A stretch of 64,000 nt of DNA, taken from IMG/VR virus record IMGVR_UViG_2799112320_000004, positions 1 to 64,000 of that record; one strand, 5' to 3'. Shown piece by piece: positions 1 through 64,000 of this stretch (positions within the stretch are counted from its first letter, which is position 1; every line of letters starts with the position of its first letter). The stretch comes from a virus (taxonomy: Duplodnaviria; Caudoviricetes). The translations under genes were made by a program, and so were the position numbers. Below the pieces are notes generated by a model. The model had not been told where the DNA came from and made no database searches. It saw nothing but the letters and a program-made list of their open reading frames with translations.

Positions 1-378
1 GTGAGCGAGGCGGCGAGCGAGATCTTCGGCGCGCGGGAAAGGCCCTACGACTACCGCTGGGGCACGCCCGTGCAGGTGAACGAGCAGTTCGGGATCAGCG
101 CGGCGTCGCTCAAGGCCGCCTGGGCCCGTGGCTGGGTGCGCGCGCGTCAGGGCAACTGGGTGAGCGACGCGAAGCGCACGCAGACGATCTACTGCTTCGA
201 GGACATCCACGGCTGGCTGGAGCGCGTCGCGCACCGCGTGACGAAAGTCTACGCCGAGACGTTCTGGACGGACGAGACCGTGGCGGAGATGGCCGAGAAG
301 ACGCCCGACGGGCCGTACATGCGGCGGGCCACGCTCGGTCGGAAAGACGGCTTCCCGAAACTTCCAAGGAAGGTATAG
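1..378 (+). CDS. Excisionase-like / winged-HTH DNA-binding protein (5' end may lie outside the window)
   Basis: 125-aa ORF with an HTH-like segment QVNEQFGISAASLKAAWARGWV and a distal TIYCFEDIHGWLE motif; first gene of the early operon. Confidence 0.45.
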   Translation: MSEAASEIFGARERPYDYRWGTPVQVNEQFGISAASLKAAWARGWVRARQGNWVSDAKRTQTIYCFEDIHGWLERVAHRVTKVYAETFWTDETVAEMAEKTPDGPYMRRATLGRKDGFPKLPRKV

Positions 379-380
379 GC

Positions 381-581
381 ATGAAACCACAGACACAGAC
401 AACAGAGATGACGATCCACATCAAGATCCCGGTCGGATGGTACGAGGGGCTGCGCAGGCTCGCCGACCAGGTCGAGGGCACGATCCACCAGCAGACGCGT
501 CTCGCGATCCGCGAGCGCCTGGAGCGGACCGGCGCCGACTTTTTCGCCGGAAACGGCATGAACAACAAACTGGAGAACTAA
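381..581 (+). CDS. Small ribbon-helix-helix-like regulator
   Basis: 66 aa; beta-strand TIHIKIP followed by two amphipathic helices (YEGLRRLADQ, IHQQTRLAIRERL); AGG RBS upstream. Confidence 0.5.
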   Translation: MKPQTQTTEMTIHIKIPVGWYEGLRRLADQVEGTIHQQTRLAIRERLERTGADFFAGNGMNNKLEN

Positions 582-584
582 ACA

Positions 585-1703
585 ATGAAAGCTACGATAG
601 CAAGGAGCCTGCTCGCAGAAGCGGCCCAAGCAGTCAAGGGGCTCGTCGCGAAAGACGGGCTCAGCGCGTTCAGCAAGATCAGGCTGGACGTGAGCGGCGA
701 CGCGTCGGTGACGGGCTCGAACGGAGACATCCAGGTCGAATGGCGCATGGCCTGCGAGATCATCGACCGTGGGACGGTGACCGTGCCCGGCGCGGCGTTC
801 GCGGCGTTCGTCGGCGCGATGCCGGAGGGCAAGGTCGAGATGGAATTGGCCAATCACAAATTGGCCATAGAAGGCAACGGAGTGAAGTTCAAGCTCGCGG
901 CAGGCGAGGCGGCCGACTTCCCCGTGATGGCCGGTCCGAAGGAGGGCGCTAGGCTGGGTATCACCTCGACGCTCCTGTACGAGATGCTGCGAAAGGTGAA
1001 GTTCGCCGTCTCGGCGGACGATACGCGCAAGTCGCTCACGGGCGTGAACATCGCCTTTAAGGACGGGCTGCTCGGCATGACGGCGACGGACGGGCGGAGG
1101 CTCGCGCACGTGGAGAAGGATTTGGATGAGGACGATGAGGCAGAGGCAGGCCGCCTCGGCTTCAACTTCACGCTTCCGATGAAGGCCGTGGGCACGCTGT
1201 ACGGGCTACTGGAGAAGATGGCGGGGAGCGGCGACCTCGTGCAGATCGCATCGGACGGAAAGGCCGTGCGGTTCGTCGGCGACTTCTGGATCATGACGGC
1301 AAAGGTGATTGACGAGATTTATCCGAACTGGCGGAAGGTCGTGCCGGAGAAGCAACCGCACCAGGCGGAGCTGAAGCGCGCGGCGTTCCTCGCGGCGCTG
1401 GGCCGCGCGGCGCTCGCAAGCCAGGAGGTGAGCGGCGTGAAGATCACGCTGAAGAACACGAGCGCCGTGTTCGAGGCGAGGAACGAGATCACGGCGGCGA
1501 ACGCGGGCACGGCGGCCTGCAAGATGGACGAGGGCGTGAAAGGCGAGTTCCGCGTGAACCCGCGCCTGATGAAGGACGCGCTGGAGTCGATCGACGAGGA
1601 CGACTTCACGCTCCACTTCGACGACGGCAACGGGACGCCGATCAAGCTGACGTGCTCGCTGCCATGGGTGGCCGTGGTCATGCCATTCAGGAAGGAGGGC
1701 TGA
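585..1703 (+). CDS. dnaN: Phage-encoded DNA polymerase III beta sliding clamp
   Basis: 372 aa with DnaN hallmarks: AVSADDTRKSLTGV, MTATDGRRLA, YPNWRKVVP, FRVNPRLMKDAL, terminal VVMP. Confidence 0.9.
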   Translation: MKATIARSLLAEAAQAVKGLVAKDGLSAFSKIRLDVSGDASVTGSNGDIQVEWRMACEIIDRGTVTVPGAAFAAFVGAMPEGKVEMELANHKLAIEGNGVKFKLAAGEAADFPVMAGPKEGARLGITSTLLYEMLRKVKFAVSADDTRKSLTGVNIAFKDGLLGMTATDGRRLAHVEKDLDEDDEAEAGRLGFNFTLPMKAVGTLYGLLEKMAGSGDLVQIASDGKAVRFVGDFWIMTAKVIDEIYPNWRKVVPEKQPHQAELKRAAFLAALGRAALASQEVSGVKITLKNTSAVFEARNEITAANAGTAACKMDEGVKGEFRVNPRLMKDALESIDEDDFTLHFDDGNGTPIKLTCSLPWVAVVMPFRKEG

Positions 1704-1706
1704 GGG

Positions 1707-2417
1707 ATGAGTGAAGAGGTACAGACGCCTGACGAGGCCGAGGGCTTCTCGGAAAAGGAGAGGGCTGCGAACAGGCCCGGAACGGAAAAGCGCGACTGGG
1801 TGGAGGAGGCCTATCAGTGCTTCATTAAGGACGCGCAGGGGATTGACCCGACGGATCCCGTGAAGGCAGTCGAGGCGTACTTTCAGAAGAACGCGACTGA
1901 CGAGCTGAAGGCCAAATGCAAGGCCGAGGGCAAGGACGCCAAGGGATGCTGGAGGTTCATCGAGGCTGTGGCGCGGAAGGCGTTGCACGGATCGAGCGGC
2001 CACATCGACCCGGCCGTGGTGTATGCGATCGCCATGCACTGGTTCGAGGATGTGCCGGTGGACTGGAACATGCCGAAGGTATTGGGGAAGGCGTCCGAGC
2101 CGAAGAAGACAGCAAGCGTACAACAGCAAGATTCTGGACCGAAGAAGAAGCCGAAGAAGCCGGCGGAGACGCCTTCCGAGAAGCGGAAGGAGAAGGAGCG
2201 TATGGCCAAGGCGAAGGCCAAGTCCAAGGCGAAGAAGCCGCGCGCGCAGCAGGGCTTCTTCTTCGAGATGCTTGAAATGCAACCGGGTGAACAAAAGCCA
2301 TGTGGTTCACCCTCGCCCCAGGCGTCGGCGGGCGCGTCAGGGGAAGAGAATGCCGTGGCGCTCAGCGCACAGCCCGCTTCAACTTCTTCAACGGAAAGCG
2401 AGGTGCAGAATGGTTAA
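1707..2417 (+). CDS. PcfK-like protein (family that includes Cas9 inhibitor AcrIIA9)
   Basis: Core IEAVARKALHGSSGHIDPAVVYAIAMHWFED followed by a Lys-rich tail ending QQGFFFEM; lies upstream of a PcfJ-like gene. Confidence 0.65.
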   Translation: MSEEVQTPDEAEGFSEKERAANRPGTEKRDWVEEAYQCFIKDAQGIDPTDPVKAVEAYFQKNATDELKAKCKAEGKDAKGCWRFIEAVARKALHGSSGHIDPAVVYAIAMHWFEDVPVDWNMPKVLGKASEPKKTASVQQQDSGPKKKPKKPAETPSEKRKEKERMAKAKAKSKAKKPRAQQGFFFEMLEMQPGEQKPCGSPSPQASAGASGEENAVALSAQPASTSSTESEVQNG

Positions 2418-3072
2418 GAAAAGTCTAGCAGAGATCCACGACTGGGCGATGGAATTCCTCAAGCGCGCGGAGTTGGGCACGGAGCAGATCGCGGCGCTCG
2501 ACGCGATGGGCTACTTCAACAAGCCCGCGTCGCTGCGGCACCACCTGGCCCGCGCCGGCGGGCTCATGGAGCACAGCCTCAACGTGACCAACTGGATGGT
2601 CAACCTGAAGGACAGCTTCGGGTGCTGCATGCGGCCGAGGAGCCCGTACCTCATCGGGATGCTGCACGACATCTGCAAGTGCGCGTGCTACGAGTGGAAC
2701 GAGTCGGCGCAGGCCTTCGAGTGGAAGGAGCCGCAGTACATGGGGCACGGCAGCGCGAGCGTGATCATGATCGCGACTGAGCTCGGGATCATCCTGGACC
2801 CGAACGAGGCAATGGCGATCCAATGGCACATGGGCGCGTTCGGTCTGGACAAGGCCGCGCTCGCGCGCTATGACGCGGCGCTGAAGGAATACCCTTCCGA
2901 CATCCTGCTCACGCACACGGCCGACATGATGGCCTCCAAAGTGACCGAGGGGGGTGGGCATGAAAATATGCAACAAATGCAGGACGGCGCTCCTCAAAGG
3001 GAGGAAAATGGTCGATTGTCCACGACAAGGGCTCATTGGGGTGAAGAGCCGAGAATAACGGAAGAGAGGTGA
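2410..3072 (+). CDS. HD-domain phosphohydrolase
   Basis: Start re-assigned to ATG 2410, overlapping the upstream stop; motifs HHLARAGGLMEHSLNV, MLHDICK, GHG, IQWHMG, LTHTADM. Confidence 0.85.
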   Translation: MVKKSLAEIHDWAMEFLKRAELGTEQIAALDAMGYFNKPASLRHHLARAGGLMEHSLNVTNWMVNLKDSFGCCMRPRSPYLIGMLHDICKCACYEWNESAQAFEWKEPQYMGHGSASVIMIATELGIILDPNEAMAIQWHMGAFGLDKAALARYDAALKEYPSDILLTHTADMMASKVTEGGGHENMQQMQDGAPQREENGRLSTTRAHWGEEPRITEER

Positions 3073-3075
3073 GCC

Positions 3076-3423
3076 ATGCTGAAGATTAAAAGAGGCGACT
3101 GCTCGGTACTTCATCTTGTGCTTAAGAAGAAGTGGTACGACATGATTGCGAGCGGCGAAAAACGCGAAGATTACAGGGCCGCGAAAAACTACTATCGGAC
3201 GCGGATCGCAAACTTCATCAGACGCTACGCCGACAAGGGTCTAAAGAAGCTTGTCGTCGCGTTTTCATGCGGAAGGAGAAAGGCCGACATTCACATGACT
3301 GTCATAGGGATAAACATCTACCCGGACAGTCTGCATCCCGAATGGGGAGAGCCGAAAGGCTACCACTATGTGATTGTACTCGGCAGACGCGTGGTCATGG
3401 TAGACGAAAGCGAGGTGGAATGA
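3076..3423 (+). CDS. ASCH/PUA-like domain protein
   Basis: LHLVLKKKWYDMIASGEKREDYR matches the ASCH N-terminal GxKxxExR-type motif. Confidence 0.75.
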   Translation: MLKIKRGDCSVLHLVLKKKWYDMIASGEKREDYRAAKNYYRTRIANFIRRYADKGLKKLVVAFSCGRRKADIHMTVIGINIYPDSLHPEWGEPKGYHYVIVLGRRVVMVDESEVE

Positions 3424-5045
3424 TGAGCCTGACACGGAAGCAGATGATGGAGATCGTCGCGTTCGACTGGAAACGGCGGACGGGGCTCGATTTCGACGGA
3501 CGCCGGTATGGCAGCATCACCGGCGCGCACGCGCCGTACATCACCGAGACCTGGGGCCTGTGCCACGGATCGCATGTGTTCAAGGGCAAGAAGAATCCGC
3601 CCAGGAAGACGTTGCGATATAACTACATTGTGCCGGAGCGGGTAAACGGCAAGCGTACGACAGCAAGCGGGAAGCCGGTACGGCCGGACGTGACAGTCGT
3701 GCATGTGGCCGTGCGGCTTGACGGGAATTACCGGCCCGTCGTGAAGGACGTGTTTCGGTGGCACATCAAGACCAATTCGTGCGAGTTCCGGGACATCGAC
3801 TACCACGGTCTCGGCGGGTGGATCGTGGAGTGGCAGCGCGAGGACTGGGCCGGGAAGAAGAAGGGCTGCAAGCGGTTGACGCCAAGGCTGGCGAGGTCTG
3901 TTGACGATGGATGGGGACACAACGGGATGAAGTGGAAGTTCAACATCGGGCTGACTTTTCCCTGGCACGAGACGGTGAACCCGGAGGCGCTAAAAGGCAC
4001 GAAGTACGAGTGGTGTCAGTACAGCGACTCCACGCCATGCAAGGCCGGACTTGTGGACTGGCTAATGATGTACCGCCAGGAGCCGAAGATCGAACTGCTG
4101 GCCAAGATGGGGCTCCACCGTCTCATCTGCCCGGCGGGGATCAAGGCGCTCCAGGACCGGCGCGTGCGCGACTGGATCCTGGCGCACCGCGAGGAGGCCG
4201 CGAAGCGGTACAAGGACGGCACGCCGCGCTACGACATGGTGGACATCATCTACGCGGCACGGCACGGCGTGACGATCAACGCGGCCGAGAAGCGCCGGTG
4301 CTTCATCCAAGACGTGCGGCAACACCTGGACCTCTGGCCGAGCACGGAGAAGGTGCGGCTCGACTACGACCGGCTGATGAAGCTGTTCCGGAAGTGGAGG
4401 ATCTCCGCTCCGGAGTATGGGCGCTACCTCAAGTACGCCCTACGCACGGGGCATGACCTCAAGAACGAGGGCACGCTCTATCCGCCGGTGCGCGGCGGGC
4501 GCGAGGCGTTCATGGTCCGGCTGGAGGCGCTCGAAGCGCTGTCCGCGAAGCTCGAGCGCGCCGAGCAACGCCGGCGCCGTAGGCAGGCGCGCATGGCCGA
4601 AGCCGAGCGGAAGGCCGCGATCGAGGCGGAGGAGAGGCGGATCGCCGAGATGATGAAGGCGAGAATGACCGAGCTCGAGGCGTTCCAGAAGTCGCTGAAG
4701 CGTTCGACCACGCTGAAAGGCTGCGGCTACGCGATCATCCTGGCAAAGTCCCAGGAGGAACTGCGGGTCGAAGGCAAGCGCATGGGAAACTGCGTGGGCA
4801 TGGGCACGTACGGTCGCGCGATCGTGACGGGCGACGCGCTCATCATCATGCTCATGCGCGACGGGAAATCCTACTGCGACATCGAGATCGGGCGCAAGAA
4901 GTGGAACGTCCGCCAGTGCTACCTGGAGCGCAACCAGCGCGCGCCCGAGGAGATCCACGAACTGGCGAAGCAGATCGCGGCCTGCCTCAAGGCGGAGTAC
5001 CTGCGGTTCAAGAAGCGCAAGGCGCAGGAAAGGAAGGTCGCGTAA
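3420..5045 (+). CDS. PcfJ-like domain protein
   Basis: Start at ATG 3420 (ATGA overlap with the ASCH gene); C-terminal ELRVEGKRMGNCVG...Y...IIMLMRDGKSYCDIEI is typical of PcfJ; long coiled coil precedes it. Confidence 0.75.
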   Translation: MMSLTRKQMMEIVAFDWKRRTGLDFDGRRYGSITGAHAPYITETWGLCHGSHVFKGKKNPPRKTLRYNYIVPERVNGKRTTASGKPVRPDVTVVHVAVRLDGNYRPVVKDVFRWHIKTNSCEFRDIDYHGLGGWIVEWQREDWAGKKKGCKRLTPRLARSVDDGWGHNGMKWKFNIGLTFPWHETVNPEALKGTKYEWCQYSDSTPCKAGLVDWLMMYRQEPKIELLAKMGLHRLICPAGIKALQDRRVRDWILAHREEAAKRYKDGTPRYDMVDIIYAARHGVTINAAEKRRCFIQDVRQHLDLWPSTEKVRLDYDRLMKLFRKWRISAPEYGRYLKYALRTGHDLKNEGTLYPPVRGGREAFMVRLEALEALSAKLERAEQRRRRRQARMAEAERKAAIEAEERRIAEMMKARMTELEAFQKSLKRSTTLKGCGYAIILAKSQEELRVEGKRMGNCVGMGTYGRAIVTGDALIIMLMRDGKSYCDIEIGRKKWNVRQCYLERNQRAPEEIHELAKQIAACLKAEYLRFKKRKAQERKVA

Positions 5046-5234
5046 GTGGCACGGAGGCGAAAATGCGGGCATTGCCCGAAGAACGACTTCGGATGGTGTG
5101 CCATCCGGGCCGAATTGCGACCGCGCGACGCGCCTGCCTGCGACTACGGGCGAAAGCTGATGGACAACGCGTACATGGCAAAGTACATGCGCGAGCGACG
5201 CAAGGCGAGGAAGCGAGGGATGGAAGATGACTAA
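5046..5234 (+). CDS. Small Cys-rich basic protein
   Basis: 62 aa, CGHC...C...C pattern, tightly packed in the operon. Confidence 0.55.
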   Translation: MARRRKCGHCPKNDFGWCAIRAELRPRDAPACDYGRKLMDNAYMAKYMRERRKARKRGMEDD

Positions 5235-5361
5235 GGTATTCCCGAGCGTGCTGATCGCGCTGGACGTGTGTGCTGCTGGCGTGTACGCGGCGCACGGCGA
5301 CTGGCGCAGGTTCATTTACTGGATAGCCGCGGCGACGCTGACGGCCACGGTGACGTTCTAG
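5227..5361 (+). CDS. Small 2-TM membrane protein (44 aa, not in the ORF track)
   Basis: Manual translation MTKVFPSVLIALDVCAAGVYAAHGDWRRFIYWIAAATLTATVTF*; overlaps the upstream stop; fills the gap between neighbouring genes. Confidence 0.65.
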   Translation: MTKVFPSVLIALDVCAAGVYAAHGDWRRFIYWIAAATLTATVTF

Positions 5362-5377
5362 GAGAAAGGAGCGCGGC

Positions 5378-5572
5378 ATGGAAGAGAAGGTATGGTGGAC
5401 CGTCAAGACGGACTGTGGCACGCGCCGCACGCTCGCCGTGAGCGCGCGCAAGGCCGAGCGCAACGTGCGCTATCGGCTCGTCATGGACGACCGCTCATAC
5501 GACCGACCACGGCCGCGCGACTTCGCCGAGATGCGCGACATCGAGGTGATGGAGGTGGTGAAGGATGATTGA
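5378..5572 (+). CDS. Hypothetical phage protein
   Basis: 64 aa, GGAG RBS upstream, overlaps the primase start. Confidence 0.6.
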   Translation: MEEKVWWTVKTDCGTRRTLAVSARKAERNVRYRLVMDDRSYDRPRPRDFAEMRDIEVMEVVKDD

Positions 5573-8417
5573 CGAGGCGGATTTCCTGGCCAAGTTCGAG
5601 GGCGTGCAGAAGTCTGGCGGCGGGTGGGTTGCCCGGTGCCCAGCGCACGAGGACAAGAACGCGTCGCTCTCGATCGGCAAGGGCGACGACGGGCGCTGGC
5701 TCGTACACTGCCACGCCGGGTGCAGCGCGGAGGCCGTCGTGTCGGCCCTGGGGCTCAAGCTGCGCGACCTCATGCCCGACAAGCCGGAGCACCGGACGGC
5801 GAAGAGCCGCTTCGGCACCTGGGTGTGCGACTACGAATACCAGGACGAGGCCGGGAAGGTGCTCTACAAGAGCTGCCGGTACGTCAAGGACGACGGCAAG
5901 AAGACGTTCGTGATCAAGACGCCCGATCCGAGCTCGCCGTTCGGGTGGAGCTACGGACTCTCCAAGAAGAAGATCGCGCGCGTGCCGTTCCGGCTTCCGA
6001 GGGTAATCTCCGCCGCGAAGGCCGGCAAGACCATCGTGATCGTCGAGGGCGAGAAGGACGTGCTGACGGTCGAGCAGACGGTCGGCTGCGCGGCGACCTG
6101 CAACGTCGCGGGCGCCGGCAAGTGGGGCTACATGTTCCCGGAGGGATGGGGCAGGTGGTTCGAGGGCGCGCCCGGGATCATCGTCGTCGCGGACAACGAC
6201 AAGAGCCTCGTCGGCCAGAAGCACGCGTGGGACGTCCGGCGCCAACTGCTCGAGCAGGGCTACAAGGGCCGGACCAAGCTGATGGTCATGCCGGCCGTCG
6301 GCGAGGAGCGGCCGAAGGACTACACCGACTGGGTGGAGGCGCGCAAGGCCGCCGGGCTCCCGGCCGACAAGGCCGCGTTCATGGAAGCGGTGAAGAGCGC
6401 CGAGCCCTGGCCGAAGGAATGGGAGTTCGACGGCACATCCACGGATGTTGCGCGCGCTGAAAAAAGCGCGCGCGAAGCCTTATCAGATTCCGCAGACGAG
6501 GACCGCCGGCCGGACCGTTTCGGCGGTCCGGCTCCCCGCGCCCCTGGTGAAGAGCGTAAAACGTGGACGGTGGATTTTGACATCGGAGGCGGACGGTTCG
6601 CGCGTCTCGAGCTCGAGTACGGCTGGACGGTCGAGCAGGTTTTGACCTACAGCGTGACGGCCGTGAGCAAGAAATGCCCGAACAACGAGCTTCCGCGCGG
6701 CGTCTACGCCCGGCTGAAGGCATGGAGCGCGGCGCTTTGGCTCCTGATGCGCGGCAGTTTCTTCTGGCACAGCGACTACCGGGACTTCGGGACGTGCATG
6801 TTCCTCGACCGCGATCCGGACAGCTGCACGCTCATGCGGATCATGAGCGACGAGTTCTACGCCTTCGTGGCCCGGCACGCGCGCATGGAGGACGTTGATC
6901 CGAAGAAAGGCGACCTCGGCAAGGTGCTCGGGCTCGTCAAACAGATCGCGGTCAGCAGCGACTACGCGCAGGGCGTGAGGCCCGGCAACAGCTGGGAGCG
7001 TCGCGGCGACGCGGTGTACATCTCCAACGGCGACACGGAGATGTGCAGAGTCAAGGACGGCAAATGCGAGATGGTGCAGAACGGCACAGACGGCGTAGTC
7101 TTCCTCCGAGGCAAGACCCTTGCGCCCTGGCAACTCCGCGACGGCGCCGGCAAGGATCCGTTCGCGACGGCCAAGATCTTCACCGGCGCGAGCTTCGCGG
7201 ACGCGAACGGGCTCATGAACGTGCGTCTCTGGACGATGAACCTCCTCGCGTGCCACGCGACGAAACCTCCCCTTCTCATCACAGGCGGCGCCGGATCCGG
7301 CAAGACGCGCATGGCCAAGGGCATAAAAGAGATCCTCGGCATGCGCCAGGACGGCGCGCTCGATCTCTCCGTGCAGCAGATCGAGGACGGCGACAAAGGG
7401 CTCGATGCGTTCTGGGCGACGGTCAACGACGGCAAGCTGGAAGTTTTTGATAACTTCGACACGAAGGTCAAATGGGCCAGCGACACGCTCCAGACGGCGG
7501 CCACGGACGGCCAGACGAAGCGCAGGACGCTCTACACGACGTTCGGCGTCTCGATCCTGCGGGCGAACGCGCACATCATCTTGACGTCGAACAACCCGAT
7601 ATTTTCCACGGAGGGCAACGGCGGCCTCGCCGACCGGCTCATCACGATCCCGCTCACGCTGAACCGCAACGTGAGCCAGGACGCCGAGCTCTCGGCCGAG
7701 ATCGCCGCGAACCGCGACGAATACCTCACCTGGATCGCGCGCACACTCGCGAAGGCGCTGCTCGACAAGGCGCCGGTGGACAAGTCGATCAACCGGCGGC
7801 ATCCGGACTACGGCGAGTTCTCCGTGCGCGTCGGCCGCGCCATCGGCGACGAGGAGGGCGTCGTCAAGGCCCTGGGCGCTGCGGAGGCCGACAAGGCCAT
7901 TCTCCCGCTGATGAACGACGCCGTGACGAAGGAGATCATGGGCGTGCTGTCCGATAAGGACTACGAATGGAGCGGGACGGCCGGCGAGATGTCCGGGCTC
8001 ATCATCGCCAAGCAGGGCGACGACGAGGACGAGAAGACGAAGAGCATCTACTCTTCTCGGCGCGTCGGCAAGGCATTCAACAAGTACATGCGCCAGTTTT
8101 CGCTCATTTTCCGCATGGACGAGCCGAAATTGTACGAGGGCCGAAGCCTCTACACATTCCGCGGCATGACCGCTCTCGGTCAGATGTCGGTGGGTTTGGT
8201 GGATTCTAAACCCACTTTCGCCAAAACCCGTGAGAGCGCGCACGCGCACGGGTTTGTGGAAAACAACCCTTTTAATCCACCTAACCCACCAGACGAGGAA
8301 ACCACGGGCGCAGGGGGCGCGGGCGTTAGCACGCGCGCGCGCGGACCCCGCTCCCCTTTAGGCGTGGAAGAAGAAGAAGGAGGAAATGGAGATGAGGATT
8401 TATACTGGGATTTGTGA
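5565..8417 (+). CDS. Primase-helicase (Zn finger + TOPRIM + P-loop helicase)
   Basis: CPAHEDK...VHCHAGC zinc finger; IVIVEGEKDV and VVADNDK TOPRIM motifs; ITGGAGSGKT Walker A; VFDN Walker B; ILTSNN sensor. Confidence 0.9.
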   Translation: MIDEADFLAKFEGVQKSGGGWVARCPAHEDKNASLSIGKGDDGRWLVHCHAGCSAEAVVSALGLKLRDLMPDKPEHRTAKSRFGTWVCDYEYQDEAGKVLYKSCRYVKDDGKKTFVIKTPDPSSPFGWSYGLSKKKIARVPFRLPRVISAAKAGKTIVIVEGEKDVLTVEQTVGCAATCNVAGAGKWGYMFPEGWGRWFEGAPGIIVVADNDKSLVGQKHAWDVRRQLLEQGYKGRTKLMVMPAVGEERPKDYTDWVEARKAAGLPADKAAFMEAVKSAEPWPKEWEFDGTSTDVARAEKSAREALSDSADEDRRPDRFGGPAPRAPGEERKTWTVDFDIGGGRFARLELEYGWTVEQVLTYSVTAVSKKCPNNELPRGVYARLKAWSAALWLLMRGSFFWHSDYRDFGTCMFLDRDPDSCTLMRIMSDEFYAFVARHARMEDVDPKKGDLGKVLGLVKQIAVSSDYAQGVRPGNSWERRGDAVYISNGDTEMCRVKDGKCEMVQNGTDGVVFLRGKTLAPWQLRDGAGKDPFATAKIFTGASFADANGLMNVRLWTMNLLACHATKPPLLITGGAGSGKTRMAKGIKEILGMRQDGALDLSVQQIEDGDKGLDAFWATVNDGKLEVFDNFDTKVKWASDTLQTAATDGQTKRRTLYTTFGVSILRANAHIILTSNNPIFSTEGNGGLADRLITIPLTLNRNVSQDAELSAEIAANRDEYLTWIARTLAKALLDKAPVDKSINRRHPDYGEFSVRVGRAIGDEEGVVKALGAAEADKAILPLMNDAVTKEIMGVLSDKDYEWSGTAGEMSGLIIAKQGDDEDEKTKSIYSSRRVGKAFNKYMRQFSLIFRMDEPKLYEGRSLYTFRGMTALGQMSVGLVDSKPTFAKTRESAHAHGFVENNPFNPPNPPDEETTGAGGAGVSTRARGPRSPLGVEEEEGGNGDEDLYWDL
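8189..8290. repeat. Nested inverted repeats in the primase 3' end; candidate replication origin
   Basis: GGTGGGTTTGGTGGATT (8189-8205) vs AATCCACCTAACCCACC (8274-8290), 16/17 complementary; inner IRs GTGGGTTT/AAACCCAC (8190-8197, 8208-8215) and AAACCCGTG/CACGGGTTT (8224-8232, 8247-8255). Confidence 0.6.
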
Positions 8418-8480
8418 GGCCGAGATTGCGCAGCCGAATGACCGCCGTTCAAATGGGGTGTTTTCGGGAGTAAACGGGAG

Positions 8481-9029
8481 GTGCCCGTGAGGCGTCTCGG
8501 TTTGACACTGATGGAGGAGCGGTTCTGTGCGCTGATGGCCCACGGAAAGACCGCGCGCGAAGCCTATTCCGAGGCATTCAGCGTCGCGCTCGTCGATTCC
8601 CGCCGCGAGCATTCGGTGGATAACCGGGCGAGCCGTCTCCAGAAGCGCGCCGACATCATCAGCCGGATCGCGGAGCTGGCAGGGGAAGCGAAACGCAAGA
8701 ACCGCGAAATGTGGGAGAGGCGCGGAGAAGACCTGGCCGAACGCCTCTACACGCGCGTGCTCGAGGCCGACGGCGCCGGGCTCCTGCTGTCCAAGGGCGC
8801 GCTCAAGGGCCTCGAGGTGCTGGCCAAGATGAAGGGATTGAACGCGCCCGAGGAGACCGTGCTAAAGGACGGCGGCCGATCCGACGACTTCGTGCCGCGC
8901 GGCATCGAGGGCATGAGCGAAGAGGATTTGCGCGCAATCATCGACCAGGAGAAGCGGACGATCGAGGCGGATGTGGTCGAGGCTGGAGAGGACAGCAAGC
9001 GTACTACAGCAAGTGAGGAGGAGGGATGA
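8481..9029 (+). CDS. terS: Terminase small subunit
   Basis: N-terminal LTLMEERFCALMAHGKTAREAYSEAF typical of TerS; directly upstream of and overlapping terL. Confidence 0.75.
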   Translation: MPVRRLGLTLMEERFCALMAHGKTAREAYSEAFSVALVDSRREHSVDNRASRLQKRADIISRIAELAGEAKRKNREMWERRGEDLAERLYTRVLEADGAGLLLSKGALKGLEVLAKMKGLNAPEETVLKDGGRSDDFVPRGIEGMSEEDLRAIIDQEKRTIEADVVEAGEDSKRTTASEEEG

Positions 9030-10588
9030 TCGGGGCGAGGGAAGCACAGATCGAGCTCCTGCGCAGGGCCGCGCAGGTGAACCTGCTGGCGTTCCTCCAG
9101 TATTGCTGGTGGATGCCTGGGCCGCTACACATCGGACGGCACACGCGCGAACTGTGCGCGCGTCTGACGCAGGCCGTGGTGGACTTCCGCGCGGGCAAGG
9201 ACACCTACCTCATCGTGAACATGCCCTTCCGGCACGGCAAGAGCGACCTGGTCTCGCGCGCGTTGCCGGCATACTTCCTCGGGCGCTGTCGAGACATGCA
9301 GCCGAACGTCATCATGAGCGGCTACGGATCCTCGCTCGTCAAGGGCTTCTCGTCCAACGTGCAGGCGATCGTCGAGGGCGAGGCGTACGCCAAGCTGTTT
9401 CCGGGCATGCGGATCGACCCGGACAAGAACGCGACCGACGAATGGCGCATCAAGGACTCGGTCTCGAGCGTGTACGCGCAGGGTCTCGGCGGATCCATCA
9501 CCGGCAAGGGCGGCAACCTCATCATCGTCGACGATTATTGCAAGAACGCGGAGGAGGCCGAGAGCCAGGCCGTTCGTGACAAGGTGTGGGAGTCGTTTAA
9601 GACGGACATCTGCACGCGCACGAACGCGCCAGCGCACATCATCATCGTGTGCGCCACGCGCTGGCACGTAGACGATCTGGTGGGCCGCATCTACGCGGAG
9701 ATGGGCAACAATCCCGACTATCCGCGTTACGAATCCCTCGTCTATCCCGCGCACAAGAGCGGTCCAGGGGGATGGGACACGCTCTTCCCCGAGCACTACA
9801 AGGCGTCCTGGTACGCCATGCAACGGTCGCAGCTGGGGCCGTATCAGGCGGCCGCCCTTCTCGACTGCGATCCGCGCCGCGCCGGCACGACGGTGTTCAA
9901 GCGCGAGTGGCTCGAGTACTACACGGGCGAGATCGACTGGCGGCAGATGCGGATCGTGATCCTCGTGGACGGCGCGAAGTCGAAGAAGCAGGGCAGCGAC
10001 TACACCTGCATCCAGGTATGGGGCAAGAACCGCGACGGGCGCAACTACCTGCTCGACGGCGTGCACGCGCGGCTCAACCTGGCGGAGAAGATCCAGGAGC
10101 TGTTCCGCCTCGTCGAGCGGTTCGGAGGCCCGCGCAAGGTGGACTGCGTCTGGTGGGAGCAGGTCGGGCCGATGAGCGACGTGGAGGCGCTGCGCATGGA
10201 GATGGACCGCAGGCTCTACCACTTCACCGTGCGCGAACTGCGCCACACCACGAACAAGGACTTCCGCATCATGCGGCTCGTCGTGCCGTTCGCCAAGCGC
10301 GAGATCGTGCTGCCGCTAAAGCTGATCCGCTCGCGCGTGGTGGATATCGGTGACGGAACGCCGCCAGATGTCAAGTCGTACGACCTCACGCAGGAACTGG
10401 TCGAGGACGAACTCCTGCTGTACACGGGCGACCAGTCATCCATCCCTCATGACGACATGATTGACTGCATGGCCGACCTCACGGACGAGGAGGTCCTGCG
10501 TGACTTCACGCCGCCGGAGGGAGGCGCGCCGATCCGCGACGACCGTGGCTCAAGGCGCGAGGCGAGCGGCCGTCTTTTCGCGCGCTGA
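9026..10588 (+). CDS. terL: Terminase large subunit
   Basis: Walker A-like MPFRHGKS, Walker B IIVDD..K..EEAES, ATRWHVDDL, nuclease acidic motifs ILVDGA...SDYT and HDDMIDC. Confidence 0.95.
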   Translation: MIGAREAQIELLRRAAQVNLLAFLQYCWWMPGPLHIGRHTRELCARLTQAVVDFRAGKDTYLIVNMPFRHGKSDLVSRALPAYFLGRCRDMQPNVIMSGYGSSLVKGFSSNVQAIVEGEAYAKLFPGMRIDPDKNATDEWRIKDSVSSVYAQGLGGSITGKGGNLIIVDDYCKNAEEAESQAVRDKVWESFKTDICTRTNAPAHIIIVCATRWHVDDLVGRIYAEMGNNPDYPRYESLVYPAHKSGPGGWDTLFPEHYKASWYAMQRSQLGPYQAAALLDCDPRRAGTTVFKREWLEYYTGEIDWRQMRIVILVDGAKSKKQGSDYTCIQVWGKNRDGRNYLLDGVHARLNLAEKIQELFRLVERFGGPRKVDCVWWEQVGPMSDVEALRMEMDRRLYHFTVRELRHTTNKDFRIMRLVVPFAKREIVLPLKLIRSRVVDIGDGTPPDVKSYDLTQELVEDELLLYTGDQSSIPHDDMIDCMADLTDEEVLRDFTPPEGGAPIRDDRGSRREASGRLFAR

Positions 10589-10763
10589 CGAAAACCCTGT
10601 CAAGCGCAAAAAACGCGATTTTAAATTTTTTTTGACCCCTCTGTTTCGTTCATTGCGTTCGTTTCGCGTTTTTAATCTTTTTCTTAGACGGTGGAAACAA
10701 ATATTTTTCGTGCGCGGGTGTATTATGTTCGCGCACAAAGGACAACCATCGAAGGAGCCGAAA
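10589..10763 (+). promoter_or_regulatory. AT-rich intergenic region, probable late promoter/regulatory site
   Basis: The only long AT-rich gap in the late region; TATTAT at 10721-10726; 10-bp IR AAAAACGCGA (10609-10618)/TCGCGTTTTT (10664-10673); no good -35 box found. Confidence 0.4.
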
Positions 10764-11024
10764 ATGGGACACAAATCTGGCAGTTCTAAGGTCAAGCCGG
10801 TCAAGTCGCAGCAGACCGTCCAGCGGGCGGCCGCGTCCAGCGCGCCCATGGCGCCGACGGTGCAGACTCCGCAGACCGAGGTGGTCACGCCCGCCGTCAT
10901 GCGCGACATCAGCGTGGACACGCAGACCGCTCAGCAGAACCAGCAGCTCGCGCGCAGCCGCCTCACGGGCATCCGCTCGACGTGGTCGTCGTTCGGAGGT
11001 CGTGCGTCCAAGCTCGGATCGTAA
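10764..11024 (+). CDS. Small pre-portal virion protein
   Basis: GGAG RBS, ATG 10764, 86 aa, ends KLGS; same position as the small genes preceding portals in BPP-1-like phages. Confidence 0.65.
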   Translation: MGHKSGSSKVKPVKSQQTVQRAAASSAPMAPTVQTPQTEVVTPAVMRDISVDTQTAQQNQQLARSRLTGIRSTWSSFGGRASKLGS

Positions 11025-11033
11025 GGGGGCGAG

Positions 11034-12788
11034 ATGGACTTCGCGCTCATATCCAAGCATTGCCGCCACAAGGAGAAGAAGCTCTTCACGGCGTTCGAGA
11101 ATCGCAAGCCGCTCCTCCTGGACGTGGCGCGCGAGTTCTACCCGGCCGCGATCCCTGGACTCCAAAAGGGCGTCGAGGAGATGGCGGACGGCTACCAGCA
11201 CGACGACGACCACCGCATGCTCACCACGACCCCGATGGACTGCATGCGTCGCGGCGCCGCCGGGTTCCACGGGAACCTCACCAGCCCGACCACGCCGTGG
11301 TTCAGGTTCAAGCTCCCCGACTTCATGGTGCCGGACGGCGAGACCACGCACGAGCAGCGGAAGCTCCTCGACGACGTCACCCAGGCGACGCGCTGGACGT
11401 TCAGCCGGTCAAACGCCTATCCCATGCTCCACCGGCTTTACAAGCATCTGCTCACGTTCGGCTTCGGCTGCATGATTGTGACTGCGGACGAGCAGCGGAT
11501 CGCGAAGGTCACGACGCTGCGCATCGGCACCTACGCGCTCGGCGTGGGCGAGGACGGCACGGTGGACACGGTCGTGCGCCGGTTCGCGTGGACGGCCGGA
11601 CAGATCATCCGCAAGTTCGGCCGCGAGCTCATGCCGCAGTACATCCTGGACGCCGAGAAGGATCCCACGACGCGCTTCGAGGTGTGCAACCTCATCGAGC
11701 CAAACGCCACCGGCGACGACAAGGCGCACGATCCGATCGCGCGCGAGCTGGACATGAGCGACGACACCGTCTACCGCTCGGTCTTCTGGCTCAAGAACGC
11801 CGAGGGCCACACGAACAACGGGTTCCTGCGGGCCGTCGGGTTCTCGGTGAAGCCGTTCGTCGCGCCGCGCATGGAGTGCGAGGACGGCGACACCTACGGT
11901 CTCGGGCCCGGCATCGACGCGCTCGACCTGGCGCGCGGCTGCCAGAGCTTCAAGTTCGACGAGCTCAATATCGTCGGCCGGATGAGCGAGCCGGCCGTCA
12001 TCGCGGCGGACGAGCTGAAAGACGATGGCCTGCGTCTCTACCGTGGAGCCGTCAACTACGCGCGCTTCGGAGACCAGCAGCGGGCTCCGGTCGTGCCGGT
12101 GTTCCCGAATCCGCCCGGCCCGGATGGCGCGCGCGAGGAGCGCGCCGACGCCGCGCAGGAGATCGCGCGCCTCTTCTACAACGACGCCTTCAGCGTGATC
12201 GACGCCGTGCGCCGAGGCGAGACGGGCAAGATGACCGCGACCGAGGTCGAGGCGCACGTGCGCGAGGCCATGCAGCGTCTCGCGCCCGTTGCCACGCTCT
12301 TCGATTCCGAGCTGCTCGATCCGCTCGTGACCATCATGGCGCGCTACACGATCGCCGCCATGCCGACGCCGCTCACGCCCGACCAGGCCGACCAGCTCGC
12401 CGACGTGGACGTGGAGTACGTGAGCGCGATCCACCTCGCCCAGAAGCAGAGCGTCATCGCCGGGATCCAGCAGGTGTATGACGTCGCTGCCGTCATGGCC
12501 AAGGGAGGCAATCCCGAGGTGCTTCACCGCGTGGACGCCGACCGGATGATCGTGACGCTCGCGGAGCTGATCGGCTGTCCGGAGTCGTGCATGAAGAGCG
12601 ACAAGCAGGTCGCCGACGCCATCGAGGCCGACCAGCAGGCCGCCGCACAGCAGGCGCAGCTCGCCCAGGCGCAGGCGCAGGCATCCGCCGCGAAGGACAT
12701 CGGCAGCATCCCGCTCGACGAGGAGCATGCCGGCAGCGCGATCGCCGAGGCGATGGCGCAGAACGACGGAATGGGAGGCATGGCGTAA
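11034..12788 (+). CDS. Portal (head-tail connector), T7/BPP-1 type
   Basis: 584 aa; GNLTSPTTPWFRF, FGFGCM, YALG..EDG.VDTVVRRF, PFVAPR...GDTYGLGPG, MTATEV motifs. Confidence 0.95.
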   Translation: MDFALISKHCRHKEKKLFTAFENRKPLLLDVAREFYPAAIPGLQKGVEEMADGYQHDDDHRMLTTTPMDCMRRGAAGFHGNLTSPTTPWFRFKLPDFMVPDGETTHEQRKLLDDVTQATRWTFSRSNAYPMLHRLYKHLLTFGFGCMIVTADEQRIAKVTTLRIGTYALGVGEDGTVDTVVRRFAWTAGQIIRKFGRELMPQYILDAEKDPTTRFEVCNLIEPNATGDDKAHDPIARELDMSDDTVYRSVFWLKNAEGHTNNGFLRAVGFSVKPFVAPRMECEDGDTYGLGPGIDALDLARGCQSFKFDELNIVGRMSEPAVIAADELKDDGLRLYRGAVNYARFGDQQRAPVVPVFPNPPGPDGAREERADAAQEIARLFYNDAFSVIDAVRRGETGKMTATEVEAHVREAMQRLAPVATLFDSELLDPLVTIMARYTIAAMPTPLTPDQADQLADVDVEYVSAIHLAQKQSVIAGIQQVYDVAAVMAKGGNPEVLHRVDADRMIVTLAELIGCPESCMKSDKQVADAIEADQQAAAQQAQLAQAQAQASAAKDIGSIPLDEEHAGSAIAEAMAQNDGMGGMA

Positions 12789-13138
12789 TGGATCCGTTCG
12801 CCCGGACATCGCCTGAAGCCGAGCGCGAGCAGAAGGAGCTCGACGCGCAGCGGTTCTCGGACCTTCGCGCGTCGCTGTCGCGCCTGGTGGCAAACGATGA
12901 TTTCAGGCAATGGTTCCGCTATGTGAACTGGAACCTCCACCGGGGAGTCGTGGGCTCCTACGAGATGGACGCCTACACGCAGGGCAGGCGCTCGGTGGTG
13001 GAATTCCTCAAGGGCTCCATCTGCATCGCGGACGGAGGCCCGAAGTTCCTCGGCGAGCTTGAGGAGAAGCACTTTACAGTCGTCGCGCAGGCCAAGGCCA
13101 AGTCGCGGCTCGGTTACGAAACAGGAGAAAAAACATGA
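12788..13138 (+). CDS. Bbp19-like small head protein
   Basis: ATG overlaps the portal stop; 116 aa with AYTQGRRSVV motif; located between portal and scaffold. Confidence 0.65.
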   Translation: MDPFARTSPEAEREQKELDAQRFSDLRASLSRLVANDDFRQWFRYVNWNLHRGVVGSYEMDAYTQGRRSVVEFLKGSICIADGGPKFLGELEEKHFTVVAQAKAKSRLGYETGEKT

Positions 13139-13878
13139 ACAGACTGTTGATGAAGCTCGCGGGCGACATGCGCCTGCGCGATCCAGAACCTGGAACGGAC
13201 GGCGCACCGCCCGCGTCCACGCCCGCACCGACGCCCACAGGCGAGGAAAAGCCAGCGGATCCAGCTCCGGCCACGCCCGCGACGGATCCGGCTCCAGCGC
13301 CCACCGGAGACGACGCGCCTGCGGATCCGCTCGACGGCGTGACGCTCGGCGAGAACAAGCCGGCCGAGCCGAACGCGCAGCCGGCCACGCCCGCGCCCGA
13401 AATCAACGAGGAGGATTACGGCAAGGTCGCGATCGACACCGACATCGCGTCGGACGTCGAGGTGGACCAGGGCGCCATGAAGGCCGTCGCGCCGATTCTG
13501 AAGGAGGCAGGCGTCACGCCAGAGACGGCCGGCAAGCTCGTCAACGCGCTCGCGCGCTACCAGGTTGAGCAGTTCAAGGCGCGCAACGCAGAGCGCTTCG
13601 CCGACAACAAGCGCATGCACGACGCGGCCGTGCAGAAGTACAGCAAGATGGACTTCGCGCAGATCAACGCCGGCATCGACGCCGCGTTCAAGCCCGGCGG
13701 CGTCATGAACTACGTCATCCGCCACTCGGAGATCGGGAACGATCCCGAATTCCTCGCTCTGATGCTTTGGTACGGCCAGCACAAGCCCACGAACACCCAG
13801 CCCGCGGGCGGCGGCGGAGGAGGCGGAACGACCGGACAGGCCGCCGGATTCAACGGAATCGCGAAGGCATGGGACTAA
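13135..13878 (+). CDS. Capsid assembly scaffold-like protein
   Basis: Pro/Ala/Thr-rich acidic N-terminus, helical core with AGIDA and IGNDPEFL motifs; position immediately before the capsid gene. Confidence 0.75.
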   Translation: MNRLLMKLAGDMRLRDPEPGTDGAPPASTPAPTPTGEEKPADPAPATPATDPAPAPTGDDAPADPLDGVTLGENKPAEPNAQPATPAPEINEEDYGKVAIDTDIASDVEVDQGAMKAVAPILKEAGVTPETAGKLVNALARYQVEQFKARNAERFADNKRMHDAAVQKYSKMDFAQINAGIDAAFKPGGVMNYVIRHSEIGNDPEFLALMLWYGQHKPTNTQPAGGGGGGGTTGQAAGFNGIAKAWD

Positions 13879-13966
13879 TGACAATTTGCCGTCGGGTTCG
13901 CGGGTGCGACACAAGGCGGCGGACGGACCTGGACGCAACCAGGGGCAAGTAAGAAGGAACAAGAAA

Positions 13967-15016
13967 ATGCAGGTAAACGGAACACGGGTACTCACTTACG
14001 CCGATTTCGTCAAGGGCCTCGATCCGAAGGGCAACTTCGTCCACCGGATCGTCGAGCTCGTGGCGAAAAAGGTTGAGATGCTCGACGACATGACGGTCAT
14101 CGAGGCGAACGACGGTTCGTCCCTCTCGACGACCGTGCGCACGGAGACGCCGAAGCCGGTTTGGACGACCTACTACGGCGGCATCCCCTCGAACAAGGGC
14201 AGTAAGGCCAAGATCAAGGTCGGCTCCGGCATGATGGGCACCAAGGTCACGGTCGCGAAGAAGCTCTACGACGACTCCAAGGACAAGGACGCCGTGCTCG
14301 AGGACGAGATTCGCGCCAACATCACCGGCATGAAGAACGAGCTGGCGAGCGCGCTTGTCTACGGCCGACTGGCCGACAACCCGCTCGGGATCAACGGCCT
14401 CTTCAAGCACTACGACAAGTACGGCAGCGAGACGGCCGACGACACGGAGTCGGCGCACTACGTCTTCAACGCGCTCGGCATCACGGGCAACACCGGCGCC
14501 AAGTCGAAGCTCGGCTCCATCGCGCTCGTCGGATGGTCGCCGAACACGATCACCGCGTTCCACCCCGAGGGCCACGGCACGGGCGGCATCGAGAAGAGCG
14601 ACAAGCGCGTCGTGGACATCGCCGATCCGGACAAGGGCGGCGACGCGACGTACGAGGCTTATCTCCAGTACCTCTACTGGAAGCTCGGCCTCGCGGTCCG
14701 CGACTACCGCTACGGCGGGCGCATCTGCAACATCCAGCGCGACCTGATGCTCACCAGGGGCTACGAGGGCAGCTACGTCGAGCTGATCGACCGCCTGTCG
14801 CAGCGCGTCCTGGACGACGACGTGAAGCAGGCCTACTACATGGACAAGCTCATGTGGGAGAACGTCTGCGTCATGTTCTCGCGCCTCACGCGCGGCAACG
14901 CGATCAAGTTCGAGCACATCGAAGGCCGCAAGGAGAAGCGCCTTTACGGCATCCCCGTGCGCATCATGGATCCGATGAAGACCAACGAGGCGGAGGTCAC
15001 CGCCTTCTCGGCCTAA
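13967..15016 (+). CDS. Major capsid protein (BPP-1 Bbp17-like)
   Basis: Start re-assigned to ATG 13967 (AAGGA RBS); IEANDG, GIPSNKG and KLGLAVRDYRYGGRICNI motifs; 349 aa. Confidence 0.9.
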   Translation: MQVNGTRVLTYADFVKGLDPKGNFVHRIVELVAKKVEMLDDMTVIEANDGSSLSTTVRTETPKPVWTTYYGGIPSNKGSKAKIKVGSGMMGTKVTVAKKLYDDSKDKDAVLEDEIRANITGMKNELASALVYGRLADNPLGINGLFKHYDKYGSETADDTESAHYVFNALGITGNTGAKSKLGSIALVGWSPNTITAFHPEGHGTGGIEKSDKRVVDIADPDKGGDATYEAYLQYLYWKLGLAVRDYRYGGRICNIQRDLMLTRGYEGSYVELIDRLSQRVLDDDVKQAYYMDKLMWENVCVMFSRLTRGNAIKFEHIEGRKEKRLYGIPVRIMDPMKTNEAEVTAFSA

Positions 15017-15061
15017 CCGGAAGAACGCCACACACAGAAACAACTGAAAAGGAACAGGAAA

Positions 15062-15508
15062 ATGCACGACAAGACTCTGTTTTTCTTCGACCGCAAGGCC
15101 CTCGCCGCCGCCAACAACACGGAGATCACCTCAAAGCTGATCGACATGCGCTTCAACGGCGACGACGTGGACGGGCGGCTGTTCATCAACGCGCAGCTCG
15201 GCGCGGCGCCCAGCGAGGGCGTCGTCCGGTTCAAGGTGCTCACGTCCTACGACGGCAGCTCCTGGGTTGACCTCCTGACGGTCAACAACTCGGGCGCGAC
15301 GCTGTACAAGGGCCGTCTCCCGCGCGGCATCCGCCGCTACCTGAAGGCGGAGGCCAAGGTCACGACCGAGCTGGGCGAGGCGAACACCGTGTTCGCGGAG
15401 ATCACCGACGGGATCGAGAACGGCCTGGACATGAACCTTGTCCAGAAGTCGTCCGAGACTGACCAGGCTGCGGCCGGCGATGCCGTCCGCGCGGTGGTCG
15501 AGGCGTAA
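15062..15508 (+). CDS. Capsid cement/decoration protein (Bbp16-like)
   Basis: 148 aa after the capsid gene; MHDKTLFFFD..., SKLIDM, LPRGIRRYLK jelly-roll-type motifs. Confidence 0.7.
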   Translation: MHDKTLFFFDRKALAAANNTEITSKLIDMRFNGDDVDGRLFINAQLGAAPSEGVVRFKVLTSYDGSSWVDLLTVNNSGATLYKGRLPRGIRRYLKAEAKVTTELGEANTVFAEITDGIENGLDMNLVQKSSETDQAAAGDAVRAVVEA

Positions 15509-15515
15509 TCCTCCC

Positions 15516-15559
15516 GCCCCTCCTCCGTGCGTTCTCCGTTTCTGGGGGAGGGGCATTTT
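15516..15559 (+). terminator. Possible intrinsic terminator after the capsid/cement genes
   Basis: GCCCCTCCTCC...GGGGGAGGGGC stem (one G-U pair) followed by ATTTT; the loop is long. Confidence 0.4.
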
Positions 15560-15574
15560 CCAACTTCCCAAGCA

Positions 15575-16006
15575 ATGGATCCAGACATGAAGATCATCTG
15601 CAAATCAGACACGCAGGTCTTCGGCTACGGCATCGTCTCGAAAGGAGAGGCGATCGAATGGCCGGACGGCAGGCCCTTCCCGCCGCACGTTCAGGGCAAC
15701 TTCAAGTCGGCCGACGGAAAGCCGCTGTGCAACGCGAGCCCGAAGCCGCCGGAAGCCGCCGGGGACAAGCCCCAGCAGCCGGAAGGCAACGGCGGAACGC
15801 GCGAGCCGACGGCCGAGGAAAAGGCTGCGGAGCAGGGGCGCGCCGAGAAGACCGCGATCGACGAACTCGTGAAGAGGACGGCCGCGCTCGGCAAGCAGAA
15901 GCTGATCGCCGCGCTCGACGCGTCCGGCGTCACATACTCGTCAAAGGCCACGTGCGAGGAGCTTGCAAAGGCCCTTCTCCGCTCGCAAGGCCAGGAAATC
16001 GACTGA
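15575..16006 (+). CDS. Phage protein with C-terminal HeH/LEM-like domain
   Basis: C-terminus LGKQKLIAALDASGVTYSSKATCEELAKALL; start uncertain (15575 or 15587). Confidence 0.6.
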   Translation: MDPDMKIICKSDTQVFGYGIVSKGEAIEWPDGRPFPPHVQGNFKSADGKPLCNASPKPPEAAGDKPQQPEGNGGTREPTAEEKAAEQGRAEKTAIDELVKRTAALGKQKLIAALDASGVTYSSKATCEELAKALLRSQGQEID

Positions 16007-16018
16007 CGGAGGCGTGAC

Positions 16019-16630
16019 ATGGCGAAGACGGTCAAGTTCGGGATCGACACGGCTCACTCCCGCCTCTGGATCGACGAGGGACGGCTTTTCCTTGGCACGT
16101 CCGCGAAGATCGAACTTCTGGACTGGGAGGTTGACGACACCGGCTACGTGCCGGTCGTGACCGTGTTCCTTCCCGGCTCGCCCGTCCCGCTCGCGCAGTC
16201 GTCCTACGCGGACGGCGCGCTGACGCTCGACCTCACCGGCGAGGAGTTGCGCAAGGCGTTCCACTCCTCGCCGGCGAGGCACCAGTTCACGGCATACCTG
16301 AACCAGAAGCTGCCCGGCGGATCGTGGAAGCCGGACGTGGAGGCCGTCGGCGAAGTCTGGATCGACTGGTCGCCCGAGGCGTTCAATACCGAGGCCGGCA
16401 CGGTCGCGACGATGCAGGGCCCGCCCGGCACGGACGGGCAGGACGGCAAGAGCGCCTACCAGCTAGCGGTCGAGAACGGCTACGCCGGAACGCTCCAGGA
16501 ATGGCTGGCGGCGATGGAGGTTGCGAACGCGCTGAAAGGCAAGACGTTCGAGTTCTCGACCGCCACCTCTGAAAAGATGGCGAACGGATTGAAGTTGATT
16601 TTCGAGGCACTGGGAGGAACGGTACTATGA
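16019..16630 (+). CDS. Virion structural protein with short collagen-like segment
   Basis: QGPPGTDGQDGKSAYQLAVENGYAGTLQEWL motif common in phage fibre/collar proteins. Confidence 0.7.
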   Translation: MAKTVKFGIDTAHSRLWIDEGRLFLGTSAKIELLDWEVDDTGYVPVVTVFLPGSPVPLAQSSYADGALTLDLTGEELRKAFHSSPARHQFTAYLNQKLPGGSWKPDVEAVGEVWIDWSPEAFNTEAGTVATMQGPPGTDGQDGKSAYQLAVENGYAGTLQEWLAAMEVANALKGKTFEFSTATSEKMANGLKLIFEALGGTVL

Positions 16631-18096
16631 AGCGCATCGCATTCCTTTTCGCGCTCGCGGCGTCCGCATCGGCTTTCGCGGCGAACGTGGCGAAGGCCAG
16701 GTTCGGCGACCTTCCGATGAACGCGCAGGTCGTCACGAACGTTGACTTCTCCGGCATCTCCATGTCGGAGGAGGATCCCTACTTCAACGCGTTCACGCAG
16801 CGGGGCGGCACCATGTACGGGCCGCTCAGGTTCTGGAACGGCATCGGAAACTACGACATGTCCACCGTCATCTCCTCCAACGGCGTGTCGTTCTGGAAAT
16901 TTGCGCCGGCTTCAGGCGGCGGCGGAATCTGGGCGAGCGGCAGCTTCGAATGGGGCGACCTGCTGACGAGCGAGAGCGATCCGAACGTCCCAGCATGGGC
17001 GAAGTCGTCAGTCAAGCCGTCCTACTCGTGGAGCGAGATCACCGGCAAGCCGTCCGGCCTCGACAACGCCGTGCCGTCCAGCCGCAAGGTGAACGGCAAG
17101 GCGCTATCGTCCGACATCACGCTTTCCGCGTCGGACGTGGGGGCGCCCTCGACGGGCATGTTCAACGCCTCGTCAAACCTCGCGTCCACGGCGGACAGCA
17201 AGGCCACAATGGCCATCGCATATCTTCAGGGCGACGACGCGAAGGTCGTTGTCACGAACTACGACTCGGCCGTCACGATACCGTCCATGAGCCTACAGCA
17301 GCGCATCGCCGACGGCGGATCGAACTACTGGAAAGTCGTCTGGAACGAAATGACGCGGTGGAACAGGTTCACTGGCGACGGCTTCGACTGGGCCGCATGG
17401 TGCGGCTTCGGCTGCTTCCGCACGAACGTCCTTGCGCAGCTCGACCAGAAGGCGGACCGCGCCTGGGGCTTCTACGAATCGCACACGGGCAACTACGCTC
17501 CGGACGGCTACGCGTGGATCAGCAGCCCGAAGATCGCCATCGCCGCCGGGCTTGCGTACCAGCGGACGATCACGTCGGAGGGGGCCGTGTGGGTGCTGGA
17601 GTCTAACGGGCTTGTCACGGAGACGGGCGGAAACATGACAAACGGATTCTTCCGCATCAGCGACGGAGAAAACAACACGCTCTTCGAGATCGTCAAGGGG
17701 AACAAGCGCACCGTCGGCGCGCAGGCCGGAAGCGTGACGACCGAAAGCGTCATGGGCATCTCGCACATGCACATCCTATACGCCGTCACGGGCGGCCATC
17801 CGACTATCAAGGTCTGCACCGACCTCACGACGGCGGACTGGAAGGCCGAGACGTCCGACGAATGCGTGGCGAACGTGAACTGGACTGGAGGGAGCGGGGC
17901 TTGGATTGCAGAGGTCTGGGGCAAGACGGCGCAGCCAAGAATGTTCGTGAACGCGGAGTACGAGGTAGGCGGCGAGACGTACATCAAGAACACGGTTCCG
18001 ATTTCGGCCGACGGCGGGATCCTCTGCACCGACGGGATCCACAAGGTGCGGCCGGTCTACAACAACGGCTCGATCACGTGGGAGGTCGTTCAGTGA
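16627..18096 (+). CDS. Tail-fibre-like protein with N-terminal signal peptide (envelope cassette gene 1)
   Basis: MKRIAFLFALAASASAFA signal peptide; fibre motifs ESDPNVPAWAK, KPSYSWSEITGKP, VPSSRKVNGKALSSDITLSASDVGA; C-terminal half aligns with 62558..64000. Confidence 0.7.
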   Translation: MKRIAFLFALAASASAFAANVAKARFGDLPMNAQVVTNVDFSGISMSEEDPYFNAFTQRGGTMYGPLRFWNGIGNYDMSTVISSNGVSFWKFAPASGGGGIWASGSFEWGDLLTSESDPNVPAWAKSSVKPSYSWSEITGKPSGLDNAVPSSRKVNGKALSSDITLSASDVGAPSTGMFNASSNLASTADSKATMAIAYLQGDDAKVVVTNYDSAVTIPSMSLQQRIADGGSNYWKVVWNEMTRWNRFTGDGFDWAAWCGFGCFRTNVLAQLDQKADRAWGFYESHTGNYAPDGYAWISSPKIAIAAGLAYQRTITSEGAVWVLESNGLVTETGGNMTNGFFRISDGENNTLFEIVKGNKRTVGAQAGSVTTESVMGISHMHILYAVTGGHPTIKVCTDLTTADWKAETSDECVANVNWTGGSGAWIAEVWGKTAQPRMFVNAEYEVGGETYIKNTVPISADGGILCTDGIHKVRPVYNNGSITWEVVQ

Positions 18097-18740
18097 GGGA
18101 GCTGATCGCAGGATTCCAGGCGTCGCTGATCTGGATTTGCGTCGTCCTGCTGCTGTCGCTCGCGGGAATCGCCGCGTGCCCGATCGTGCGGGACGCGCTT
18201 GCGAAGCTCCGCTCGATGTTCGGCAAGTCGAAGGTTCAGGGCATACTTGTCGCGGCGGCGATCGTCGGCGCGGTCATGTACGGCGGGAGCAAGGGAACCC
18301 GCAGCGTCAGCTTCCCGCGCACGGACATCGAAGTCGCGTACCTGGTGGACGCCGGATCGTATGTCACGAACGACCTGGTGCACGTCGCCTTCGCCTCGTA
18401 CCTGATCCCGCAGGACGCGCCCATAATCCTCTCGTACTGGCCCGACGGCTCGACGAACGAGGACGAGATCGTGACGGCCCTGGCGGCGCCGCTCGCCGAC
18501 TTCCCGAACCCGCTTGACTTCGCCTTCGAGAACGCTATCTCGAACAGGTGGTACTGCTACACGACGTGGACGCCTGGCCCGGCCGTACACACGAACGGAG
18601 TATGGCAGACGATTTGGATGATGGACAGGTGCGACAACTTCTACATGATCCCCATCCGGACATGGATCGAAGCGGACGGCGAAGTCATTGCTCCGCCGGT
18701 GTTCACCCTGCCAGAAGAAGGAGAACCAGACGATGAATAA
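18093..18740 (+). CDS. Two-TM membrane-anchored protein (cassette gene 2)
   Basis: GTG start overlapping the upstream TGA; two hydrophobic N-terminal helices; AGSYVTNDLVHVA and TPGPAVHTNGVWQ shared with 62007..62561. Confidence 0.7.
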   Translation: MRELIAGFQASLIWICVVLLLSLAGIAACPIVRDALAKLRSMFGKSKVQGILVAAAIVGAVMYGGSKGTRSVSFPRTDIEVAYLVDAGSYVTNDLVHVAFASYLIPQDAPIILSYWPDGSTNEDEIVTALAAPLADFPNPLDFAFENAISNRWYCYTTWTPGPAVHTNGVWQTIWMMDRCDNFYMIPIRTWIEADGEVIAPPVFTLPEEGEPDDE

Positions 18741-19224
18741 GACAGCAGCACTCTTCGCGCTCGCCCTGGCGGCGGCGATCGCTCCGCTCGAACTCCGCCC
18801 GGACGGCGACCTCTCGCAGGTCGTCGCCCAGACGCTCTTCTCGGACGGCAGCACGAACACGTGGACGCAAGCCGACCTGATCGCCGCCTTGCAACTTGTG
18901 AACCGCAAGTACCACCGCGACTGCGAGAGGGGGGACGGACGCAGGGCGTGGCACGGGAGGCTGATGCGGCAGACGGTCGTGACGAACGGCACGACGCTCG
19001 TCAAGACGGAGACGCACGAGGACGGGACCGAGTTCACGTTCGAGGCGCAGTACGTTCCGCCGTCCGTCGCCGTCTCGAACGCGAACGCGCGCCTGAAGAC
19101 CACGATGTCGAGGGGCGTGCCGAAGGCGTTGGCCGAGGCGCGGCTCCGGCGAGCGGAGGAAAAGGCAAGCGTGTCGAACGTCACGGTGACGGTCACGGCG
19201 GGTGCCGGAACGGAGGTCAAATGA
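18733..19224 (+). CDS. Signal-peptide protein (cassette gene 3)
   Basis: MNKTAALFALALAAAIA; DGSTNTWTQADL.AAL.L.NR.Y.RD...GR..WHG shared with 61489..62010. Confidence 0.7.
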   Translation: MNKTAALFALALAAAIAPLELRPDGDLSQVVAQTLFSDGSTNTWTQADLIAALQLVNRKYHRDCERGDGRRAWHGRLMRQTVVTNGTTLVKTETHEDGTEFTFEAQYVPPSVAVSNANARLKTTMSRGVPKALAEARLRRAEEKASVSNVTVTVTAGAGTEVK

Positions 19225-19466
19225 CGGATGAAGAAAGACTGAAGGCGCTTGCCGAAGAGGCAAGATACGAGGCGCGTTTGTGCAGAGGTCAGTTTTTCAA
19301 CTGCTGCTATCAGAACGACGGCATAAACAAGATGCTGTTGAACCACGCAACGCTTTTCCGCCAACTGGCAAGGGCACTAGTCGGCCCTGACGATGAAGAC
19401 AAGGCCTGGGATAACCTTTCGCAAAGAATAGCGGAAAAGTTTGCCGGAGGGGAAAACAATGGATGA
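19221..19466 (+). CDS. Hypothetical 81-aa protein (present only in element 1)
   Basis: GGAGG RBS, ATGA overlap with neighbours, AT-richer than flanks. Confidence 0.6.
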   Translation: MTDEERLKALAEEARYEARLCRGQFFNCCYQNDGINKMLLNHATLFRQLARALVGPDDEDKAWDNLSQRIAEKFAGGENNG

Positions 19467-19707
19467 AGTCACGAGAGACATGGTTAAGGCCCAGCTGAAG
19501 TCAGCAAAGACCAAGGAAGCGTTGAACGACGCCATGGTCAGCGCGATGATCGCCGTCGTGGACTGCCAGTGCAAGACGGGGATGCGAGTCAAGCGCCAGG
19601 GGCTCATCCTCGCCGGCATCGGCCTGTTACTGCTTCTGACGCTTCTGTGCGGCAACGACAGCGCGCTGAAGTTGCTGTGCTTCTGGAGATCGGGAGGGAC
19701 GCCGTGA
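19459..19707 (+). CDS. 82-aa single-TM protein, holin/antiholin candidate (cassette gene 4)
   Basis: C-terminal TM LILAGIGLLLLLTLLC; 71/82 residues identical to 61241..61489. Confidence 0.75.
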   Translation: MDEVTRDMVKAQLKSAKTKEALNDAMVSAMIAVVDCQCKTGMRVKRQGLILAGIGLLLLLTLLCGNDSALKLLCFWRSGGTP

Positions 19708-20150
19708 AGACGAAGTGGGCGACATGCGCCGCGCCGATCATCAGGCTTCCCATCAGCACGCTGGGAGAGTCTGAGGCGGTGCTGATGGAAGACTGGAACC
19801 TCGACGATGTGATCGGATTCTCGTTTTGCGTTCCGGCCGGAACCAGGACGGACGGCGCGAGCATCCCGAGGTTCCTCTGGAGGATTTGCGGCCATCCCCT
19901 CATGGCCCCGCGCGTGTATGCGGCCACACTCCACGACTGGCTGTACGGCGAATTCGACCTGACGGCCGCCGCGCTGCATGAAAGCCGGTACTTCAACACG
20001 GCCCTTCCCACGGACCTTACCCGCAAGGAGGCCGACGAATGCTACCGCGCCCTCCTGCTGCACTTTGGCGTCGCCGCGTGGCGGGCCGACATCGAATACT
20101 ACGCGCTCCGGCTGTTCGGATCGCGACACTACAAAGGAAAAAGCAAATGA
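19704..20150 (+). CDS. DUF1353 family protein (cassette gene 5)
   Basis: TDGASIPRFLW, AATLHDWLY, RKEADECYRALL..FGV motifs; GTG start overlapping the upstream stop. Confidence 0.85.
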   Translation: MKTKWATCAAPIIRLPISTLGESEAVLMEDWNLDDVIGFSFCVPAGTRTDGASIPRFLWRICGHPLMAPRVYAATLHDWLYGEFDLTAAALHESRYFNTALPTDLTRKEADECYRALLLHFGVAAWRADIEYYALRLFGSRHYKGKSK

Positions 20151-20797
20151 AGAAGATCATCTGGTTTTGCGCGGCCGCCGCGCTTGCAGCGTCCGCATTG
20201 GCCGAATACGATGCCGTCCAGCTGGAAGCCGGCGACAACCTGGTACCGGCACCGTGCTCCGGCGTGATGCTCCATGCCATCAGCACGAACGCGAGCGGCA
20301 CCGTCGTCCTGAAGAAGGTGACTGCGCTCTCGATCACGTGGAACGAGACGCGGACGGTGACGAACATCATCTACACGACCGCGTGGAGCAACCTCACGCA
20401 CACCGTCACGAACGACATGGTGAGCGCGTGGCGCACGAACGCCGTCACGGTCGCGGGGACGACGAACACGGTGGTCGAGACCAACTTCCTCGCACGGGCG
20501 ATGAACGCCATTCCGTCCGTCTATCCCTGGCCCGACCTGCTGATCACGACGAACAAGCTGACCGGCGTCGAGGTGTACACGAACATCCCGTACAAGGTAG
20601 AGTCGTCGCGTCGCGTGATGCCCTACACGATCCAGCGCCGGGCGTCGAAGTACGTCACGAACGACGTCTGCAACGTGACGCTGGCCAGCGGATTCAAGAC
20701 GAACGCCGTCAGCGGCGTGTTCGCGCCCGGCGACTACATCTACGCGAGCGGCACGGCGTTCAACGGCGGACGCGTGCAGCTGATCATAGAGAAGTGA
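20147..20797 (+). CDS. Secreted Thr/Asn-rich protein (cassette gene 6)
   Basis: MKKIIWFCAAAALAASALA signal peptide; N- and C-termini (STNASGTVVLKKVT; PGDYIYASGTAFNGGRVQLIIEK) shared with 59418..60203. Confidence 0.75.
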   Translation: MKKIIWFCAAAALAASALAEYDAVQLEAGDNLVPAPCSGVMLHAISTNASGTVVLKKVTALSITWNETRTVTNIIYTTAWSNLTHTVTNDMVSAWRTNAVTVAGTTNTVVETNFLARAMNAIPSVYPWPDLLITTNKLTGVEVYTNIPYKVESSRRVMPYTIQRRASKYVTNDVCNVTLASGFKTNAVSGVFAPGDYIYASGTAFNGGRVQLIIEK

Positions 20798-20841
20798 CTT
20801 CCGGCAATTCCGCCGGGGAAAACAAACAGGAGTAAAAAGCA

Positions 20842-21345
20842 ATGAAGAAACTGATATTGGCGTGTGTCGTTGCCGTGGCCCTCTCGGGGTGCATGTTCAT
20901 CGTCGCGGGCTGCCGTACGGTGTGCGTCGAGAACGACAAGGAGAAAGGCTGGTCCGTGACCTGCCGCTCCAACATGATGAAGTCCGAGCTGGACAACATG
21001 AAGGCGTCCATAAATCCCGACGGGACTATCTCGTTCGAGATGGGAGGCCTCGCTTCTAGCCCGTCCGAGGAGTTCGCGAAGAGCCTGATGACGATGACAT
21101 ACATCGCGCGCCTTGCCGCTGCCATCGCGTCGCCAACTGCGGCCGGCGTCCCGCTCAACGAATCCGCCGCCGACCCACAGGCGATAGCTGCGATCCTTGC
21201 CGCCCAGGCCGCCGCAAAGGAAACGACGGTAAAGGCGAAGAGCGCGGCCGCCGTGAGCAAGATCGAAGCCAAGGCGAAGGCCGCGTGCCCGACCGGCACG
21301 TGCTCCGACGGAACATGTTCCGACTGCCAGGCGACGGCTAAGTAG
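20842..21345 (+). CDS. Lipoprotein with Cys-rich tail, spanin candidate (cassette gene 7)
   Basis: Lipobox-like LSGC and VAGC; internal hydrophobic helix; tail CPTGTCSDGTCSDC; paralog at 60217..60720. Confidence 0.7.
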   Translation: MKKLILACVVAVALSGCMFIVAGCRTVCVENDKEKGWSVTCRSNMMKSELDNMKASINPDGTISFEMGGLASSPSEEFAKSLMTMTYIARLAAAIASPTAAGVPLNESAADPQAIAAILAAQAAAKETTVKAKSAAAVSKIEAKAKAACPTGTCSDGTCSDCQATAK

Positions 21346-21372
21346 GGATCAGCACGACGGAAGGAGCGCCCC

Positions 21373-22398
21373 ATGACCATAAACGCCGACAATATCGCAG
21401 TCTGCCAGGAGGCTCTGTACCTTCTGCGGCAGGACGTGGGGCTTCCGTCCGTGGAGGCGGCGCCGACGGACACGTCGCTCGAATGGCAGAAGAGCAAGAT
21501 CGCGTTCGACACGGCCGTCTCCGAGGTCTGGAACGCGCACGACTGGAACGCCGAGCTGAAGCTGACGGGCGCAGACCTGACGGCGGCGCCCGCGAGCGTC
21601 GCGAAATGGACTCCCGCCATGCGCTCCGCGCTCGCCTACTGCGTGGCGTCGGAGCTGGCGATCCCGCTTGCGGGCCGCGTCCAGGACCTCCAGAACTGGC
21701 GCGCGCTCTACGCGGAGAAGCTGACGCGCGCCCGAGTCCTCTCGCTGGAGGCCGAGCGCAAGGCCGTCACGAACCAGACACACAACGACATTCTGGCTCT
21801 GCTCGTGCCGCACTTCGATCCGGCCGACGGTCACCTGCCGCGCTCGATCAAGGTGCTGACAGACCGGGCCGACGCGCTCGCGGACTCCGCGCGCTACGCC
21901 GTCCTCGCCGACCACGCCTGGAACTTCGCCCGCGCAGAGGAGCGTGTCGCGTCGTGCGACGTCCCGCACGGCTGCGGGCCGTACCCGTTCGCGTCCGAGG
22001 TCCCGCCCTGCTGCGCTCACCTGGAGGCCGTGTTCACGCACGGCGGGAAGCTGGACGACTGGAAGGTGTACGAGGGCCGGATCATCGTCGCCCGCGAGCC
22101 GGTCGTCTCGATCGTCTTCACGCGCGACGACAAGCGGCCCGAGAAATGGCCGCCGCTCGTACGCCGCGCGTTCCTGTTCCGTCTCGCCGCAGACGTGGCG
22201 CAGACCGAGGTGCCGAAGCTCTTCGAGGTGCTGGAGGCGAAGGCGGCCGAAGCGCTCGTGGAGGCAAGGGCCCGAGACGCGCGCGAGTCGAACACGCCGC
22301 GCGACGCATGGGGACGCAACTACCACGTGGACGCCATGCGCGGCATCCGTCCGGGCGGGCACCTCCCGCCGCACCGCCCTTTCCACGGCCTCATCTAG
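21373..22398 (+). CDS. Tail tubular protein A / adaptor (T7 gp11-like), apparently two-domain
   Basis: IAVCQEALYLL, HAWNFA, W.VYEGRII, WPPLVRRAFLFRLAADVA motifs; position before the nozzle gene. Confidence 0.75.
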   Translation: MTINADNIAVCQEALYLLRQDVGLPSVEAAPTDTSLEWQKSKIAFDTAVSEVWNAHDWNAELKLTGADLTAAPASVAKWTPAMRSALAYCVASELAIPLAGRVQDLQNWRALYAEKLTRARVLSLEAERKAVTNQTHNDILALLVPHFDPADGHLPRSIKVLTDRADALADSARYAVLADHAWNFARAEERVASCDVPHGCGPYPFASEVPPCCAHLEAVFTHGGKLDDWKVYEGRIIVAREPVVSIVFTRDDKRPEKWPPLVRRAFLFRLAADVAQTEVPKLFEVLEAKAAEALVEARARDARESNTPRDAWGRNYHVDAMRGIRPGGHLPPHRPFHGLI

Positions 22399-22407
22399 GA
22401 GAACGCC

Positions 22408-25400
22408 ATGCCGCTTTGGAAGAACACGCAGCACGCCTTCATCGCCGGGCAGCTCGACACGCATGTCATGGGCCGGCAGGACATGGACAAATATTCCCAC
22501 GGCGCGACGCTCCTGAAGAACTTCCTCGTGAAGCGTCAGGGCTGCATTTCCAAGCGCAGGGGCACCGACCTCACGGCGGACCTCTCCGGACTTCTCGGAA
22601 CGACCTACGACGGCACGCCCATCTCGCCGGACAAGATGCGCCTCGTGCCCGTCACCAACGGCGACGACGGGCGATACGTCATCCTCTCCGGCGGCATCGG
22701 ATTCGTCGCAGACCGTAGGGGAGTCATGCTCGACAAGGGTGAATTCGCGCGTTCCATCGGCCCTTACGTGGCCGTCGACGCGGACGGGAAGGCCATCGTC
22801 TCCGCGCGCTCAGACTCGCGTGCGTCGAACGAGACTCCTGTGGACGTGATCCACGCGATCAGCGCGGGCAACTATTCTGTCGCGCGATACGGCAACACAT
22901 ACGATTCGAACGGCTACATGACGGCCAACGCGCTCCAGAACGCAATCGCCGCCGCGCAGGAGGGAGACACCATCCGCCTGCACGGCGACCTGCTGCTCGA
23001 GCAGAAGCGAACCGGCGAAAACACGCTCGCGCAGAACATCGTCACCGTGGACAAGTCCCTGACGATCGACCTGTACGGTTACAAGGTGACGGTGTACGGA
23101 CGATACGCCCACATCGCCGTCACGTCGCCGGACATCGACCTGACGATCACGTCCACTCGGCCCTGCGCCCGTTTCGTCACGCTCTCGGACGCAAACTCGT
23201 ATTGGCTGAAGTTCACGCCGTACACGAGCGGTAACACGAAGTCCGGCACCCTGACGCTTGACGGAGACATCTCATGGCAGATGATGGGCGGCGGCTCCAA
23301 CTTTGGCGGGATTTACGCGGACCACGCCGCCCACGTGGTCGTGAACTCCGGGAGGTTCGAGTTCGACGACGTAAAGGGAGGATACGTGTTCGCGCTCAAA
23401 AACGGCGGCGACGTGACGATAAACGGCGGTACGTTCAGGATCGGAAACTCCACCGTCACTGAGGACGACACGAAATACATCTTCTGGTGCGCGTCCGCCG
23501 GCGCCGTCACGGTCAACGGCGGGACGTTCGTCAACGAGAACACGAACTCTGGCTCGTCGTCCATCTTCTACGCCGCGACCGTCGCGATCTTCGGCGGAAG
23601 GTTCTCCGCGCAGTCGGCCGCGCAATATTCCAGTTCCGGAACGCTCCGCGTGTTCCGCGGGGAATTCGCGCACAACAACATCAACGGAACCGCCCTGGAC
23701 GCGACGGGCTACTATCTCGGCTCGCGCCAGCCCGCGGCCACTACGATCGCTTTCGACGGCACCGACGTCACCGCGACGGCCAGCGCGTGGACCTTGTCTG
23801 ATTCCGGGAACCTGACGATCTCGTGGCTCTCCACACAGCATGTGTGGCGCCTGCTCGGCACGATGGCCGGAGGCGGGAACGTGAACGAGACAACGTCCGG
23901 CAATCCGGCCGACACCGAGGTCGTTTTCCCGGAGCACGGCGTGACTGCCACGCGGTCGTGGACGATCTCGGGGGACGGCTCGTGGGCGCTCACGTTCGAC
24001 ATCGCCACGACTTACTGGCGGCTCGTCGGAGCTGAGCCGAACGACACGCAGCCGAACGGGGCGGGTTACTACGGCGTCAGGATGATCGGCGAGAACGACT
24101 ACGCTTACGCGCACACGACGGGATCCATCCCGTACCGCATCGCGATCCCGTACGCGGACGCGGACCTGGCCGACCTCTGCATCCGCCAGTCCGGCGACAC
24201 TCTTTTCATCGCGCACCGCGACTACCCTCCTGCCAAAGTGTCGTTCGACGCCGACGGCCGCGCGACTTACGAGGAACTGCGATTCGACAACACTTCACTT
24301 CTGCCGCCGGTCGTCGACTCGGCGGAGATGGCCGGACAGGACCCGGTCGAAACCGAATGGCCGGACGAGTTCCCGCGGCTGAAGGAACAGAGCGACAGCA
24401 ACGTGGACTGCGTGAACGTCGGCTCTGACGGAACCGACGAATACTGGTACACCGCGGGGTGCCCGTCATGGCTCACCGAGAACCAGAAAAAGGAGCTCGT
24501 CGCGTTCAGGAAGGCCTGCGCCGCGCTCGGGACGGTGACGGACGCGGGACACAGCGCCAACGTGGCTGACGGGAACGACGGATCTTGCAGCTACGCCTGC
24601 TCGTACACATGCACGTCTGTCAGCGTCGACCGTGCGATGGGCGTAAAAACGACAACCGTCTCCGTTAAGTCCTTCACCAAATCCGTGACGAAAGAGGAGA
24701 CGACGGAATTCACGGACGGGCTTGCGACTGGTACGTGCCAGCGGACGATCACCACGGACGGAAGCGCGGAGAACTCCGCGAGCGCGTCGTCCGTCCTCGT
24801 GTCTCGCACCGTCAGGTACGTCGCGACCTACGTCAAGGACGGCATGGAGTCGCGCCCGTCCGTTCCTGTCGCCGTGGACTACTTCATGCCATGGGCCAAC
24901 AACGCCGTCGTGAACATCGTCGTGTCAAAGGGCGACAACGACGACGAGCCTGAATACTACAATGTCTACAAGGACAACGGGAACGGCTACGGACTGATCG
25001 GATCCGTGGGAGTAGAGGCGTCGTCCGGTGCGTTCTCCGCAACGGTTGACGAATATGCGACGAACATTCCGGACAACTCGGCGGACACGCTTTCGGCTCC
25101 CTGCCTCATGGACTACCTCGACGGCAGGGGCGTCGGACTGGAGACCGTGATGAGGAAGATCTGCTCGGGATCGAACGCGACATTCTCCACCTCGCCGGCC
25201 GGTGACGCCTGCCTCATCTGCCCGCCTTCGCGCCAGTCCGAAGGCATGACCATCAAATTCTCCAAGGGGACGAGGTTCAAGCGGATGCGCGTCTACCTCG
25301 ACGGGCGCATCTACGACAAGGTGACAGGCACGGCGTACCTCGTGCCGTCCGCGCCGGAGATCAAGCTTTACGTCACATACCGTAAGGCCGACGGAACGTC

Positions 25401-27060
25401 CGCGCCCATGGCGTTCGGATCCGGCGCCTACATCCACAAGTCCGTGTCGATGAACTACGTCGCGCGTGGCGGCTACCTCGGCACCGTAGCACAAGGTGCT
25501 TACGGCGACTGGCTCCTCCTTCCGATGAGATCGACCACGCTCCCGAACGGAGACGCGCTGTACATGCGCCTTGTCGGCCCGGGACACAACACCGAATACA
25601 TGAACGCGCATCCGCGCTACGTAGATTTCGACATTTCGTCCGGAATCTCTTCTGCCGATTCATTCTCCTGCATCGACTCCGTGACCATGAAGTTCGACGG
25701 CAGCCAGTATTTCGCGTGGTCCGGGAACCGCCAGACGGGCGTCGTGCGCGCCTTGAAGTTCTTCTCCTCGTCGTCCGGCGGGGTAGACGGCGGGAACATG
25801 CAGGACGACTACATCAACCCAGACATGACGGTCACGCCGCCAGTCATCGACGACCCACACTTCGCCGCCGCCGGCGAATATCCAGGTTGCGTGGGCATCT
25901 ACGAACAACGGCTCGTCTTCGCTTCCACGCGCGGCGCGCCGTCCACAATCTGGATGAGCCGCATCGCCGACCTCTACAACTTCACGGCCCACGAGTCGAT
26001 CCGGGAGGACGACGCGCTCGAGCTTACCCTGGCCGCGACGGAGTTCCCGAACATCAACCACCTCGTCATGGGCCGCGACCTGATGCTGTTCGGCGACGGC
26101 GGCGAATGGTTGATCGCGCCCGTCTCGGGGAACGCCCTCACCTACAAGACCGCATCCGCGAAGCTCCAGAGCATGGTCGGCTCCGACCGCACCCTCCAGC
26201 CGCTCCAGCTCGCGGACGAGACGCTGTTCGCGGAGCGCGGCGGCACGTGCCTACGCTCGATCAACTACAACTACACCTCCGACAGCTACCAGTCGGAAGA
26301 CCTCTCCGTGATCGCGCAGTCGATCTTCCGCGCGAACCCGATCGTCTCGATGGCCTACAAGCAGCATCCGGACTCCATCGTCGAGTGCGTGCTCGCGGAC
26401 GGGCGCGTCGCGACGCTAGTCTACATGAAGGAGCAGGAAGTCGCCGCCTGGAGCGTGCAGGAGCTCGGCGGCGGGTGGAAGGCCAAGGAGATCGTCACGC
26501 CCAAGTGCATCATCGACGGCACCACCGAGATGATGATGCTCGTCGAGAAGGACGGCGTGTACCAGCTCTGGAAGGTCCGAAACGACTCCGACGCGCCGAC
26601 GGCCGCGAACCAGGTGATACTGGACGGCATGCACATCGAGACGTCATCCGAGCCGACCGGGACGGAAGAAGTCGGCGTCGCGCTCGGTGACGGAACCTAC
26701 GCGGTCGGCTGGCCAATCGTGTCCGAGATGGTCACGGTCCGGCCAGAACCAGAACGTGCCCAGACCATGCAGATGGAGATCAAGAACGCGACCGAATCGG
26801 AGATCCGAGTCATCGGCGCCAGCACGTTCAAGGTCAAGCCATACGCGATCGACACGGGCTGGCGCGACGTCTCGCTGCCGGTCGTCCGCGACGGATCCGC
26901 CGTGACGCTCGCGGAGAAGGACTGCAAGAAGCTCATGACCGGCACGAACAACCGCGACGGGCGCATCCACGTCCGCCACGCCGAGCCGTGGCCGCTCACG
27001 ATCCTCTCCATCAGCAACACCTACCAGGTCGAGTACGAGAACGGAGGAAAGGAGCAGTGA
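22408..27060 (+). CDS. Tail tubular protein B / nozzle (T7 gp12-like) with large insertions
   Basis: QHAFIAGQL...GRQDMDKY..GA..LKNF.V..QG...KRRGT N-terminus; PY..ADL..L...QSGDTLFIAH; YPGCVGIYEQRLVFAS; HAEPWPLTILSI C-terminus; 1550 aa. Confidence 0.85.
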   Translation: MPLWKNTQHAFIAGQLDTHVMGRQDMDKYSHGATLLKNFLVKRQGCISKRRGTDLTADLSGLLGTTYDGTPISPDKMRLVPVTNGDDGRYVILSGGIGFVADRRGVMLDKGEFARSIGPYVAVDADGKAIVSARSDSRASNETPVDVIHAISAGNYSVARYGNTYDSNGYMTANALQNAIAAAQEGDTIRLHGDLLLEQKRTGENTLAQNIVTVDKSLTIDLYGYKVTVYGRYAHIAVTSPDIDLTITSTRPCARFVTLSDANSYWLKFTPYTSGNTKSGTLTLDGDISWQMMGGGSNFGGIYADHAAHVVVNSGRFEFDDVKGGYVFALKNGGDVTINGGTFRIGNSTVTEDDTKYIFWCASAGAVTVNGGTFVNENTNSGSSSIFYAATVAIFGGRFSAQSAAQYSSSGTLRVFRGEFAHNNINGTALDATGYYLGSRQPAATTIAFDGTDVTATASAWTLSDSGNLTISWLSTQHVWRLLGTMAGGGNVNETTSGNPADTEVVFPEHGVTATRSWTISGDGSWALTFDIATTYWRLVGAEPNDTQPNGAGYYGVRMIGENDYAYAHTTGSIPYRIAIPYADADLADLCIRQSGDTLFIAHRDYPPAKVSFDADGRATYEELRFDNTSLLPPVVDSAEMAGQDPVETEWPDEFPRLKEQSDSNVDCVNVGSDGTDEYWYTAGCPSWLTENQKKELVAFRKACAALGTVTDAGHSANVADGNDGSCSYACSYTCTSVSVDRAMGVKTTTVSVKSFTKSVTKEETTEFTDGLATGTCQRTITTDGSAENSASASSVLVSRTVRYVATYVKDGMESRPSVPVAVDYFMPWANNAVVNIVVSKGDNDDEPEYYNVYKDNGNGYGLIGSVGVEASSGAFSATVDEYATNIPDNSADTLSAPCLMDYLDGRGVGLETVMRKICSGSNATFSTSPAGDACLICPPSRQSEGMTIKFSKGTRFKRMRVYLDGRIYDKVTGTAYLVPSAPEIKLYVTYRKADGTSAPMAFGSGAYIHKSVSMNYVARGGYLGTVAQGAYGDWLLLPMRSTTLPNGDALYMRLVGPGHNTEYMNAHPRYVDFDISSGISSADSFSCIDSVTMKFDGSQYFAWSGNRQTGVVRALKFFSSSSGGVDGGNMQDDYINPDMTVTPPVIDDPHFAAAGEYPGCVGIYEQRLVFASTRGAPSTIWMSRIADLYNFTAHESIREDDALELTLAATEFPNINHLVMGRDLMLFGDGGEWLIAPVSGNALTYKTASAKLQSMVGSDRTLQPLQLADETLFAERGGTCLRSINYNYTSDSYQSEDLSVIAQSIFRANPIVSMAYKQHPDSIVECVLADGRVATLVYMKEQEVAAWSVQELGGGWKAKEIVTPKCIIDGTTEMMMLVEKDGVYQLWKVRNDSDAPTAANQVILDGMHIETSSEPTGTEEVGVALGDGTYAVGWPIVSEMVTVRPEPERAQTMQMEIKNATESEIRVIGASTFKVKPYAIDTGWRDVSLPVVRDGSAVTLAEKDCKKLMTGTNNRDGRIHVRHAEPWPLTILSISNTYQVEYENGGKEQ

Positions 27061-27575
27061 AGCCGTCCGTGACATTCCCGGGAGGGTTCAACCTGGCACC
27101 GTCCACGCAGGAGGAGATCGACTACGTGGAGGCGAACTACCGCACGGGCGAACGCCGCGAGTGCGAGATCGAGAAGGCGACGCGCACGCTCGTCACGGAC
27201 TTCGAGCAGTGCTGGACGGTCCGCGCCGATAACGGCGACATCGTGGGCTTCTTCGGCGTGCTCGTGATGCCGAACGAGTCGTTCATGAGCCGGACGCGCG
27301 GGTTCTGCTTCATGTCCTGCGAGAACGCGAACCGGCACAAGATCGCGTTCGTCAAGGCGTCGCGTCCGGCGTTCAAGTGGATGGTCGGCCAATGCCCGGA
27401 ATGGGCCGACACGTTCCTCACCTGGCCGCTCGAGTCGTACGCCGCGAGCGTGCGCTGGCAGGAGAAGATTCTGAAGATGCGCCGCGTGGCGCGCGTACCC
27501 GCACCCGAGGACGGGGAACGGTACATCGTGATGGAACTCACAAGACAGGAGGTGGAATCATGGGCATGGAACTAG
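27057..27575 (+). CDS. GNAT-like protein (T7 gp13-like position)
   Basis: GTG start overlapping the nozzle stop; DGDIVGFFGV...FCFMSC...IAFVK..R...W pattern typical of the post-nozzle acetyltransferase-fold gene. Confidence 0.6.
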   Translation: MKPSVTFPGGFNLAPSTQEEIDYVEANYRTGERRECEIEKATRTLVTDFEQCWTVRADNGDIVGFFGVLVMPNESFMSRTRGFCFMSCENANRHKIAFVKASRPAFKWMVGQCPEWADTFLTWPLESYAASVRWQEKILKMRRVARVPAPEDGERYIVMELTRQEVESWAWN

Positions 27576-28348
27576 GGGTCGCCGGTCTCGTCATGACCGC
27601 GATCGGCGCCGGCTACAACGCCTGGGCCGCGAACCAGGCCGGCAAGGCGCAGGCGTCCGACATCAAGCGGCAGTCGCAGCTTCAGGCCGCGAACATCATG
27701 CGCGAGGCGAACGCCACGGCGGAGGCCCAGCGCGCGCAGGCCCGCCAGTTCGAGCGCACGAGCCTCATGGACATGATGGAGGCCGGGAACCAGAAGTTCC
27801 GCGCAGACGAGGAGTTGCGCCAGGGCGAGATCGCACAGGAGAAGGCAAACATCGAGCAGCTCAAAGGCGAGCGCGAGGCCGCGCGCCGGTCGCGGATGCT
27901 CGCGCAGGAGATCGGCGAGCAGTACGCGCAGTTCGCCGGAAACGGCTTCGCCGTGGACGCCGGGCCGCAGGACACGTTCGGCGCGATCATCCGCTCGTCC
28001 GCGACGGAGGGACAGGCTGACATCAGTACCATCCTCGACAACGCCAGGATGAATCAGTGGACGTTCGAGGAGGAGAAACGCACCCAGCAGCGCAACGCCG
28101 CCAACTCGCTCCAGGGCGCGAACAATCTCGTCTTCAAGGCGCAGAGCGACCTGGCGAGCGGACAGGACGCGCGCCGGGCCGCCGCGCTCACCATGGCGAA
28201 CGCGCAGTCCGCAGCCGCTGACACGATCGCTTACGGCAGGGCCGCCGCGCGCGCGGCCCGCAAATCCGGACGGCGCGCCGCCTGGGGCGCCGGGCTCGGT
28301 GGTGCTGCGCAGACCGCCTGGGGCGCATACTCACTGTGGGGTAAATAA
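27560..28348 (+). CDS. Internal virion/ejection protein (gp14-like)
   Basis: Hydrophobic Gly/Ala N- and C-termini, Ala/Gln-rich coiled coil, QYAQFAGNGFAVD.G motif. Confidence 0.75.
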   Translation: MGMELGVAGLVMTAIGAGYNAWAANQAGKAQASDIKRQSQLQAANIMREANATAEAQRAQARQFERTSLMDMMEAGNQKFRADEELRQGEIAQEKANIEQLKGEREAARRSRMLAQEIGEQYAQFAGNGFAVDAGPQDTFGAIIRSSATEGQADISTILDNARMNQWTFEEEKRTQQRNAANSLQGANNLVFKAQSDLASGQDARRAAALTMANAQSAAADTIAYGRAAARAARKSGRRAAWGAGLGGAAQTAWGAYSLWGK

Positions 28349-28350
28349 CA

Positions 28351-30501
28351 ATGGGCGTCATCAACATCACGCAGCGGAGCGAACGGCTCGGCAACCTCGG
28401 CGGCACGTCCGCCGCGCACGGCGTCACCTCCACCGACATCGGCACGGTGCACCACACCTCGGCGCGCACGTTCGCGCCGACCTACTACTCCCGCAACTAC
28501 CAGGAGGGCAACCGCGCCATCGGACGCGGCCTCGGCGCCGTCGGCGACACCATGCTCCGCATCGGCCTCGCCATCCAGCAGCGCGAGGAGGACCGCCAGG
28601 TCGACGAGTACACCAGCGCCATGATGCGCACAATGGAAACCGAGAGCCGAGACGAGCGCGACGTCACCGACTGGAACACGCCGCAGCGCCAACACCTCAA
28701 AGGCCAGAAGCGCGGCTACTATCTCCGCACCGGTAAGGGCACGATGAACGTCGCGCAAGAGTGGGACGACTGCTTCGGCGAACGGTTCAACCAGATCGGC
28801 GTCTCGATCGGCGCGAACGAGCGTGTACGCGAACGGACGATGAAGAACCTCGCCGGCTACAGGCGTAGTTGCATCAGCCGCCTCATGGACCAACAGGCTT
28901 CCGAATATCGTCGCCTGGAGCTGGGCAACGCAACGGGAACACTCCAGACGCAGATGGATCTCTTTGACAGCGGAAACGACGCCGCCATTCCCGAAATCTT
29001 CAAGCAATATGACCGCGTGTCGCAGCTGCAACGCCTCACGCCCGAGCAGGCGAAGGCCGGCAAGGAAGAGCTCGCGCTCAAGCTCACCGCGTCCGTCGTG
29101 GGACGGCGGGTCACCGGCTGCCAGACGGCCGAAGGCTTCGACCTCGTGGAGGCCGACATCAAGGCCGGCATGAAAGGAAAACTTCCCGACGAGATCGCCG
29201 CCAACCTCCCCGGCGGCAAGCGCACCATCGGCGGCAAGATGAAAGACGCCCTTCTCACAGACGTCCGCCGCGCGCGGCAGTCGTTCGACATCCAGCGCGA
29301 CCGCGAGGAACGCGAGCAGCTGTCCGAACTCGTCGCGTTTTCCGACAACGCCCTCGCGCATGGCGACATCAAGAGTCTCGAGGACGCGTATACGGACATG
29401 GACGCGCGCGCGAAGGAGGCGCCCAAGGGTTCGCGCATGGAGACCGTCGCGCTCCAGCAGGCAAAGCGTCTCGACATGGCTGCCGACGCCGAGGCACGTC
29501 GCCTCACCTGGGACCACATCATCGCCCACGCCGGCGAGAAGGACGCGCAGGAGCCGGCAGACAACACGCGCATGGCGAAGTTCTACGGGCCGCTGAAAGA
29601 AGCGTACGACCGGCAGGCGCAGGCGTACCTGGCAGAGGGCGCGCTCATGGCCGACGCGGCCGAGAAGGAGATGTTCAAGGCGAACGAGGCGCAGATCAGG
29701 GCTAAGATGATGGAGATGGGCGCGGCGTCGCCCGGACTTGTCGCCGGTCAACTCGCGGAAGTCGCCGCGAACGGCCACATCACCCTCGACCAGTACAACC
29801 GGCTGCGCAAGGAGTACGAGAACATCTGGTCGCAGAAGGGAATGCCCGACAAGGCCGCAGAGCTCGTGCGTATCCTGAAACAGGAATTCTTCTTCGGCAG
29901 CGACGACTACGATCCGCAGGCGACCATGGGCGTCAGCTCGAAGACCGGCAAGTTCGAGTACCTCGTCGATCCCGAAACGAGGAAGCCTTACCCCGGCCAG
30001 GACGCGGAATGGGAGTTCGAGGAGCGCGTGCCCGGAGAGGCACCGAGCCCGTGGCTGGCGGCCTTCGCGCCAGGCACGGCCTACGCCACTTCAAAGAATC
30101 GTTCCGTCTGGCGCAGCCGCACGCTCACGAGCGACGAGCAGCTGAAACTTCTCGACTGGGGACTGGAACTTGCGAAACACGACGGCGAAATGCTGTCCGT
30201 CCACCCGCTCACCAACGAGATCCTGGACAAGCCGTTCAAGCTGGACGCGGCCGCCGTCTTCCGCGACGCCTGCGCACAGCTGAGCGCAGCCAAGGACGCG
30301 GAAGCCGCGCAGGAACTTGTCGTACAGCGCGCAGACGCCATGTTGAGCATCAACTTCGGCGCGGCAAAGCGCGAGGGCCTGCTCGTCGACACCACGACAT
30401 CCATCCAGAAAAAGCGAGCCGAAGAGAAGAGCGGCCTGAAGCAGATGAAACGCAGACCATTTACGCCGAAGATGCCGAACGTTGAACCGACGGAGGAGTG
30501 A
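28351..30501 (+). CDS. Internal virion/ejection protein (gp15-like)
   Basis: 716-aa helical protein between the gp14-like gene and the giant gene. Confidence 0.7.
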   Translation: MGVINITQRSERLGNLGGTSAAHGVTSTDIGTVHHTSARTFAPTYYSRNYQEGNRAIGRGLGAVGDTMLRIGLAIQQREEDRQVDEYTSAMMRTMETESRDERDVTDWNTPQRQHLKGQKRGYYLRTGKGTMNVAQEWDDCFGERFNQIGVSIGANERVRERTMKNLAGYRRSCISRLMDQQASEYRRLELGNATGTLQTQMDLFDSGNDAAIPEIFKQYDRVSQLQRLTPEQAKAGKEELALKLTASVVGRRVTGCQTAEGFDLVEADIKAGMKGKLPDEIAANLPGGKRTIGGKMKDALLTDVRRARQSFDIQRDREEREQLSELVAFSDNALAHGDIKSLEDAYTDMDARAKEAPKGSRMETVALQQAKRLDMAADAEARRLTWDHIIAHAGEKDAQEPADNTRMAKFYGPLKEAYDRQAQAYLAEGALMADAAEKEMFKANEAQIRAKMMEMGAASPGLVAGQLAEVAANGHITLDQYNRLRKEYENIWSQKGMPDKAAELVRILKQEFFFGSDDYDPQATMGVSSKTGKFEYLVDPETRKPYPGQDAEWEFEERVPGEAPSPWLAAFAPGTAYATSKNRSVWRSRTLTSDEQLKLLDWGLELAKHDGEMLSVHPLTNEILDKPFKLDAAAVFRDACAQLSAAKDAEAAQELVVQRADAMLSINFGAAKREGLLVDTTTSIQKKRAEEKSGLKQMKRRPFTPKMPNVEPTEE

Positions 30502-33500
30502 CGATGCCGAGACCGAATACCCCAACCCGATGGGACGCCATTCCCGCATTGACGGAAGAGGAGCGCGTCGCGTCGGCGCTCAGCGTCAGCCCGGCCACGG
30601 CCACCGACGAGGAGAGCCGCGCGGCCGCGCAGACCCTTTCCAGGCAGGTGCTGATCGCGCACCAGATCGCGCAGATGCCGGATGAATCCTTCAAGACCGA
30701 GGCGGAGAAATACGCCGCAGCGTCCAAAATCGTCGAGACCATGACCGGCGCGAAGGACCTCGACGGCCGCCTCTGGAATGGGGGCAAGCCGTTCAAGACC
30801 GGCAAAGAATACCTGATGAGCGTCCGCGACGTGCTGACCCGTGGCATGACGGCGGCGGCCGATCCCGACCTCCAGGCGTGGCTGGCCATGTCGGACGAGG
30901 AGAAGGACGCGAAACTCGAGCGCGAGCAGGGCTTCCTCTCGTCCTTAGCCGAGGGCGTGGGCGACGCGACGTCGCAAGTCGCCGCGCATTACGGCATCAA
31001 CACTGAGCTCTCGGAGAGCGAATATGAAGCGGCTCCGGAGGACGTGCGCAACGCGAGCTTCATGCTGTCGCGCGACGACACGCCGCAGGCCGAGCGGGAC
31101 AAGTACGGCGCGACGATCCGCGAGTGGCGCACGGGAGAATGGCGGAAACTCCAGCGCCGCAGCGAGTACGAGGCGAAGCTGCGCCGCAAGAACGCGCTCC
31201 TCTACCTTCCGGACATGATCAAGTCGCTGAAGACCGATGAGGCCAAGACGCTCGCGGGCGAACTTGCACAGGACCCTTCCGCGATTCCGGACAACTGGGA
31301 GGCACGCCTGAGGCGCCTGCCCACGCACGACATCGAGACGCTGGCGCAGATTCGCGGCATGACGCGCGAGCAGACCGAGGGCGGCTTCTTCAACTGGCTC
31401 GGCGACATGGGCATCGGCGTATACAACGCCGCGCGCGGACTCGTCAACGGGCCGTACCAACAGCTCGAGAAGTACGGCGCGATGGCCATGGGGTTCGACG
31501 AAAACCTCATCAACGAGACGATCCGCCGCAAGCACGCGCTCTGGAGCGCGTACGCGGGCTGGAGCTCGCCCGTCGCGCCGCTCTCCGACCAGCACGGGGC
31601 CGTCGCGAACTTCACGATCGGCCTCGCGTCCGCCGTTCCGTTCATCGCCTCGATGAAGCTGAAGGCGCTCGGCTACGTCGCGTGCGCGGGCGAGATGATG
31701 TCAGAGGCCGACGCCCAGGCCGCCGCAGCCGGCGTCGACACGACGAGCTTAGAGTACAACGCGATCAACCTCGTCGCAGGCGGCACCTACGCCTACATGC
31801 TGAAGGCCGTGAGCCCGAAGTTCTTCGGCGCGTCCGCGAACGGCGCGGCCGAGGAGATGGCCCTGCGCACCGCGTTCATGAAGGGCGTGCTGAGCGGCGT
31901 CGCGAAGCTCGACACCGTCAAGATCGCGTCCCAGCGCACGGCCGCCGGCTCGCTGATGATGGCCATGCAGCAGTCGATCGCAGCCGTGAACAACGACCTG
32001 CACCTCGGCGGAGACGCCTGGAACGACGCCGCGAAGAGTTTCACGGAGACGTTCGTCTCGTCCATCCCGGACATGCTCGCATTCACGGGATACGGGATCC
32101 TCGAAGGCCACGCCCGCGCGTCCGGCGGGTTGCCGAAGATGTTCACGGCCGAGGGACGCGCCAACCGCTCGCAGAACCTCCGCGAGGCCGTGGAGAACGC
32201 CTTCGCCGTCAGGACGGCGATCGTCGGGAATGAGCAGATAGACAATCTGCGTAAGGCAACCATTTTGAATCAACTCTCCGCCATGAGCCGTGCATGGACA
32301 GAGGGGGGCGAAGCTGGACTGAGAGGCCTTGGCCTGAAGCCTGCGGAGATAACCGAGGCGAAGGATTACTTCGAAGCTGAATGCAAGCAGCTTGGCGCGG
32401 CAGAGAAGCTGGGGGAACTTGACTCCATCCTCGACGAGCAGGGGGCGAGGGGAGAATTCGATCCGTACGTGTTCGCGGAGCGAAACGAGGCCGCAAGACG
32501 CTACGATGAACTGGCGCGCGACTACTCTGTCAAAACAGACCGCCTGCACAAGAGGATCATCGAGAAGATGCTCGATGAGAAAGGCACGCTGCGCGACATC
32601 GCGTCCGTGCGCAACGTCTGGGCGCAAGGCCACGCCGTCGGTGCGGGAATGGCCGACGGCACCGACGCCGGCGCCGCCGCGCTCGTCAAGGCCGGCTTTA
32701 CACCGGAAGACGCCGCGATTCTCTCCCGCGAGTTCGGCGCGGAGCGCAGGAACATGTACTCGCCCGCCGCGACCGAGGCATTGCGCGAGATGTACACGCG
32801 CTCCACGCGCGGGATGGTGGAGGCGCACGCCGCGCTCGCGAGCGCGTTCAAGGGCAAGGTGCGCACCGAGAACGGGCGCGTGCTGATCGACCTCCCGATG
32901 CCGGACGGCGGCACGGGCACGCTCGCCGTCGAGACGGAAGATCTGTCGCAGAGATTCTACGGCGCGGCGGGAAAAGACCCGGAGCTGGCGCGCCAGATCG
33001 AAAGCATTGTCACGCGCCTCGGCGGCCATGTGACAGCTGACGCCTGGATCAACATGACGGACGCCGAGCGGCGCCGGATCGTAAAGGAATTCCATCTTCA
33101 GGACGAAGGCTACTTCATGCTGACGGATCCGGCCGACCCGTCGCTGCATGTCGATTCCGGCGACGCCGACGCCGTGATGGGCGTGATCCGTCTCGACCCG
33201 ACCGCAGACCCCGGTGTAGGCTTCCACGAGTCGATGCACGGTTTCCTGCGTTTCTGCCAGGAGACGGGCTTCTTCGACGAGGCCGACGTCAAATGGCTCA
33301 CGGACACCTACGGCACGCCGCAGAACGCGAAGGAGCAGTTGAACGAGGAGAGCGCGGCCGACGGCTTCCGCCAGTACCTCGCGAAGCGCATGGCGGGCTC
33401 GTTCGCCGAGGAGCCTGGCCCGTTCCGCAAGCTGTTCGGCCTCATCAGCCGCATCCGCCACCTGCGCGACAGCCGTGCGGCGACGGAACGCCTCGCCGCG

Positions 33501-36500
33501 AACGCCGAGGAGGCGCTGTACGACGCGTTCCTCGCGGGCAAGTACCAGCACGTTCGCGACCTCACTTTCGCCGAACCCGTCGCGCCCAAGGCCGAGACGG
33601 GCACCGGCACCGAAGCGCCGCAGACCGGCGCGCCGACGCCAGCGCCGACACCGGCGCCGACTCCGGCACCGGCACCCGCACCGACTCCAGCGCCGACGCC
33701 CGCACCGGCGCCCGCGCCCGCGCCGCGCGTCGTCTCGTTCGAGGCGCTGACGCCGACCGGCGGAAAGAAGGTCAAGGGACACTACGAGATCGTCCCGCTC
33801 GCGTCGCTGCTGCACTCCAACATGGCCGGCTACCCGATGGAGCTCCAGCAGCGCGACCGCAAGGGCAACAAGGGCGAGGAGCAGACGCGCGAGGAGCACA
33901 TCGCAAACTTCGAGCCGGGCTACCTGCTGGCGGATCCGAAGACAGACTCCGGCGCGATGGTCGTGGCACGGCGTCCTGGACCGGACGGCAAGCCGCAGCT
34001 CGTCGTCGTCTCGGGGAACGGGCGCACGATGGTCCTGGAGGAGATGGCCAAGCGCAACCTCTACGACCGCTACCGCAACCGCATGAAGGAATGGGCGAAG
34101 GAGAACGGCGTCGAGAACACCGTCGCGGACGCAGACAATCCCGTCCTCGTGCGCGTGGTGGACGAGCTCGGCGGCGCCACGCTGAAGGAGCTGGCCGACC
34201 TCTCGAACACAAACGCGATCCAGCAGATGAACGAGGAAGAGCAGGCCCGCGCCGACGCCGACCTCGTGCGTTCGCTCGACCTCGCGAAGCTCTACAAGCC
34301 GAACATGGACGGCTCCGCGAACATGGCCGCCGGAGCGAGCGACGAGTTCTTCCGCGAATTCGTGCGCGCGACGGGCGACACCAGCCTGCTCAATTCCGAC
34401 GGCACCTTCACCGAAGCCCTGCGCATGAGGGCGCGGCGCGCACTTCTCGCAATCGCATGCGGACAGGGCGAGCGCGGGCGCGACGTCGTGAAGAAGCTCG
34501 TCGAGGACACCGATGCGCTCGGCATCGACCGCCAGAAGGACACGGCCGCCGCGATCGCGCCGCACGTCGCGGCCATCGAGACGCGTCCGGAATACGCCAT
34601 CGGCCCGGACGTGAGCCGCGCGTTCGCGGACTACATCGAGTTCCGCGAGAACCGCGACACGGGCAAGAAATGGGGTACGCTCGATGAGTACCTGAAGCAG
34701 GGCGACATGCTCGACCAGCGCAGCGAGATAGCCGAGGCGGTCATGCGGCTCCTGGACGATCCGAAGAGCGCGCCCGTGCTGGCCGAGACGGTGCGCCTCT
34801 ACGTCGAAGCCGCCAAGGGCGAAACGGACGGCCTCTTCGGCGCTGCCCGGACACGCGCCGAGATATGGCGCGACGCCGCAAAGGCCGTTAACGTTGAAGC
34901 CGCAGAAAAGCGCTACTCGATCGCGGGCAAGGTGGCCGCCTCAAACATGGGCATCAAGGGCGCGGGCGACGCCGAGGCCATGGAGAAGGCCGGCAAGGAT
35001 CGCGAGGAGATATGGCGCACGACCGGATGGTGGCGCGGCAAGGACGGCCGGTGGCGCTTTGAGCTGCCGTCCGTGAAGATGAAGAGCGAAAAGGAGATCG
35101 AGGCTGCGCTACGGGAGGGAATAAACGGCCTTCGCGGCGGAAGCAGCGAAACGACGCTTGAAAAAGTGCTGGACGCTCCGGCGCTGTTCGAGGCCTATCC
35201 GCGGCTTAAGAAAACAAAGATCGTATTCTCTCCGGAACACGACGACAAGACCGGCGGATGGTACGACGCCGGAAAGAACGAGATCGTCCTGCTCGATACG
35301 GGTATAAAGGATCTAAGGCATCGGCCGAAGCACGAACAGGACCTCTACGATACTTACCAGCAGGTAATAAACTCGGACGAGTTCCTTCAGAAGCGGTTCA
35401 GCAACATGGATGCGTTCGGCATCAAACACGGAACGGCCGAGGAAGAGAGGGCGCTGGCGAAAGACTGGATCGCGAAATTTGACAAGAGCATTCAGGACGA
35501 AAACGCCGCAATAGTCAGAGATCTTGTAAAAGATCGTGGGCCGTACAGCGCATTCGGCAAGATCGTCCACGAGGTGCAACATTCCGTGCAATACATGGAG
35601 ACATTCGCAAAGGGCGGAAACCCTGAATCGGCAGCCGAATTCGTCAAGAACATGAAGCGCAAGCAGCGAATATGGGCTTACAGACTCGAGGTCGAGGAGA
35701 CCGCGAAAGAGCTTGGCACGACGAATCCCTACGAGATAGAAAGGGCAATCCTCGAGAAGCTGGGAGTGACGAGCCGTGAGCAAATAGCGGGGCTTGAAGC
35801 AGATGGATGGATCCCCGACAGGGAGGGAAGAGACAAGGGATATAATCTGTTTGCCAGGGGATACGACAAGGAAGGCTACGAAGAAGCCTACAACGAATAC
35901 CTGGGCGAAATGAGGAAGACCGGCAGGGCCGGATGGTGGGAAGGCTCTCCACGAGAGCTTTACAACCGTCTTGCCGGCGAGGTTGAGGCGCGGAACGCAT
36001 CGCGCCGCGAAGCCATGTCGCCGGAGGAGCGCGCGGCCACGCCGCCCTGGGAAACCGAGGACGTGCCAGCCGACCGCCAGATCGTCAGGTACTCCGTGAC
36101 GGCGCAGAGAGTCACGCCCGAAGAGGACGCCGCGTATGCGGACGCCGTGAAGCGCGGCGACATGGAGACCGTGCGGCGCATGGAGCGCGAAGTTTACGAG
36201 CGCATGGGCTACTCGGACGACTCCAGCTACCAGGGAACGAGCGCGTTCAACGGCGCGGCTCCAAGCAGCAACGCCTACTTCGAGACCAAGGCGGAGCGCA
36301 TCGAAGCGGCGAAGAACGGCGAGATGGAGGACACTACGACGCTCGGCGACTTCCGCGACGGCATCGACGTCAACAATCTTCAGTTTATCGTGTTTGATCC
36401 ACGTTCGGAGCGCAACGCCGATCCGATGCGCCAGGAGGCAATACGGAACATTCGCGATGTTCTCGACGGCGGCAAAGACACGATAACGATGTACCGCAGC

Positions 36501-39500
36501 GTCCCGGCCGACGTGAAGGAGGGACAATTCCGGAACGGCGACTGGATCACGCCGAGCCGCGCCTACGCGGAGGACAACGCCCGCATCCACGGATGGGGCA
36601 AGAAGTTCCGCGTCATCGAGCAGGAAGTTTCGGTCGAAGACGTCTGGTGGGACGGCAACGACATCGCGGAATGGGGCTTCGACGACGGTAAGGGCAGCGT
36701 GTACAAGAACACGCGGGCGAACCGCAAGCTGCTCGGTCCGACCTACGACAACGCGGGCAACCTGATACCGCTCTCGAAGCGCTTCAACGACTGGCTCATG
36801 GACGCGCGCTACTCCATCGCGGGCCGTGTCGCCGCGTCGAATATGGGCATCAAGGGCGCGGGTGAGGCCGAGGCCATGGAGAAGGCTGGCAAGGATCGCG
36901 AGGAGATCTGGCGCACGACCGGATGGTGGCGCGGCACCGATGGTAAATGGCGCGTGGAGATCCCGGACTTCACGCTAAAGATGGACACGATTGGCAGGGA
37001 AGCCAACGAAAGCGACCCGGATTACTTCGTGCGCAAGCGGAAGTTGCCAGACATCATCACCGACACCCGTCTCTTTGAGGCGTACCCGGAACTGAAGAAG
37101 ATCACGGTCGAGACGCCGCATCACGATACATTCGGCGGGGCCAGCGTCCTGGGTGACTACAACGGCAAGAGGCGCATCCGACTGAACACATGGGCGATGA
37201 TGTACGATCCGGAACAGGTTCGCAGTACGCTCGCGCATGAGATACAGCACGCGATCCAGTACATCGAGGGTTTTGCCAAGGGCGGCAACCAAGGCCAGTT
37301 CAAGGAGGCAGACCCGTGGGCACTGCGCCGAAAGGCGAAGGCGGAGCGCAGGCGCGGCAACGAGACCGAAGCCGCACGTCTGGAAGCCGAGGCCGAGGAG
37401 ATTGAGGAAAATGCGCTCGAAGGACATGTGATCGAAAATGGCGAGGTGTACGAGGACACGTTCGAGGCTTACCAGTCGCTCGCGGGCGAGACCGAATCAC
37501 GCAACGTCGAGAAGCGCCTTGCCATGACGCCGGAAGAGCGCGCGGCCACGCCCCCCTGGGCGACTGAGGACGTGCCCGCCGACCGCCAGATCGTCAGGTT
37601 CTCCCTCGTCGGCAAGCGTCCGGACGGGATCGAAGTGTTCAGCACGCGCTCCGTGGACGACATGACCAACGCTCAGCGGCGCGACGAGTTCCTACGTAAA
37701 CTTAAGGAGGATTATAAGGGACGCACGGCGCGTTTCGTTGCGGACGGCAAGACCTACTATGCGACATTCGGCGATGATGATGTCGGCAAACTCGTATACG
37801 GAGACAATAAAACATCTCCTCGAAACAAGAAGGTAAAAGATCGAATCGGCGCGGCCGGTGATATATTTGATCTCGTCGAGAACTCTCGTTTCAAGGGACC
37901 TGGGAAAGAGCGCGGAAAGAAAACGGATGCTCACAGGAACGTTGAGAGATGGGATTATTTCGTCAAGACCGTCCAGATCGACGATGGCATGTACGACGTG
38001 CGAATCGAAGTGCGGAGTAAACCCAGCAGGACGGGTCAGTTGAAGGACGAATTCGTCTACAACGTGTTCTTGAACCACAGCAAGAAAAAAGCCGACCTTC
38101 GGTTCCTATCATGGGCAGAAGCCTTAGCAGGCGATGCCTCCGTCCGTAACGCGAACGTCACGGCTCTCAGACCCGAAAAGTCGGATGCGGAAAGTGTACC
38201 AAATCCCTCCGACGAAATCAAGGCCGATCCGGAGTCTTTTGCGCGGCGCTCGATCGTCTCGCGCGTAATCGACGGCGACGCCGAGGAACGCGAATCCGCG
38301 CTCGTGGCGTTCGTCGCCGAGCGCGCGCTCAGGCACGGCCCGAAGCCGAACGCCTTCAAGACCATCGCGCGGCTCGGGCTGGAGATGGGGCTCAAGACCG
38401 TGAACGCATCCAATATCGTCAAGAAAGGCGAGGCTCTTGCCGACCGCGTGCGCGGCACCGTCATCGAGAAGGCGATCCGCAAGGGCGACGTCGCCACGGC
38501 CACGGCCCTTCTCGCCCGCGAAAGCGACATCGACCGTCTCGTCGCCGGCGCAGCCGGTCAGGGCGGCCAGCTCGTCCGCGCAGGCGAGGGCAAGATCAAG
38601 AGCTTCCTCGACCGCGAGATCGAAAAGCATATCCGTTCGTTCAACGCCGCGTCGCTCGCGGACGTGGAGCGCGACACCGGCATCGACATCGCGGGCGAGA
38701 TCCTGGCCAACAGCCCGGAGAGGTTTGATCCGAAGGGATCGGCGAAGCGCGAGGAAGCCAAGGCCGAAGCCGGCGAGGCTGGAGGCGAGGAAGGTGCCGT
38801 GCCCGGCGCCGGCGCGCCCGACGAGGGCAACATCACCGACTTCGAGCGTGCCCGCCGCGAGCGCGTGCGCAAGGAGGCCGAGGAGCGCGTCGCCAAGATG
38901 ATCGCCACGGCCAAGCAGCGCGCGGAAGAGGCCGAGAATCAACGCGCGGAATGGGAGGCGCAGCGCGAAGAGCGCAAGCGCCAGGCCGAAGCCGCAGCGG
39001 CGGCCGGCGAAGCCGGCGAGGCCGGCGAGGCCGGTGGCGGCGCCGGTGGTGGTGGCGAAGGCGGCGGCGTCGGTGGCGAGACCGTCACGCCGGAGCGTCC
39101 GAAACTCTCCACGTTCGCCGACTTCAAGTCGCCCGAGGAGTTCGCCGCGTTCTTCCGCGTCTGGGCCGAGGAGCGCTACAAGAAGGAACACGGCGCATCC
39201 ACACTCGGCAAGCACGAGGAGAAGCGGCTCTTCCCGGAGTTCTACCGCAAGGCCGTCGTGCGCGAGCTGCAAGACCTGGCCGACAAGCTCCTGCCGCCCA
39301 AGGGCGCGCGCGCGACCGTCAACCGCTGGCTCGGCGAGATCCAGCCCGGCGTGAAGCCCGACACCCTCGAGCGCATTTCGGCCGACATCTTCAAGTACAT
39401 CAACCGCAACGCGATCCGCGAGAGCCGCACGGCGACGATCCAGAAGTTCCGGAACGGACTCCAGGAGTTCATCAAGGGCCCGCAGTTCGACGACCTGAAG

Positions 39501-42041
39501 CTGGACTCCGACCGCAAGGTGACCGGCTGGGTGGAGGAGGCCGCGCGCTACATCCGGCGCGTGTGCAACCTCTCGATTCAGTCGATCAACGGCGAGCCGT
39601 CGCAGCTGGAAAAGGAGCGCGCCGAGCTCCAGGCCATTCTCGACCGCCGTTCGCAGGTGTACGACGAGGAAGGAAAGAACTCGGCCGACGCGCCGCTGTT
39701 CGACATGGAGACGCGCCGCGCGCTCGCCAAGCTCCAGCTCCTGGAGAAGTACGGCGCGATGAAACGATACATGCCCGGCCAGATCGCCGACCTCGCGAAC
39801 GAGGCCATGACCTGGCTGCGCGACGAAGCTGGCAAGCTCGAGGACGCCTGGAAGAGCGCCCGCGAGACCGAGGAGTCGATCCGTTCCGCGCTCACAGGCG
39901 GCATCGTCGGCCCGAACGGGCAGAAATACCAGCGCGCCGAGGGCGTCAAGGGCTGGGCGGAACGTCTGTTCGACTCCATGAACGGCATGATCCGTCTCCG
40001 GCTCCAGCACCTCGTACGGTTCTCCGATTCCGCGAACCAGCAAAAGGCACGGGACGCCATCAACCGCGTCATCGTCATGCTCGGCGACGGCGAGGTGGCG
40101 TTCACGCGGCACACGCAGAACGACCGCAGGGCGTTCGAGCAGGCGCTCACGCGGATATTCGCCACGCCCGACGGCAAGGGCTTCGACCGCCGCGCGATGG
40201 CCGACTGGCTCAACCGCATGACCGAGGCGATCCCGGCCGACCTCTCGCGCCAGCTCTCCAAGCAGGGCTACGGCGACAGCATGACCTACGGGCAGATGCT
40301 CCAGCTGCTCGTCTCACTCGAGCAGAGATCCTATTCCGAGGCGATTGCGGCGAACAAGCGCGAGAACCAGGCCGATCTCATCCGCACGTTCGAGACCGTC
40401 GGCCCGGACGGCCGGCGCGAGCGTGTGCTGACCGACAAGGACATCCTCTTCATCGACTGGCTGCGCTCGTTCTACGAGGCGAAGCGCACCCAGCTGTCCG
40501 AGGTGACGAAGCGCATGACCGGCCTGCCGGTTGATTCTCCCGATCCGCTCTACTGTCCCGTGAAGATGTACATGGGCGACCGCGCGCGCGGCATGCACGT
40601 GGACGACACCAAGGCATGGGATCCGATCGGCGCCGTGTTCTCGCGCCGCGTGGAGACGCTGCGCGACTTCGACGAGTCGGCGTCCATCCTGGGCCAGTTC
40701 TTCGACCGCTCCGCAGAGGCCGCCAAGCTCGCGGCATGGGCCGAACGCGGCTCGATCATTCGCGGCGTGTTCACGAACGCGAGCGTCCAGGAGTCGATCC
40801 GGCGCGCGTTCGGCGGCGGCGAGCTCACGAAGATCCTCAAACAGCTCGAGGAGACGTTCAACGGCGGCGAGAACATCAGGAAATCGCCCGGCGAGATCGC
40901 AGCCGCCGACAAGGCGATGAACTGGATGACCTACCTCTCGCTCGGCTACAACCCGCTCTCAGCGATGAAGCAGACCACCTCGGTCTGGGTCTGGGCGAAC
41001 GCGCTGCCGGGTGGATTCAAGGACCTCTGGCGCTACATGACCGACGTGGACATGGCCACGATCAAGCACATCAAGGAGAGCGAAGAGTACAAGGTGCGCT
41101 ACGGCGTCGAGATCGGCAGCGGCCAGGACGTCGCCACGCGCGCGCTGAATGACGATCCGTCCGAGAACCCGGTCAAGAAGTTCTTCAAGAAGACCTCGAT
41201 GGGATTGCTCCGGAAAGGCGACTTCCTTCCGGGTGGCTGGATTGCGCAGGGGCTCTTCCGCGACCTCTACAACCGGCACCTGAGAGAGGGCATGGATCCG
41301 CAGGCGGCCGACAAGCTCGCCATGACCGAGACGTTCAACATGCTCGAAGAGACGCAGCAGTCGGGCCGCACGTACAACACGGCCGCACTCGCGCGCGAAC
41401 ACGGGCGCCTCGGACGGCTCCTGGTGCAGTTCGCCACCTCGCCGTTGCAGCAGCTCCAGTACGAGACGCAGGCCCTGCGCGAAGTGTGGGATCTCAAGCG
41501 CTACAAACCGACGACTCCTGACGCCGACTTCGAGAAGCGGTACTCAGATGCGAAAGGAAAGCTCGTGCGTGCTGCCGTGATAAACCATGTCCTGCTCCCG
41601 GCCGCGCTCCACGCCGTCACAAACCTCTACCGCTACGCGATGGGCTACGATCCGGAATGGGAACAGGAAGGCTGGCACTGGACGATGCTCCGCGACATAG
41701 TGCTCGGCCAGTTCTCGCGCGTGTTCTTTATCGGCGCGATTTCCACCGTGACATGGGACACGCTCATCACGGGCAAGCCCATGCGCGAAGTGCCGGCGCT
41801 GATTCCGGCCGAGGGCGTGGTGAAGCTCACCGGCAACATGATGGTCACGGCGCGCGACATCGCGAAGCTGGACTACGAGAAGGTGCAGAAAGACCTGGAC
41901 CGGCTCTTGAAATCGACCTCGATCACGCGCACGCCCTATGACGCCTTGCGCCTGCTCTCGGGCAGAGCCTACGCCGAGCGCGAGGAGCGCCGCGAGAAAC
42001 GCCGCCAGAAAGAGGAGAAGAAAGCGGCTAAGCAGAAGTAG
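30498..42041 (+). CDS. Giant polyvalent ejection protein (3847 aa): MPTase-like, ddrB-like ParB, two LPD23+MPTase units, ART-like and LPD3/BECR-like cassettes
   Basis: HESMH near 33225; YEIVPLASL...YPMELQQRDR...SGNGRT; twice IWRTTGWWRG.DG.WR.E and HE.QH..Q..E.FAKGGN...LAGE.E.RN; GDWITPSRAYA..HG; C-terminal EETQQS helical region. Confidence 0.9.
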   Translation: MTMPRPNTPTRWDAIPALTEEERVASALSVSPATATDEESRAAAQTLSRQVLIAHQIAQMPDESFKTEAEKYAAASKIVETMTGAKDLDGRLWNGGKPFKTGKEYLMSVRDVLTRGMTAAADPDLQAWLAMSDEEKDAKLEREQGFLSSLAEGVGDATSQVAAHYGINTELSESEYEAAPEDVRNASFMLSRDDTPQAERDKYGATIREWRTGEWRKLQRRSEYEAKLRRKNALLYLPDMIKSLKTDEAKTLAGELAQDPSAIPDNWEARLRRLPTHDIETLAQIRGMTREQTEGGFFNWLGDMGIGVYNAARGLVNGPYQQLEKYGAMAMGFDENLINETIRRKHALWSAYAGWSSPVAPLSDQHGAVANFTIGLASAVPFIASMKLKALGYVACAGEMMSEADAQAAAAGVDTTSLEYNAINLVAGGTYAYMLKAVSPKFFGASANGAAEEMALRTAFMKGVLSGVAKLDTVKIASQRTAAGSLMMAMQQSIAAVNNDLHLGGDAWNDAAKSFTETFVSSIPDMLAFTGYGILEGHARASGGLPKMFTAEGRANRSQNLREAVENAFAVRTAIVGNEQIDNLRKATILNQLSAMSRAWTEGGEAGLRGLGLKPAEITEAKDYFEAECKQLGAAEKLGELDSILDEQGARGEFDPYVFAERNEAARRYDELARDYSVKTDRLHKRIIEKMLDEKGTLRDIASVRNVWAQGHAVGAGMADGTDAGAAALVKAGFTPEDAAILSREFGAERRNMYSPAATEALREMYTRSTRGMVEAHAALASAFKGKVRTENGRVLIDLPMPDGGTGTLAVETEDLSQRFYGAAGKDPELARQIESIVTRLGGHVTADAWINMTDAERRRIVKEFHLQDEGYFMLTDPADPSLHVDSGDADAVMGVIRLDPTADPGVGFHESMHGFLRFCQETGFFDEADVKWLTDTYGTPQNAKEQLNEESAADGFRQYLAKRMAGSFAEEPGPFRKLFGLISRIRHLRDSRAATERLAANAEEALYDAFLAGKYQHVRDLTFAEPVAPKAETGTGTEAPQTGAPTPAPTPAPTPAPAPAPTPAPTPAPAPAPAPRVVSFEALTPTGGKKVKGHYEIVPLASLLHSNMAGYPMELQQRDRKGNKGEEQTREEHIANFEPGYLLADPKTDSGAMVVARRPGPDGKPQLVVVSGNGRTMVLEEMAKRNLYDRYRNRMKEWAKENGVENTVADADNPVLVRVVDELGGATLKELADLSNTNAIQQMNEEEQARADADLVRSLDLAKLYKPNMDGSANMAAGASDEFFREFVRATGDTSLLNSDGTFTEALRMRARRALLAIACGQGERGRDVVKKLVEDTDALGIDRQKDTAAAIAPHVAAIETRPEYAIGPDVSRAFADYIEFRENRDTGKKWGTLDEYLKQGDMLDQRSEIAEAVMRLLDDPKSAPVLAETVRLYVEAAKGETDGLFGAARTRAEIWRDAAKAVNVEAAEKRYSIAGKVAASNMGIKGAGDAEAMEKAGKDREEIWRTTGWWRGKDGRWRFELPSVKMKSEKEIEAALREGINGLRGGSSETTLEKVLDAPALFEAYPRLKKTKIVFSPEHDDKTGGWYDAGKNEIVLLDTGIKDLRHRPKHEQDLYDTYQQVINSDEFLQKRFSNMDAFGIKHGTAEEERALAKDWIAKFDKSIQDENAAIVRDLVKDRGPYSAFGKIVHEVQHSVQYMETFAKGGNPESAAEFVKNMKRKQRIWAYRLEVEETAKELGTTNPYEIERAILEKLGVTSREQIAGLEADGWIPDREGRDKGYNLFARGYDKEGYEEAYNEYLGEMRKTGRAGWWEGSPRELYNRLAGEVEARNASRREAMSPEERAATPPWETEDVPADRQIVRYSVTAQRVTPEEDAAYADAVKRGDMETVRRMEREVYERMGYSDDSSYQGTSAFNGAAPSSNAYFETKAERIEAAKNGEMEDTTTLGDFRDGIDVNNLQFIVFDPRSERNADPMRQEAIRNIRDVLDGGKDTITMYRSVPADVKEGQFRNGDWITPSRAYAEDNARIHGWGKKFRVIEQEVSVEDVWWDGNDIAEWGFDDGKGSVYKNTRANRKLLGPTYDNAGNLIPLSKRFNDWLMDARYSIAGRVAASNMGIKGAGEAEAMEKAGKDREEIWRTTGWWRGTDGKWRVEIPDFTLKMDTIGREANESDPDYFVRKRKLPDIITDTRLFEAYPELKKITVETPHHDTFGGASVLGDYNGKRRIRLNTWAMMYDPEQVRSTLAHEIQHAIQYIEGFAKGGNQGQFKEADPWALRRKAKAERRRGNETEAARLEAEAEEIEENALEGHVIENGEVYEDTFEAYQSLAGETESRNVEKRLAMTPEERAATPPWATEDVPADRQIVRFSLVGKRPDGIEVFSTRSVDDMTNAQRRDEFLRKLKEDYKGRTARFVADGKTYYATFGDDDVGKLVYGDNKTSPRNKKVKDRIGAAGDIFDLVENSRFKGPGKERGKKTDAHRNVERWDYFVKTVQIDDGMYDVRIEVRSKPSRTGQLKDEFVYNVFLNHSKKKADLRFLSWAEALAGDASVRNANVTALRPEKSDAESVPNPSDEIKADPESFARRSIVSRVIDGDAEERESALVAFVAERALRHGPKPNAFKTIARLGLEMGLKTVNASNIVKKGEALADRVRGTVIEKAIRKGDVATATALLARESDIDRLVAGAAGQGGQLVRAGEGKIKSFLDREIEKHIRSFNAASLADVERDTGIDIAGEILANSPERFDPKGSAKREEAKAEAGEAGGEEGAVPGAGAPDEGNITDFERARRERVRKEAEERVAKMIATAKQRAEEAENQRAEWEAQREERKRQAEAAAAAGEAGEAGEAGGGAGGGGEGGGVGGETVTPERPKLSTFADFKSPEEFAAFFRVWAEERYKKEHGASTLGKHEEKRLFPEFYRKAVVRELQDLADKLLPPKGARATVNRWLGEIQPGVKPDTLERISADIFKYINRNAIRESRTATIQKFRNGLQEFIKGPQFDDLKLDSDRKVTGWVEEAARYIRRVCNLSIQSINGEPSQLEKERAELQAILDRRSQVYDEEGKNSADAPLFDMETRRALAKLQLLEKYGAMKRYMPGQIADLANEAMTWLRDEAGKLEDAWKSARETEESIRSALTGGIVGPNGQKYQRAEGVKGWAERLFDSMNGMIRLRLQHLVRFSDSANQQKARDAINRVIVMLGDGEVAFTRHTQNDRRAFEQALTRIFATPDGKGFDRRAMADWLNRMTEAIPADLSRQLSKQGYGDSMTYGQMLQLLVSLEQRSYSEAIAANKRENQADLIRTFETVGPDGRRERVLTDKDILFIDWLRSFYEAKRTQLSEVTKRMTGLPVDSPDPLYCPVKMYMGDRARGMHVDDTKAWDPIGAVFSRRVETLRDFDESASILGQFFDRSAEAAKLAAWAERGSIIRGVFTNASVQESIRRAFGGGELTKILKQLEETFNGGENIRKSPGEIAAADKAMNWMTYLSLGYNPLSAMKQTTSVWVWANALPGGFKDLWRYMTDVDMATIKHIKESEEYKVRYGVEIGSGQDVATRALNDDPSENPVKKFFKKTSMGLLRKGDFLPGGWIAQGLFRDLYNRHLREGMDPQAADKLAMTETFNMLEETQQSGRTYNTAALAREHGRLGRLLVQFATSPLQQLQYETQALREVWDLKRYKPTTPDADFEKRYSDAKGKLVRAAVINHVLLPAALHAVTNLYRYAMGYDPEWEQEGWHWTMLRDIVLGQFSRVFFIGAISTVTWDTLITGKPMREVPALIPAEGVVKLTGNMMVTARDIAKLDYEKVQKDLDRLLKSTSITRTPYDALRLLSGRAYAEREERREKRRQKEEKKAAKQK
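33633..33726 (+). repeat. Pro-Thr/Pro-Ala low-complexity linker in the giant protein
   Basis: Imperfect 6-bp units encoding PTPAPTPAPTPAPAPAPTPAPTPAPAPAPAP. Confidence 0.85.
34911..37604 (+). repeat. Intragenic duplicated LPD23-MPTase unit (34911-36095 and 36807-37604) with conserved ends and divergent middles
   Basis: Both copies start RYSIAG.VAASNMGIKGAG.AEAMEKAGKDREEIWRTTGWWRG and end AM.PEERAATPPW.TEDVPADRQIVR[YF]S; the DNA is visibly near-identical at these ends. Confidence 0.9.
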
Positions 42042-43149
42042 ACTCCAGTGCCTGACGGATCTCCTCCGTCTTGTCGGCGTGGTCATATCGCTGCACGGTC
42101 GCGTCCTGCGTCCATCCGCCGAGCCGCTTTGCGAGGTCGTTGCTCACGCCGGCCTCGGCCAGGCGTGTCCTGAAGGTATGCCGCCAGCTGTGGAAGGTGA
42201 TCGTCGGATCGTCCACGCCGGCCGCCTTCAGGATCGCGGCGAAGGTACAGTCTTCCGGATCGCCGGGATAGACTTTCGCAAACTCCGGAAGCACATACTT
42301 CCGGCCCTTCACGAACAGACCCTTCAGCGCGTCGCGCAGCACGGCCACCATCGGAACCTCGACCTCGATGTTGTAGCCCTGAGTCTTGATCGGCTTCACG
42401 CGGATCACGCCCCTCTCGAAGTCTACTTTGCTCCATTCCAGGAACACGACGTCATGCTTCCGGAGCCCGGTCCACCGTGCGACGAGACACGCCTCATACC
42501 AATGCGGCACGGCGCTCGCCTTCGCGGCCGCCAGCACGGCCTTCTCCTGGGCGCGCGTAAACGCGGCGTGACGCTGGCCGTCGCGCACGGTCGGCCGGAG
42601 GTCCTTCCACGGATTGCGGACGCCATACAGGGCCTCGGCGGCCTTCCAGATCGTGGATAGATTCCCGATGTATTCTTTCCGGCTTTTGTCCTTCAGCTTC
42701 GCCTTGTGCTTTTTGTCCTTCGGCGAGCTCTTCTTCTTCAGGTGCTCGGCATACGCCATCGCACACTCGAACGTCACCTCCTCCACGGTCGTGACCGGGA
42801 ACTCGGTTTTCGTCCACTCGATGAAATCCTCGAGGTTCTTCTTCCGCTGCTTCACGAGCCGTTCGCCCGGCTTGCGATCGCGCATCGACATGAACCGCTC
42901 ATACGTCGCCCACAGCTGAGCGATCGGCAGCCCGGCTCCCTCGCGCTCCCTGGTGAAGACGGCGTCGAGAATGGATTTCAATTTCATCTCGGATATCTTG
43001 CCCTTAATCGACAGGTGCATGGACTCCTCGATCGACCGCGCATCCTTAATGGAAGTTGTGCCGGTAGACTGGCGGATGAATTTCCCTGGTCTTTTGGGGT
43101 CACGGAATGAAACCCACCAGTATTTAGAACCGTTATTTTTGTATAGCAT
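42028..43149 (-). CDS. int: Tyrosine recombinase (phage integrase)
   Basis: WTGLRKHDV (R), FHSWRHTF (HxxR), LGGW, QRYDH (catalytic Y); adjacent to the tRNA 3' end; 14-bp convergent overlap with the giant ORF. Confidence 0.95.
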   Translation of the reverse strand: MLYKNNGSKYWWVSFRDPKRPGKFIRQSTGTTSIKDARSIEESMHLSIKGKISEMKLKSILDAVFTREREGAGLPIAQLWATYERFMSMRDRKPGERLVKQRKKNLEDFIEWTKTEFPVTTVEEVTFECAMAYAEHLKKKSSPKDKKHKAKLKDKSRKEYIGNLSTIWKAAEALYGVRNPWKDLRPTVRDGQRHAAFTRAQEKAVLAAAKASAVPHWYEACLVARWTGLRKHDVVFLEWSKVDFERGVIRVKPIKTQGYNIEVEVPMVAVLRDALKGLFVKGRKYVLPEFAKVYPGDPEDCTFAAILKAAGVDDPTITFHSWRHTFRTRLAEAGVSNDLAKRLGGWTQDATVQRYDHADKTEEIRQALESTSA

Positions 43150-43194
43150 TTTAGCCCGTTTCTTTTATTGCGTTAAATTGAACGATGGTCTATT

Positions 43195-43215
43195 GTATCA
43201 TATTCCGTATCATAT
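43195..43215. repeat. Direct repeat GTATCATAT x2, candidate integrase arm-type sites
   Basis: Exact 9-mers at 43195-43203 and 43207-43215 (12-bp period), between int and the tRNA. Confidence 0.5.
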
Positions 43216-43228
43216 CCGCAACGATAAA

Positions 43229-43263
43229 AGAAAACAGAAAAACGCCCATTTTCAGGGCGTTTT
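43229..43263 (-). terminator. Intrinsic terminator downstream of tRNA-Arg
   Basis: Minus strand: AAAACGCCC-TGAAAAT-GGGCGTTTT followed by TCTGTTTTCT. Confidence 0.75.
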
Positions 43264-43276
43264 CCGTTTATCTTAT

Positions 43277-43353
43277 TGGTGCGACTGACTGGGATCGAAC
43301 CAGCAACCTTCGGCTTCGGAGGCCAACGCTCTATCCAGTTGAGCTACAGTCGC
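43277..43353 (-). tRNA. tRNA-Arg (anticodon CCG), CCA encoded
   Basis: Reverse complement GCGACTGTAGCTCAACTGGATAGAGCGTTGGCCTCCGAAGCCGAAGGTTGCTGGTTCGATCCCAGTCAGTCGCACCA: acceptor stem, D loop, CT-CCG-AA anticodon loop, GGTTCGA T loop; 77 nt. Confidence 0.97.
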
Positions 43354-43381
43354 ATTATTTCCAATGGTTTTTGATGTTTGT

Positions 43382-43400
43382 TGCCAATTTGATGCCAAAT
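43382..43400. repeat. Direct repeat TGCCAA[T/A]T x2, candidate arm-type sites upstream of the tRNA
   Basis: TGCCAATT (43382-43389) and TGCCAAAT (43393-43400), 11-bp period. Confidence 0.45.
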
Positions 43401-43461
43401 CGCGTCGGCCAGATACATCTCAAACCTTCCGAAAACTTGCCTTTTCCTTCGGTTGCGGAGT

Positions 43462-43490
43462 AGTTTACCACATTCCCTTTCGGTTTGCAA
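43462..43490 (-). promoter_or_regulatory. Sigma70-type promoter driving tRNA-Arg
   Basis: Minus strand: TTGCAA-N17-TAAACT with an extended TG.G before the -10 box; points at the tRNA 5' end about 110 bp downstream. Confidence 0.7.
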
Positions 43491-43491
43491 G

Positions 43492-46400
43492 TCAGTCGAA
43501 ATCGCCATCCCAGCCTTCCGCCTCGACCTGCCGCTTCGCCCTTCTGTACATCTTTTCGTCATTCGACATCTTCCTGAGCGTCTTCCCGATCGGATCGAAC
43601 TCGCTTCCCATCTTCGCCGCGATGCCCTGCACCTTCTTGAACGCCAGGCCCTCGATGATCTCCGCGTCCTCCTCGGGCAATCCCAGCTCCGCTACCCTCG
43701 CCGCGAGCATCTCGCTGTAGTCGAAGTCCTCGCCTTTCGCCCTCACCGCCTCGATCACCTCGTCCGCCACGCGCTGCGCGGCCGCCCTGAGCGGCGCGCT
43801 GTCGTCCCGCCGGTACTTCTCCAGCCTCCGCGCGATCCGCTCGTTGCCGCCGTTCTGGAATGTGATGAGCCCGCTCGCCGCCGCCGACAGGAACGGTATC
43901 GAATGCAGCGCCTGGAAGATCGTCTTGCCGCCGATCGGCATGCAGCCGGCCTCGCCCTCCTCCGCTCCGCTGAGCGCCCACTGTCCCTGGTCGTCGTACG
44001 CCCCCTCGTCCTCGTCCCAGGTAGTGGCCGGCATGACTACCTGCCCGCCCACGTCGTTCCACAGCTGCTTGCCTACCTTCGTCGCCATGTTGCCCGGATC
44101 CGCGAACCTCGACTCGAAGTCCGCCTCGCTGTACACCGTGCGCTGCGTGAACGAGTTGTACGGGTTCCACCCGACGAGCGGGCCGATCGCGTCCTGGAAC
44201 AGCGACATGAGCAGTCCCCTTCTCGTGAGGTCCGGCACCAGTCCGCTGTTCAGCACCGTGTTCTGCACCGCCTGCGAGCCCGTGTAGTTCAGGTCCGTCG
44301 GCAGCGAGAATCCCGCCTCCTCGGCGCGCTCAGACCCCAGCAGGCCGTGCGCCAGCAGGTCCACCGCCGGCATGAGCAGCCTGTCCTCGTCGCCGCGCGG
44401 CATCGAGATCGCGAGCGTGCTCCACTTGCCGTACAACCCGACCGGCACGATGTCGTAGTTTCTCAGACGATAGTCGCTGCAGTTCGCGAGGCCGTGCGCC
44501 ATGCGCCGGCCGAACCTCATCAGCCACCCGGCGTTCTTCTGCTTCTCCTCGTCGTCTCCCGCCTCCTCCCCGAGCATCTTTGCGAGGACCGCGTACCCGC
44601 CGCCCATCCACAGCACGCTCGTCGCGAGGCGCCCGGCGATCCGGCTCGCCGCCTTCGTCCACCAGGCCTTCGGATCGTAGCGCATCGCCTCCAGCGTGCG
44701 GTACGCGCCCTTCATGCCCACGTTCATGAACGGGCCGCACGCGAACTCGATGTAGTTCATCGCGCGTCCCCGGTTCTCGTACCGCGGGCTCCCGCTCATC
44801 GTCGCCACCTGGTAGGTGATCTCGTCCGCCGACCTCGGCGCCTCCCGTCCCTGCGCGCGCGCCAGCTCCGCCTCGTGCTCCGCCGCGAGGAGCGCGATCA
44901 GCTTCACGCGCGCCTCCTCGAAGTCGTTGAACCGCTTCACCGTCTCCGCCCGGCGCTGCATCCACCTCTTCACGCGCTTTATGCCGGTCAGCTTCGTGCC
45001 GTCTAAGTTCGTCTCCATGCCCAGCGTGCGCATGAGCTCGTCGATGTCCGTCTTGCCGCTTTCGCCCATGATCTGCTTCCTGACGCCGGCGAAGATCGGC
45101 AGCTTCATCACGCCCCTGCACTTCTCCACGTCCTCCATGATGCGCTGCGCCTGTGCCGTCTTCCCCTGCCCGGCCAGCCGGTCCGCCTCCGCGATCCTCT
45201 GCTGCAGCAGCTTCGGGTCCTGCATCAGCTTCGCGATCCGCGTCGCCTCCGCCTCGTAGTAGATGTTCGTCTTGTCGCCGTACAGCAGGTTCATCAGGCC
45301 GTTGCGCGCGAACCTGTCCGGCAGGTGCGCCGCCGCGCGCTCCATCAGGAACGTCGCGAGGCGCGCGATCGGACGTAGGCCCACCAGCCCCGCCGCGCCC
45401 ACGAACTTCCCCTCGCCCATCCAAGCGATGTTGTTCGCGTTGCTCGCCCGGTTGCGCCAGATGTTGCGCAGCGCGAAACGCGGGCTGTACTGCGTGAGTA
45501 CCGCGCTGATCGCCCGGTTGATCTTCACGACCTTGCTCACGCCCTTCGCGTCGTGCTCGAACCCGTCCGCCACGACCTTCGGCATGACGAGCGTCATGCG
45601 CCTGCCGTCCTTCAGGAACGTCACGCTCCCGTACCTGTTGCTCCCCTTCAGACGGCCGCCGCCGCCCCGGTCCTCCATCACCGCGAACCCCTCGAGCCCC
45701 AGCGTCTTCGACGCCTCCGCGAGCGAGCACGCCCAGTGGTTGCGCTGCGCGAACTCGACGATCCGCAGGTCGTTCTCGAGCGTCGCCGCGAGCGGGTCCT
45801 TCACCGCCTTGAGGCTCCCGACGAGCGGCTTCATGAACGAGCTTCCCGACGCGCCGCTGCCCTTGAGCGCGTGCATGTCCATGAGCGCCTCGATCTCCGC
45901 GATCACCGTGCTCTCGCCCGGATGGCGCTTCATCCAGTCCTCGCGCGCGGCCCTGTACGCCTCCACCTCCTCGGCCGTCCACGTCCGCTCGCTCCGCACG
46001 TAGCTCGCGTTCATCCGCCAGTAGCCCACGAGGTCCCGGCCAAACGCCTCCAGCACGAACTCGTTCTCGAGGATGTGCTGCTCGCGGAGCGCCTGGAATC
46101 GCTTCGCCGCCGTCTCGAGACGCGTCCAGCCGTCCGCGCCCAGACGCCCCTCCAAATCCTTCAGCACCTTGTCCGCCTCGCGCTGGTCCATGCCCAGCGC
46201 CGCGGCCTTGCCCTTCTGGTGCATGCCGTCCCGCACGCTCTTCGCGTAGAGATAGCGCCGCAGGTCGTCCAGCTGCACGCCGTCCTTCGCCACCTCGTCC
46301 ATGATGTGCTCGGCGAAGTCGAGCGCGTACCTTCTGCCCTTTCCCCCTCCTCTCTGCTTTTCTAGCAGCGCCGCATTTATCTTATTCAGCTCATCCTTCA

Positions 46401-49400
46401 CACTTCTGGCCAGCAGATCGTACTTTTCCTTTTCGATCTTCCCCGCCTTCTTCAGACGCTTCAGTTCCGCCAGCTTCTCGCGTACCGCGTCCGTCACCCA
46501 CATGACGGCCGGGCCCTCCGTCGAGTCCAATTCCAGCAACAGTCGCGCGCGCGTGCGCTTCCACCAGTTCCCGATCGGCTTGTCCATCTCGGCCAGCAAC
46601 TCCTTGATTGTCGCCTGCTGGTCTGCATCCCACTGCCGCTCGATGTCGCGCATCACGCGCTCGTGCGGACCCTCCGCGTCGCGCGTGCGCCGGAGCGCGT
46701 TCCACGCCTCGGACAGCTTCTCGTTCCCGGCGATCGCCTCCACCATCTTCGCGTACACCTTCGGCGCGTGCGCCTCCAGCCCCACGGGATCCGCCAGGAA
46801 CATGCCGAACATCTCCGCCCACAGCTCGCTCGCCGCCACCCCTTCGCTCTTCTTTGCCGTCGGGTCCTTCCTGACGGGATCCTGCTCGCGCCACCACCTC
46901 GCGGCCTCCTGCGCCTCCTTGCCGAGCTCGCCCTTCGTGTCGCCCAGCTCCTTCGAGATGCCCATGCCGAGCTTGCGCAGGTCCTTCAGGCACTGCGGCG
47001 CGCCGGCCGTCGTCGGCAGCTCGCACGCTATGCGCCCGATTTCCTTCGCGAGGATGTTCACGGCGGTGCGGCCGCCGCCGCTCGTCTTGCCCTTGATCCT
47101 GGCCTCCGCGAGCCCCTCCATCTCCTCGGCGAGCGCCTGCTCGCTCAGCTCCTTCATGGCCTTCACTTCTTCGTAGCTGTTGTGCAGCCGCCACGACGGA
47201 TCCTCGTTGAGGAACATGCCGTCCTTCTTCAGCCCGGCCTTGACCGCCTCCAGGTCGCTCTTGTCCACGATGCCGAACGCGGCCGCGTTGAGACGCAGCC
47301 TGCCGTCGCGGCCCCTGCCCGCGAGCCACGGCATCTTCTCGAGTATCTTGGGCATGTGCGCGTTCGCCGCGAGCGCGCGGTAGAGGCGCAGTGCCTCGCT
47401 GTAGGCGAGCGTCATGCTGCCGTCCTGCGACGGCCCGGCCTGCCCTTCCCGCTCGAGATAGAGGTTCGCGCCCGCGTCGAAACCGGCCTCTGTGCGCTCG
47501 CTCCGCCCGGCCGCCACGCGCTGCCCTCCGGCGCGCACGGCCCTCAGCACGTCGTCGTACACCTCGTCCCTGCGCTTACCGCCGCGCGCGTAGCGGATGT
47601 CTGGATTTTCCGGATCGAACGTGCCGATGTTGTCCGTTGCGCTCTTGACCTGCGCCCCGCCGTCCAGCGGCACGTAGCTCACGCCTCTGTATTTCACCCC
47701 GCTTCCCGTCGGGTCTCCTCCCTCGTCATAGACGATGCCGTCGTACTTGTCACCGAAGTTCTCGCGCAGGAACTCCCCGTCTACGATCGACGCCTCGCCC
47801 CAGTCCAGCGCGCCCGACTTTCCTTTTATGAATTCGTGGTCCGGGAAGATGCTCTGCAAGTCCTTCAGGCATTCAGGATCCCTGATGTCGAAGGGCCTGC
47901 GGATGTTCAGGTAGTACGCGCCCACCTTTCCGCCGTTGCCCGTGTACCTCTTTGCGTATTCCGGGTCTGCCGTGAAGTATGCCTCCGGCTTGATAACGCC
48001 CTTGCCCGCCTCCTGCGCGAGCGGATCGTACGGCGATCCCCGATACACCACCAGCGGCTCGCCGTTTTCGTCTACGACTTTCGACGCGTTCGCCGGATCC
48101 TTCTTCACGTCGCCGAAGAATTCCTTGAATTGGCGCGTCTCCGTCTGGCTTGAGATTTTTGCAGCCTGCGCCTTGACCGGCGAACCGGGATCGTGTATAC
48201 TATGCACCAATCCATTCACTTGCTTTCGTTTGGCATACTTTAGCCCTAGGCTTGCAAGTTGTGGATTTGCTTTGGCCAGCGAGGTGAAAACCCTGCTGGT
48301 CTTTGCATTATCCATGTAGAATACTCCGATATCGCCCTTGCCTTCAGCCTCAATTGCCTCTTTCACAAGTCCTGTCCATGCGTTTCTGCGTCCATGTGCG
48401 CTTGTCATGACATGTGCCGTTATTTTGCCGCTGTTAATTTCTGGCTCTCCGTTTATAACTATCGGCAGAATCATGTCCCCTTCTGGCGTTGACACAGATG
48501 TGATCGCGACCACACTTGTGTCTTTGCCTTTCTTGGACCTCGACGCTATCACCATCACAGGCTTTTTCAACGCACCAGGGACCTTCTTCAAGTTGTCGCC
48601 CAGGCCGTGCATGTGCCCGCCGATATTCCAGTTCACGCCGTCCTGCTTCGTGAAGTAGCATGTCTCGATGTGGTGCTGCGTCATCATCACAGGCAACTTA
48701 ACGAATCCTATTTCCTCTAATGCGCTCGGCGTCTCTCCTACAAACACATAATCGTCAGATATAAGCTTCGCGTTTCTTCCGCCAGCCCTTCTGTTCGCCA
48801 CGATCTTGTCAACGGCCTTGTCGAACGGCACTTCGTAATATCGCTGATTCTTCCCTTTCTCGCTGAGTTTCGATACAGGCACCCCGCCCCTGCTGTACCT
48901 GATCTCGCCGTCTGTCCACTTGTGGTCCACGCGGATGTGCTCGTCCGAGAACGCGACGTAGTTCCAGCCCGCCGTGTCGCCGTCCTTCACGCTCTTGCCG
49001 CCGTAGGAGTCGACCGGGTACTTCACGCCGTCGATCCCCGCGCGGTAAAGGAACTCGGAGGCGGCCTGCGGAGAGCCGAGGAGTCTTGACAGGCTTTCGT
49101 ATATTGCGTCTCCGCTGTTGCCGTTGTCGGTAATGAAATGCTCCAGGTCGCCGTTGAAGCGAAGCCACCAGGCTCCTTTTAGCTTTTCGCGCAGACCTTC
49201 CTTCTCCGCCTGTGCGATCACCCTGTCCCAGTTGGCGTCGGAAATAGCGTCGTACCACTTCAGCAGGTGGCTCTCGTCGCCCTCCGCCCGGTTCGTGAAG
49301 AACGTCTGCTCGTAGAGGTTGGCTCGCGCCTCGCCGGGTCTTGACTCCCAGCCGCCCTCCTTCAGCTTCTTTAACACGGCCTCTTGTTTCTTGAGGGTGT

Positions 49401-52400
49401 CTCCTGGGATTACTCCAGCACTGACACCTTCCTTAAGGCGCTTCACCAAATCTGCTGACTCTCTTACGGCCCTTCGGACATCGCCCTTCGTCCTTGCGAT
49501 TTCCCTTGCTGCCATAACTTCGGCTGAATTGCCGCCCGACAGATCTATTTTCTTGCCGTGCTGAGACACGTCCCAAGCGAAAAATTCTTTAGTGTCCCTG
49601 CCTTCATTCGCGTATCTATCCGCCACGCTCCTTACATTTGACCCGTACAGCCCCCAGCCGTAGACCTGGCTTCCCTCGCCGGTGCCGATGTGCTTGACGC
49701 TCGGCCCGTCGTCCACGCCGCCCTGCCGCGAGCGGTTCGCGTAGTCCGCCGCCGAGCCCGTGTAGATGCCGCCTATCGACGGCCTGATGTCGCCTTCCGC
49801 ATTTCCCCTTCCTTCGCCCAGCCTGCGGCCCTCGAGCATCTGCGCGGTCAGCGCCTCGATCGCCTCCTCGGGATCCATCTTCTCGATCTTCTTCAGGTCG
49901 ACGCGGTTGCCGCCCACCGTGCGCGCCATGCCCTTCCACGCCCGCGCGAGCGCGTGCAGCACCTTCCGCCACCACCCGCGCACCTCCGGGCTCTTCGCGA
50001 GCAGTTTCTGGAACCGCTCGCCCATCGTCCGCTCGAACCTCCCGGCGCCGATCTCGTCCATGAGCGCGTCGCCGCTGAAATCTCCGTACGTCTCCTTTAT
50101 CAGCGCCTTGAGCTTCTGCGGCGCCCGCGCCGCGTACCGCTTCATCTTGAGCAGCAGGTCCGGGCTGTTCCGCTCCGCCCAGTGCCACACCGCATGCCAG
50201 CCGATCTCGTGCGCGAGCGTCCCGGCGTCCGCGCCTTCGAACAGTACCACCTCGCCCTTGCCCCGGTGGTAGTAGCCCTGCACCTGCCCCTCGGCGTCCT
50301 TGATCGGCTTCGTCTCGCCCGCCGCGCGCAGCGCGGCCTCGGCCTCCTCGGGCGTGCCCGTGCGCACGCGGATCCCGCTCTTCTCGCCGAACAGGCCGTC
50401 GACCAGCCGCTGCCCGGCATCGACCAGCTGGTTTTGCGGGCTTAAGCCCGCCTCCCCGACATTGCTTCTTGCCTCCGCCCGCGCCTTCACGCGCGCGGCC
50501 ATCAGCAGGGCCTCGGCCGCATCAGCCGCCGAAACGTCCGCGAACACCAGGTCCACGTCGCCCGCCATCTCCTTCAGCCGCGTGACGAACTGCACCGCCG
50601 CGTCGCGGTTCTCCGGGCGCATCATCTCCTCGCCCGTCATCCCCTCGACGAGCACGATCTCTCGCCCGTCCTCGCTGCGCGTGCGCGTGGCTTTCGCGCC
50701 CTCGAAACGCACACACCCCACCGATCCGTCCGCCTTCACCGTGGGCTCGGCTGCCTTGTCCGCGCCCGGCGCCGCCGGCGCCTTCGGCAGCCACCCCGAC
50801 TCATCCACCGTCTTGCCTTCCGCCGCCGCCTCCTGGGCCTGCGCCGCGCCCTCGGCCTTGGCCTCCGCCACGCTCTTGATCGTGCCGTCCGGCATCTCCA
50901 CCATCTCCGAGTCGGCGTCCACCGCCACGCGCCCGACGGCGCGCTCGCGCGCGGCGCGGATCGCGTCCGCCGCCTCGCGGTCGGTGTAGTCCGGCTTGCG
51001 CGCTGCAAGCTCCGCGATCGCGTCCATGGCCGCGCCCGCCTCCTCCGGCGGCAACTTGCCCGCGATCATGTCGAGGGCCGTGGCCTGCGCCCTCTCGGAT
51101 GCCTCGCCGAGCGACTTCTTGCCGAGCCTCTCCGCGCATTCCGCCGCCCAGGCGCGCCCCACCGTGCCCTCCGTGGCCGCGCTCTTCAACGCCTCCGAGC
51201 CCTCGTTCAACACCGTGATCGCGTCCACCACCGGCCTCTCCGGCACGATGCCGTAGCGGTCGCAGTCCTCCTCGCTGCGGATTCCGAGCGCCTCGACGCC
51301 GCGCGCGATCTCCTCGCGCGTGCCGCGCCCCTCGCGCATGTTCTCCACGGCGTCCAGCGACTCGGCCTGCTGGCGCGTCCAGCCCTGGTCCTCGCGCACC
51401 TCGACCGCCTTGATCTCCTTCACGCCCGCCGCCGCCGCGCCCGCCGCGCGGCTGCGCCCCGTCACCAGCACGCGCGTGCCGTCGTTGCCCACCCACACGA
51501 TCACCGGCGGCGCCTTCGCCTGGTCCCACTCGCCGTCCAGCACCGTGCCCTGCTTGAAACTCGTCTCCGTGATCTGGAGCCCTTCGAGCGGCTCCGCCAC
51601 CGTCGGCAGCTCGCCGCGCTCCAACGCGTCCAGCATGATCGCCGCATTCTCCGCGCGCGTCTCCCCCTTCGGCAGCTCGTTCCCCTCCGCGTCCCTTTGC
51701 ACATCCGCCTCGCGGTTGGCGCGGTAGCCCTCCACCGCGCCCGTGCGCGCATCGAGGATCGTGCCGTCGGCCACCGTGATCGTCGCCCGGCCGTCCTTGC
51801 CCACTTGCCACACGCTGCCGTCGTCGAACTGCACAGCCCCGTTCGGCAGCACGCGCTTCACGTTCTCCGTTCCCTCCATGCCGGCTTCCAGCCATCCCGC
51901 GCCGACCTCCCGCGCCCGCAGCGCCAGCTGTGCCTGCCGGTCCATGATCGGCGCGTAGGTCTTGCGGTTCTGCTCGACCTGGAACGTGATCGCGCCTTCG
52001 CCGTTCTTGCGGTCCGCCCTCCACGCGAGCCACGCGCCCGACTTCCCCAGCGCGTTCACCGCGTGGAACGCGCTCCCGACCAGGAACTCGCTCATCACCG
52101 TCTTCGCCACTTCCCATGCGCTCTTCTTGTGCCAGTTCTGGTCCGTGCCGGCCGTCGCCAACGCCTCGACGCCTTCCTTCGTTGCCGCCACCCCCGCCAT
52201 CATCGCGCCGCTCTTCATCGCCTCGAGCGTGAAACGCTTCACGATCTCCGTCTTCGTCAACTGCTCGAACGGCTTCGGCATCGCCATGTTCATCTTCTTC
52301 CACGGACCCAGCACGCCGAACATCGCCGCCTCTATGCCGCCCTTCGCCGCCGCCGCGAGCTCCTGGCGCCATCCGCCCGGCCCCTCCGGATCCTCCGCCA

Positions 52401-53073
52401 TCTCGGCGTAGCCCTTTCCGCCCATGCCCGCCGCCACCACGGCCTGGCCTATCGCCGCCGCCTTCTTCCCGCCCGCGATCGCCCCTACTCCTTTCGCCGC
52501 AAGGCCCATCCCCTTCATCGCGAACACGCTCTCCGCGAACGAGTTTATCGCCCCCATCGTCTCGTGCGCTCCCTCTATGCCGTCGTACATGCCGCGCTTC
52601 TCAAAGAGGTCCGGCGTCAGGGCGTCCGTTATCTCGTTGAACGAGTCGTGCCAGTCGCCGAGGAAACCGCTCACCGCGTTGCCGTCCGCTCCCACGAGCG
52701 ACTCCACCCCGCGCGCCACGCCGCGCGCGAGGCCGAACCCCACGTCCGCCGCTCCCTTGACCATCCCGCCGAACACCTTGCCCAACGCCGTTCCAATGCC
52801 ACTTGCCACGTTGAGGCCCATGTACGCGAGCGCGCCGTGCTCGCCCGTGGGATCGTCCCAGATTCCGCGCACGCCCGCCTTCGCGTTGTCCCACGTCCAG
52901 TAGTCGTCATCGCGCGCCGCCGTGCTTTCCTCCTTCGACATCACGCCCTTCAGGACGACTCCCGCCGCCTTCGCCTGCTCCACCAGCTCCGGCAGCTCGC
53001 TTTTCTTCGCCGAATACTTCTGGCCGTCCGATCCCTCGAAGTTGTACACCTTCTCCTGCTCTTCCTCTTCCAT
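43492..53073 (-). CDS. Giant polyvalent ejection protein (about 3190 aa): ParB-like, MPTase-like, ART-like, MuF-C-like and ART-PolyVal cassettes, LPD38-like C-terminus
   Basis: Likely start ATG 53073 (AGGAAAGG RBS; ORF track start 53103). PPVIVW...VLVTGRSR; YYH...LAHEIGWH; IGTGEGSQVYGWGLY...GIDGVKY...NYVAF; GETPSALEEIG...V.MTQ; FKEFFGD...SKVVDENGEPLVVYRG...QVKSATDNIGTFD. Confidence 0.88.
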   Translation of the reverse strand: MEEEEQEKVYNFEGSDGQKYSAKKSELPELVEQAKAAGVVLKGVMSKEESTAARDDDYWTWDNAKAGVRGIWDDPTGEHGALAYMGLNVASGIGTALGKVFGGMVKGAADVGFGLARGVARGVESLVGADGNAVSGFLGDWHDSFNEITDALTPDLFEKRGMYDGIEGAHETMGAINSFAESVFAMKGMGLAAKGVGAIAGGKKAAAIGQAVVAAGMGGKGYAEMAEDPEGPGGWRQELAAAAKGGIEAAMFGVLGPWKKMNMAMPKPFEQLTKTEIVKRFTLEAMKSGAMMAGVAATKEGVEALATAGTDQNWHKKSAWEVAKTVMSEFLVGSAFHAVNALGKSGAWLAWRADRKNGEGAITFQVEQNRKTYAPIMDRQAQLALRAREVGAGWLEAGMEGTENVKRVLPNGAVQFDDGSVWQVGKDGRATITVADGTILDARTGAVEGYRANREADVQRDAEGNELPKGETRAENAAIMLDALERGELPTVAEPLEGLQITETSFKQGTVLDGEWDQAKAPPVIVWVGNDGTRVLVTGRSRAAGAAAAGVKEIKAVEVREDQGWTRQQAESLDAVENMREGRGTREEIARGVEALGIRSEEDCDRYGIVPERPVVDAITVLNEGSEALKSAATEGTVGRAWAAECAERLGKKSLGEASERAQATALDMIAGKLPPEEAGAAMDAIAELAARKPDYTDREAADAIRAARERAVGRVAVDADSEMVEMPDGTIKSVAEAKAEGAAQAQEAAAEGKTVDESGWLPKAPAAPGADKAAEPTVKADGSVGCVRFEGAKATRTRSEDGREIVLVEGMTGEEMMRPENRDAAVQFVTRLKEMAGDVDLVFADVSAADAAEALLMAARVKARAEARSNVGEAGLSPQNQLVDAGQRLVDGLFGEKSGIRVRTGTPEEAEAALRAAGETKPIKDAEGQVQGYYHRGKGEVVLFEGADAGTLAHEIGWHAVWHWAERNSPDLLLKMKRYAARAPQKLKALIKETYGDFSGDALMDEIGAGRFERTMGERFQKLLAKSPEVRGWWRKVLHALARAWKGMARTVGGNRVDLKKIEKMDPEEAIEALTAQMLEGRRLGEGRGNAEGDIRPSIGGIYTGSAADYANRSRQGGVDDGPSVKHIGTGEGSQVYGWGLYGSNVRSVADRYANEGRDTKEFFAWDVSQHGKKIDLSGGNSAEVMAAREIARTKGDVRRAVRESADLVKRLKEGVSAGVIPGDTLKKQEAVLKKLKEGGWESRPGEARANLYEQTFFTNRAEGDESHLLKWYDAISDANWDRVIAQAEKEGLREKLKGAWWLRFNGDLEHFITDNGNSGDAIYESLSRLLGSPQAASEFLYRAGIDGVKYPVDSYGGKSVKDGDTAGWNYVAFSDEHIRVDHKWTDGEIRYSRGGVPVSKLSEKGKNQRYYEVPFDKAVDKIVANRRAGGRNAKLISDDYVFVGETPSALEEIGFVKLPVMMTQHHIETCYFTKQDGVNWNIGGHMHGLGDNLKKVPGALKKPVMVIASRSKKGKDTSVVAITSVSTPEGDMILPIVINGEPEINSGKITAHVMTSAHGRRNAWTGLVKEAIEAEGKGDIGVFYMDNAKTSRVFTSLAKANPQLASLGLKYAKRKQVNGLVHSIHDPGSPVKAQAAKISSQTETRQFKEFFGDVKKDPANASKVVDENGEPLVVYRGSPYDPLAQEAGKGVIKPEAYFTADPEYAKRYTGNGGKVGAYYLNIRRPFDIRDPECLKDLQSIFPDHEFIKGKSGALDWGEASIVDGEFLRENFGDKYDGIVYDEGGDPTGSGVKYRGVSYVPLDGGAQVKSATDNIGTFDPENPDIRYARGGKRRDEVYDDVLRAVRAGGQRVAAGRSERTEAGFDAGANLYLEREGQAGPSQDGSMTLAYSEALRLYRALAANAHMPKILEKMPWLAGRGRDGRLRLNAAAFGIVDKSDLEAVKAGLKKDGMFLNEDPSWRLHNSYEEVKAMKELSEQALAEEMEGLAEARIKGKTSGGGRTAVNILAKEIGRIACELPTTAGAPQCLKDLRKLGMGISKELGDTKGELGKEAQEAARWWREQDPVRKDPTAKKSEGVAASELWAEMFGMFLADPVGLEAHAPKVYAKMVEAIAGNEKLSEAWNALRRTRDAEGPHERVMRDIERQWDADQQATIKELLAEMDKPIGNWWKRTRARLLLELDSTEGPAVMWVTDAVREKLAELKRLKKAGKIEKEKYDLLARSVKDELNKINAALLEKQRGGGKGRRYALDFAEHIMDEVAKDGVQLDDLRRYLYAKSVRDGMHQKGKAAALGMDQREADKVLKDLEGRLGADGWTRLETAAKRFQALREQHILENEFVLEAFGRDLVGYWRMNASYVRSERTWTAEEVEAYRAAREDWMKRHPGESTVIAEIEALMDMHALKGSGASGSSFMKPLVGSLKAVKDPLAATLENDLRIVEFAQRNHWACSLAEASKTLGLEGFAVMEDRGGGGRLKGSNRYGSVTFLKDGRRMTLVMPKVVADGFEHDAKGVSKVVKINRAISAVLTQYSPRFALRNIWRNRASNANNIAWMGEGKFVGAAGLVGLRPIARLATFLMERAAAHLPDRFARNGLMNLLYGDKTNIYYEAEATRIAKLMQDPKLLQQRIAEADRLAGQGKTAQAQRIMEDVEKCRGVMKLPIFAGVRKQIMGESGKTDIDELMRTLGMETNLDGTKLTGIKRVKRWMQRRAETVKRFNDFEEARVKLIALLAAEHEAELARAQGREAPRSADEITYQVATMSGSPRYENRGRAMNYIEFACGPFMNVGMKGAYRTLEAMRYDPKAWWTKAASRIAGRLATSVLWMGGGYAVLAKMLGEEAGDDEEKQKNAGWLMRFGRRMAHGLANCSDYRLRNYDIVPVGLYGKWSTLAISMPRGDEDRLLMPAVDLLAHGLLGSERAEEAGFSLPTDLNYTGSQAVQNTVLNSGLVPDLTRRGLLMSLFQDAIGPLVGWNPYNSFTQRTVYSEADFESRFADPGNMATKVGKQLWNDVGGQVVMPATTWDEDEGAYDDQGQWALSGAEEGEAGCMPIGGKTIFQALHSIPFLSAAASGLITFQNGGNERIARRLEKYRRDDSAPLRAAAQRVADEVIEAVRAKGEDFDYSEMLAARVAELGLPEEDAEIIEGLAFKKVQGIAAKMGSEFDPIGKTLRKMSNDEKMYRRAKRQVEAEGWDGDFD

Positions 53074-53204
53074 TTCGCCTTTCCTTTCCTTTCTGGCTTC
53101 CATTGCGCGGGCCCCCTTGCCCGCGCCGCGATCTGCGGGCGTTTAAGCCCACCTCCCTATCTCGCCCTCCCTCTCGCCTTTGATTTCCACCTTCACGCTT
53201 GCTC

Positions 53205-54002
53205 CTAATTGCTGACAAACCTTGTATCTATTCTCGGCTTGCCAGGCATCTGGCTTTTAAGGCGCTCGTCTATTATTTTCGCGGCCTCCGCCTCCGTATA
53301 TCTCGGCTTGCCATGCACCTTGCTCGAATTGATCAGCTGCGTGATCATCGCCGATCTCCTCTCCGCGAAGTCAAGCGCCGTCTTCTCGTCCACATTCCTT
53401 TGCTTCATCATGTTCTCCGCAAACGTCCGCGCCTCCTGCGCCCGCGCCTGAATCGCTGCCGCCTCCGTCGTCCCCTCCTTTCCGATCCGCGCCACTTCTT
53501 TCGCCACGTCGCCTTTATCCTTGCTTATCCTCTCTTCACTCGACGTGTTGATGCCCGCGATCTTCTCTGCGCTCGCCGTGTTTATGCCTGCAACTTTCTC
53601 CGCGCTTGCCGCCTGGACCTCCGCCGTGCGGATCGCGGCATCCTTGTTGAACTCCGCTGCCTCCCTGCCCTGTTCGGCCATGCCCCAGCGCCTCTGCCTC
53701 GCCTCCTCCTCCCGCGTCGCCAGCTCCTTGCCCAGCCTTTCCATCTCATGTTCGCGCGCCGCCCGCATCTCCGCGTCGCGCATCACTGCATGGCGGTAGT
53801 TCGTGTTCGCCTCCGCCCCAGGGTTCGCAAGTACATTCAGCCGCTTGCGCTCCATCGCCTCCTCGTGCGCCTTCTTGAACACATGGTTCTGCCTTTCCTG
53901 CTCCGTCATCCCAATCGTAAATCCTGCTTTCGCCGCCCTGTCACGCAACTCGCGCTGCTTTTCCAGCTTTTCCACCATCTCTTCATTCAGCCATTTTGCC
54001 AT
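53205..54002 (-). CDS. Coiled-coil protein, probable ejection protein
   Basis: 265 aa, Glu/Ala/Arg-rich helical with short repeats (ASAEK.AGINT); directly upstream of the giant gene. Confidence 0.65.
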   Translation of the reverse strand: MAKWLNEEMVEKLEKQRELRDRAAKAGFTIGMTEQERQNHVFKKAHEEAMERKRLNVLANPGAEANTNYRHAVMRDAEMRAAREHEMERLGKELATREEEARQRRWGMAEQGREAAEFNKDAAIRTAEVQAASAEKVAGINTASAEKIAGINTSSEERISKDKGDVAKEVARIGKEGTTEAAAIQARAQEARTFAENMMKQRNVDEKTALDFAERRSAMITQLINSSKVHGKPRYTEAEAAKIIDERLKSQMPGKPRIDTRFVSN

Positions 54003-54053
54003 TTTCTCTTCTCCTTTTTTTGTTGTTGCTGAAAACTTTTCAACCTTTCCACC

Positions 54054-55331
54054 CTACCATCCGGGCAGGCTGGTGACGGGCTTGAGTGTTATCACCAGGT
54101 AGACTTCCTTCAGGATCCCCTGGACTGACCTCGACAATCTGTGGCTGCCCGCATCGCCGTGCACTTCCGGTATCCCCATCGCCGATTCCACCTGCGCCAA
54201 ACTCGGCATCCACTGCGTGGCGCCCACGCATTCCGCGAGCAATCTCGCCGGTTTCACCGTTACCTCGTATACGAGCTTCTCGGACGATCCCCCCTTCGCC
54301 TCCTTCCATCGCGCCTCTCCCAGATCCACCAACACCGTCGCGTTCGTTGCCCAACCTCGATTAATCGGTTCTTCTTCTATTACTTCGCCGTCTTCGAACC
54401 ACTTCCTATCTTCATGCTCGTATTCGTCTCCCGTCAGGTGCACCACCCCCCAGGCCCTCGCTCCTCTCACCACCTTCGGGCTCGTTTCCCCTCGCATCCA
54501 GTCCTCTTTTCTCCTCACCCCGAACTCCAACCTCACGTCCCCTTCTCCCACCACTTCCTCTTTCTCCGTCCTTTCTCTTTCTCGCGTCCATGTGTTTTCC
54601 CATTGCGATCCGTCCCATTCATATTCCCTCCAGACACTTTTGATCCCTTCGCACGACAGCCACCAGCTCGTCGCCGACACCGTCCCCGTCATCGCCTCCG
54701 CAGTCGCCGTCGTCCCCTCTCCCGTTTCCGTCTCCCGCAGCGTCCACGCCGTGATTATACGAGCCGTGTTCGTGTCGCCCGGCGACACGGCCTTCACCAC
54801 CACGTCCATTCCCTTCAACACCTTGTACGCGTTTGTCATCGCTGCTTTCGCGACCAGTTTCCCCATCACCCTCCCCTCGAGCCTTCTTACCTCGTTCGTC
54901 ATCGCTCCGCCGCTTGCCGCGCCCAGAATCCTCCTCACCGTCCCCCCCGCCGACAGGTCCTTGAGCAGCTCGTTCGTCACGGCCACCGTACTCATGACCG
55001 CGTTCGTCCAGTAGCTACCCGTCGTCGTTGGCCAAATCCCCCCTCCCTTCACCAACAGCCCCGGCCCCGCGGCGTTCGTCTGAACTTCGTATTCCCCGCC
55101 CAGCGCTATCCGCTCGGCCCACGCCTCAGCGATCCACGCCGCGTCCTCGTACCGGACGAGGCCATAGTCGCCGCTCTCGCCCATGACGCGACCAACTATG
55201 TTCGTTGTCTTTGGCAACGTGTAGTAGTAGTCGTTCGTCGTCGCGAGCGAGGTAGTCGCCGCGCCGCACCGCGGCCCTCCCGTTCCGACCGCCGCCACCA
55301 GGATGACGGCTCTCACTGCTTTCCTCACCAT
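54054..55331 (-). CDS. Putative secreted Thr-Asn-rich protein
   Basis: Start at ATG 55331 (GAGG RBS); MVRKAVRAVILVAAVG...GA signal-like N-terminus; 9 of 11 Asn preceded by Thr. Confidence 0.65.
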   Translation of the reverse strand: MVRKAVRAVILVAAVGTGGPRCGAATTSLATTNDYYYTLPKTTNIVGRVMGESGDYGLVRYEDAAWIAEAWAERIALGGEYEVQTNAAGPGLLVKGGGIWPTTTGSYWTNAVMSTVAVTNELLKDLSAGGTVRRILGAASGGAMTNEVRRLEGRVMGKLVAKAAMTNAYKVLKGMDVVVKAVSPGDTNTARIITAWTLRETETGEGTTATAEAMTGTVSATSWWLSCEGIKSVWREYEWDGSQWENTWTRERERTEKEEVVGEGDVRLEFGVRRKEDWMRGETSPKVVRGARAWGVVHLTGDEYEHEDRKWFEDGEVIEEEPINRGWATNATVLVDLGEARWKEAKGGSSEKLVYEVTVKPARLLAECVGATQWMPSLAQVESAMGIPEVHGDAGSHRLSRSVQGILKEVYLVITLKPVTSLPGW

Positions 55332-55339
55332 TTTCCACC

Positions 55340-55768
55340 TCACGCGTAAATCGGTATGAACGGCATTCCCCTGTAGTCCTTCTTCACTTCCCCGTTCTCG
55401 ATCGTGAAGAGCTTCACAGCCGTGTGATCGTCGTCGTTCTCTCCTGCCGTCTTCGAGACCGTCGCGCGATGCGGCGCCTCGTGCGGCACGTTCAGGTACC
55501 ACGTCCCGTCCGCCTGGCCCTCTTCCACATCCACGTCCTGCAGCTCCACCACGGCGTGCGCCGCGTAGAAGTTGCAGTGCGTGATCTTGCCGTCCTCCCA
55601 GCGGAACGCGCCGTAGTCTGCGCCGCCGAGCGGGTTGATCGGGAGTCCCACGTCGGCGCCTTCGCCGCCTGCCATTTCGCCTGCGCCTGCTGCCGCGATC
55701 TCTGCGCGCAGCGACGCGATCTCGCTTTTCAGCGCTCCGATTGCCGCCTGTGTTTCCGCGTCCATCAT
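55340..55768 (-). CDS. Hypothetical virion protein
   Basis: ATGA overlap with the upstream gene; N-terminal coiled coil, beta-rich C-terminal domain ending MPFIPIYA; 142 aa. Confidence 0.65.
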   Translation of the reverse strand: MMDAETQAAIGALKSEIASLRAEIAAAGAGEMAGGEGADVGLPINPLGGADYGAFRWEDGKITHCNFYAAHAVVELQDVDVEEGQADGTWYLNVPHEAPHRATVSKTAGENDDDHTAVKLFTIENGEVKKDYRGMPFIPIYA

Positions 55769-58107
55769 GTCGTTCCTTGCTGGTTGGCGTTTCCTTGGCT
55801 TCCGCCCGACTCGCTCAGCGGGCCCCTCTCCTGTCCCGGCTGTATCGCCGTATACACGACCATGACCCCGCCCCTCATGCCGCTCACGAGTCCCATTTCG
55901 GGGTAGTCCTTCGCTCCGGCCTGCGCCATCTGCTTCGCGAGCCATGCCGCCCCACCTCCCCAGTAGAGATTGTACGTTGCCGTGTAGTCGCGGAAGTACG
56001 TCTTTCCGTCGCGTTTCTGGTAGTATTTCCTCACGGTCCTTGTCTTGTCATGGTCCGTGCCGCCCTCCGACTCACTTCCGCTTCCCGACTCCGGCACGTC
56101 GCTCACGAGCCTGCGCAGGTGGAGCACGCCGTCCAGCAGACCGAATTCGTTTATTGAAATCGACGGGCTGCACGTCTCCCACCCCGTGAAGTCCGGCACT
56201 TCCTCCTGGTTGCGGAAGACTACTATCCTGTTCTGGTATGTGATCGTTCGCGACGCGGACCTCTGCCTGTCCGTCCATTCCTTCGCCTCGAGCGCCGGCT
56301 TCGCGACGCGCTTCACGACCGTCATGTTCCGCGCGCCCATGCCGTTTGGCTGGGCGGACGCGTCGTAAACCGTACCCCTCTGCGGCGTGTACTCCGCCCT
56401 TTCCTGCGTGTTGAGCTTCTGCGTTCGCTCCTCGTCGACGAGCATATTGCCGCTCTTCGCCGTTTCCTCCATCTCCTCGTGCTTCACTCGGCGCACCGTG
56501 CCGTCCACGAGGCCGAACTCGTTGCGCTGGAGCGACACGTCGACTTCCTCGTTGACTCCCGGCGCTTCGGGCGCGATCTCGGCCTGGTTTCTGAGCGACT
56601 TGACTTCGACACTCCTTCCCTGCGCCCCTCCCTGCGCCTCGGCCTCTGCCGGCTTGGCCGTGCGCGTTTCGTCCGTGACCTCCCACGCGCCGCGATCGGT
56701 CATTCGCACGCGGCGCGTGGCGATCTGGCCTGTCCTCTGCGGCACCTCGGCCTGCTGGGGCTGCGTGCCCATGCCCTCTGTGCGGCTGTGCGCGTGGACG
56801 AGCGCGTTGTTCTCGCAGGCCTCGCCCGTGCGTCCGACGGGCTCCACGCTCGCCTGGACGATGGTCTGGTCGACGAGTCCGCCCTCGGTGATCTCGTTCC
56901 TGACGCTCTCGCCGATTTTGAGCCCTGCGGCGCTCGCCGCGCTGCGCTGACCCCTGTTGACGGTCGTCAGCTGCACGCCGTCGATTAATTTCCTCGTCTC
57001 GACGACTGCGCCCGGCACGCTCTGCTCCTCGCGCGTGCGCGTCTCCACGTCGAACCCGCCCTCGTCGTTGCGCGCCACGCTCTTCTCGGTGACGACGCCT
57101 CCGCCTGCCTCCGTGACGTGCTCGAATCCCGGATCCGATTCCACCACTTCCGTTTCCGCGTGCTCGTGCAGGAACTTCGTCTTGCGGCACGACTTGCGGA
57201 ACCACCCCAAGATCCGCGCGAACGTGGTGATCGTCTGGTTCCAGAGCCCGCCTTCCGTGCGCTCGTTGCGCACCGAGTTGGCCGTGCCCAGCTCGGCCTT
57301 CTCCGGCTGGTTTCGGTTCATGGTTACCTTGCGCGTGCCGCGCATGAGCCGTGTCGTTTCCGACACGGCGCCTGACACCGGCTTCTCCTCGACCGTCTCG
57401 TTCACCACGTCGGTCGTGCAGTCCTCGTTCTTGCGGAGCTGGCGCCTCACCATGACGCCGCCGCCGACGCTCGCGGGCTTTCCCGTGCCCGCCACGCTTC
57501 CCTGCTTCACGCCCAGGTGCTGCTCCTCGGAGCGGTTCTCGAACACTGTCTTGGCCGTGCCATACTCCGCGATGTCCTGCTGGACCGTCTCGCGGCGCTC
57601 GATTACGCAGTTCCAGAGGCCGGTGTCGTCGTCGCGCGCCACGCCCTGCAGCCTGTACTGGACGCCGCTCGCGCTCTCCGGCAGGGCCGGGAGGCTGCCC
57701 ACCTTCCAGTGGAATTCGTGCGTCACCCTCCACTTGCAGCCGTCCTCCATCACGTATGGGCCGTCGCCGCCCTGCGCGCCCTCCTTGTAGATCGCGTGGT
57801 AGATGCGCGTGCGCTTGAGCTTCGTGGCCTCCTTCACGTCGCCGTCGCGCGTCTCGTACCAGACGGCCGTCGTCTTCCAGCCTGTCGCATCCATCGGCTT
57901 GTTGTGGACGGTGAAGGAATCGCGCCAGGCCTCGCCCTTCAGGAACTCGACGAGCGGCTCGAGGAGGGACGTGTCCAGGTTCGCCTCCTCGTAGTAGCGC
58001 ACCATGACGCTCTCGTGGAACGCATATCGCCATCCGCGCTTCTCCTGGAGCTGCCAGTAGTGGCTGCGGCACCACTCGGCGCATGTCTGTTCCATTTGAC
58101 TGTCCAT
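55765..58107 (-). CDS. 780-aa beta-repeat tail protein of unknown family
   Basis: True start ATG 58107 (AGGAG RBS); about 8 imperfect repeats of [R/I]N[E/D]xGxx[D/N]xT; occupies the tail-tube/nozzle position. Confidence 0.75.
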   Translation of the reverse strand: MDSQMEQTCAEWCRSHYWQLQEKRGWRYAFHESVMVRYYEEANLDTSLLEPLVEFLKGEAWRDSFTVHNKPMDATGWKTTAVWYETRDGDVKEATKLKRTRIYHAIYKEGAQGGDGPYVMEDGCKWRVTHEFHWKVGSLPALPESASGVQYRLQGVARDDDTGLWNCVIERRETVQQDIAEYGTAKTVFENRSEEQHLGVKQGSVAGTGKPASVGGGVMVRRQLRKNEDCTTDVVNETVEEKPVSGAVSETTRLMRGTRKVTMNRNQPEKAELGTANSVRNERTEGGLWNQTITTFARILGWFRKSCRKTKFLHEHAETEVVESDPGFEHVTEAGGGVVTEKSVARNDEGGFDVETRTREEQSVPGAVVETRKLIDGVQLTTVNRGQRSAASAAGLKIGESVRNEITEGGLVDQTIVQASVEPVGRTGEACENNALVHAHSRTEGMGTQPQQAEVPQRTGQIATRRVRMTDRGAWEVTDETRTAKPAEAEAQGGAQGRSVEVKSLRNQAEIAPEAPGVNEEVDVSLQRNEFGLVDGTVRRVKHEEMEETAKSGNMLVDEERTQKLNTQERAEYTPQRGTVYDASAQPNGMGARNMTVVKRVAKPALEAKEWTDRQRSASRTITYQNRIVVFRNQEEVPDFTGWETCSPSISINEFGLLDGVLHLRRLVSDVPESGSGSESEGGTDHDKTRTVRKYYQKRDGKTYFRDYTATYNLYWGGGAAWLAKQMAQAGAKDYPEMGLVSGMRGGVMVVYTAIQPGQERGPLSESGGSQGNANQQGTT

Positions 58108-58109
58108 CG

Positions 58110-58952
58110 CTATCTCCTGAATCTTCCCGCGCGCATGCGGCTGTCGCCCGTGCCCTCGGCGAAACGCGCCTGGAGCTCCGCGAACTCGTTCTCGGCCGCG
58201 GCCTTCGTCTGGTAGCGGCCCTGGTCCTCGGATTGCAGGCTCGCTGCCGCGAGCTCGGTGAGGTACGTCTCGAACTCGTCGCGCACGCGCACGCGCCGCC
58301 ACGCCGCGTTCGCGCCCGGCGCCTCGCCTCCCGGCGCGATGTTCGCGAGCGCGATGTAGCAGTCCCGGTCCGCGGACACGTAGCACCCGGCGCCGCGCGC
58401 ATACGCGCGGTCCGGCGCCCACTCGACGAAGCTCACGCGCGGCGCCTTTGGCGTGAAGCGCACGTAGACGCCCTCCGGCGCGGGCGCGGGCAGCAGCACC
58501 CCGTCCGCGAACCATCCGCATCCCTTCACCGGCGCTGCATCCGGGTGGTACTTCGGATCGGCCTCGAAGGCGAAATCATCCACCACCACGCCTCCCGGGT
58601 CGATCTCCGTGGCCTCCCAAGGCTGGTCGAACGCCACGAACGCGCTCACCTGCTCCATCTTCAGCTCTTCCCATCCCGTCGCCGTGCGCCGCCAGTACTT
58701 TCCGTCGCACCAGCACTCCTGGCCCGTGGCGTATCGCTCGGCCGCCGCTTCCAGATCCGCCTCGATCGGCCTGTACCTGCGGAACTCCACGCGCCGGAGC
58801 GCCGGGAACTTCTCGGCGTGGATCCGTCGCAGCCCTTCGTTCACCGCCGTTCCGGCCATGATGCGCCACCTGAGCGGCACCGTGCCTGTCACGAGCTCGT
58901 AACCGGCCATCGCGCACGCGGCCTCGAGGATGTTGCCCATTTGGATTTCCAT
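58110..58952 (-). CDS. Head-tail adaptor-like protein with a CBM-like C-terminal insertion
   Basis: Start ATG 58952; N-terminal ILEAACAMAG...VNEGLRRIHAEKFP adaptor-like helices; EWAPDRAYARGAGCY...CYIALANI.PG.E.PG....WRRV resembles CBM5/12 repeats. Confidence 0.55.
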   Translation of the reverse strand: MEIQMGNILEAACAMAGYELVTGTVPLRWRIMAGTAVNEGLRRIHAEKFPALRRVEFRRYRPIEADLEAAAERYATGQECWCDGKYWRRTATGWEELKMEQVSAFVAFDQPWEATEIDPGGVVVDDFAFEADPKYHPDAAPVKGCGWFADGVLLPAPAPEGVYVRFTPKAPRVSFVEWAPDRAYARGAGCYVSADRDCYIALANIAPGGEAPGANAAWRRVRVRDEFETYLTELAAASLQSEDQGRYQTKAAAENEFAELQARFAEGTGDSRMRAGRFRR

Positions 58953-59015
58953 CGCAATCGCCTTTCCTTTTCTTTTGTGCCGGGACACCAAGCGTACATC
59001 AGCAAGTCTTTCGCC

Positions 59016-59417
59016 CTATCGCTCCGGCTCCCATCCGTTATGCTGCCAGCGGAACCAGCCCTTGCCCGGTATGTAGCGGCGGCTCACCTTGCCCTGGCGG
59101 CAACGGTGTCCGTTCGCGCTGTCCGTGCCCTGCGGCCTGCCGTCGAGCGCCTGCCACGGGTACTTGCGCTCCAGGAATCGCCAGTAGTCCTCGCCCGCCT
59201 CCGTGAGTATCTCCTTGCCCATCGTTCGGACGGCGTGCAGGACCGCGTGGCGGCTCTTCGCGCCCACTCGGCCCTCACGCCGGCCTTCCATCCCGAGTTC
59301 CCGGCGCTGACGGATCAGCCTCTTCGAGGCGTCGATCTCCATCTTCTTCTCGCGCTGCATGCGCGCGTTCTCATCGACCCACTCCGGGCTCACCGTTTTC
59401 TTGGACTTGACTAGCAT
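59016..59417 (-). CDS. Hypothetical basic protein
   Basis: 133 aa, abuts the upstream stop codon. Confidence 0.6.
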   Translation of the reverse strand: MLVKSKKTVSPEWVDENARMQREKKMEIDASKRLIRQRRELGMEGRREGRVGAKSRHAVLHAVRTMGKEILTEAGEDYWRFLERKYPWQALDGRPQGTDSANGHRCRQGKVSRRYIPGKGWFRWQHNGWEPER

Positions 59418-60203
59418 CTACCTCTCCAGGATCAGCTGCACCTTGCCGCCGTCGAACGCCGTGCCCTCGCCGATTAGCAAGTCGCCCGGGAATATCGCCG
59501 TGTCCAGCGCGTTCGTCTTGTAGCCGTTTGTGAGCGTCGCGTTCCAGAGCGTGTTCGTGACCGCGAGGCTTGCGACGTGCCGCGTGCGCTCCGTGCGCAC
59601 TTCCACCGTGTCCACCACCTGGTACGTCACGTTCGACGAGAGCGCGTGCGTGACCGACTGCGACGTGTAGAGCAGGTCTTTCGTCGGCCATCCCGCCACG
59701 AACGGCTTCGCGCCCCACGCCTGCCCCACCATGTTGCTCACGATCCCCGTCCTGACGAGCGGCACCGCGTTCGTGAGCGCCGTCACGTTCGTGACCGTGT
59801 GCGTGAGGTTCGAGAGGCCCGTCGTGGCGCTCCACACCGTGCCCGTGACGACCGTCGCCACGTTCGTGACATACGTCACGCCCATCACGCTGCCCGTCGC
59901 CACGGCGTAGGCGTTCGTGGTCCATGCCCTCCACAGCGTCTCGGTGGCCGTGTACTGGACGTTGCTCGTCGCCGGCCTGTACGTGTAGTTCGTCACGACC
60001 GCCTCCTCGAACCACTCCACGTCGAGCGGCGTCACGCGCTTCACCGTGACCGTGCCCGTCGCGTTCGTGGAGACCGCCTGCGCGGCGACGGCGCGCGCCG
60101 CCTCGAGCGGCGCCGTCTCGCCCTTCCCCACCTCGACGCCCACGATCGCCGCGTGCGCGGCGCACGCCGCGGCCAGCATTGCCATCGTTGTAAGTTTCTT
60201 CAT
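59418..60203 (-). CDS. Secreted Thr/Asn-rich protein (paralog of 20147..20797)
   Basis: MKKLTTMAMLAAACAAHA signal peptide; STNATGTVTVKRVT and PGDLLIGEGTAFDGGKVQLILER termini match the element 1 paralog. Confidence 0.8.
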   Translation of the reverse strand: MKKLTTMAMLAAACAAHAAIVGVEVGKGETAPLEAARAVAAQAVSTNATGTVTVKRVTPLDVEWFEEAVVTNYTYRPATSNVQYTATETLWRAWTTNAYAVATGSVMGVTYVTNVATVVTGTVWSATTGLSNLTHTVTNVTALTNAVPLVRTGIVSNMVGQAWGAKPFVAGWPTKDLLYTSQSVTHALSSNVTYQVVDTVEVRTERTRHVASLAVTNTLWNATLTNGYKTNALDTAIFPGDLLIGEGTAFDGGKVQLILER

Positions 60204-60216
60204 TTTGCCTTCCTCC

Positions 60217-60720
60217 CTACTTCACCGTGCAGTCTTCGCACGTCCCGTCCGTGCATTTTCCCGTCGCGCACTTGGCCGATGCCGCCGTCCCCTTCTCTGC
60301 CGCCTTCGCCGCGATCTTTGCCGTCTCCGCGTTCGACGCCGCGTTCACGAGCGCGGCCGTGTCCGCCGCGTTCGCTGCGCCCTTGTCGAGCGGAACGCTC
60401 GCCACGGCCGGATTGAACACCGTCCCCGCCAGCCTTCCGAGCACCGACACGCCGTACCAGAACTCCGCTGCGTTTTTCGCCAGCTGCTCCGACGTGTCGC
60501 TCTTGTAGCCGTTGAACTCGACCTCCACGCCTTCTGCCGACTTCTTCGCGCGGAACGAATCCACGTCACGCTTCAGCCAGTGCGACGTAGACGTGACCGA
60601 CCATCCTCCGTCGGCATTCACCTCGACCTTCGTCGAACTGCATCCCGCGCACATGAACACGCACCCTCCCAGGCTCGCCAACATGCCGCCCAATGCAGCA
60701 ATCTTGATCATCTTCTTCAT
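60217..60720 (-). CDS. Lipoprotein with Cys-rich tail (paralog of 20842..21345)
   Basis: Start ATG 60720 (GGAG RBS); LGGC/CAGC lipobox-like motifs; GWSVT; tail CATGKCTDGTCEDC; same 167-aa length as the paralog. Confidence 0.75.
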   Translation of the reverse strand: MKKMIKIAALGGMLASLGGCVFMCAGCSSTKVEVNADGGWSVTSTSHWLKRDVDSFRAKKSAEGVEVEFNGYKSDTSEQLAKNAAEFWYGVSVLGRLAGTVFNPAVASVPLDKGAANAADTAALVNAASNAETAKIAAKAAEKGTAASAKCATGKCTDGTCEDCTVK

Positions 60721-60794
60721 TTCTTCTTCTCCTTGTTTCCTTTTTTCGATAATAACCACGCGGGCGGCTTCCACCAAATTCACAACATGGCCTT

Positions 60795-61244
60795 TCAAAG
60801 ACTCCGCCCGCTTTCCGGGCACCCGCCCGAAATCTCCTTTCCCTCCGGCGCCTTGTCGACGAAGTGCCGGCCGCCGAACGCGCGCAGCGCGTAGTACTCC
60901 ACTCCCGCCGCGAACGCCCCTATGCCGAAATGGCGCAGCAGCGCGCGGTAGATCCTGTCCGCCTCCTTGCGCGTGATCCCCAGGCGCCAGGCGTTGCGGT
61001 AGAGCCAGTCGTGCGCGAGCGCAGCGTAGACTCGCGGTGCCTGCAATGGATGCCCGCAGACACGCCACAGCACTCTGGGGATGGAGGCACCGTCCGTGGT
61101 CGTGCCTGCGGGTATCACGATGTCGAAGAATTCCTCCACGCGGTAGAGCGACCACGGCTCCATGAGAACCGCTTCCTTCTCTCCGAGCGTGCTTATCGGC
61201 AGCCGGATGATCGGCGCCGCGCAGTCTGCCCATTCCGTCCTCAC
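60795..61244 (-). CDS. DUF1353 family protein (paralog of 19704..20150)
   Basis: TDGASIPRVLWRVCGHPL, AALAHDWLY, RKEADRIYRALL.HFGI. Confidence 0.85.
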   Translation of the reverse strand: MRTEWADCAAPIIRLPISTLGEKEAVLMEPWSLYRVEEFFDIVIPAGTTTDGASIPRVLWRVCGHPLQAPRVYAALAHDWLYRNAWRLGITRKEADRIYRALLRHFGIGAFAAGVEYYALRAFGGRHFVDKAPEGKEISGGCPESGRSL

Positions 61245-61489
61245 GACGCGCCTCCCGAATGCCAGAAGCTGAGCAGCTTCATCGCCGTATCGTTCCCGAA
61301 GAGCAGAGCCACCAGCAGCAGAAGGCCGATCCCCGCGACGATGAGCCCCTGCCGTTTTACGCGCATGCCTGTTTTACACTGACAGTCAACGACAGCGATC
61401 ATCGCGCTCACCATCGCGTCATTCAGGGCCTCCGTGGTCTTTGCCGACTTGAGCTGCGCCTTGACCATATCACGCGTTACTTCGTCCAT
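61241..61489 (-). CDS. 82-aa single-TM protein, holin/antiholin candidate (paralog of 19459..19707)
   Basis: MDEVTRDMVKAQLKSAKT...RQGLIVAGIGLLLLVALLFG; 71/82 residues identical to the element 1 copy. Confidence 0.8.
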   Translation of the reverse strand: MDEVTRDMVKAQLKSAKTTEALNDAMVSAMIAVVDCQCKTGMRVKRQGLIVAGIGLLLLVALLFGNDTAMKLLSFWHSGGAS

Positions 61490-62010
61490 CACTGACCTCC
61501 CGGCCCGACGATGACCGTCACCTCGTTCGTCTCGCCCGCGATTCTCTGCGCCGCGCGAAGAGCGGCGAGATCTGGCGGAAGATTCGCACTCTCCCACGCC
61601 GCGCGCGCCTCGTCGGCCCTGCGTTTCGCCTCGGCCGCGGCCTTCGCTGCCGCCTCCGGATCCTGCCTGATCCGCTTGCGGTAGCGCACCATGCGATTCG
61701 TCGCCACGAATCCGTCCTGGTAGAGCTGCACGACGATCATCTGAGCCGCGCCGTTCGCGTTCGTGACGCCGGTCGGCAACAGGTACTCGCCGATCCGCTC
61801 GCCGTGCCACTTCTGGCGGCCGGCGTCCGTTCCCTGGTCGCGCCAGTACATGCGGTTCATCAGGCCGAGCGCGGCCTGTAAATCCGCCTGCGTCCACGTG
61901 TTCGTCGACCCATCGGCGCGGATGGTCGCGGCGACGATCGGCTCGTCTGCCTGCGTGACGGCGCAAATTGCGGCGACTGCGGCGACGGTGAGGAACAGTA
62001 TCTTTTTCAT
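61489..62010 (-). CDS. Signal-peptide protein (paralog of 18733..19224)
   Basis: MKKILFLTVAAVAAICAVTQA; DGSTNTWTQADLQAALGLMNRMYWRD...GRQKWHG. Confidence 0.75.
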   Translation of the reverse strand: MKKILFLTVAAVAAICAVTQADEPIVAATIRADGSTNTWTQADLQAALGLMNRMYWRDQGTDAGRQKWHGERIGEYLLPTGVTNANGAAQMIVVQLYQDGFVATNRMVRYRKRIRQDPEAAAKAAAEAKRRADEARAAWESANLPPDLAALRAAQRIAGETNEVTVIVGPGGQ

Positions 62011-62561
62011 TGCGTCTCCTTCTTGATGACCTTGGTGTTCGGGAACGCGCTCTTGCCCGTGCCCGGTATCGTAAAGCCTTTCATTTGCCAAACGCCGTTT
62101 GTGTGGACGGTCGGCGCGGGCGTGAAGTTCGCAGCGACCATCACGTCGTAGTTCGTGGCGTTGACGAGCGCGTAGTCGTATGGATGATCCGCGAAAGTGA
62201 GATGTGGCGTGAGGCGCACCCAGTCGGTCGCGTTCGTCAAATCGACCTGCCGCGCGTAGACGAGGATCTCCGTGTCGTCCGGAAGAAGCTGCGTCCGCTT
62301 GGCAAGCGCGACATGCGCCACGTCGTTCGTGAGGTATGAGCCGGCGTTCATGATATACGGGTCGGACACCGTCACCGTCCCCTTTCGGCCGAACATGGTA
62401 CAGGCAACAGCAAGCGCGAGCATGGCGAGGGTCGCACGGCGCATGCGACGCTTCGCGCGCATGGCGGCCTTGCCCATGTTCGCGGCCGTCACGATCAACG
62501 CGATCACCATGAGCACGGCGACGCCGGCATACATCACGGCGTTCTGGATTGCCTGCATCAT
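62007..62561 (-). CDS. Two-TM membrane-anchored protein (paralog of 18093..18740)
   Basis: Start ATG 62561; two hydrophobic helices separated by a basic loop; AGSYLTNDVAHVA and TPAPTVHTNGVWQ. Confidence 0.75.
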   Translation of the reverse strand: MMQAIQNAVMYAGVAVLMVIALIVTAANMGKAAMRAKRRMRRATLAMLALAVACTMFGRKGTVTVSDPYIMNAGSYLTNDVAHVALAKRTQLLPDDTEILVYARQVDLTNATDWVRLTPHLTFADHPYDYALVNATNYDVMVAANFTPAPTVHTNGVWQMKGFTIPGTGKSAFPNTKVIKKETQ

Positions 62562-64000
62562 TGCTTTGTCCAAATCAGGTTGTTGCCGGAGACGGTCGGC
62601 ACGAACTTCACGCCGTTCACCCAGATGCCGGCCGAGATGTCTGTGGTGGCGCTGTTGCGGATCACGACGCCGCCTTCCTGAAGGAACGAAAAGCGCAGGA
62701 ACAGCGACGGCGGGCGCGTGCCGTTGAAGTCGAGCGTCAGCACCCAGGCGCCCGTGCCGCCCGTCCAGTTGAAGTCCCATGTCTGCGGTGCGCTGGTCTC
62801 ATCGCCCCAGCCTACATCGTCAAGCGCATAACGCCAGAAGCACGATGGATGGTCCTGGGACACGACCGGCACGGGAACCGTGACTGATGTCTCGCCCACG
62901 GTGATGCCCGCGGCGTTCGCGCCGACGACCTGGGCGTCGGTTTTCTCGATCGAAAAGACCGGCGTTCCGTCATCGGCCGAAATCCGAAAATATGCGTTTG
63001 TGTCAGGGTTGAAGTCGGCGGCCATGCCGTTCGAGGATAGCACCCACACCTCGCCGTAGGTGTCCACCACCTTGGCGTACTCAAGCCCGCCGGCGATGAC
63101 GGTCGTGGGCGTGGAGATCCACGTGGTGTTAGACGGCGCATCTGCGCCGAGGCCGGAGGTGGTTCTGGACCAGGCGCGCGGTGCGGCGTTCGTGAGCGCG
63201 GCGTCCGTGTACTCGTTCGCCCGTGCCAGCGTCCGCGTCAGTCCGTTCATCTCCGACCACACCGTGACGTACTCATTCGACTCGTTGAGCTGCATGAGCC
63301 GGAGCTCCGGCGCGTGGACCTGCGAGTTATAGTTCGTCACTTCCGCCACGACGTTCGATCCGGAATAAAGCCGATAGACGAGCGTCGATTCGGTTCTGAG
63401 GTCCGCTATGTCGCTTTGGATTGATGCCGTGTCTGGGAGGTCATTCGTCAAGGCGACGCGGCCGATAAGATTCGTCACAAGAATGTCGTACCGTGTCCAG
63501 TTTGCAACAAGCTCATCCCCCATTGAAAAGTGAAGTGTTGTCGCGTTCGGTTCGCCGCCAAGATCCGTAGGCGTTCCACCAGGCTCCAGAAACCATCCGT
63601 CCGTGGGGTACATTTCTCCGTCTGCCCCATGCCAATAAGGGCCGACCCAAGAGCTGATATTTTCTGGTGTGAATCCTGTGTAGCTTGACAAACTCCATCC
63701 GGCGTTACGCGCAACTTCCCACACGCACCCCGTCGCGTCCGTGAAGCGAGACGGCGTGCCGTACACGGTCGCACGCGCAACCGCCCCCGTTGATGCGAAC
63801 GCGCCGAGCGCGCGGTCGGTGTAGTTGGTTGCCGATCGTGCGATCTGCCACACATCCGAGGCCGTCACATCGCCATGTCCGCCGCCTGTCTGGTCCACGA
63901 GCCGCGTGGCTGCGAACACCGTGCCCATCTCACCCCACTGGTTGAAACGCTCGTCCACCTCGCCCATCACGACATTCTTCGCCGTCGCCATGTCGTTCGT
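62558..64000 (-). CDS. Fibre-like protein, 5'-partial (paralog of 16627..18096)
   Basis: Frame open to the window edge; C-terminal half aligns with the element 1 protein (VTNY.S.V, RAW, WIS.P...IA.GL.Y, VWVL.SNG, FRIS, NWTGG.GAW). Confidence 0.75.
   Translation of the reverse strand, partial: TNDMATAKNVVMGEVDERFNQWGEMGTVFAATRLVDQTGGGHGDVTASDVWQIARSATNYTDRALGAFASTGAVARATVYGTPSRFTDATGCVWEVARNAGWSLSSYTGFTPENISSWVGPYWHGADGEMYPTDGWFLEPGGTPTDLGGEPNATTLHFSMGDELVANWTRYDILVTNLIGRVALTNDLPDTASIQSDIADLRTESTLVYRLYSGSNVVAEVTNYNSQVHAPELRLMQLNESNEYVTVWSEMNGLTRTLARANEYTDAALTNAAPRAWSRTTSGLGADAPSNTTWISTPTTVIAGGLEYAKVVDTYGEVWVLSSNGMAADFNPDTNAYFRISADDGTPVFSIEKTDAQVVGANAAGITVGETSVTVPVPVVSQDHPSCFWRYALDDVGWGDETSAPQTWDFNWTGGTGAWVLTLDFNGTRPPSLFLRFSFLQEGGVVIRNSATTDISAGIWVNGVKFVPTVSGNNLIWTKQ

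What the first reader, a model, noticed from the sequence alone, without database searches (positions are those of the whole stretch)
16627..21345. Conserved 7-gene secreted/membrane 'envelope cassette' shared by two otherwise unlike phages
Seen: between the capsid and tail genes, element 1 carries fibre-like(SP), 2TM, SP, 82-aa TM, DUF1353, SP Thr/Asn-rich and lipoprotein genes. Element 2 carries clear paralogs of all seven (59418-64000) with the last two swapped, even though its neck, tail and ejection genes differ. Six of the seven products have a signal peptide, lipobox or TM helix, which is unusual for a podovirus late operon because virion parts normally assemble in the cytoplasm. Inference: this is a lineage-specific module acting in the cell envelope. 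It could be a non-canonical lysis/egress system, an exported fibre/appendage apparatus, or a lysogen surface or superinfection-exclusion structure.
Basis: partly seen in the sequence, partly recalled or inferred. Interest (0 to 1): 0.82.

Follow-up and report, generated by a model that had tools for sequence, protein, structure and literature searches.

The report
Phage envelope cassette with phospholipase core
Two unrelated prophages of a cattle-gut bacterium share a block of late genes whose products go to the cell envelope; its best-conserved part (small membrane protein, phospholipase A2, lipoprotein) most likely helps burst the host, and it travels with a tail-fibre-like protein that is unexpectedly exported across the inner membrane.

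Summary
All seven gene pairs are paralogs (blastp E 1e-17 to 1e-58, 31-87% identity) and the last two are swapped. The flanking tail genes are unrelated. Hydrophobic export signals occur in 11 of 15 cassette genes against 0 of 39 other prophage genes.

Corrections:
- Element 1 has an extra 81-aa gene (19221-19466).
- Gene 16019-16630 belongs to the fibre.
- Element 2's fibre gene runs out of the window (868 aa) and has an internal membrane anchor, not a signal peptide.

The block is two sub-modules.

1. An invariant trio: an 82-aa N-in membrane protein, a DUF1353 phospholipase A2 with its H-D...D residues intact, and a lipoprotein. In 9 of 10 cultured phages examined, DUF1353 lies beside an annotated wall-degrading (or, in one, 'peptidase') gene, so this trio is most likely a lysis or egress unit. 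Neither prophage has a recognisable endolysin.

2. An exported or membrane-spanning fibre-like protein, a membrane protein with a predicted membrane-helix hairpin and FN3-like domain, and a periplasmic protein with no fold match. Their role is unresolved.

The family is confined to rumen and gut Lentisphaerae and Kiritimatiellae phages. This scan had already found the trio on other DNA; the exported fibre is the new element here. Function is inferred, not shown.

The parts
16019..16630 (+). g0, 203 aa, no export signal. N-terminal fibre part with a collagen-like and tail-fibre motif. Its C-terminal amphipathic motif (..IFEALGGTV) matches the segment that precedes the TM helix in single-chain homologs.
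   Evidence: PHROG tail/fibre local hits; alignment with fused homologs; the same C-terminus in L003 and L004
16627..18096 (+). g1, 489 aa. Signal-peptide-like N-terminus, then tail-fibre repeat motifs and a conserved 300-aa C-terminal domain.
   Evidence: family of 490 proteins, of which 93 of the best 120 have an SP-like N-terminus
18093..18740 (+). g2, 215 aa. Two-helix membrane hairpin plus an FN3-like beta-sandwich predicted to lie outside the cytoplasm.
   Evidence: AF2 pLDDT 89.6; FN3 matches at Z 5-6, about 78 residues aligned, rmsd about 3 A; 343 cluster representatives; longer homologs add LamG, PKD or DUF285 domains
18733..19224 (+). g3, 163 aa. Signal peptide plus a small alpha/beta domain and a helical hairpin, with no known fold match.
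   Evidence: 517 homologs; AF2 pLDDT 78; no PDB or BFVD match, best Z 4.9 and partial
19221..19466 (+). g3b, 81 aa. Soluble Cys-rich accessory gene, present in element 1 and in L010 only.
   Evidence: skipped in variant contigs
19459..19707 (+). g4, 82 aa. About 45 aa of cytoplasmic N-domain, one TM helix (46-66), short outside tail. Holin-like protein or phospholipase anchor/regulator.
   Evidence: dN/dS 0.045 at saturated dS
19704..20150 (+). g5, 148 aa. DUF1353 phospholipase A2-type enzyme, no export signal. H77, D78, Y81 and D111 are conserved.
   Evidence: Pfam PF07087, 66 bits against a cut-off of 22.5; invariant residues in 15 sequences; TtaP biochemistry (PMC11525133)
20147..20797 (+). 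g6, 216 aa. Signal peptide plus a Thr/Asn-rich, probably beta-rich protein (judged from sequence; not folded). Its position varies among relatives.
20842..21345 (+). g7, 167 aa. Lipoprotein with tandem lipobox-like motifs, an Ala-rich stretch read as helical (from sequence only) and a C-terminal CxxGxCxDGxCxDC motif.
62558..64000 (-). g1', C-terminal 480 aa of an 868-aa protein that starts 1164 bases beyond the window. It has a 50-aa N-terminal tail, a TM anchor at 52-71, a stretch that looks like coiled coil (from sequence only) and the shared C-terminal domain.
62007..62561 (-). g2', 184 aa. Two TM helices plus the conserved domain.
61489..62010 (-). g3', 173 aa. Signal peptide plus the conserved periplasmic protein.
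61241..61489 (-). g4', 82 aa, 87% identical to g4.
60795..61244 (-). g5', 149 aa, DUF1353 phospholipase A2-type.
60217..60720 (-). g7', 167 aa lipoprotein.
59418..60203 (-). g6', 261 aa. Signal peptide plus a Thr/Asn-rich protein.

Best explanation
The stretch is a late-transcribed, host-envelope module made of two sub-modules. They are exchanged together among otherwise unrelated temperate phages of rumen and gut Lentisphaerae and Kiritimatiellae.

Sub-module B is g4, g5 and the lipoprotein g7. I read it as a phospholipase-based lysis or egress unit.
- g4 is a bitopic N-in membrane protein, either holin-like or a membrane anchor/regulator.
- g5 is a signal-less DUF1353 phospholipase A2 that stays in the cytoplasm until the inner membrane is breached.
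- The lipoprotein sits in the outer membrane.
- At the end of the cycle the enzyme hydrolyses membrane phospholipids. This breaks the outer membrane, and perhaps the inner one too. That is the step done by spanins in classical phages.

Sub-module A is g0/g1, g2 and g3, with g6 loosely attached.
- It places a trimeric-fibre-like protein outside the inner membrane. The fibre is secreted in element 1 and anchored by a TM helix to a cytoplasmic N-domain in element 2 and many relatives.
- It comes with an FN3-type membrane protein and a small periplasmic partner.
- I take these to form a periplasmic scaffold or tether that works with B.

What is shown: paralogy, synteny, export signals, PLA2 family membership and conserved catalytic residues, and the lysis-cassette context of DUF1353 in cultured phages.

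What is inferred: timing, topology, enzymatic activity, the outer-membrane target, and any contact between the parts.
For: (1) g5 matches PF07087 at 66 bits against a cut-off of 22.5. H77, D78, Y81 and D111 are invariant in 15 DUF1353 proteins, six of them from cultured phages. The founding family member, TtaP, is a proven PLA2 whose H70, D71 and D85 are catalytic (PMC11525133).

(2) In 9 of 10 cultured phages examined, the DUF1353 gene lies within three genes of an annotated wall-degrading gene (in Funu2 the annotation says only 'peptidase'). Examples are Bas80, Cygsa01, Caulobacter DMCA, Cobetia Carin1, Fusobacterium phiRTG5 and Funu2, Nitratiruptor NrS-3, phiPMW and Paraglaciecola GD1. In three of them a lipoprotein gene is directly adjacent.

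(3) g4 is followed by a PLA2-like gene in all 13 related loci that extend past g4. Where DUF1353 is not detected (L011, L014, L018), the slot holds a family that keeps the HD and AD motifs. That family aligns to DUF1353 by hhalign at 75% probability, E 2.6e-5. By my lipobox heuristic a lipoprotein gene follows in most of these loci.

(4) g4 and g5 are under strong purifying selection (dN/dS 0.045 and 0.18 with dS saturated). They are translationally coupled through a GTGA overlap.

(5) Export signals are confined to the cassette: 11 of 15 genes against 0 of 39.

(6) No wall hydrolase domain was found in the ORFs scanned from either prophage (nearly all of the larger ones) with Pfam, or in the cassette genes with NCBIfam and PHROGs. 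Six-frame searches for four endolysin families found nothing on the contig. The host does make peptidoglycan, with five PBP genes. No other lysis cassette was found.

(7) No plus-strand terminator-like site was found between the capsid and tail genes, and promoter-like sites were not above chance, so the region is probably one late transcription unit.
Against: - No wall-cutting enzyme is identified, so the cassette as read cannot by itself explain lysis of a bacterium that has peptidoglycan.
- g4 is far more conserved than holins usually are, lacks the charged C-terminal tail typical of holins, and matches no holin family.
- g7 is about 140 aa when mature and not proline-rich, unlike known o-spanins.
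- The cassette sits inside the tail gene cluster in all three types of structural module, which fits a fibre or adsorption role at least as well.
- g2 is an FN3-type binding domain and g3 has no fold match, so neither adds evidence for a lytic function.
- TtaP itself gave no lysis or secretion phenotype in Salmonella.
- No activity, topology or interaction was tested here.
Confidence: 0.5

Rival explanations
1. Periplasmic maturation of the virion's adsorption apparatus. g0/g1 is the true tail fibre. Its lineage-specific N-terminal part docks on the tail in the cytoplasm, while the rest is threaded through the inner membrane and folds in the periplasm. g2 and g3 act as its chaperones or accessory binding subunits, and g6 is a post-lysis decoration protein. 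The phospholipase with g4 then frees the membrane-tethered fibres and virions.
For: - g0 and g1 carry tail-fibre motifs.
- The N-terminal part varies with the tail type: a g0 domain in element-1-type phages and the MDERxDxGEFYPGG tail in element-2-type phages. The C-terminal domain is shared, as expected for a docking domain.
- The genes lie among tail genes in three unrelated structural modules.
- g2 and g3 sit where fibre chaperones usually sit.
- Long g2 homologs carry LamG, PKD or DUF285 binding domains.
- I found no other separate fibre gene in either element.
Against: - I know of no precedent for Sec-exported fibres in tailed phages.
- The shared C-terminal domain is conserved (50-99% identity in the 120 best-scoring of 490 proteins), whereas receptor-binding tips normally vary.
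- In the siphovirus-type loci g1 has only a cleavable signal peptide and no docking domain.
- g9 of element 1 has a very large extra N-terminal region that could be the receptor binder.
Confidence: 0.2
2. Endolysin-free lysis. The very conserved cytoplasmic domain of g4 blocks a conserved host cell-wall synthesis enzyme, as the single-gene lysis proteins of small phages do. The wall then fails during growth while the phospholipase destroys the membranes.
For: - No endolysin was found in either prophage, although the host has peptidoglycan genes.
- g4 is conserved at 70% identity or more across the 120 best-scoring of 164 protein clusters, with dN/dS 0.045. That fits binding to a conserved partner.
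Against: - To my knowledge such inhibitors are known only from small ssDNA and ssRNA phages.
- The conserved partner may simply be g5.
- In cultured phages DUF1353 accompanies ordinary endolysins.
- An unrecognised wall hydrolase among g1, g3, g6 or elsewhere is not excluded.
Confidence: 0.1
3. Superinfection exclusion or surface conversion. The exported fibre-like protein, the FN3 membrane protein and the lipoprotein mask or modify the phage receptor. This protects infected cells and stops progeny from sticking to debris, as the T5 Llp and Cor lipoproteins do.
For: - The lipoprotein slot is swapped between near-identical phages. L003 is 96-100% identical to element 1 in g0, g2, g4, g5 and g8 (91-92% in g1 and g3, 87% in g6), yet carries a different lipoprotein.
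- The domains in g1 and g2 are of binding type.
Against: - The genes are translationally coupled inside the late structural operon, with no promoter-like site above chance.
- The Cor PHROG match is only to the signal peptide (E 0.05).
- This reading does not explain the invariant membrane-protein and phospholipase pair.
Confidence: 0.1
4. No common function. Unrelated accessory genes have accumulated at a permissive site of the late operon.
For: - g6 and the lipoprotein move or are replaced among relatives, and g3b comes and goes.
Against: - The order g1-g2-g3-g4-PLA2 recurs in two podovirus types and a siphovirus-like type, and in several bovine and other animal gut runs.
- The gene overlaps indicate coupled translation.
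- Export signals are confined to this block.
Confidence: 0.05

Closest known systems
TtaP / DUF1353 (Pfam PF07087), the phospholipase A2 of the Salmonella typhoid-toxin islet (PMC11525133)
   Same: g5 and g5' are clear family members. They keep the His-Asp pair and the downstream Asp. Like TtaP they have no signal peptide. TtaP is encoded beside a phage-type muramidase (TtsA).
   Different: g5 has a clade-specific conserved N-terminal 30 aa, and element 1 has a 16-aa insertion after the HD motif. It is coupled to a dedicated 82-aa membrane protein. No muramidase is nearby. Activity was not tested.
Lysis cassettes of cultured phages that contain a DUF1353 gene (E. coli phage Bas80, Caulobacter DMCA, Cobetia Carin1, Nitratiruptor NrS-3, Pseudomonas phiPMW and Cygsa01, Fusobacterium phiRTG5)
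   Same: The DUF1353 gene lies next to small membrane proteins, and in three of them next to a lipoprotein gene.
   Different: Those cassettes include an annotated endolysin and this one does not. In those records DUF1353 is mostly labelled 'tail assembly chaperone' or hypothetical. I found no published lysis role for it in the searched library.
Lambda-type two-component spanins (Rz/Rz1)
   Same: An N-in membrane-anchored periplasmic protein that looks like coiled coil from its sequence (g1' of element 2) is paired with an outer-membrane lipoprotein encoded close by. The proposed task is the same: breaching the outer membrane.
   Different: g1 is 490-870 aa with tail-fibre motifs and a large globular end, and in element 1 it is secreted rather than anchored. 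g7 is about 140 aa and not proline-rich. There is no family match. An enzyme is present instead of, or besides, a fusion machine.
Putative patatin-based lytic cassette of Wolbachia phage WO (PMC9203015)
   Same: A small holin-like membrane protein stands next to a phospholipase A2-type enzyme, next to the tail module, in phages without a classical endolysin.
   Different: The lipase is of a different fold (patatin, not DUF1353). That host has no detectable peptidoglycan, whereas this host has PBP genes. The WO cassette is itself unproven.
T5 Llp and Cor-type phage lipoproteins
   Same: A phage lipoprotein gene near fibre genes that is variable between close relatives.
   Different: There is no sequence relation beyond the signal peptide (PHROG E 0.05). 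Here the gene is coupled to a phospholipase and sits in the late operon.

Membership tests
DUF1353 / TtaP-class phospholipase A2 (g5, g5') | Match to Pfam PF07087 above the gathering score | tested here: met
   66.2 bits against a cut-off of 22.5, E 2e-18. Both copies were found in the genome at 65.7 bits.
DUF1353 / TtaP-class phospholipase A2 (g5, g5') | Catalytic His with adjacent Asp, plus a second Asp about 15 residues on (TtaP H70, D71, D85) | tested here: met
   H77, D78 and D111 (and Y81) are invariant in 15 aligned DUF1353 proteins. Equivalence to the TtaP residues rests on the motif and spacing given in the paper; TtaP itself was not in the alignment.
DUF1353 / TtaP-class phospholipase A2 (g5, g5') | sn-2 phospholipid hydrolysis | not testable with these tools
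   Needs an enzyme assay.
Canonical Gram-negative lysis cassette (holin, endolysin, spanin) | A peptidoglycan hydrolase gene | tested here: not met
   None was found by Pfam in the ORFs scanned from both prophages, or by PHROGs and NCBIfam in the cassette genes. Six-frame searches for SLT, Phage_lysozyme, Amidase_2 and Peptidase_M15_4 found none on the contig. The g2 and g3 models are not hydrolase-like. g1 and g6 were not folded.
Canonical Gram-negative lysis cassette (holin, endolysin, spanin) | A holin: small membrane protein with at least one TM helix and a charged C-terminal tail, beside the lytic enzyme | tested here: inconclusive
   g4 is 82 aa with one TM helix and is coupled to g5. 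Its C-terminal tail is short, it matches no holin family, and its conservation is atypical.
Canonical Gram-negative lysis cassette (holin, endolysin, spanin) | A spanin pair: N-in membrane protein with periplasmic coiled coil, plus a small outer-membrane lipoprotein | tested here: inconclusive
   g1' has the topology and g7 has a lipobox.
Virion tail fibre (g0, g1) | Tail-fibre sequence motifs | tested here: met
   Local PHROG hits to tail fibre and tail protein families, E 5e-7 to 8e-11, each over only 30-60 residues.
Virion tail fibre (g0, g1) | Made and assembled in the cytoplasm (no export signal) | tested here: not met
   A signal-peptide-like or TM segment is present in 98 of the 120 closest family members. 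Several of the remaining 22 that I inspected show a weaker hydrophobic segment followed by the same motif.
Cor / Llp superinfection-exclusion lipoproteins (g7) | Sequence membership | tested here: not met
   phrog_1119 matches at E 0.05 over residues 1-22 only, which is the signal peptide.
Patatin-type phage WO lytic cassette | A patatin-fold phospholipase | tested here: not met
   There is no patatin domain. The lipase here is DUF1353.

The most novel reading that the evidence does not exclude
The tail fibre of these phages is a membrane-spanning protein. A lineage-specific N-terminal part docks on the tail in the cytoplasm. The receptor-binding part is exported by Sec and matures in the periplasm with its own partners (g2, g3). 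The dedicated membrane protein plus phospholipase A2 then dissolve the membrane to free fibre-bearing virions. This would be, to my knowledge, the first case of periplasmic maturation of the adsorption apparatus of a tailed phage, linked to a lipase-based exit.
Probability: 0.18. Interest if true: 0.9.

Novelty: new variant of a known kind. Interest (0 to 1): 0.6.

Why it matters
Three points would matter if the reading holds.

1. A membrane-protein, phospholipase A2 and lipoprotein trio may be a lysis component that databases mislabel. PHROGs and many GenBank records call DUF1353 a 'tail assembly chaperone'. If the trio breaches membranes, it would be a further way for phages to break the outer membrane, alongside spanins, and would also bear on what TtaP does in the typhoid-toxin islet.

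2. These prophages lyse, or leave, a bacterium that has peptidoglycan without any recognisable endolysin. That makes them a good place to look for a new wall-degrading enzyme or an endolysin-independent exit.

3. A family of about 500 fibre-like proteins carries a conserved signal peptide or membrane anchor. This contradicts the expectation that tailed-phage fibres assemble in the cytoplasm, and it can be tested directly by virion proteomics and topology reporters.

The hosts (rumen Lentisphaerae and Kiritimatiellae) have almost no studied phages.

Tried and rejected
- **GenBank phages.** tblastn with g4 and g2 gave no match.
- **ESM Atlas.** Searches with g2 and g3 gave no usable hit and no model.
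- **PDB sequence searches.** Profiles of g2 and g3, both fibre proteins, and the variant PLA2-like family gave nothing below E 0.3.
- **g3 fold.** Foldseek against PDB and BFVD and VIA-align wide gave no credible match (best Z 4.9 over 44 residues). The idea that g3 is a lysozyme-like endolysin gained no support.
- **g2 fold.** Only FN3-type matches appeared, so g2 is not an enzyme candidate.
- **NCBIfam on the cassette.** Nothing was found.
- **Pfam on genes that fill the slots in relatives.** Nothing informative was found.
- **g0 against the g1 family.** blastp found no g0-like N-domain among the 120 closest g1 homologs. The link between g0 and the fused forms rests on the short pre-TM motif only.
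- **Programmed frameshift joining g0 and g1.** I saw no slippery heptamer at the ATGA overlap in the junction sequences, so I dropped the idea.
- **Sample of 400 other genomes of the phylum.** No g4 was found in those searched. They are a sample, so this shows the gene is uncommon, not absent.
- **RNA evidence.** One poly-A gut RNA library holds short contigs, 90-99% alike, on g0, g1, g6 and g8. DNA carry-over cannot be excluded and contigs cannot rank expression, so I do not use this as evidence.
- **Chronic, non-lytic release reported for deep-sea Lentisphaerae phages (PMC11361711).** I read this as context only. It concerns other phages and gives no gene-level link.

Full report
**Setting.** The window is bases 15993-79992 of a 109-kb contig from a 5.2-Mb draft genome. 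Contig and genome both have 64% G+C.

Two prophages converge on an integrase gene at 42028-43149. Element 1 reads on the + strand:
- DnaN, primase, large terminase, a T7-type portal and a major capsid protein at 13886-15016
- the cassette
- a phrog_394 tail protein, a 1550-aa nozzle-like tail protein and a 3847-aa polyvalent protein

Element 2 reads on the - strand and has tail genes that match no PHROG.

A g4 homolog is named 'Victivallales bacterium' by its source. Related loci come from Lentisphaerae and Kiritimatiellae MAGs and from rumen genomes. Near-identical DNA occurs in bovine-gut metagenomes of several studies.

**The observation.** I set the gene starts from the junction sequences. 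Most neighbours overlap by ATGA or GTGA.

All seven pairs are paralogs, at 31-87% identity and E 1e-17 to 1e-58. The last two genes are swapped. The next tail genes give no hit between the elements.

A hydrophobicity scan finds early hydrophobic segments in 11 of 15 cassette genes and in none of 39 other genes of the two prophages (p 1.4e-8). The signals are conserved across the wider families.

Three corrections are needed:
- Element 1 has an extra 81-aa soluble gene, g3b, at 19221-19466. Variant contigs in a bovine-gut run skip it.
- The fibre gene of element 2 continues beyond the window. It encodes 868 aa with a 50-aa N-terminal tail and a TM anchor at residues 52-71, followed by a stretch that looks like coiled coil.
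- Gene g0 (16019-16630) belongs to the fibre, as explained below.

**Does the cassette travel as a unit?** A profile of g4 retrieved 12 IMG/VR loci and 5 loci from genomes. tblastn with all cassette proteins and ORF maps show the following:
- The order g1-g2-g3-g4-g5 recurs in phages with element-1-type tails, with element-2-type tails, and in a third type whose flanking ORFs I read as a siphovirus-like tail module (they were not scanned against any family library).
- g4 is always followed by a PLA2-like gene.
- A lipoprotein gene follows in most loci, but it is often a different lipoprotein.
- g6 often lies next to the gene I take to be the capsid gene.
- g4-g5 also occur without g1-g3 (L006, L008, L013, L021).

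The block is therefore two sub-modules that usually travel together.

**The conserved core.** g5 is a clear DUF1353 protein. The only characterised member of that family, TtaP of the typhoid-toxin islet, is a phospholipase A2. It is distantly related to group XIV enzymes, and H70, D71 and D85 are needed for catalysis (PMC11525133).

In an alignment of 15 DUF1353 proteins, H77, D78, Y81 and D111 of g5 are invariant. Where tblastn did not find g5 (L011, L014, L018), the slot holds a family unknown to Pfam. That family keeps the HD and AD motifs and aligns to the DUF1353 profile by hhalign at 75% probability, E 2.6e-5.

g4 is 82 aa. It has a hydrophilic N-terminal 45 aa, basic residues just before one TM helix, and a short tail, which predicts N-in, C-out. 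Its family has 164 clusters; all 120 listed are at least 70% identical and of the same length. Between the two elements dN/dS is 0.045 at saturated synonymous sites, and 0.18 for g5. g4 matches no Pfam, PHROG or NCBIfam family.

**Context of DUF1353 in cultured phages.** tblastn with g5 finds 56 GenBank phage records. I looked at ten of them.
- *E. coli phage Bas80:* endolysin, holin, Rz-like spanin, then DUF1353.
- *Pseudomonas Cygsa01 and phiPMW:* DUF1353 abuts the endolysin or lysozyme gene.
- *Caulobacter DMCA:* M15 peptidase, an 88-aa lipoprotein, then DUF1353.
- *Cobetia Carin1:* a three-TM protein, an amidase, a lipoprotein, then DUF1353.
- *Fusobacterium phiRTG5:* endolysin, a TM protein, DUF1353, then holin.
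- *Fusobacterium Funu2:* a 'peptidase', then DUF1353.
- *Nitratiruptor NrS-3:* DUF1353, a lipoprotein, a TM protein, then lysozyme.
- *Paraglaciecola GD1:* an amidase, then a gene annotated 'phospholipase'.
- *One Vibrio phage:* no annotated lysis gene nearby.

The usual label 'tail assembly chaperone' (phrog_1158) is therefore probably wrong. DUF1353 looks like a lysis-cassette accessory, often paired with a lipoprotein.

I found no paper in the searched library that states this. A comparable but unproven idea exists for the patatin plus holin-like cassette of phage WO (PMC9203015).

This scan had already reached the same reading on other DNA, including Kiritimatiellae and Lentisphaerae phages. 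I treat that as agreement, not as evidence.

**The missing endolysin.** The host has five PBP transpeptidase genes, so it makes peptidoglycan.
- Pfam scans of nearly all larger ORFs of both prophages found no wall hydrolase. PHROG and NCBIfam scans of the cassette genes found none either.
- Six-frame searches for SLT, Phage_lysozyme, Amidase_2 and Peptidase_M15_4 found none on this contig.

Three explanations remain. An unrecognised hydrolase may be present (g1 C-domain, g3 and g6 are the untested candidates). Host autolysins may be used. Or the exit may not need one.

**The exported fibre and its partners.** g0 and g1 carry short tail-fibre motifs. The 300-aa C-terminal domain of g1 defines a family of 490 proteins.

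Of the 120 closest, 93 start with a signal-peptide-like segment and 5 have a strong internal TM segment. Several of the other 22 that I inspected show a weaker hydrophobic segment followed by the same motif, AP(F/L)xD...VVTN.

In single-chain forms, an N-terminal domain of 50-170 aa is joined to this TM helix through an amphipathic motif (..MRxAIxxIxxxLGxTV). The C-terminus of g0 in element 1, L003 and L004 ends in exactly this motif (..IFEALGGTV). g1 then starts with MKR and the hydrophobic segment.

So g0 plus g1 is a stable split of one membrane-spanning protein. Basic residues lie before the helix, which predicts that the N-domain is inside and the fibre outside. The N-terminal part differs with the tail type, whereas the C-terminal domain is shared.

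g2 folds with high confidence (pLDDT 89.6) into a two-helix membrane hairpin and a beta-sandwich. The sandwich matches FN3 domains at Z 5-6, with about 78 residues aligned at rmsd about 3 A. The family has 343 cluster representatives, and longer members add LamG, PKD or DUF285 domains.

g3 has 517 homologs with E at most 0.001; all 120 listed are about 160-240 aa. It folds at pLDDT 78 into a small alpha/beta domain plus a helical hairpin, with no credible match in PDB or BFVD.

None of these looks like an enzyme.

**Interpretation.** I commit, at about 0.5, to this reading. The block is a host-envelope module whose invariant core (g4, PLA2, lipoprotein) acts in lysis or egress by hydrolysing membrane phospholipids, most plausibly at the outer-membrane step. 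The fibre, g2 and g3 form a periplasmic structure that works with it.

A plausible control, which is my inference only, is that a signal-less and probably calcium-dependent PLA2 stays inert in the cytoplasm until g4 or another lesion opens the inner membrane.

The main rival, at about 0.2, is that g0/g1 is the true virion fibre, matured across the membrane with g2 and g3 as partners. It explains the tail-type-specific N-domains and the position among tail genes better than my reading does. It has no precedent I know of, and it conflicts with the conserved C-terminal domain.

Endolysin-free lysis through a g4 that blocks wall synthesis, superinfection exclusion, and a chance cluster are less likely.

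**Limits.**
- Export is predicted by heuristics and family conservation only.
- g1, g6 and g7 were not folded, because the fold cap was two.
- No interaction could be predicted.
- No experiment supports any activity.

Noticed in passing
window 19202-19459: Contigs of a bovine-gut run join 19202 to 19459 with 12 other letters between, skipping the 81-aa gene g3b. This small Cys-rich gene is therefore an insertion/deletion variant in the natural population, as it is between elements 1 and 2.
   Followed up: partly
L011:10255-10728, L014:10345-10782, L018:8351-8791: A family unknown to Pfam fills the DUF1353 slot after g4 in three relatives. It is about 145 aa, with invariant NGIGPE, HD, DGT and KYAW motifs. 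By hhalign it looks like a distant DUF1353 relative (75% probability).
   Followed up: partly
window 22408-27060: The nozzle-like tail protein of element 1 (phrog_376 on residues 1101-1408) has about 1100 extra N-terminal residues with repeated GGTF-type motifs. From the sequence alone this looks like a beta-helix and could be the receptor binder or a depolymerase.
   Followed up: no
window 30498-42041 and 43492-53103: Each prophage encodes a giant polyvalent protein (3847 and 3203 aa). They carry LPD23, ddrB-ParB, LPD3 and SprT-like domains, or ART-PolyVal and MuF_C domains. Neither shows a wall hydrolase domain.
   Followed up: no
window 20842-21345 and 60217-60720: Both g7 lipoproteins have two lipobox-like motifs in tandem (for example LSGC then VAGC). 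Both end in a conserved four-Cys motif, CxxGxCxDGxCxDC.
   Followed up: no
L018 and L020 (contig CAMKJU010000001.1, 31.5-47.8 kb and 82.4-98.7 kb): A Lentisphaerae MAG contig holds two copies of the g1-g4 block about 51 kb apart. Their tblastn results are identical. This could be two related prophages or an assembly repeat.
   Followed up: no
whole genome G000: A six-frame search found no SLT-family lytic transglycosylase and no Phage_lysozyme or Peptidase_M15_4 domain anywhere in this 95%-complete genome. The genome has five PBP genes.
   Followed up: no
window 15063-22042: A poly-A gut RNA library holds short contigs, 90-99% alike, on a capsid-adjacent gene and on g0, g1, g6 and g8. This is a weak hint that relatives of these late genes are transcribed in vivo. 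DNA carry-over is not excluded.
   Followed up: partly
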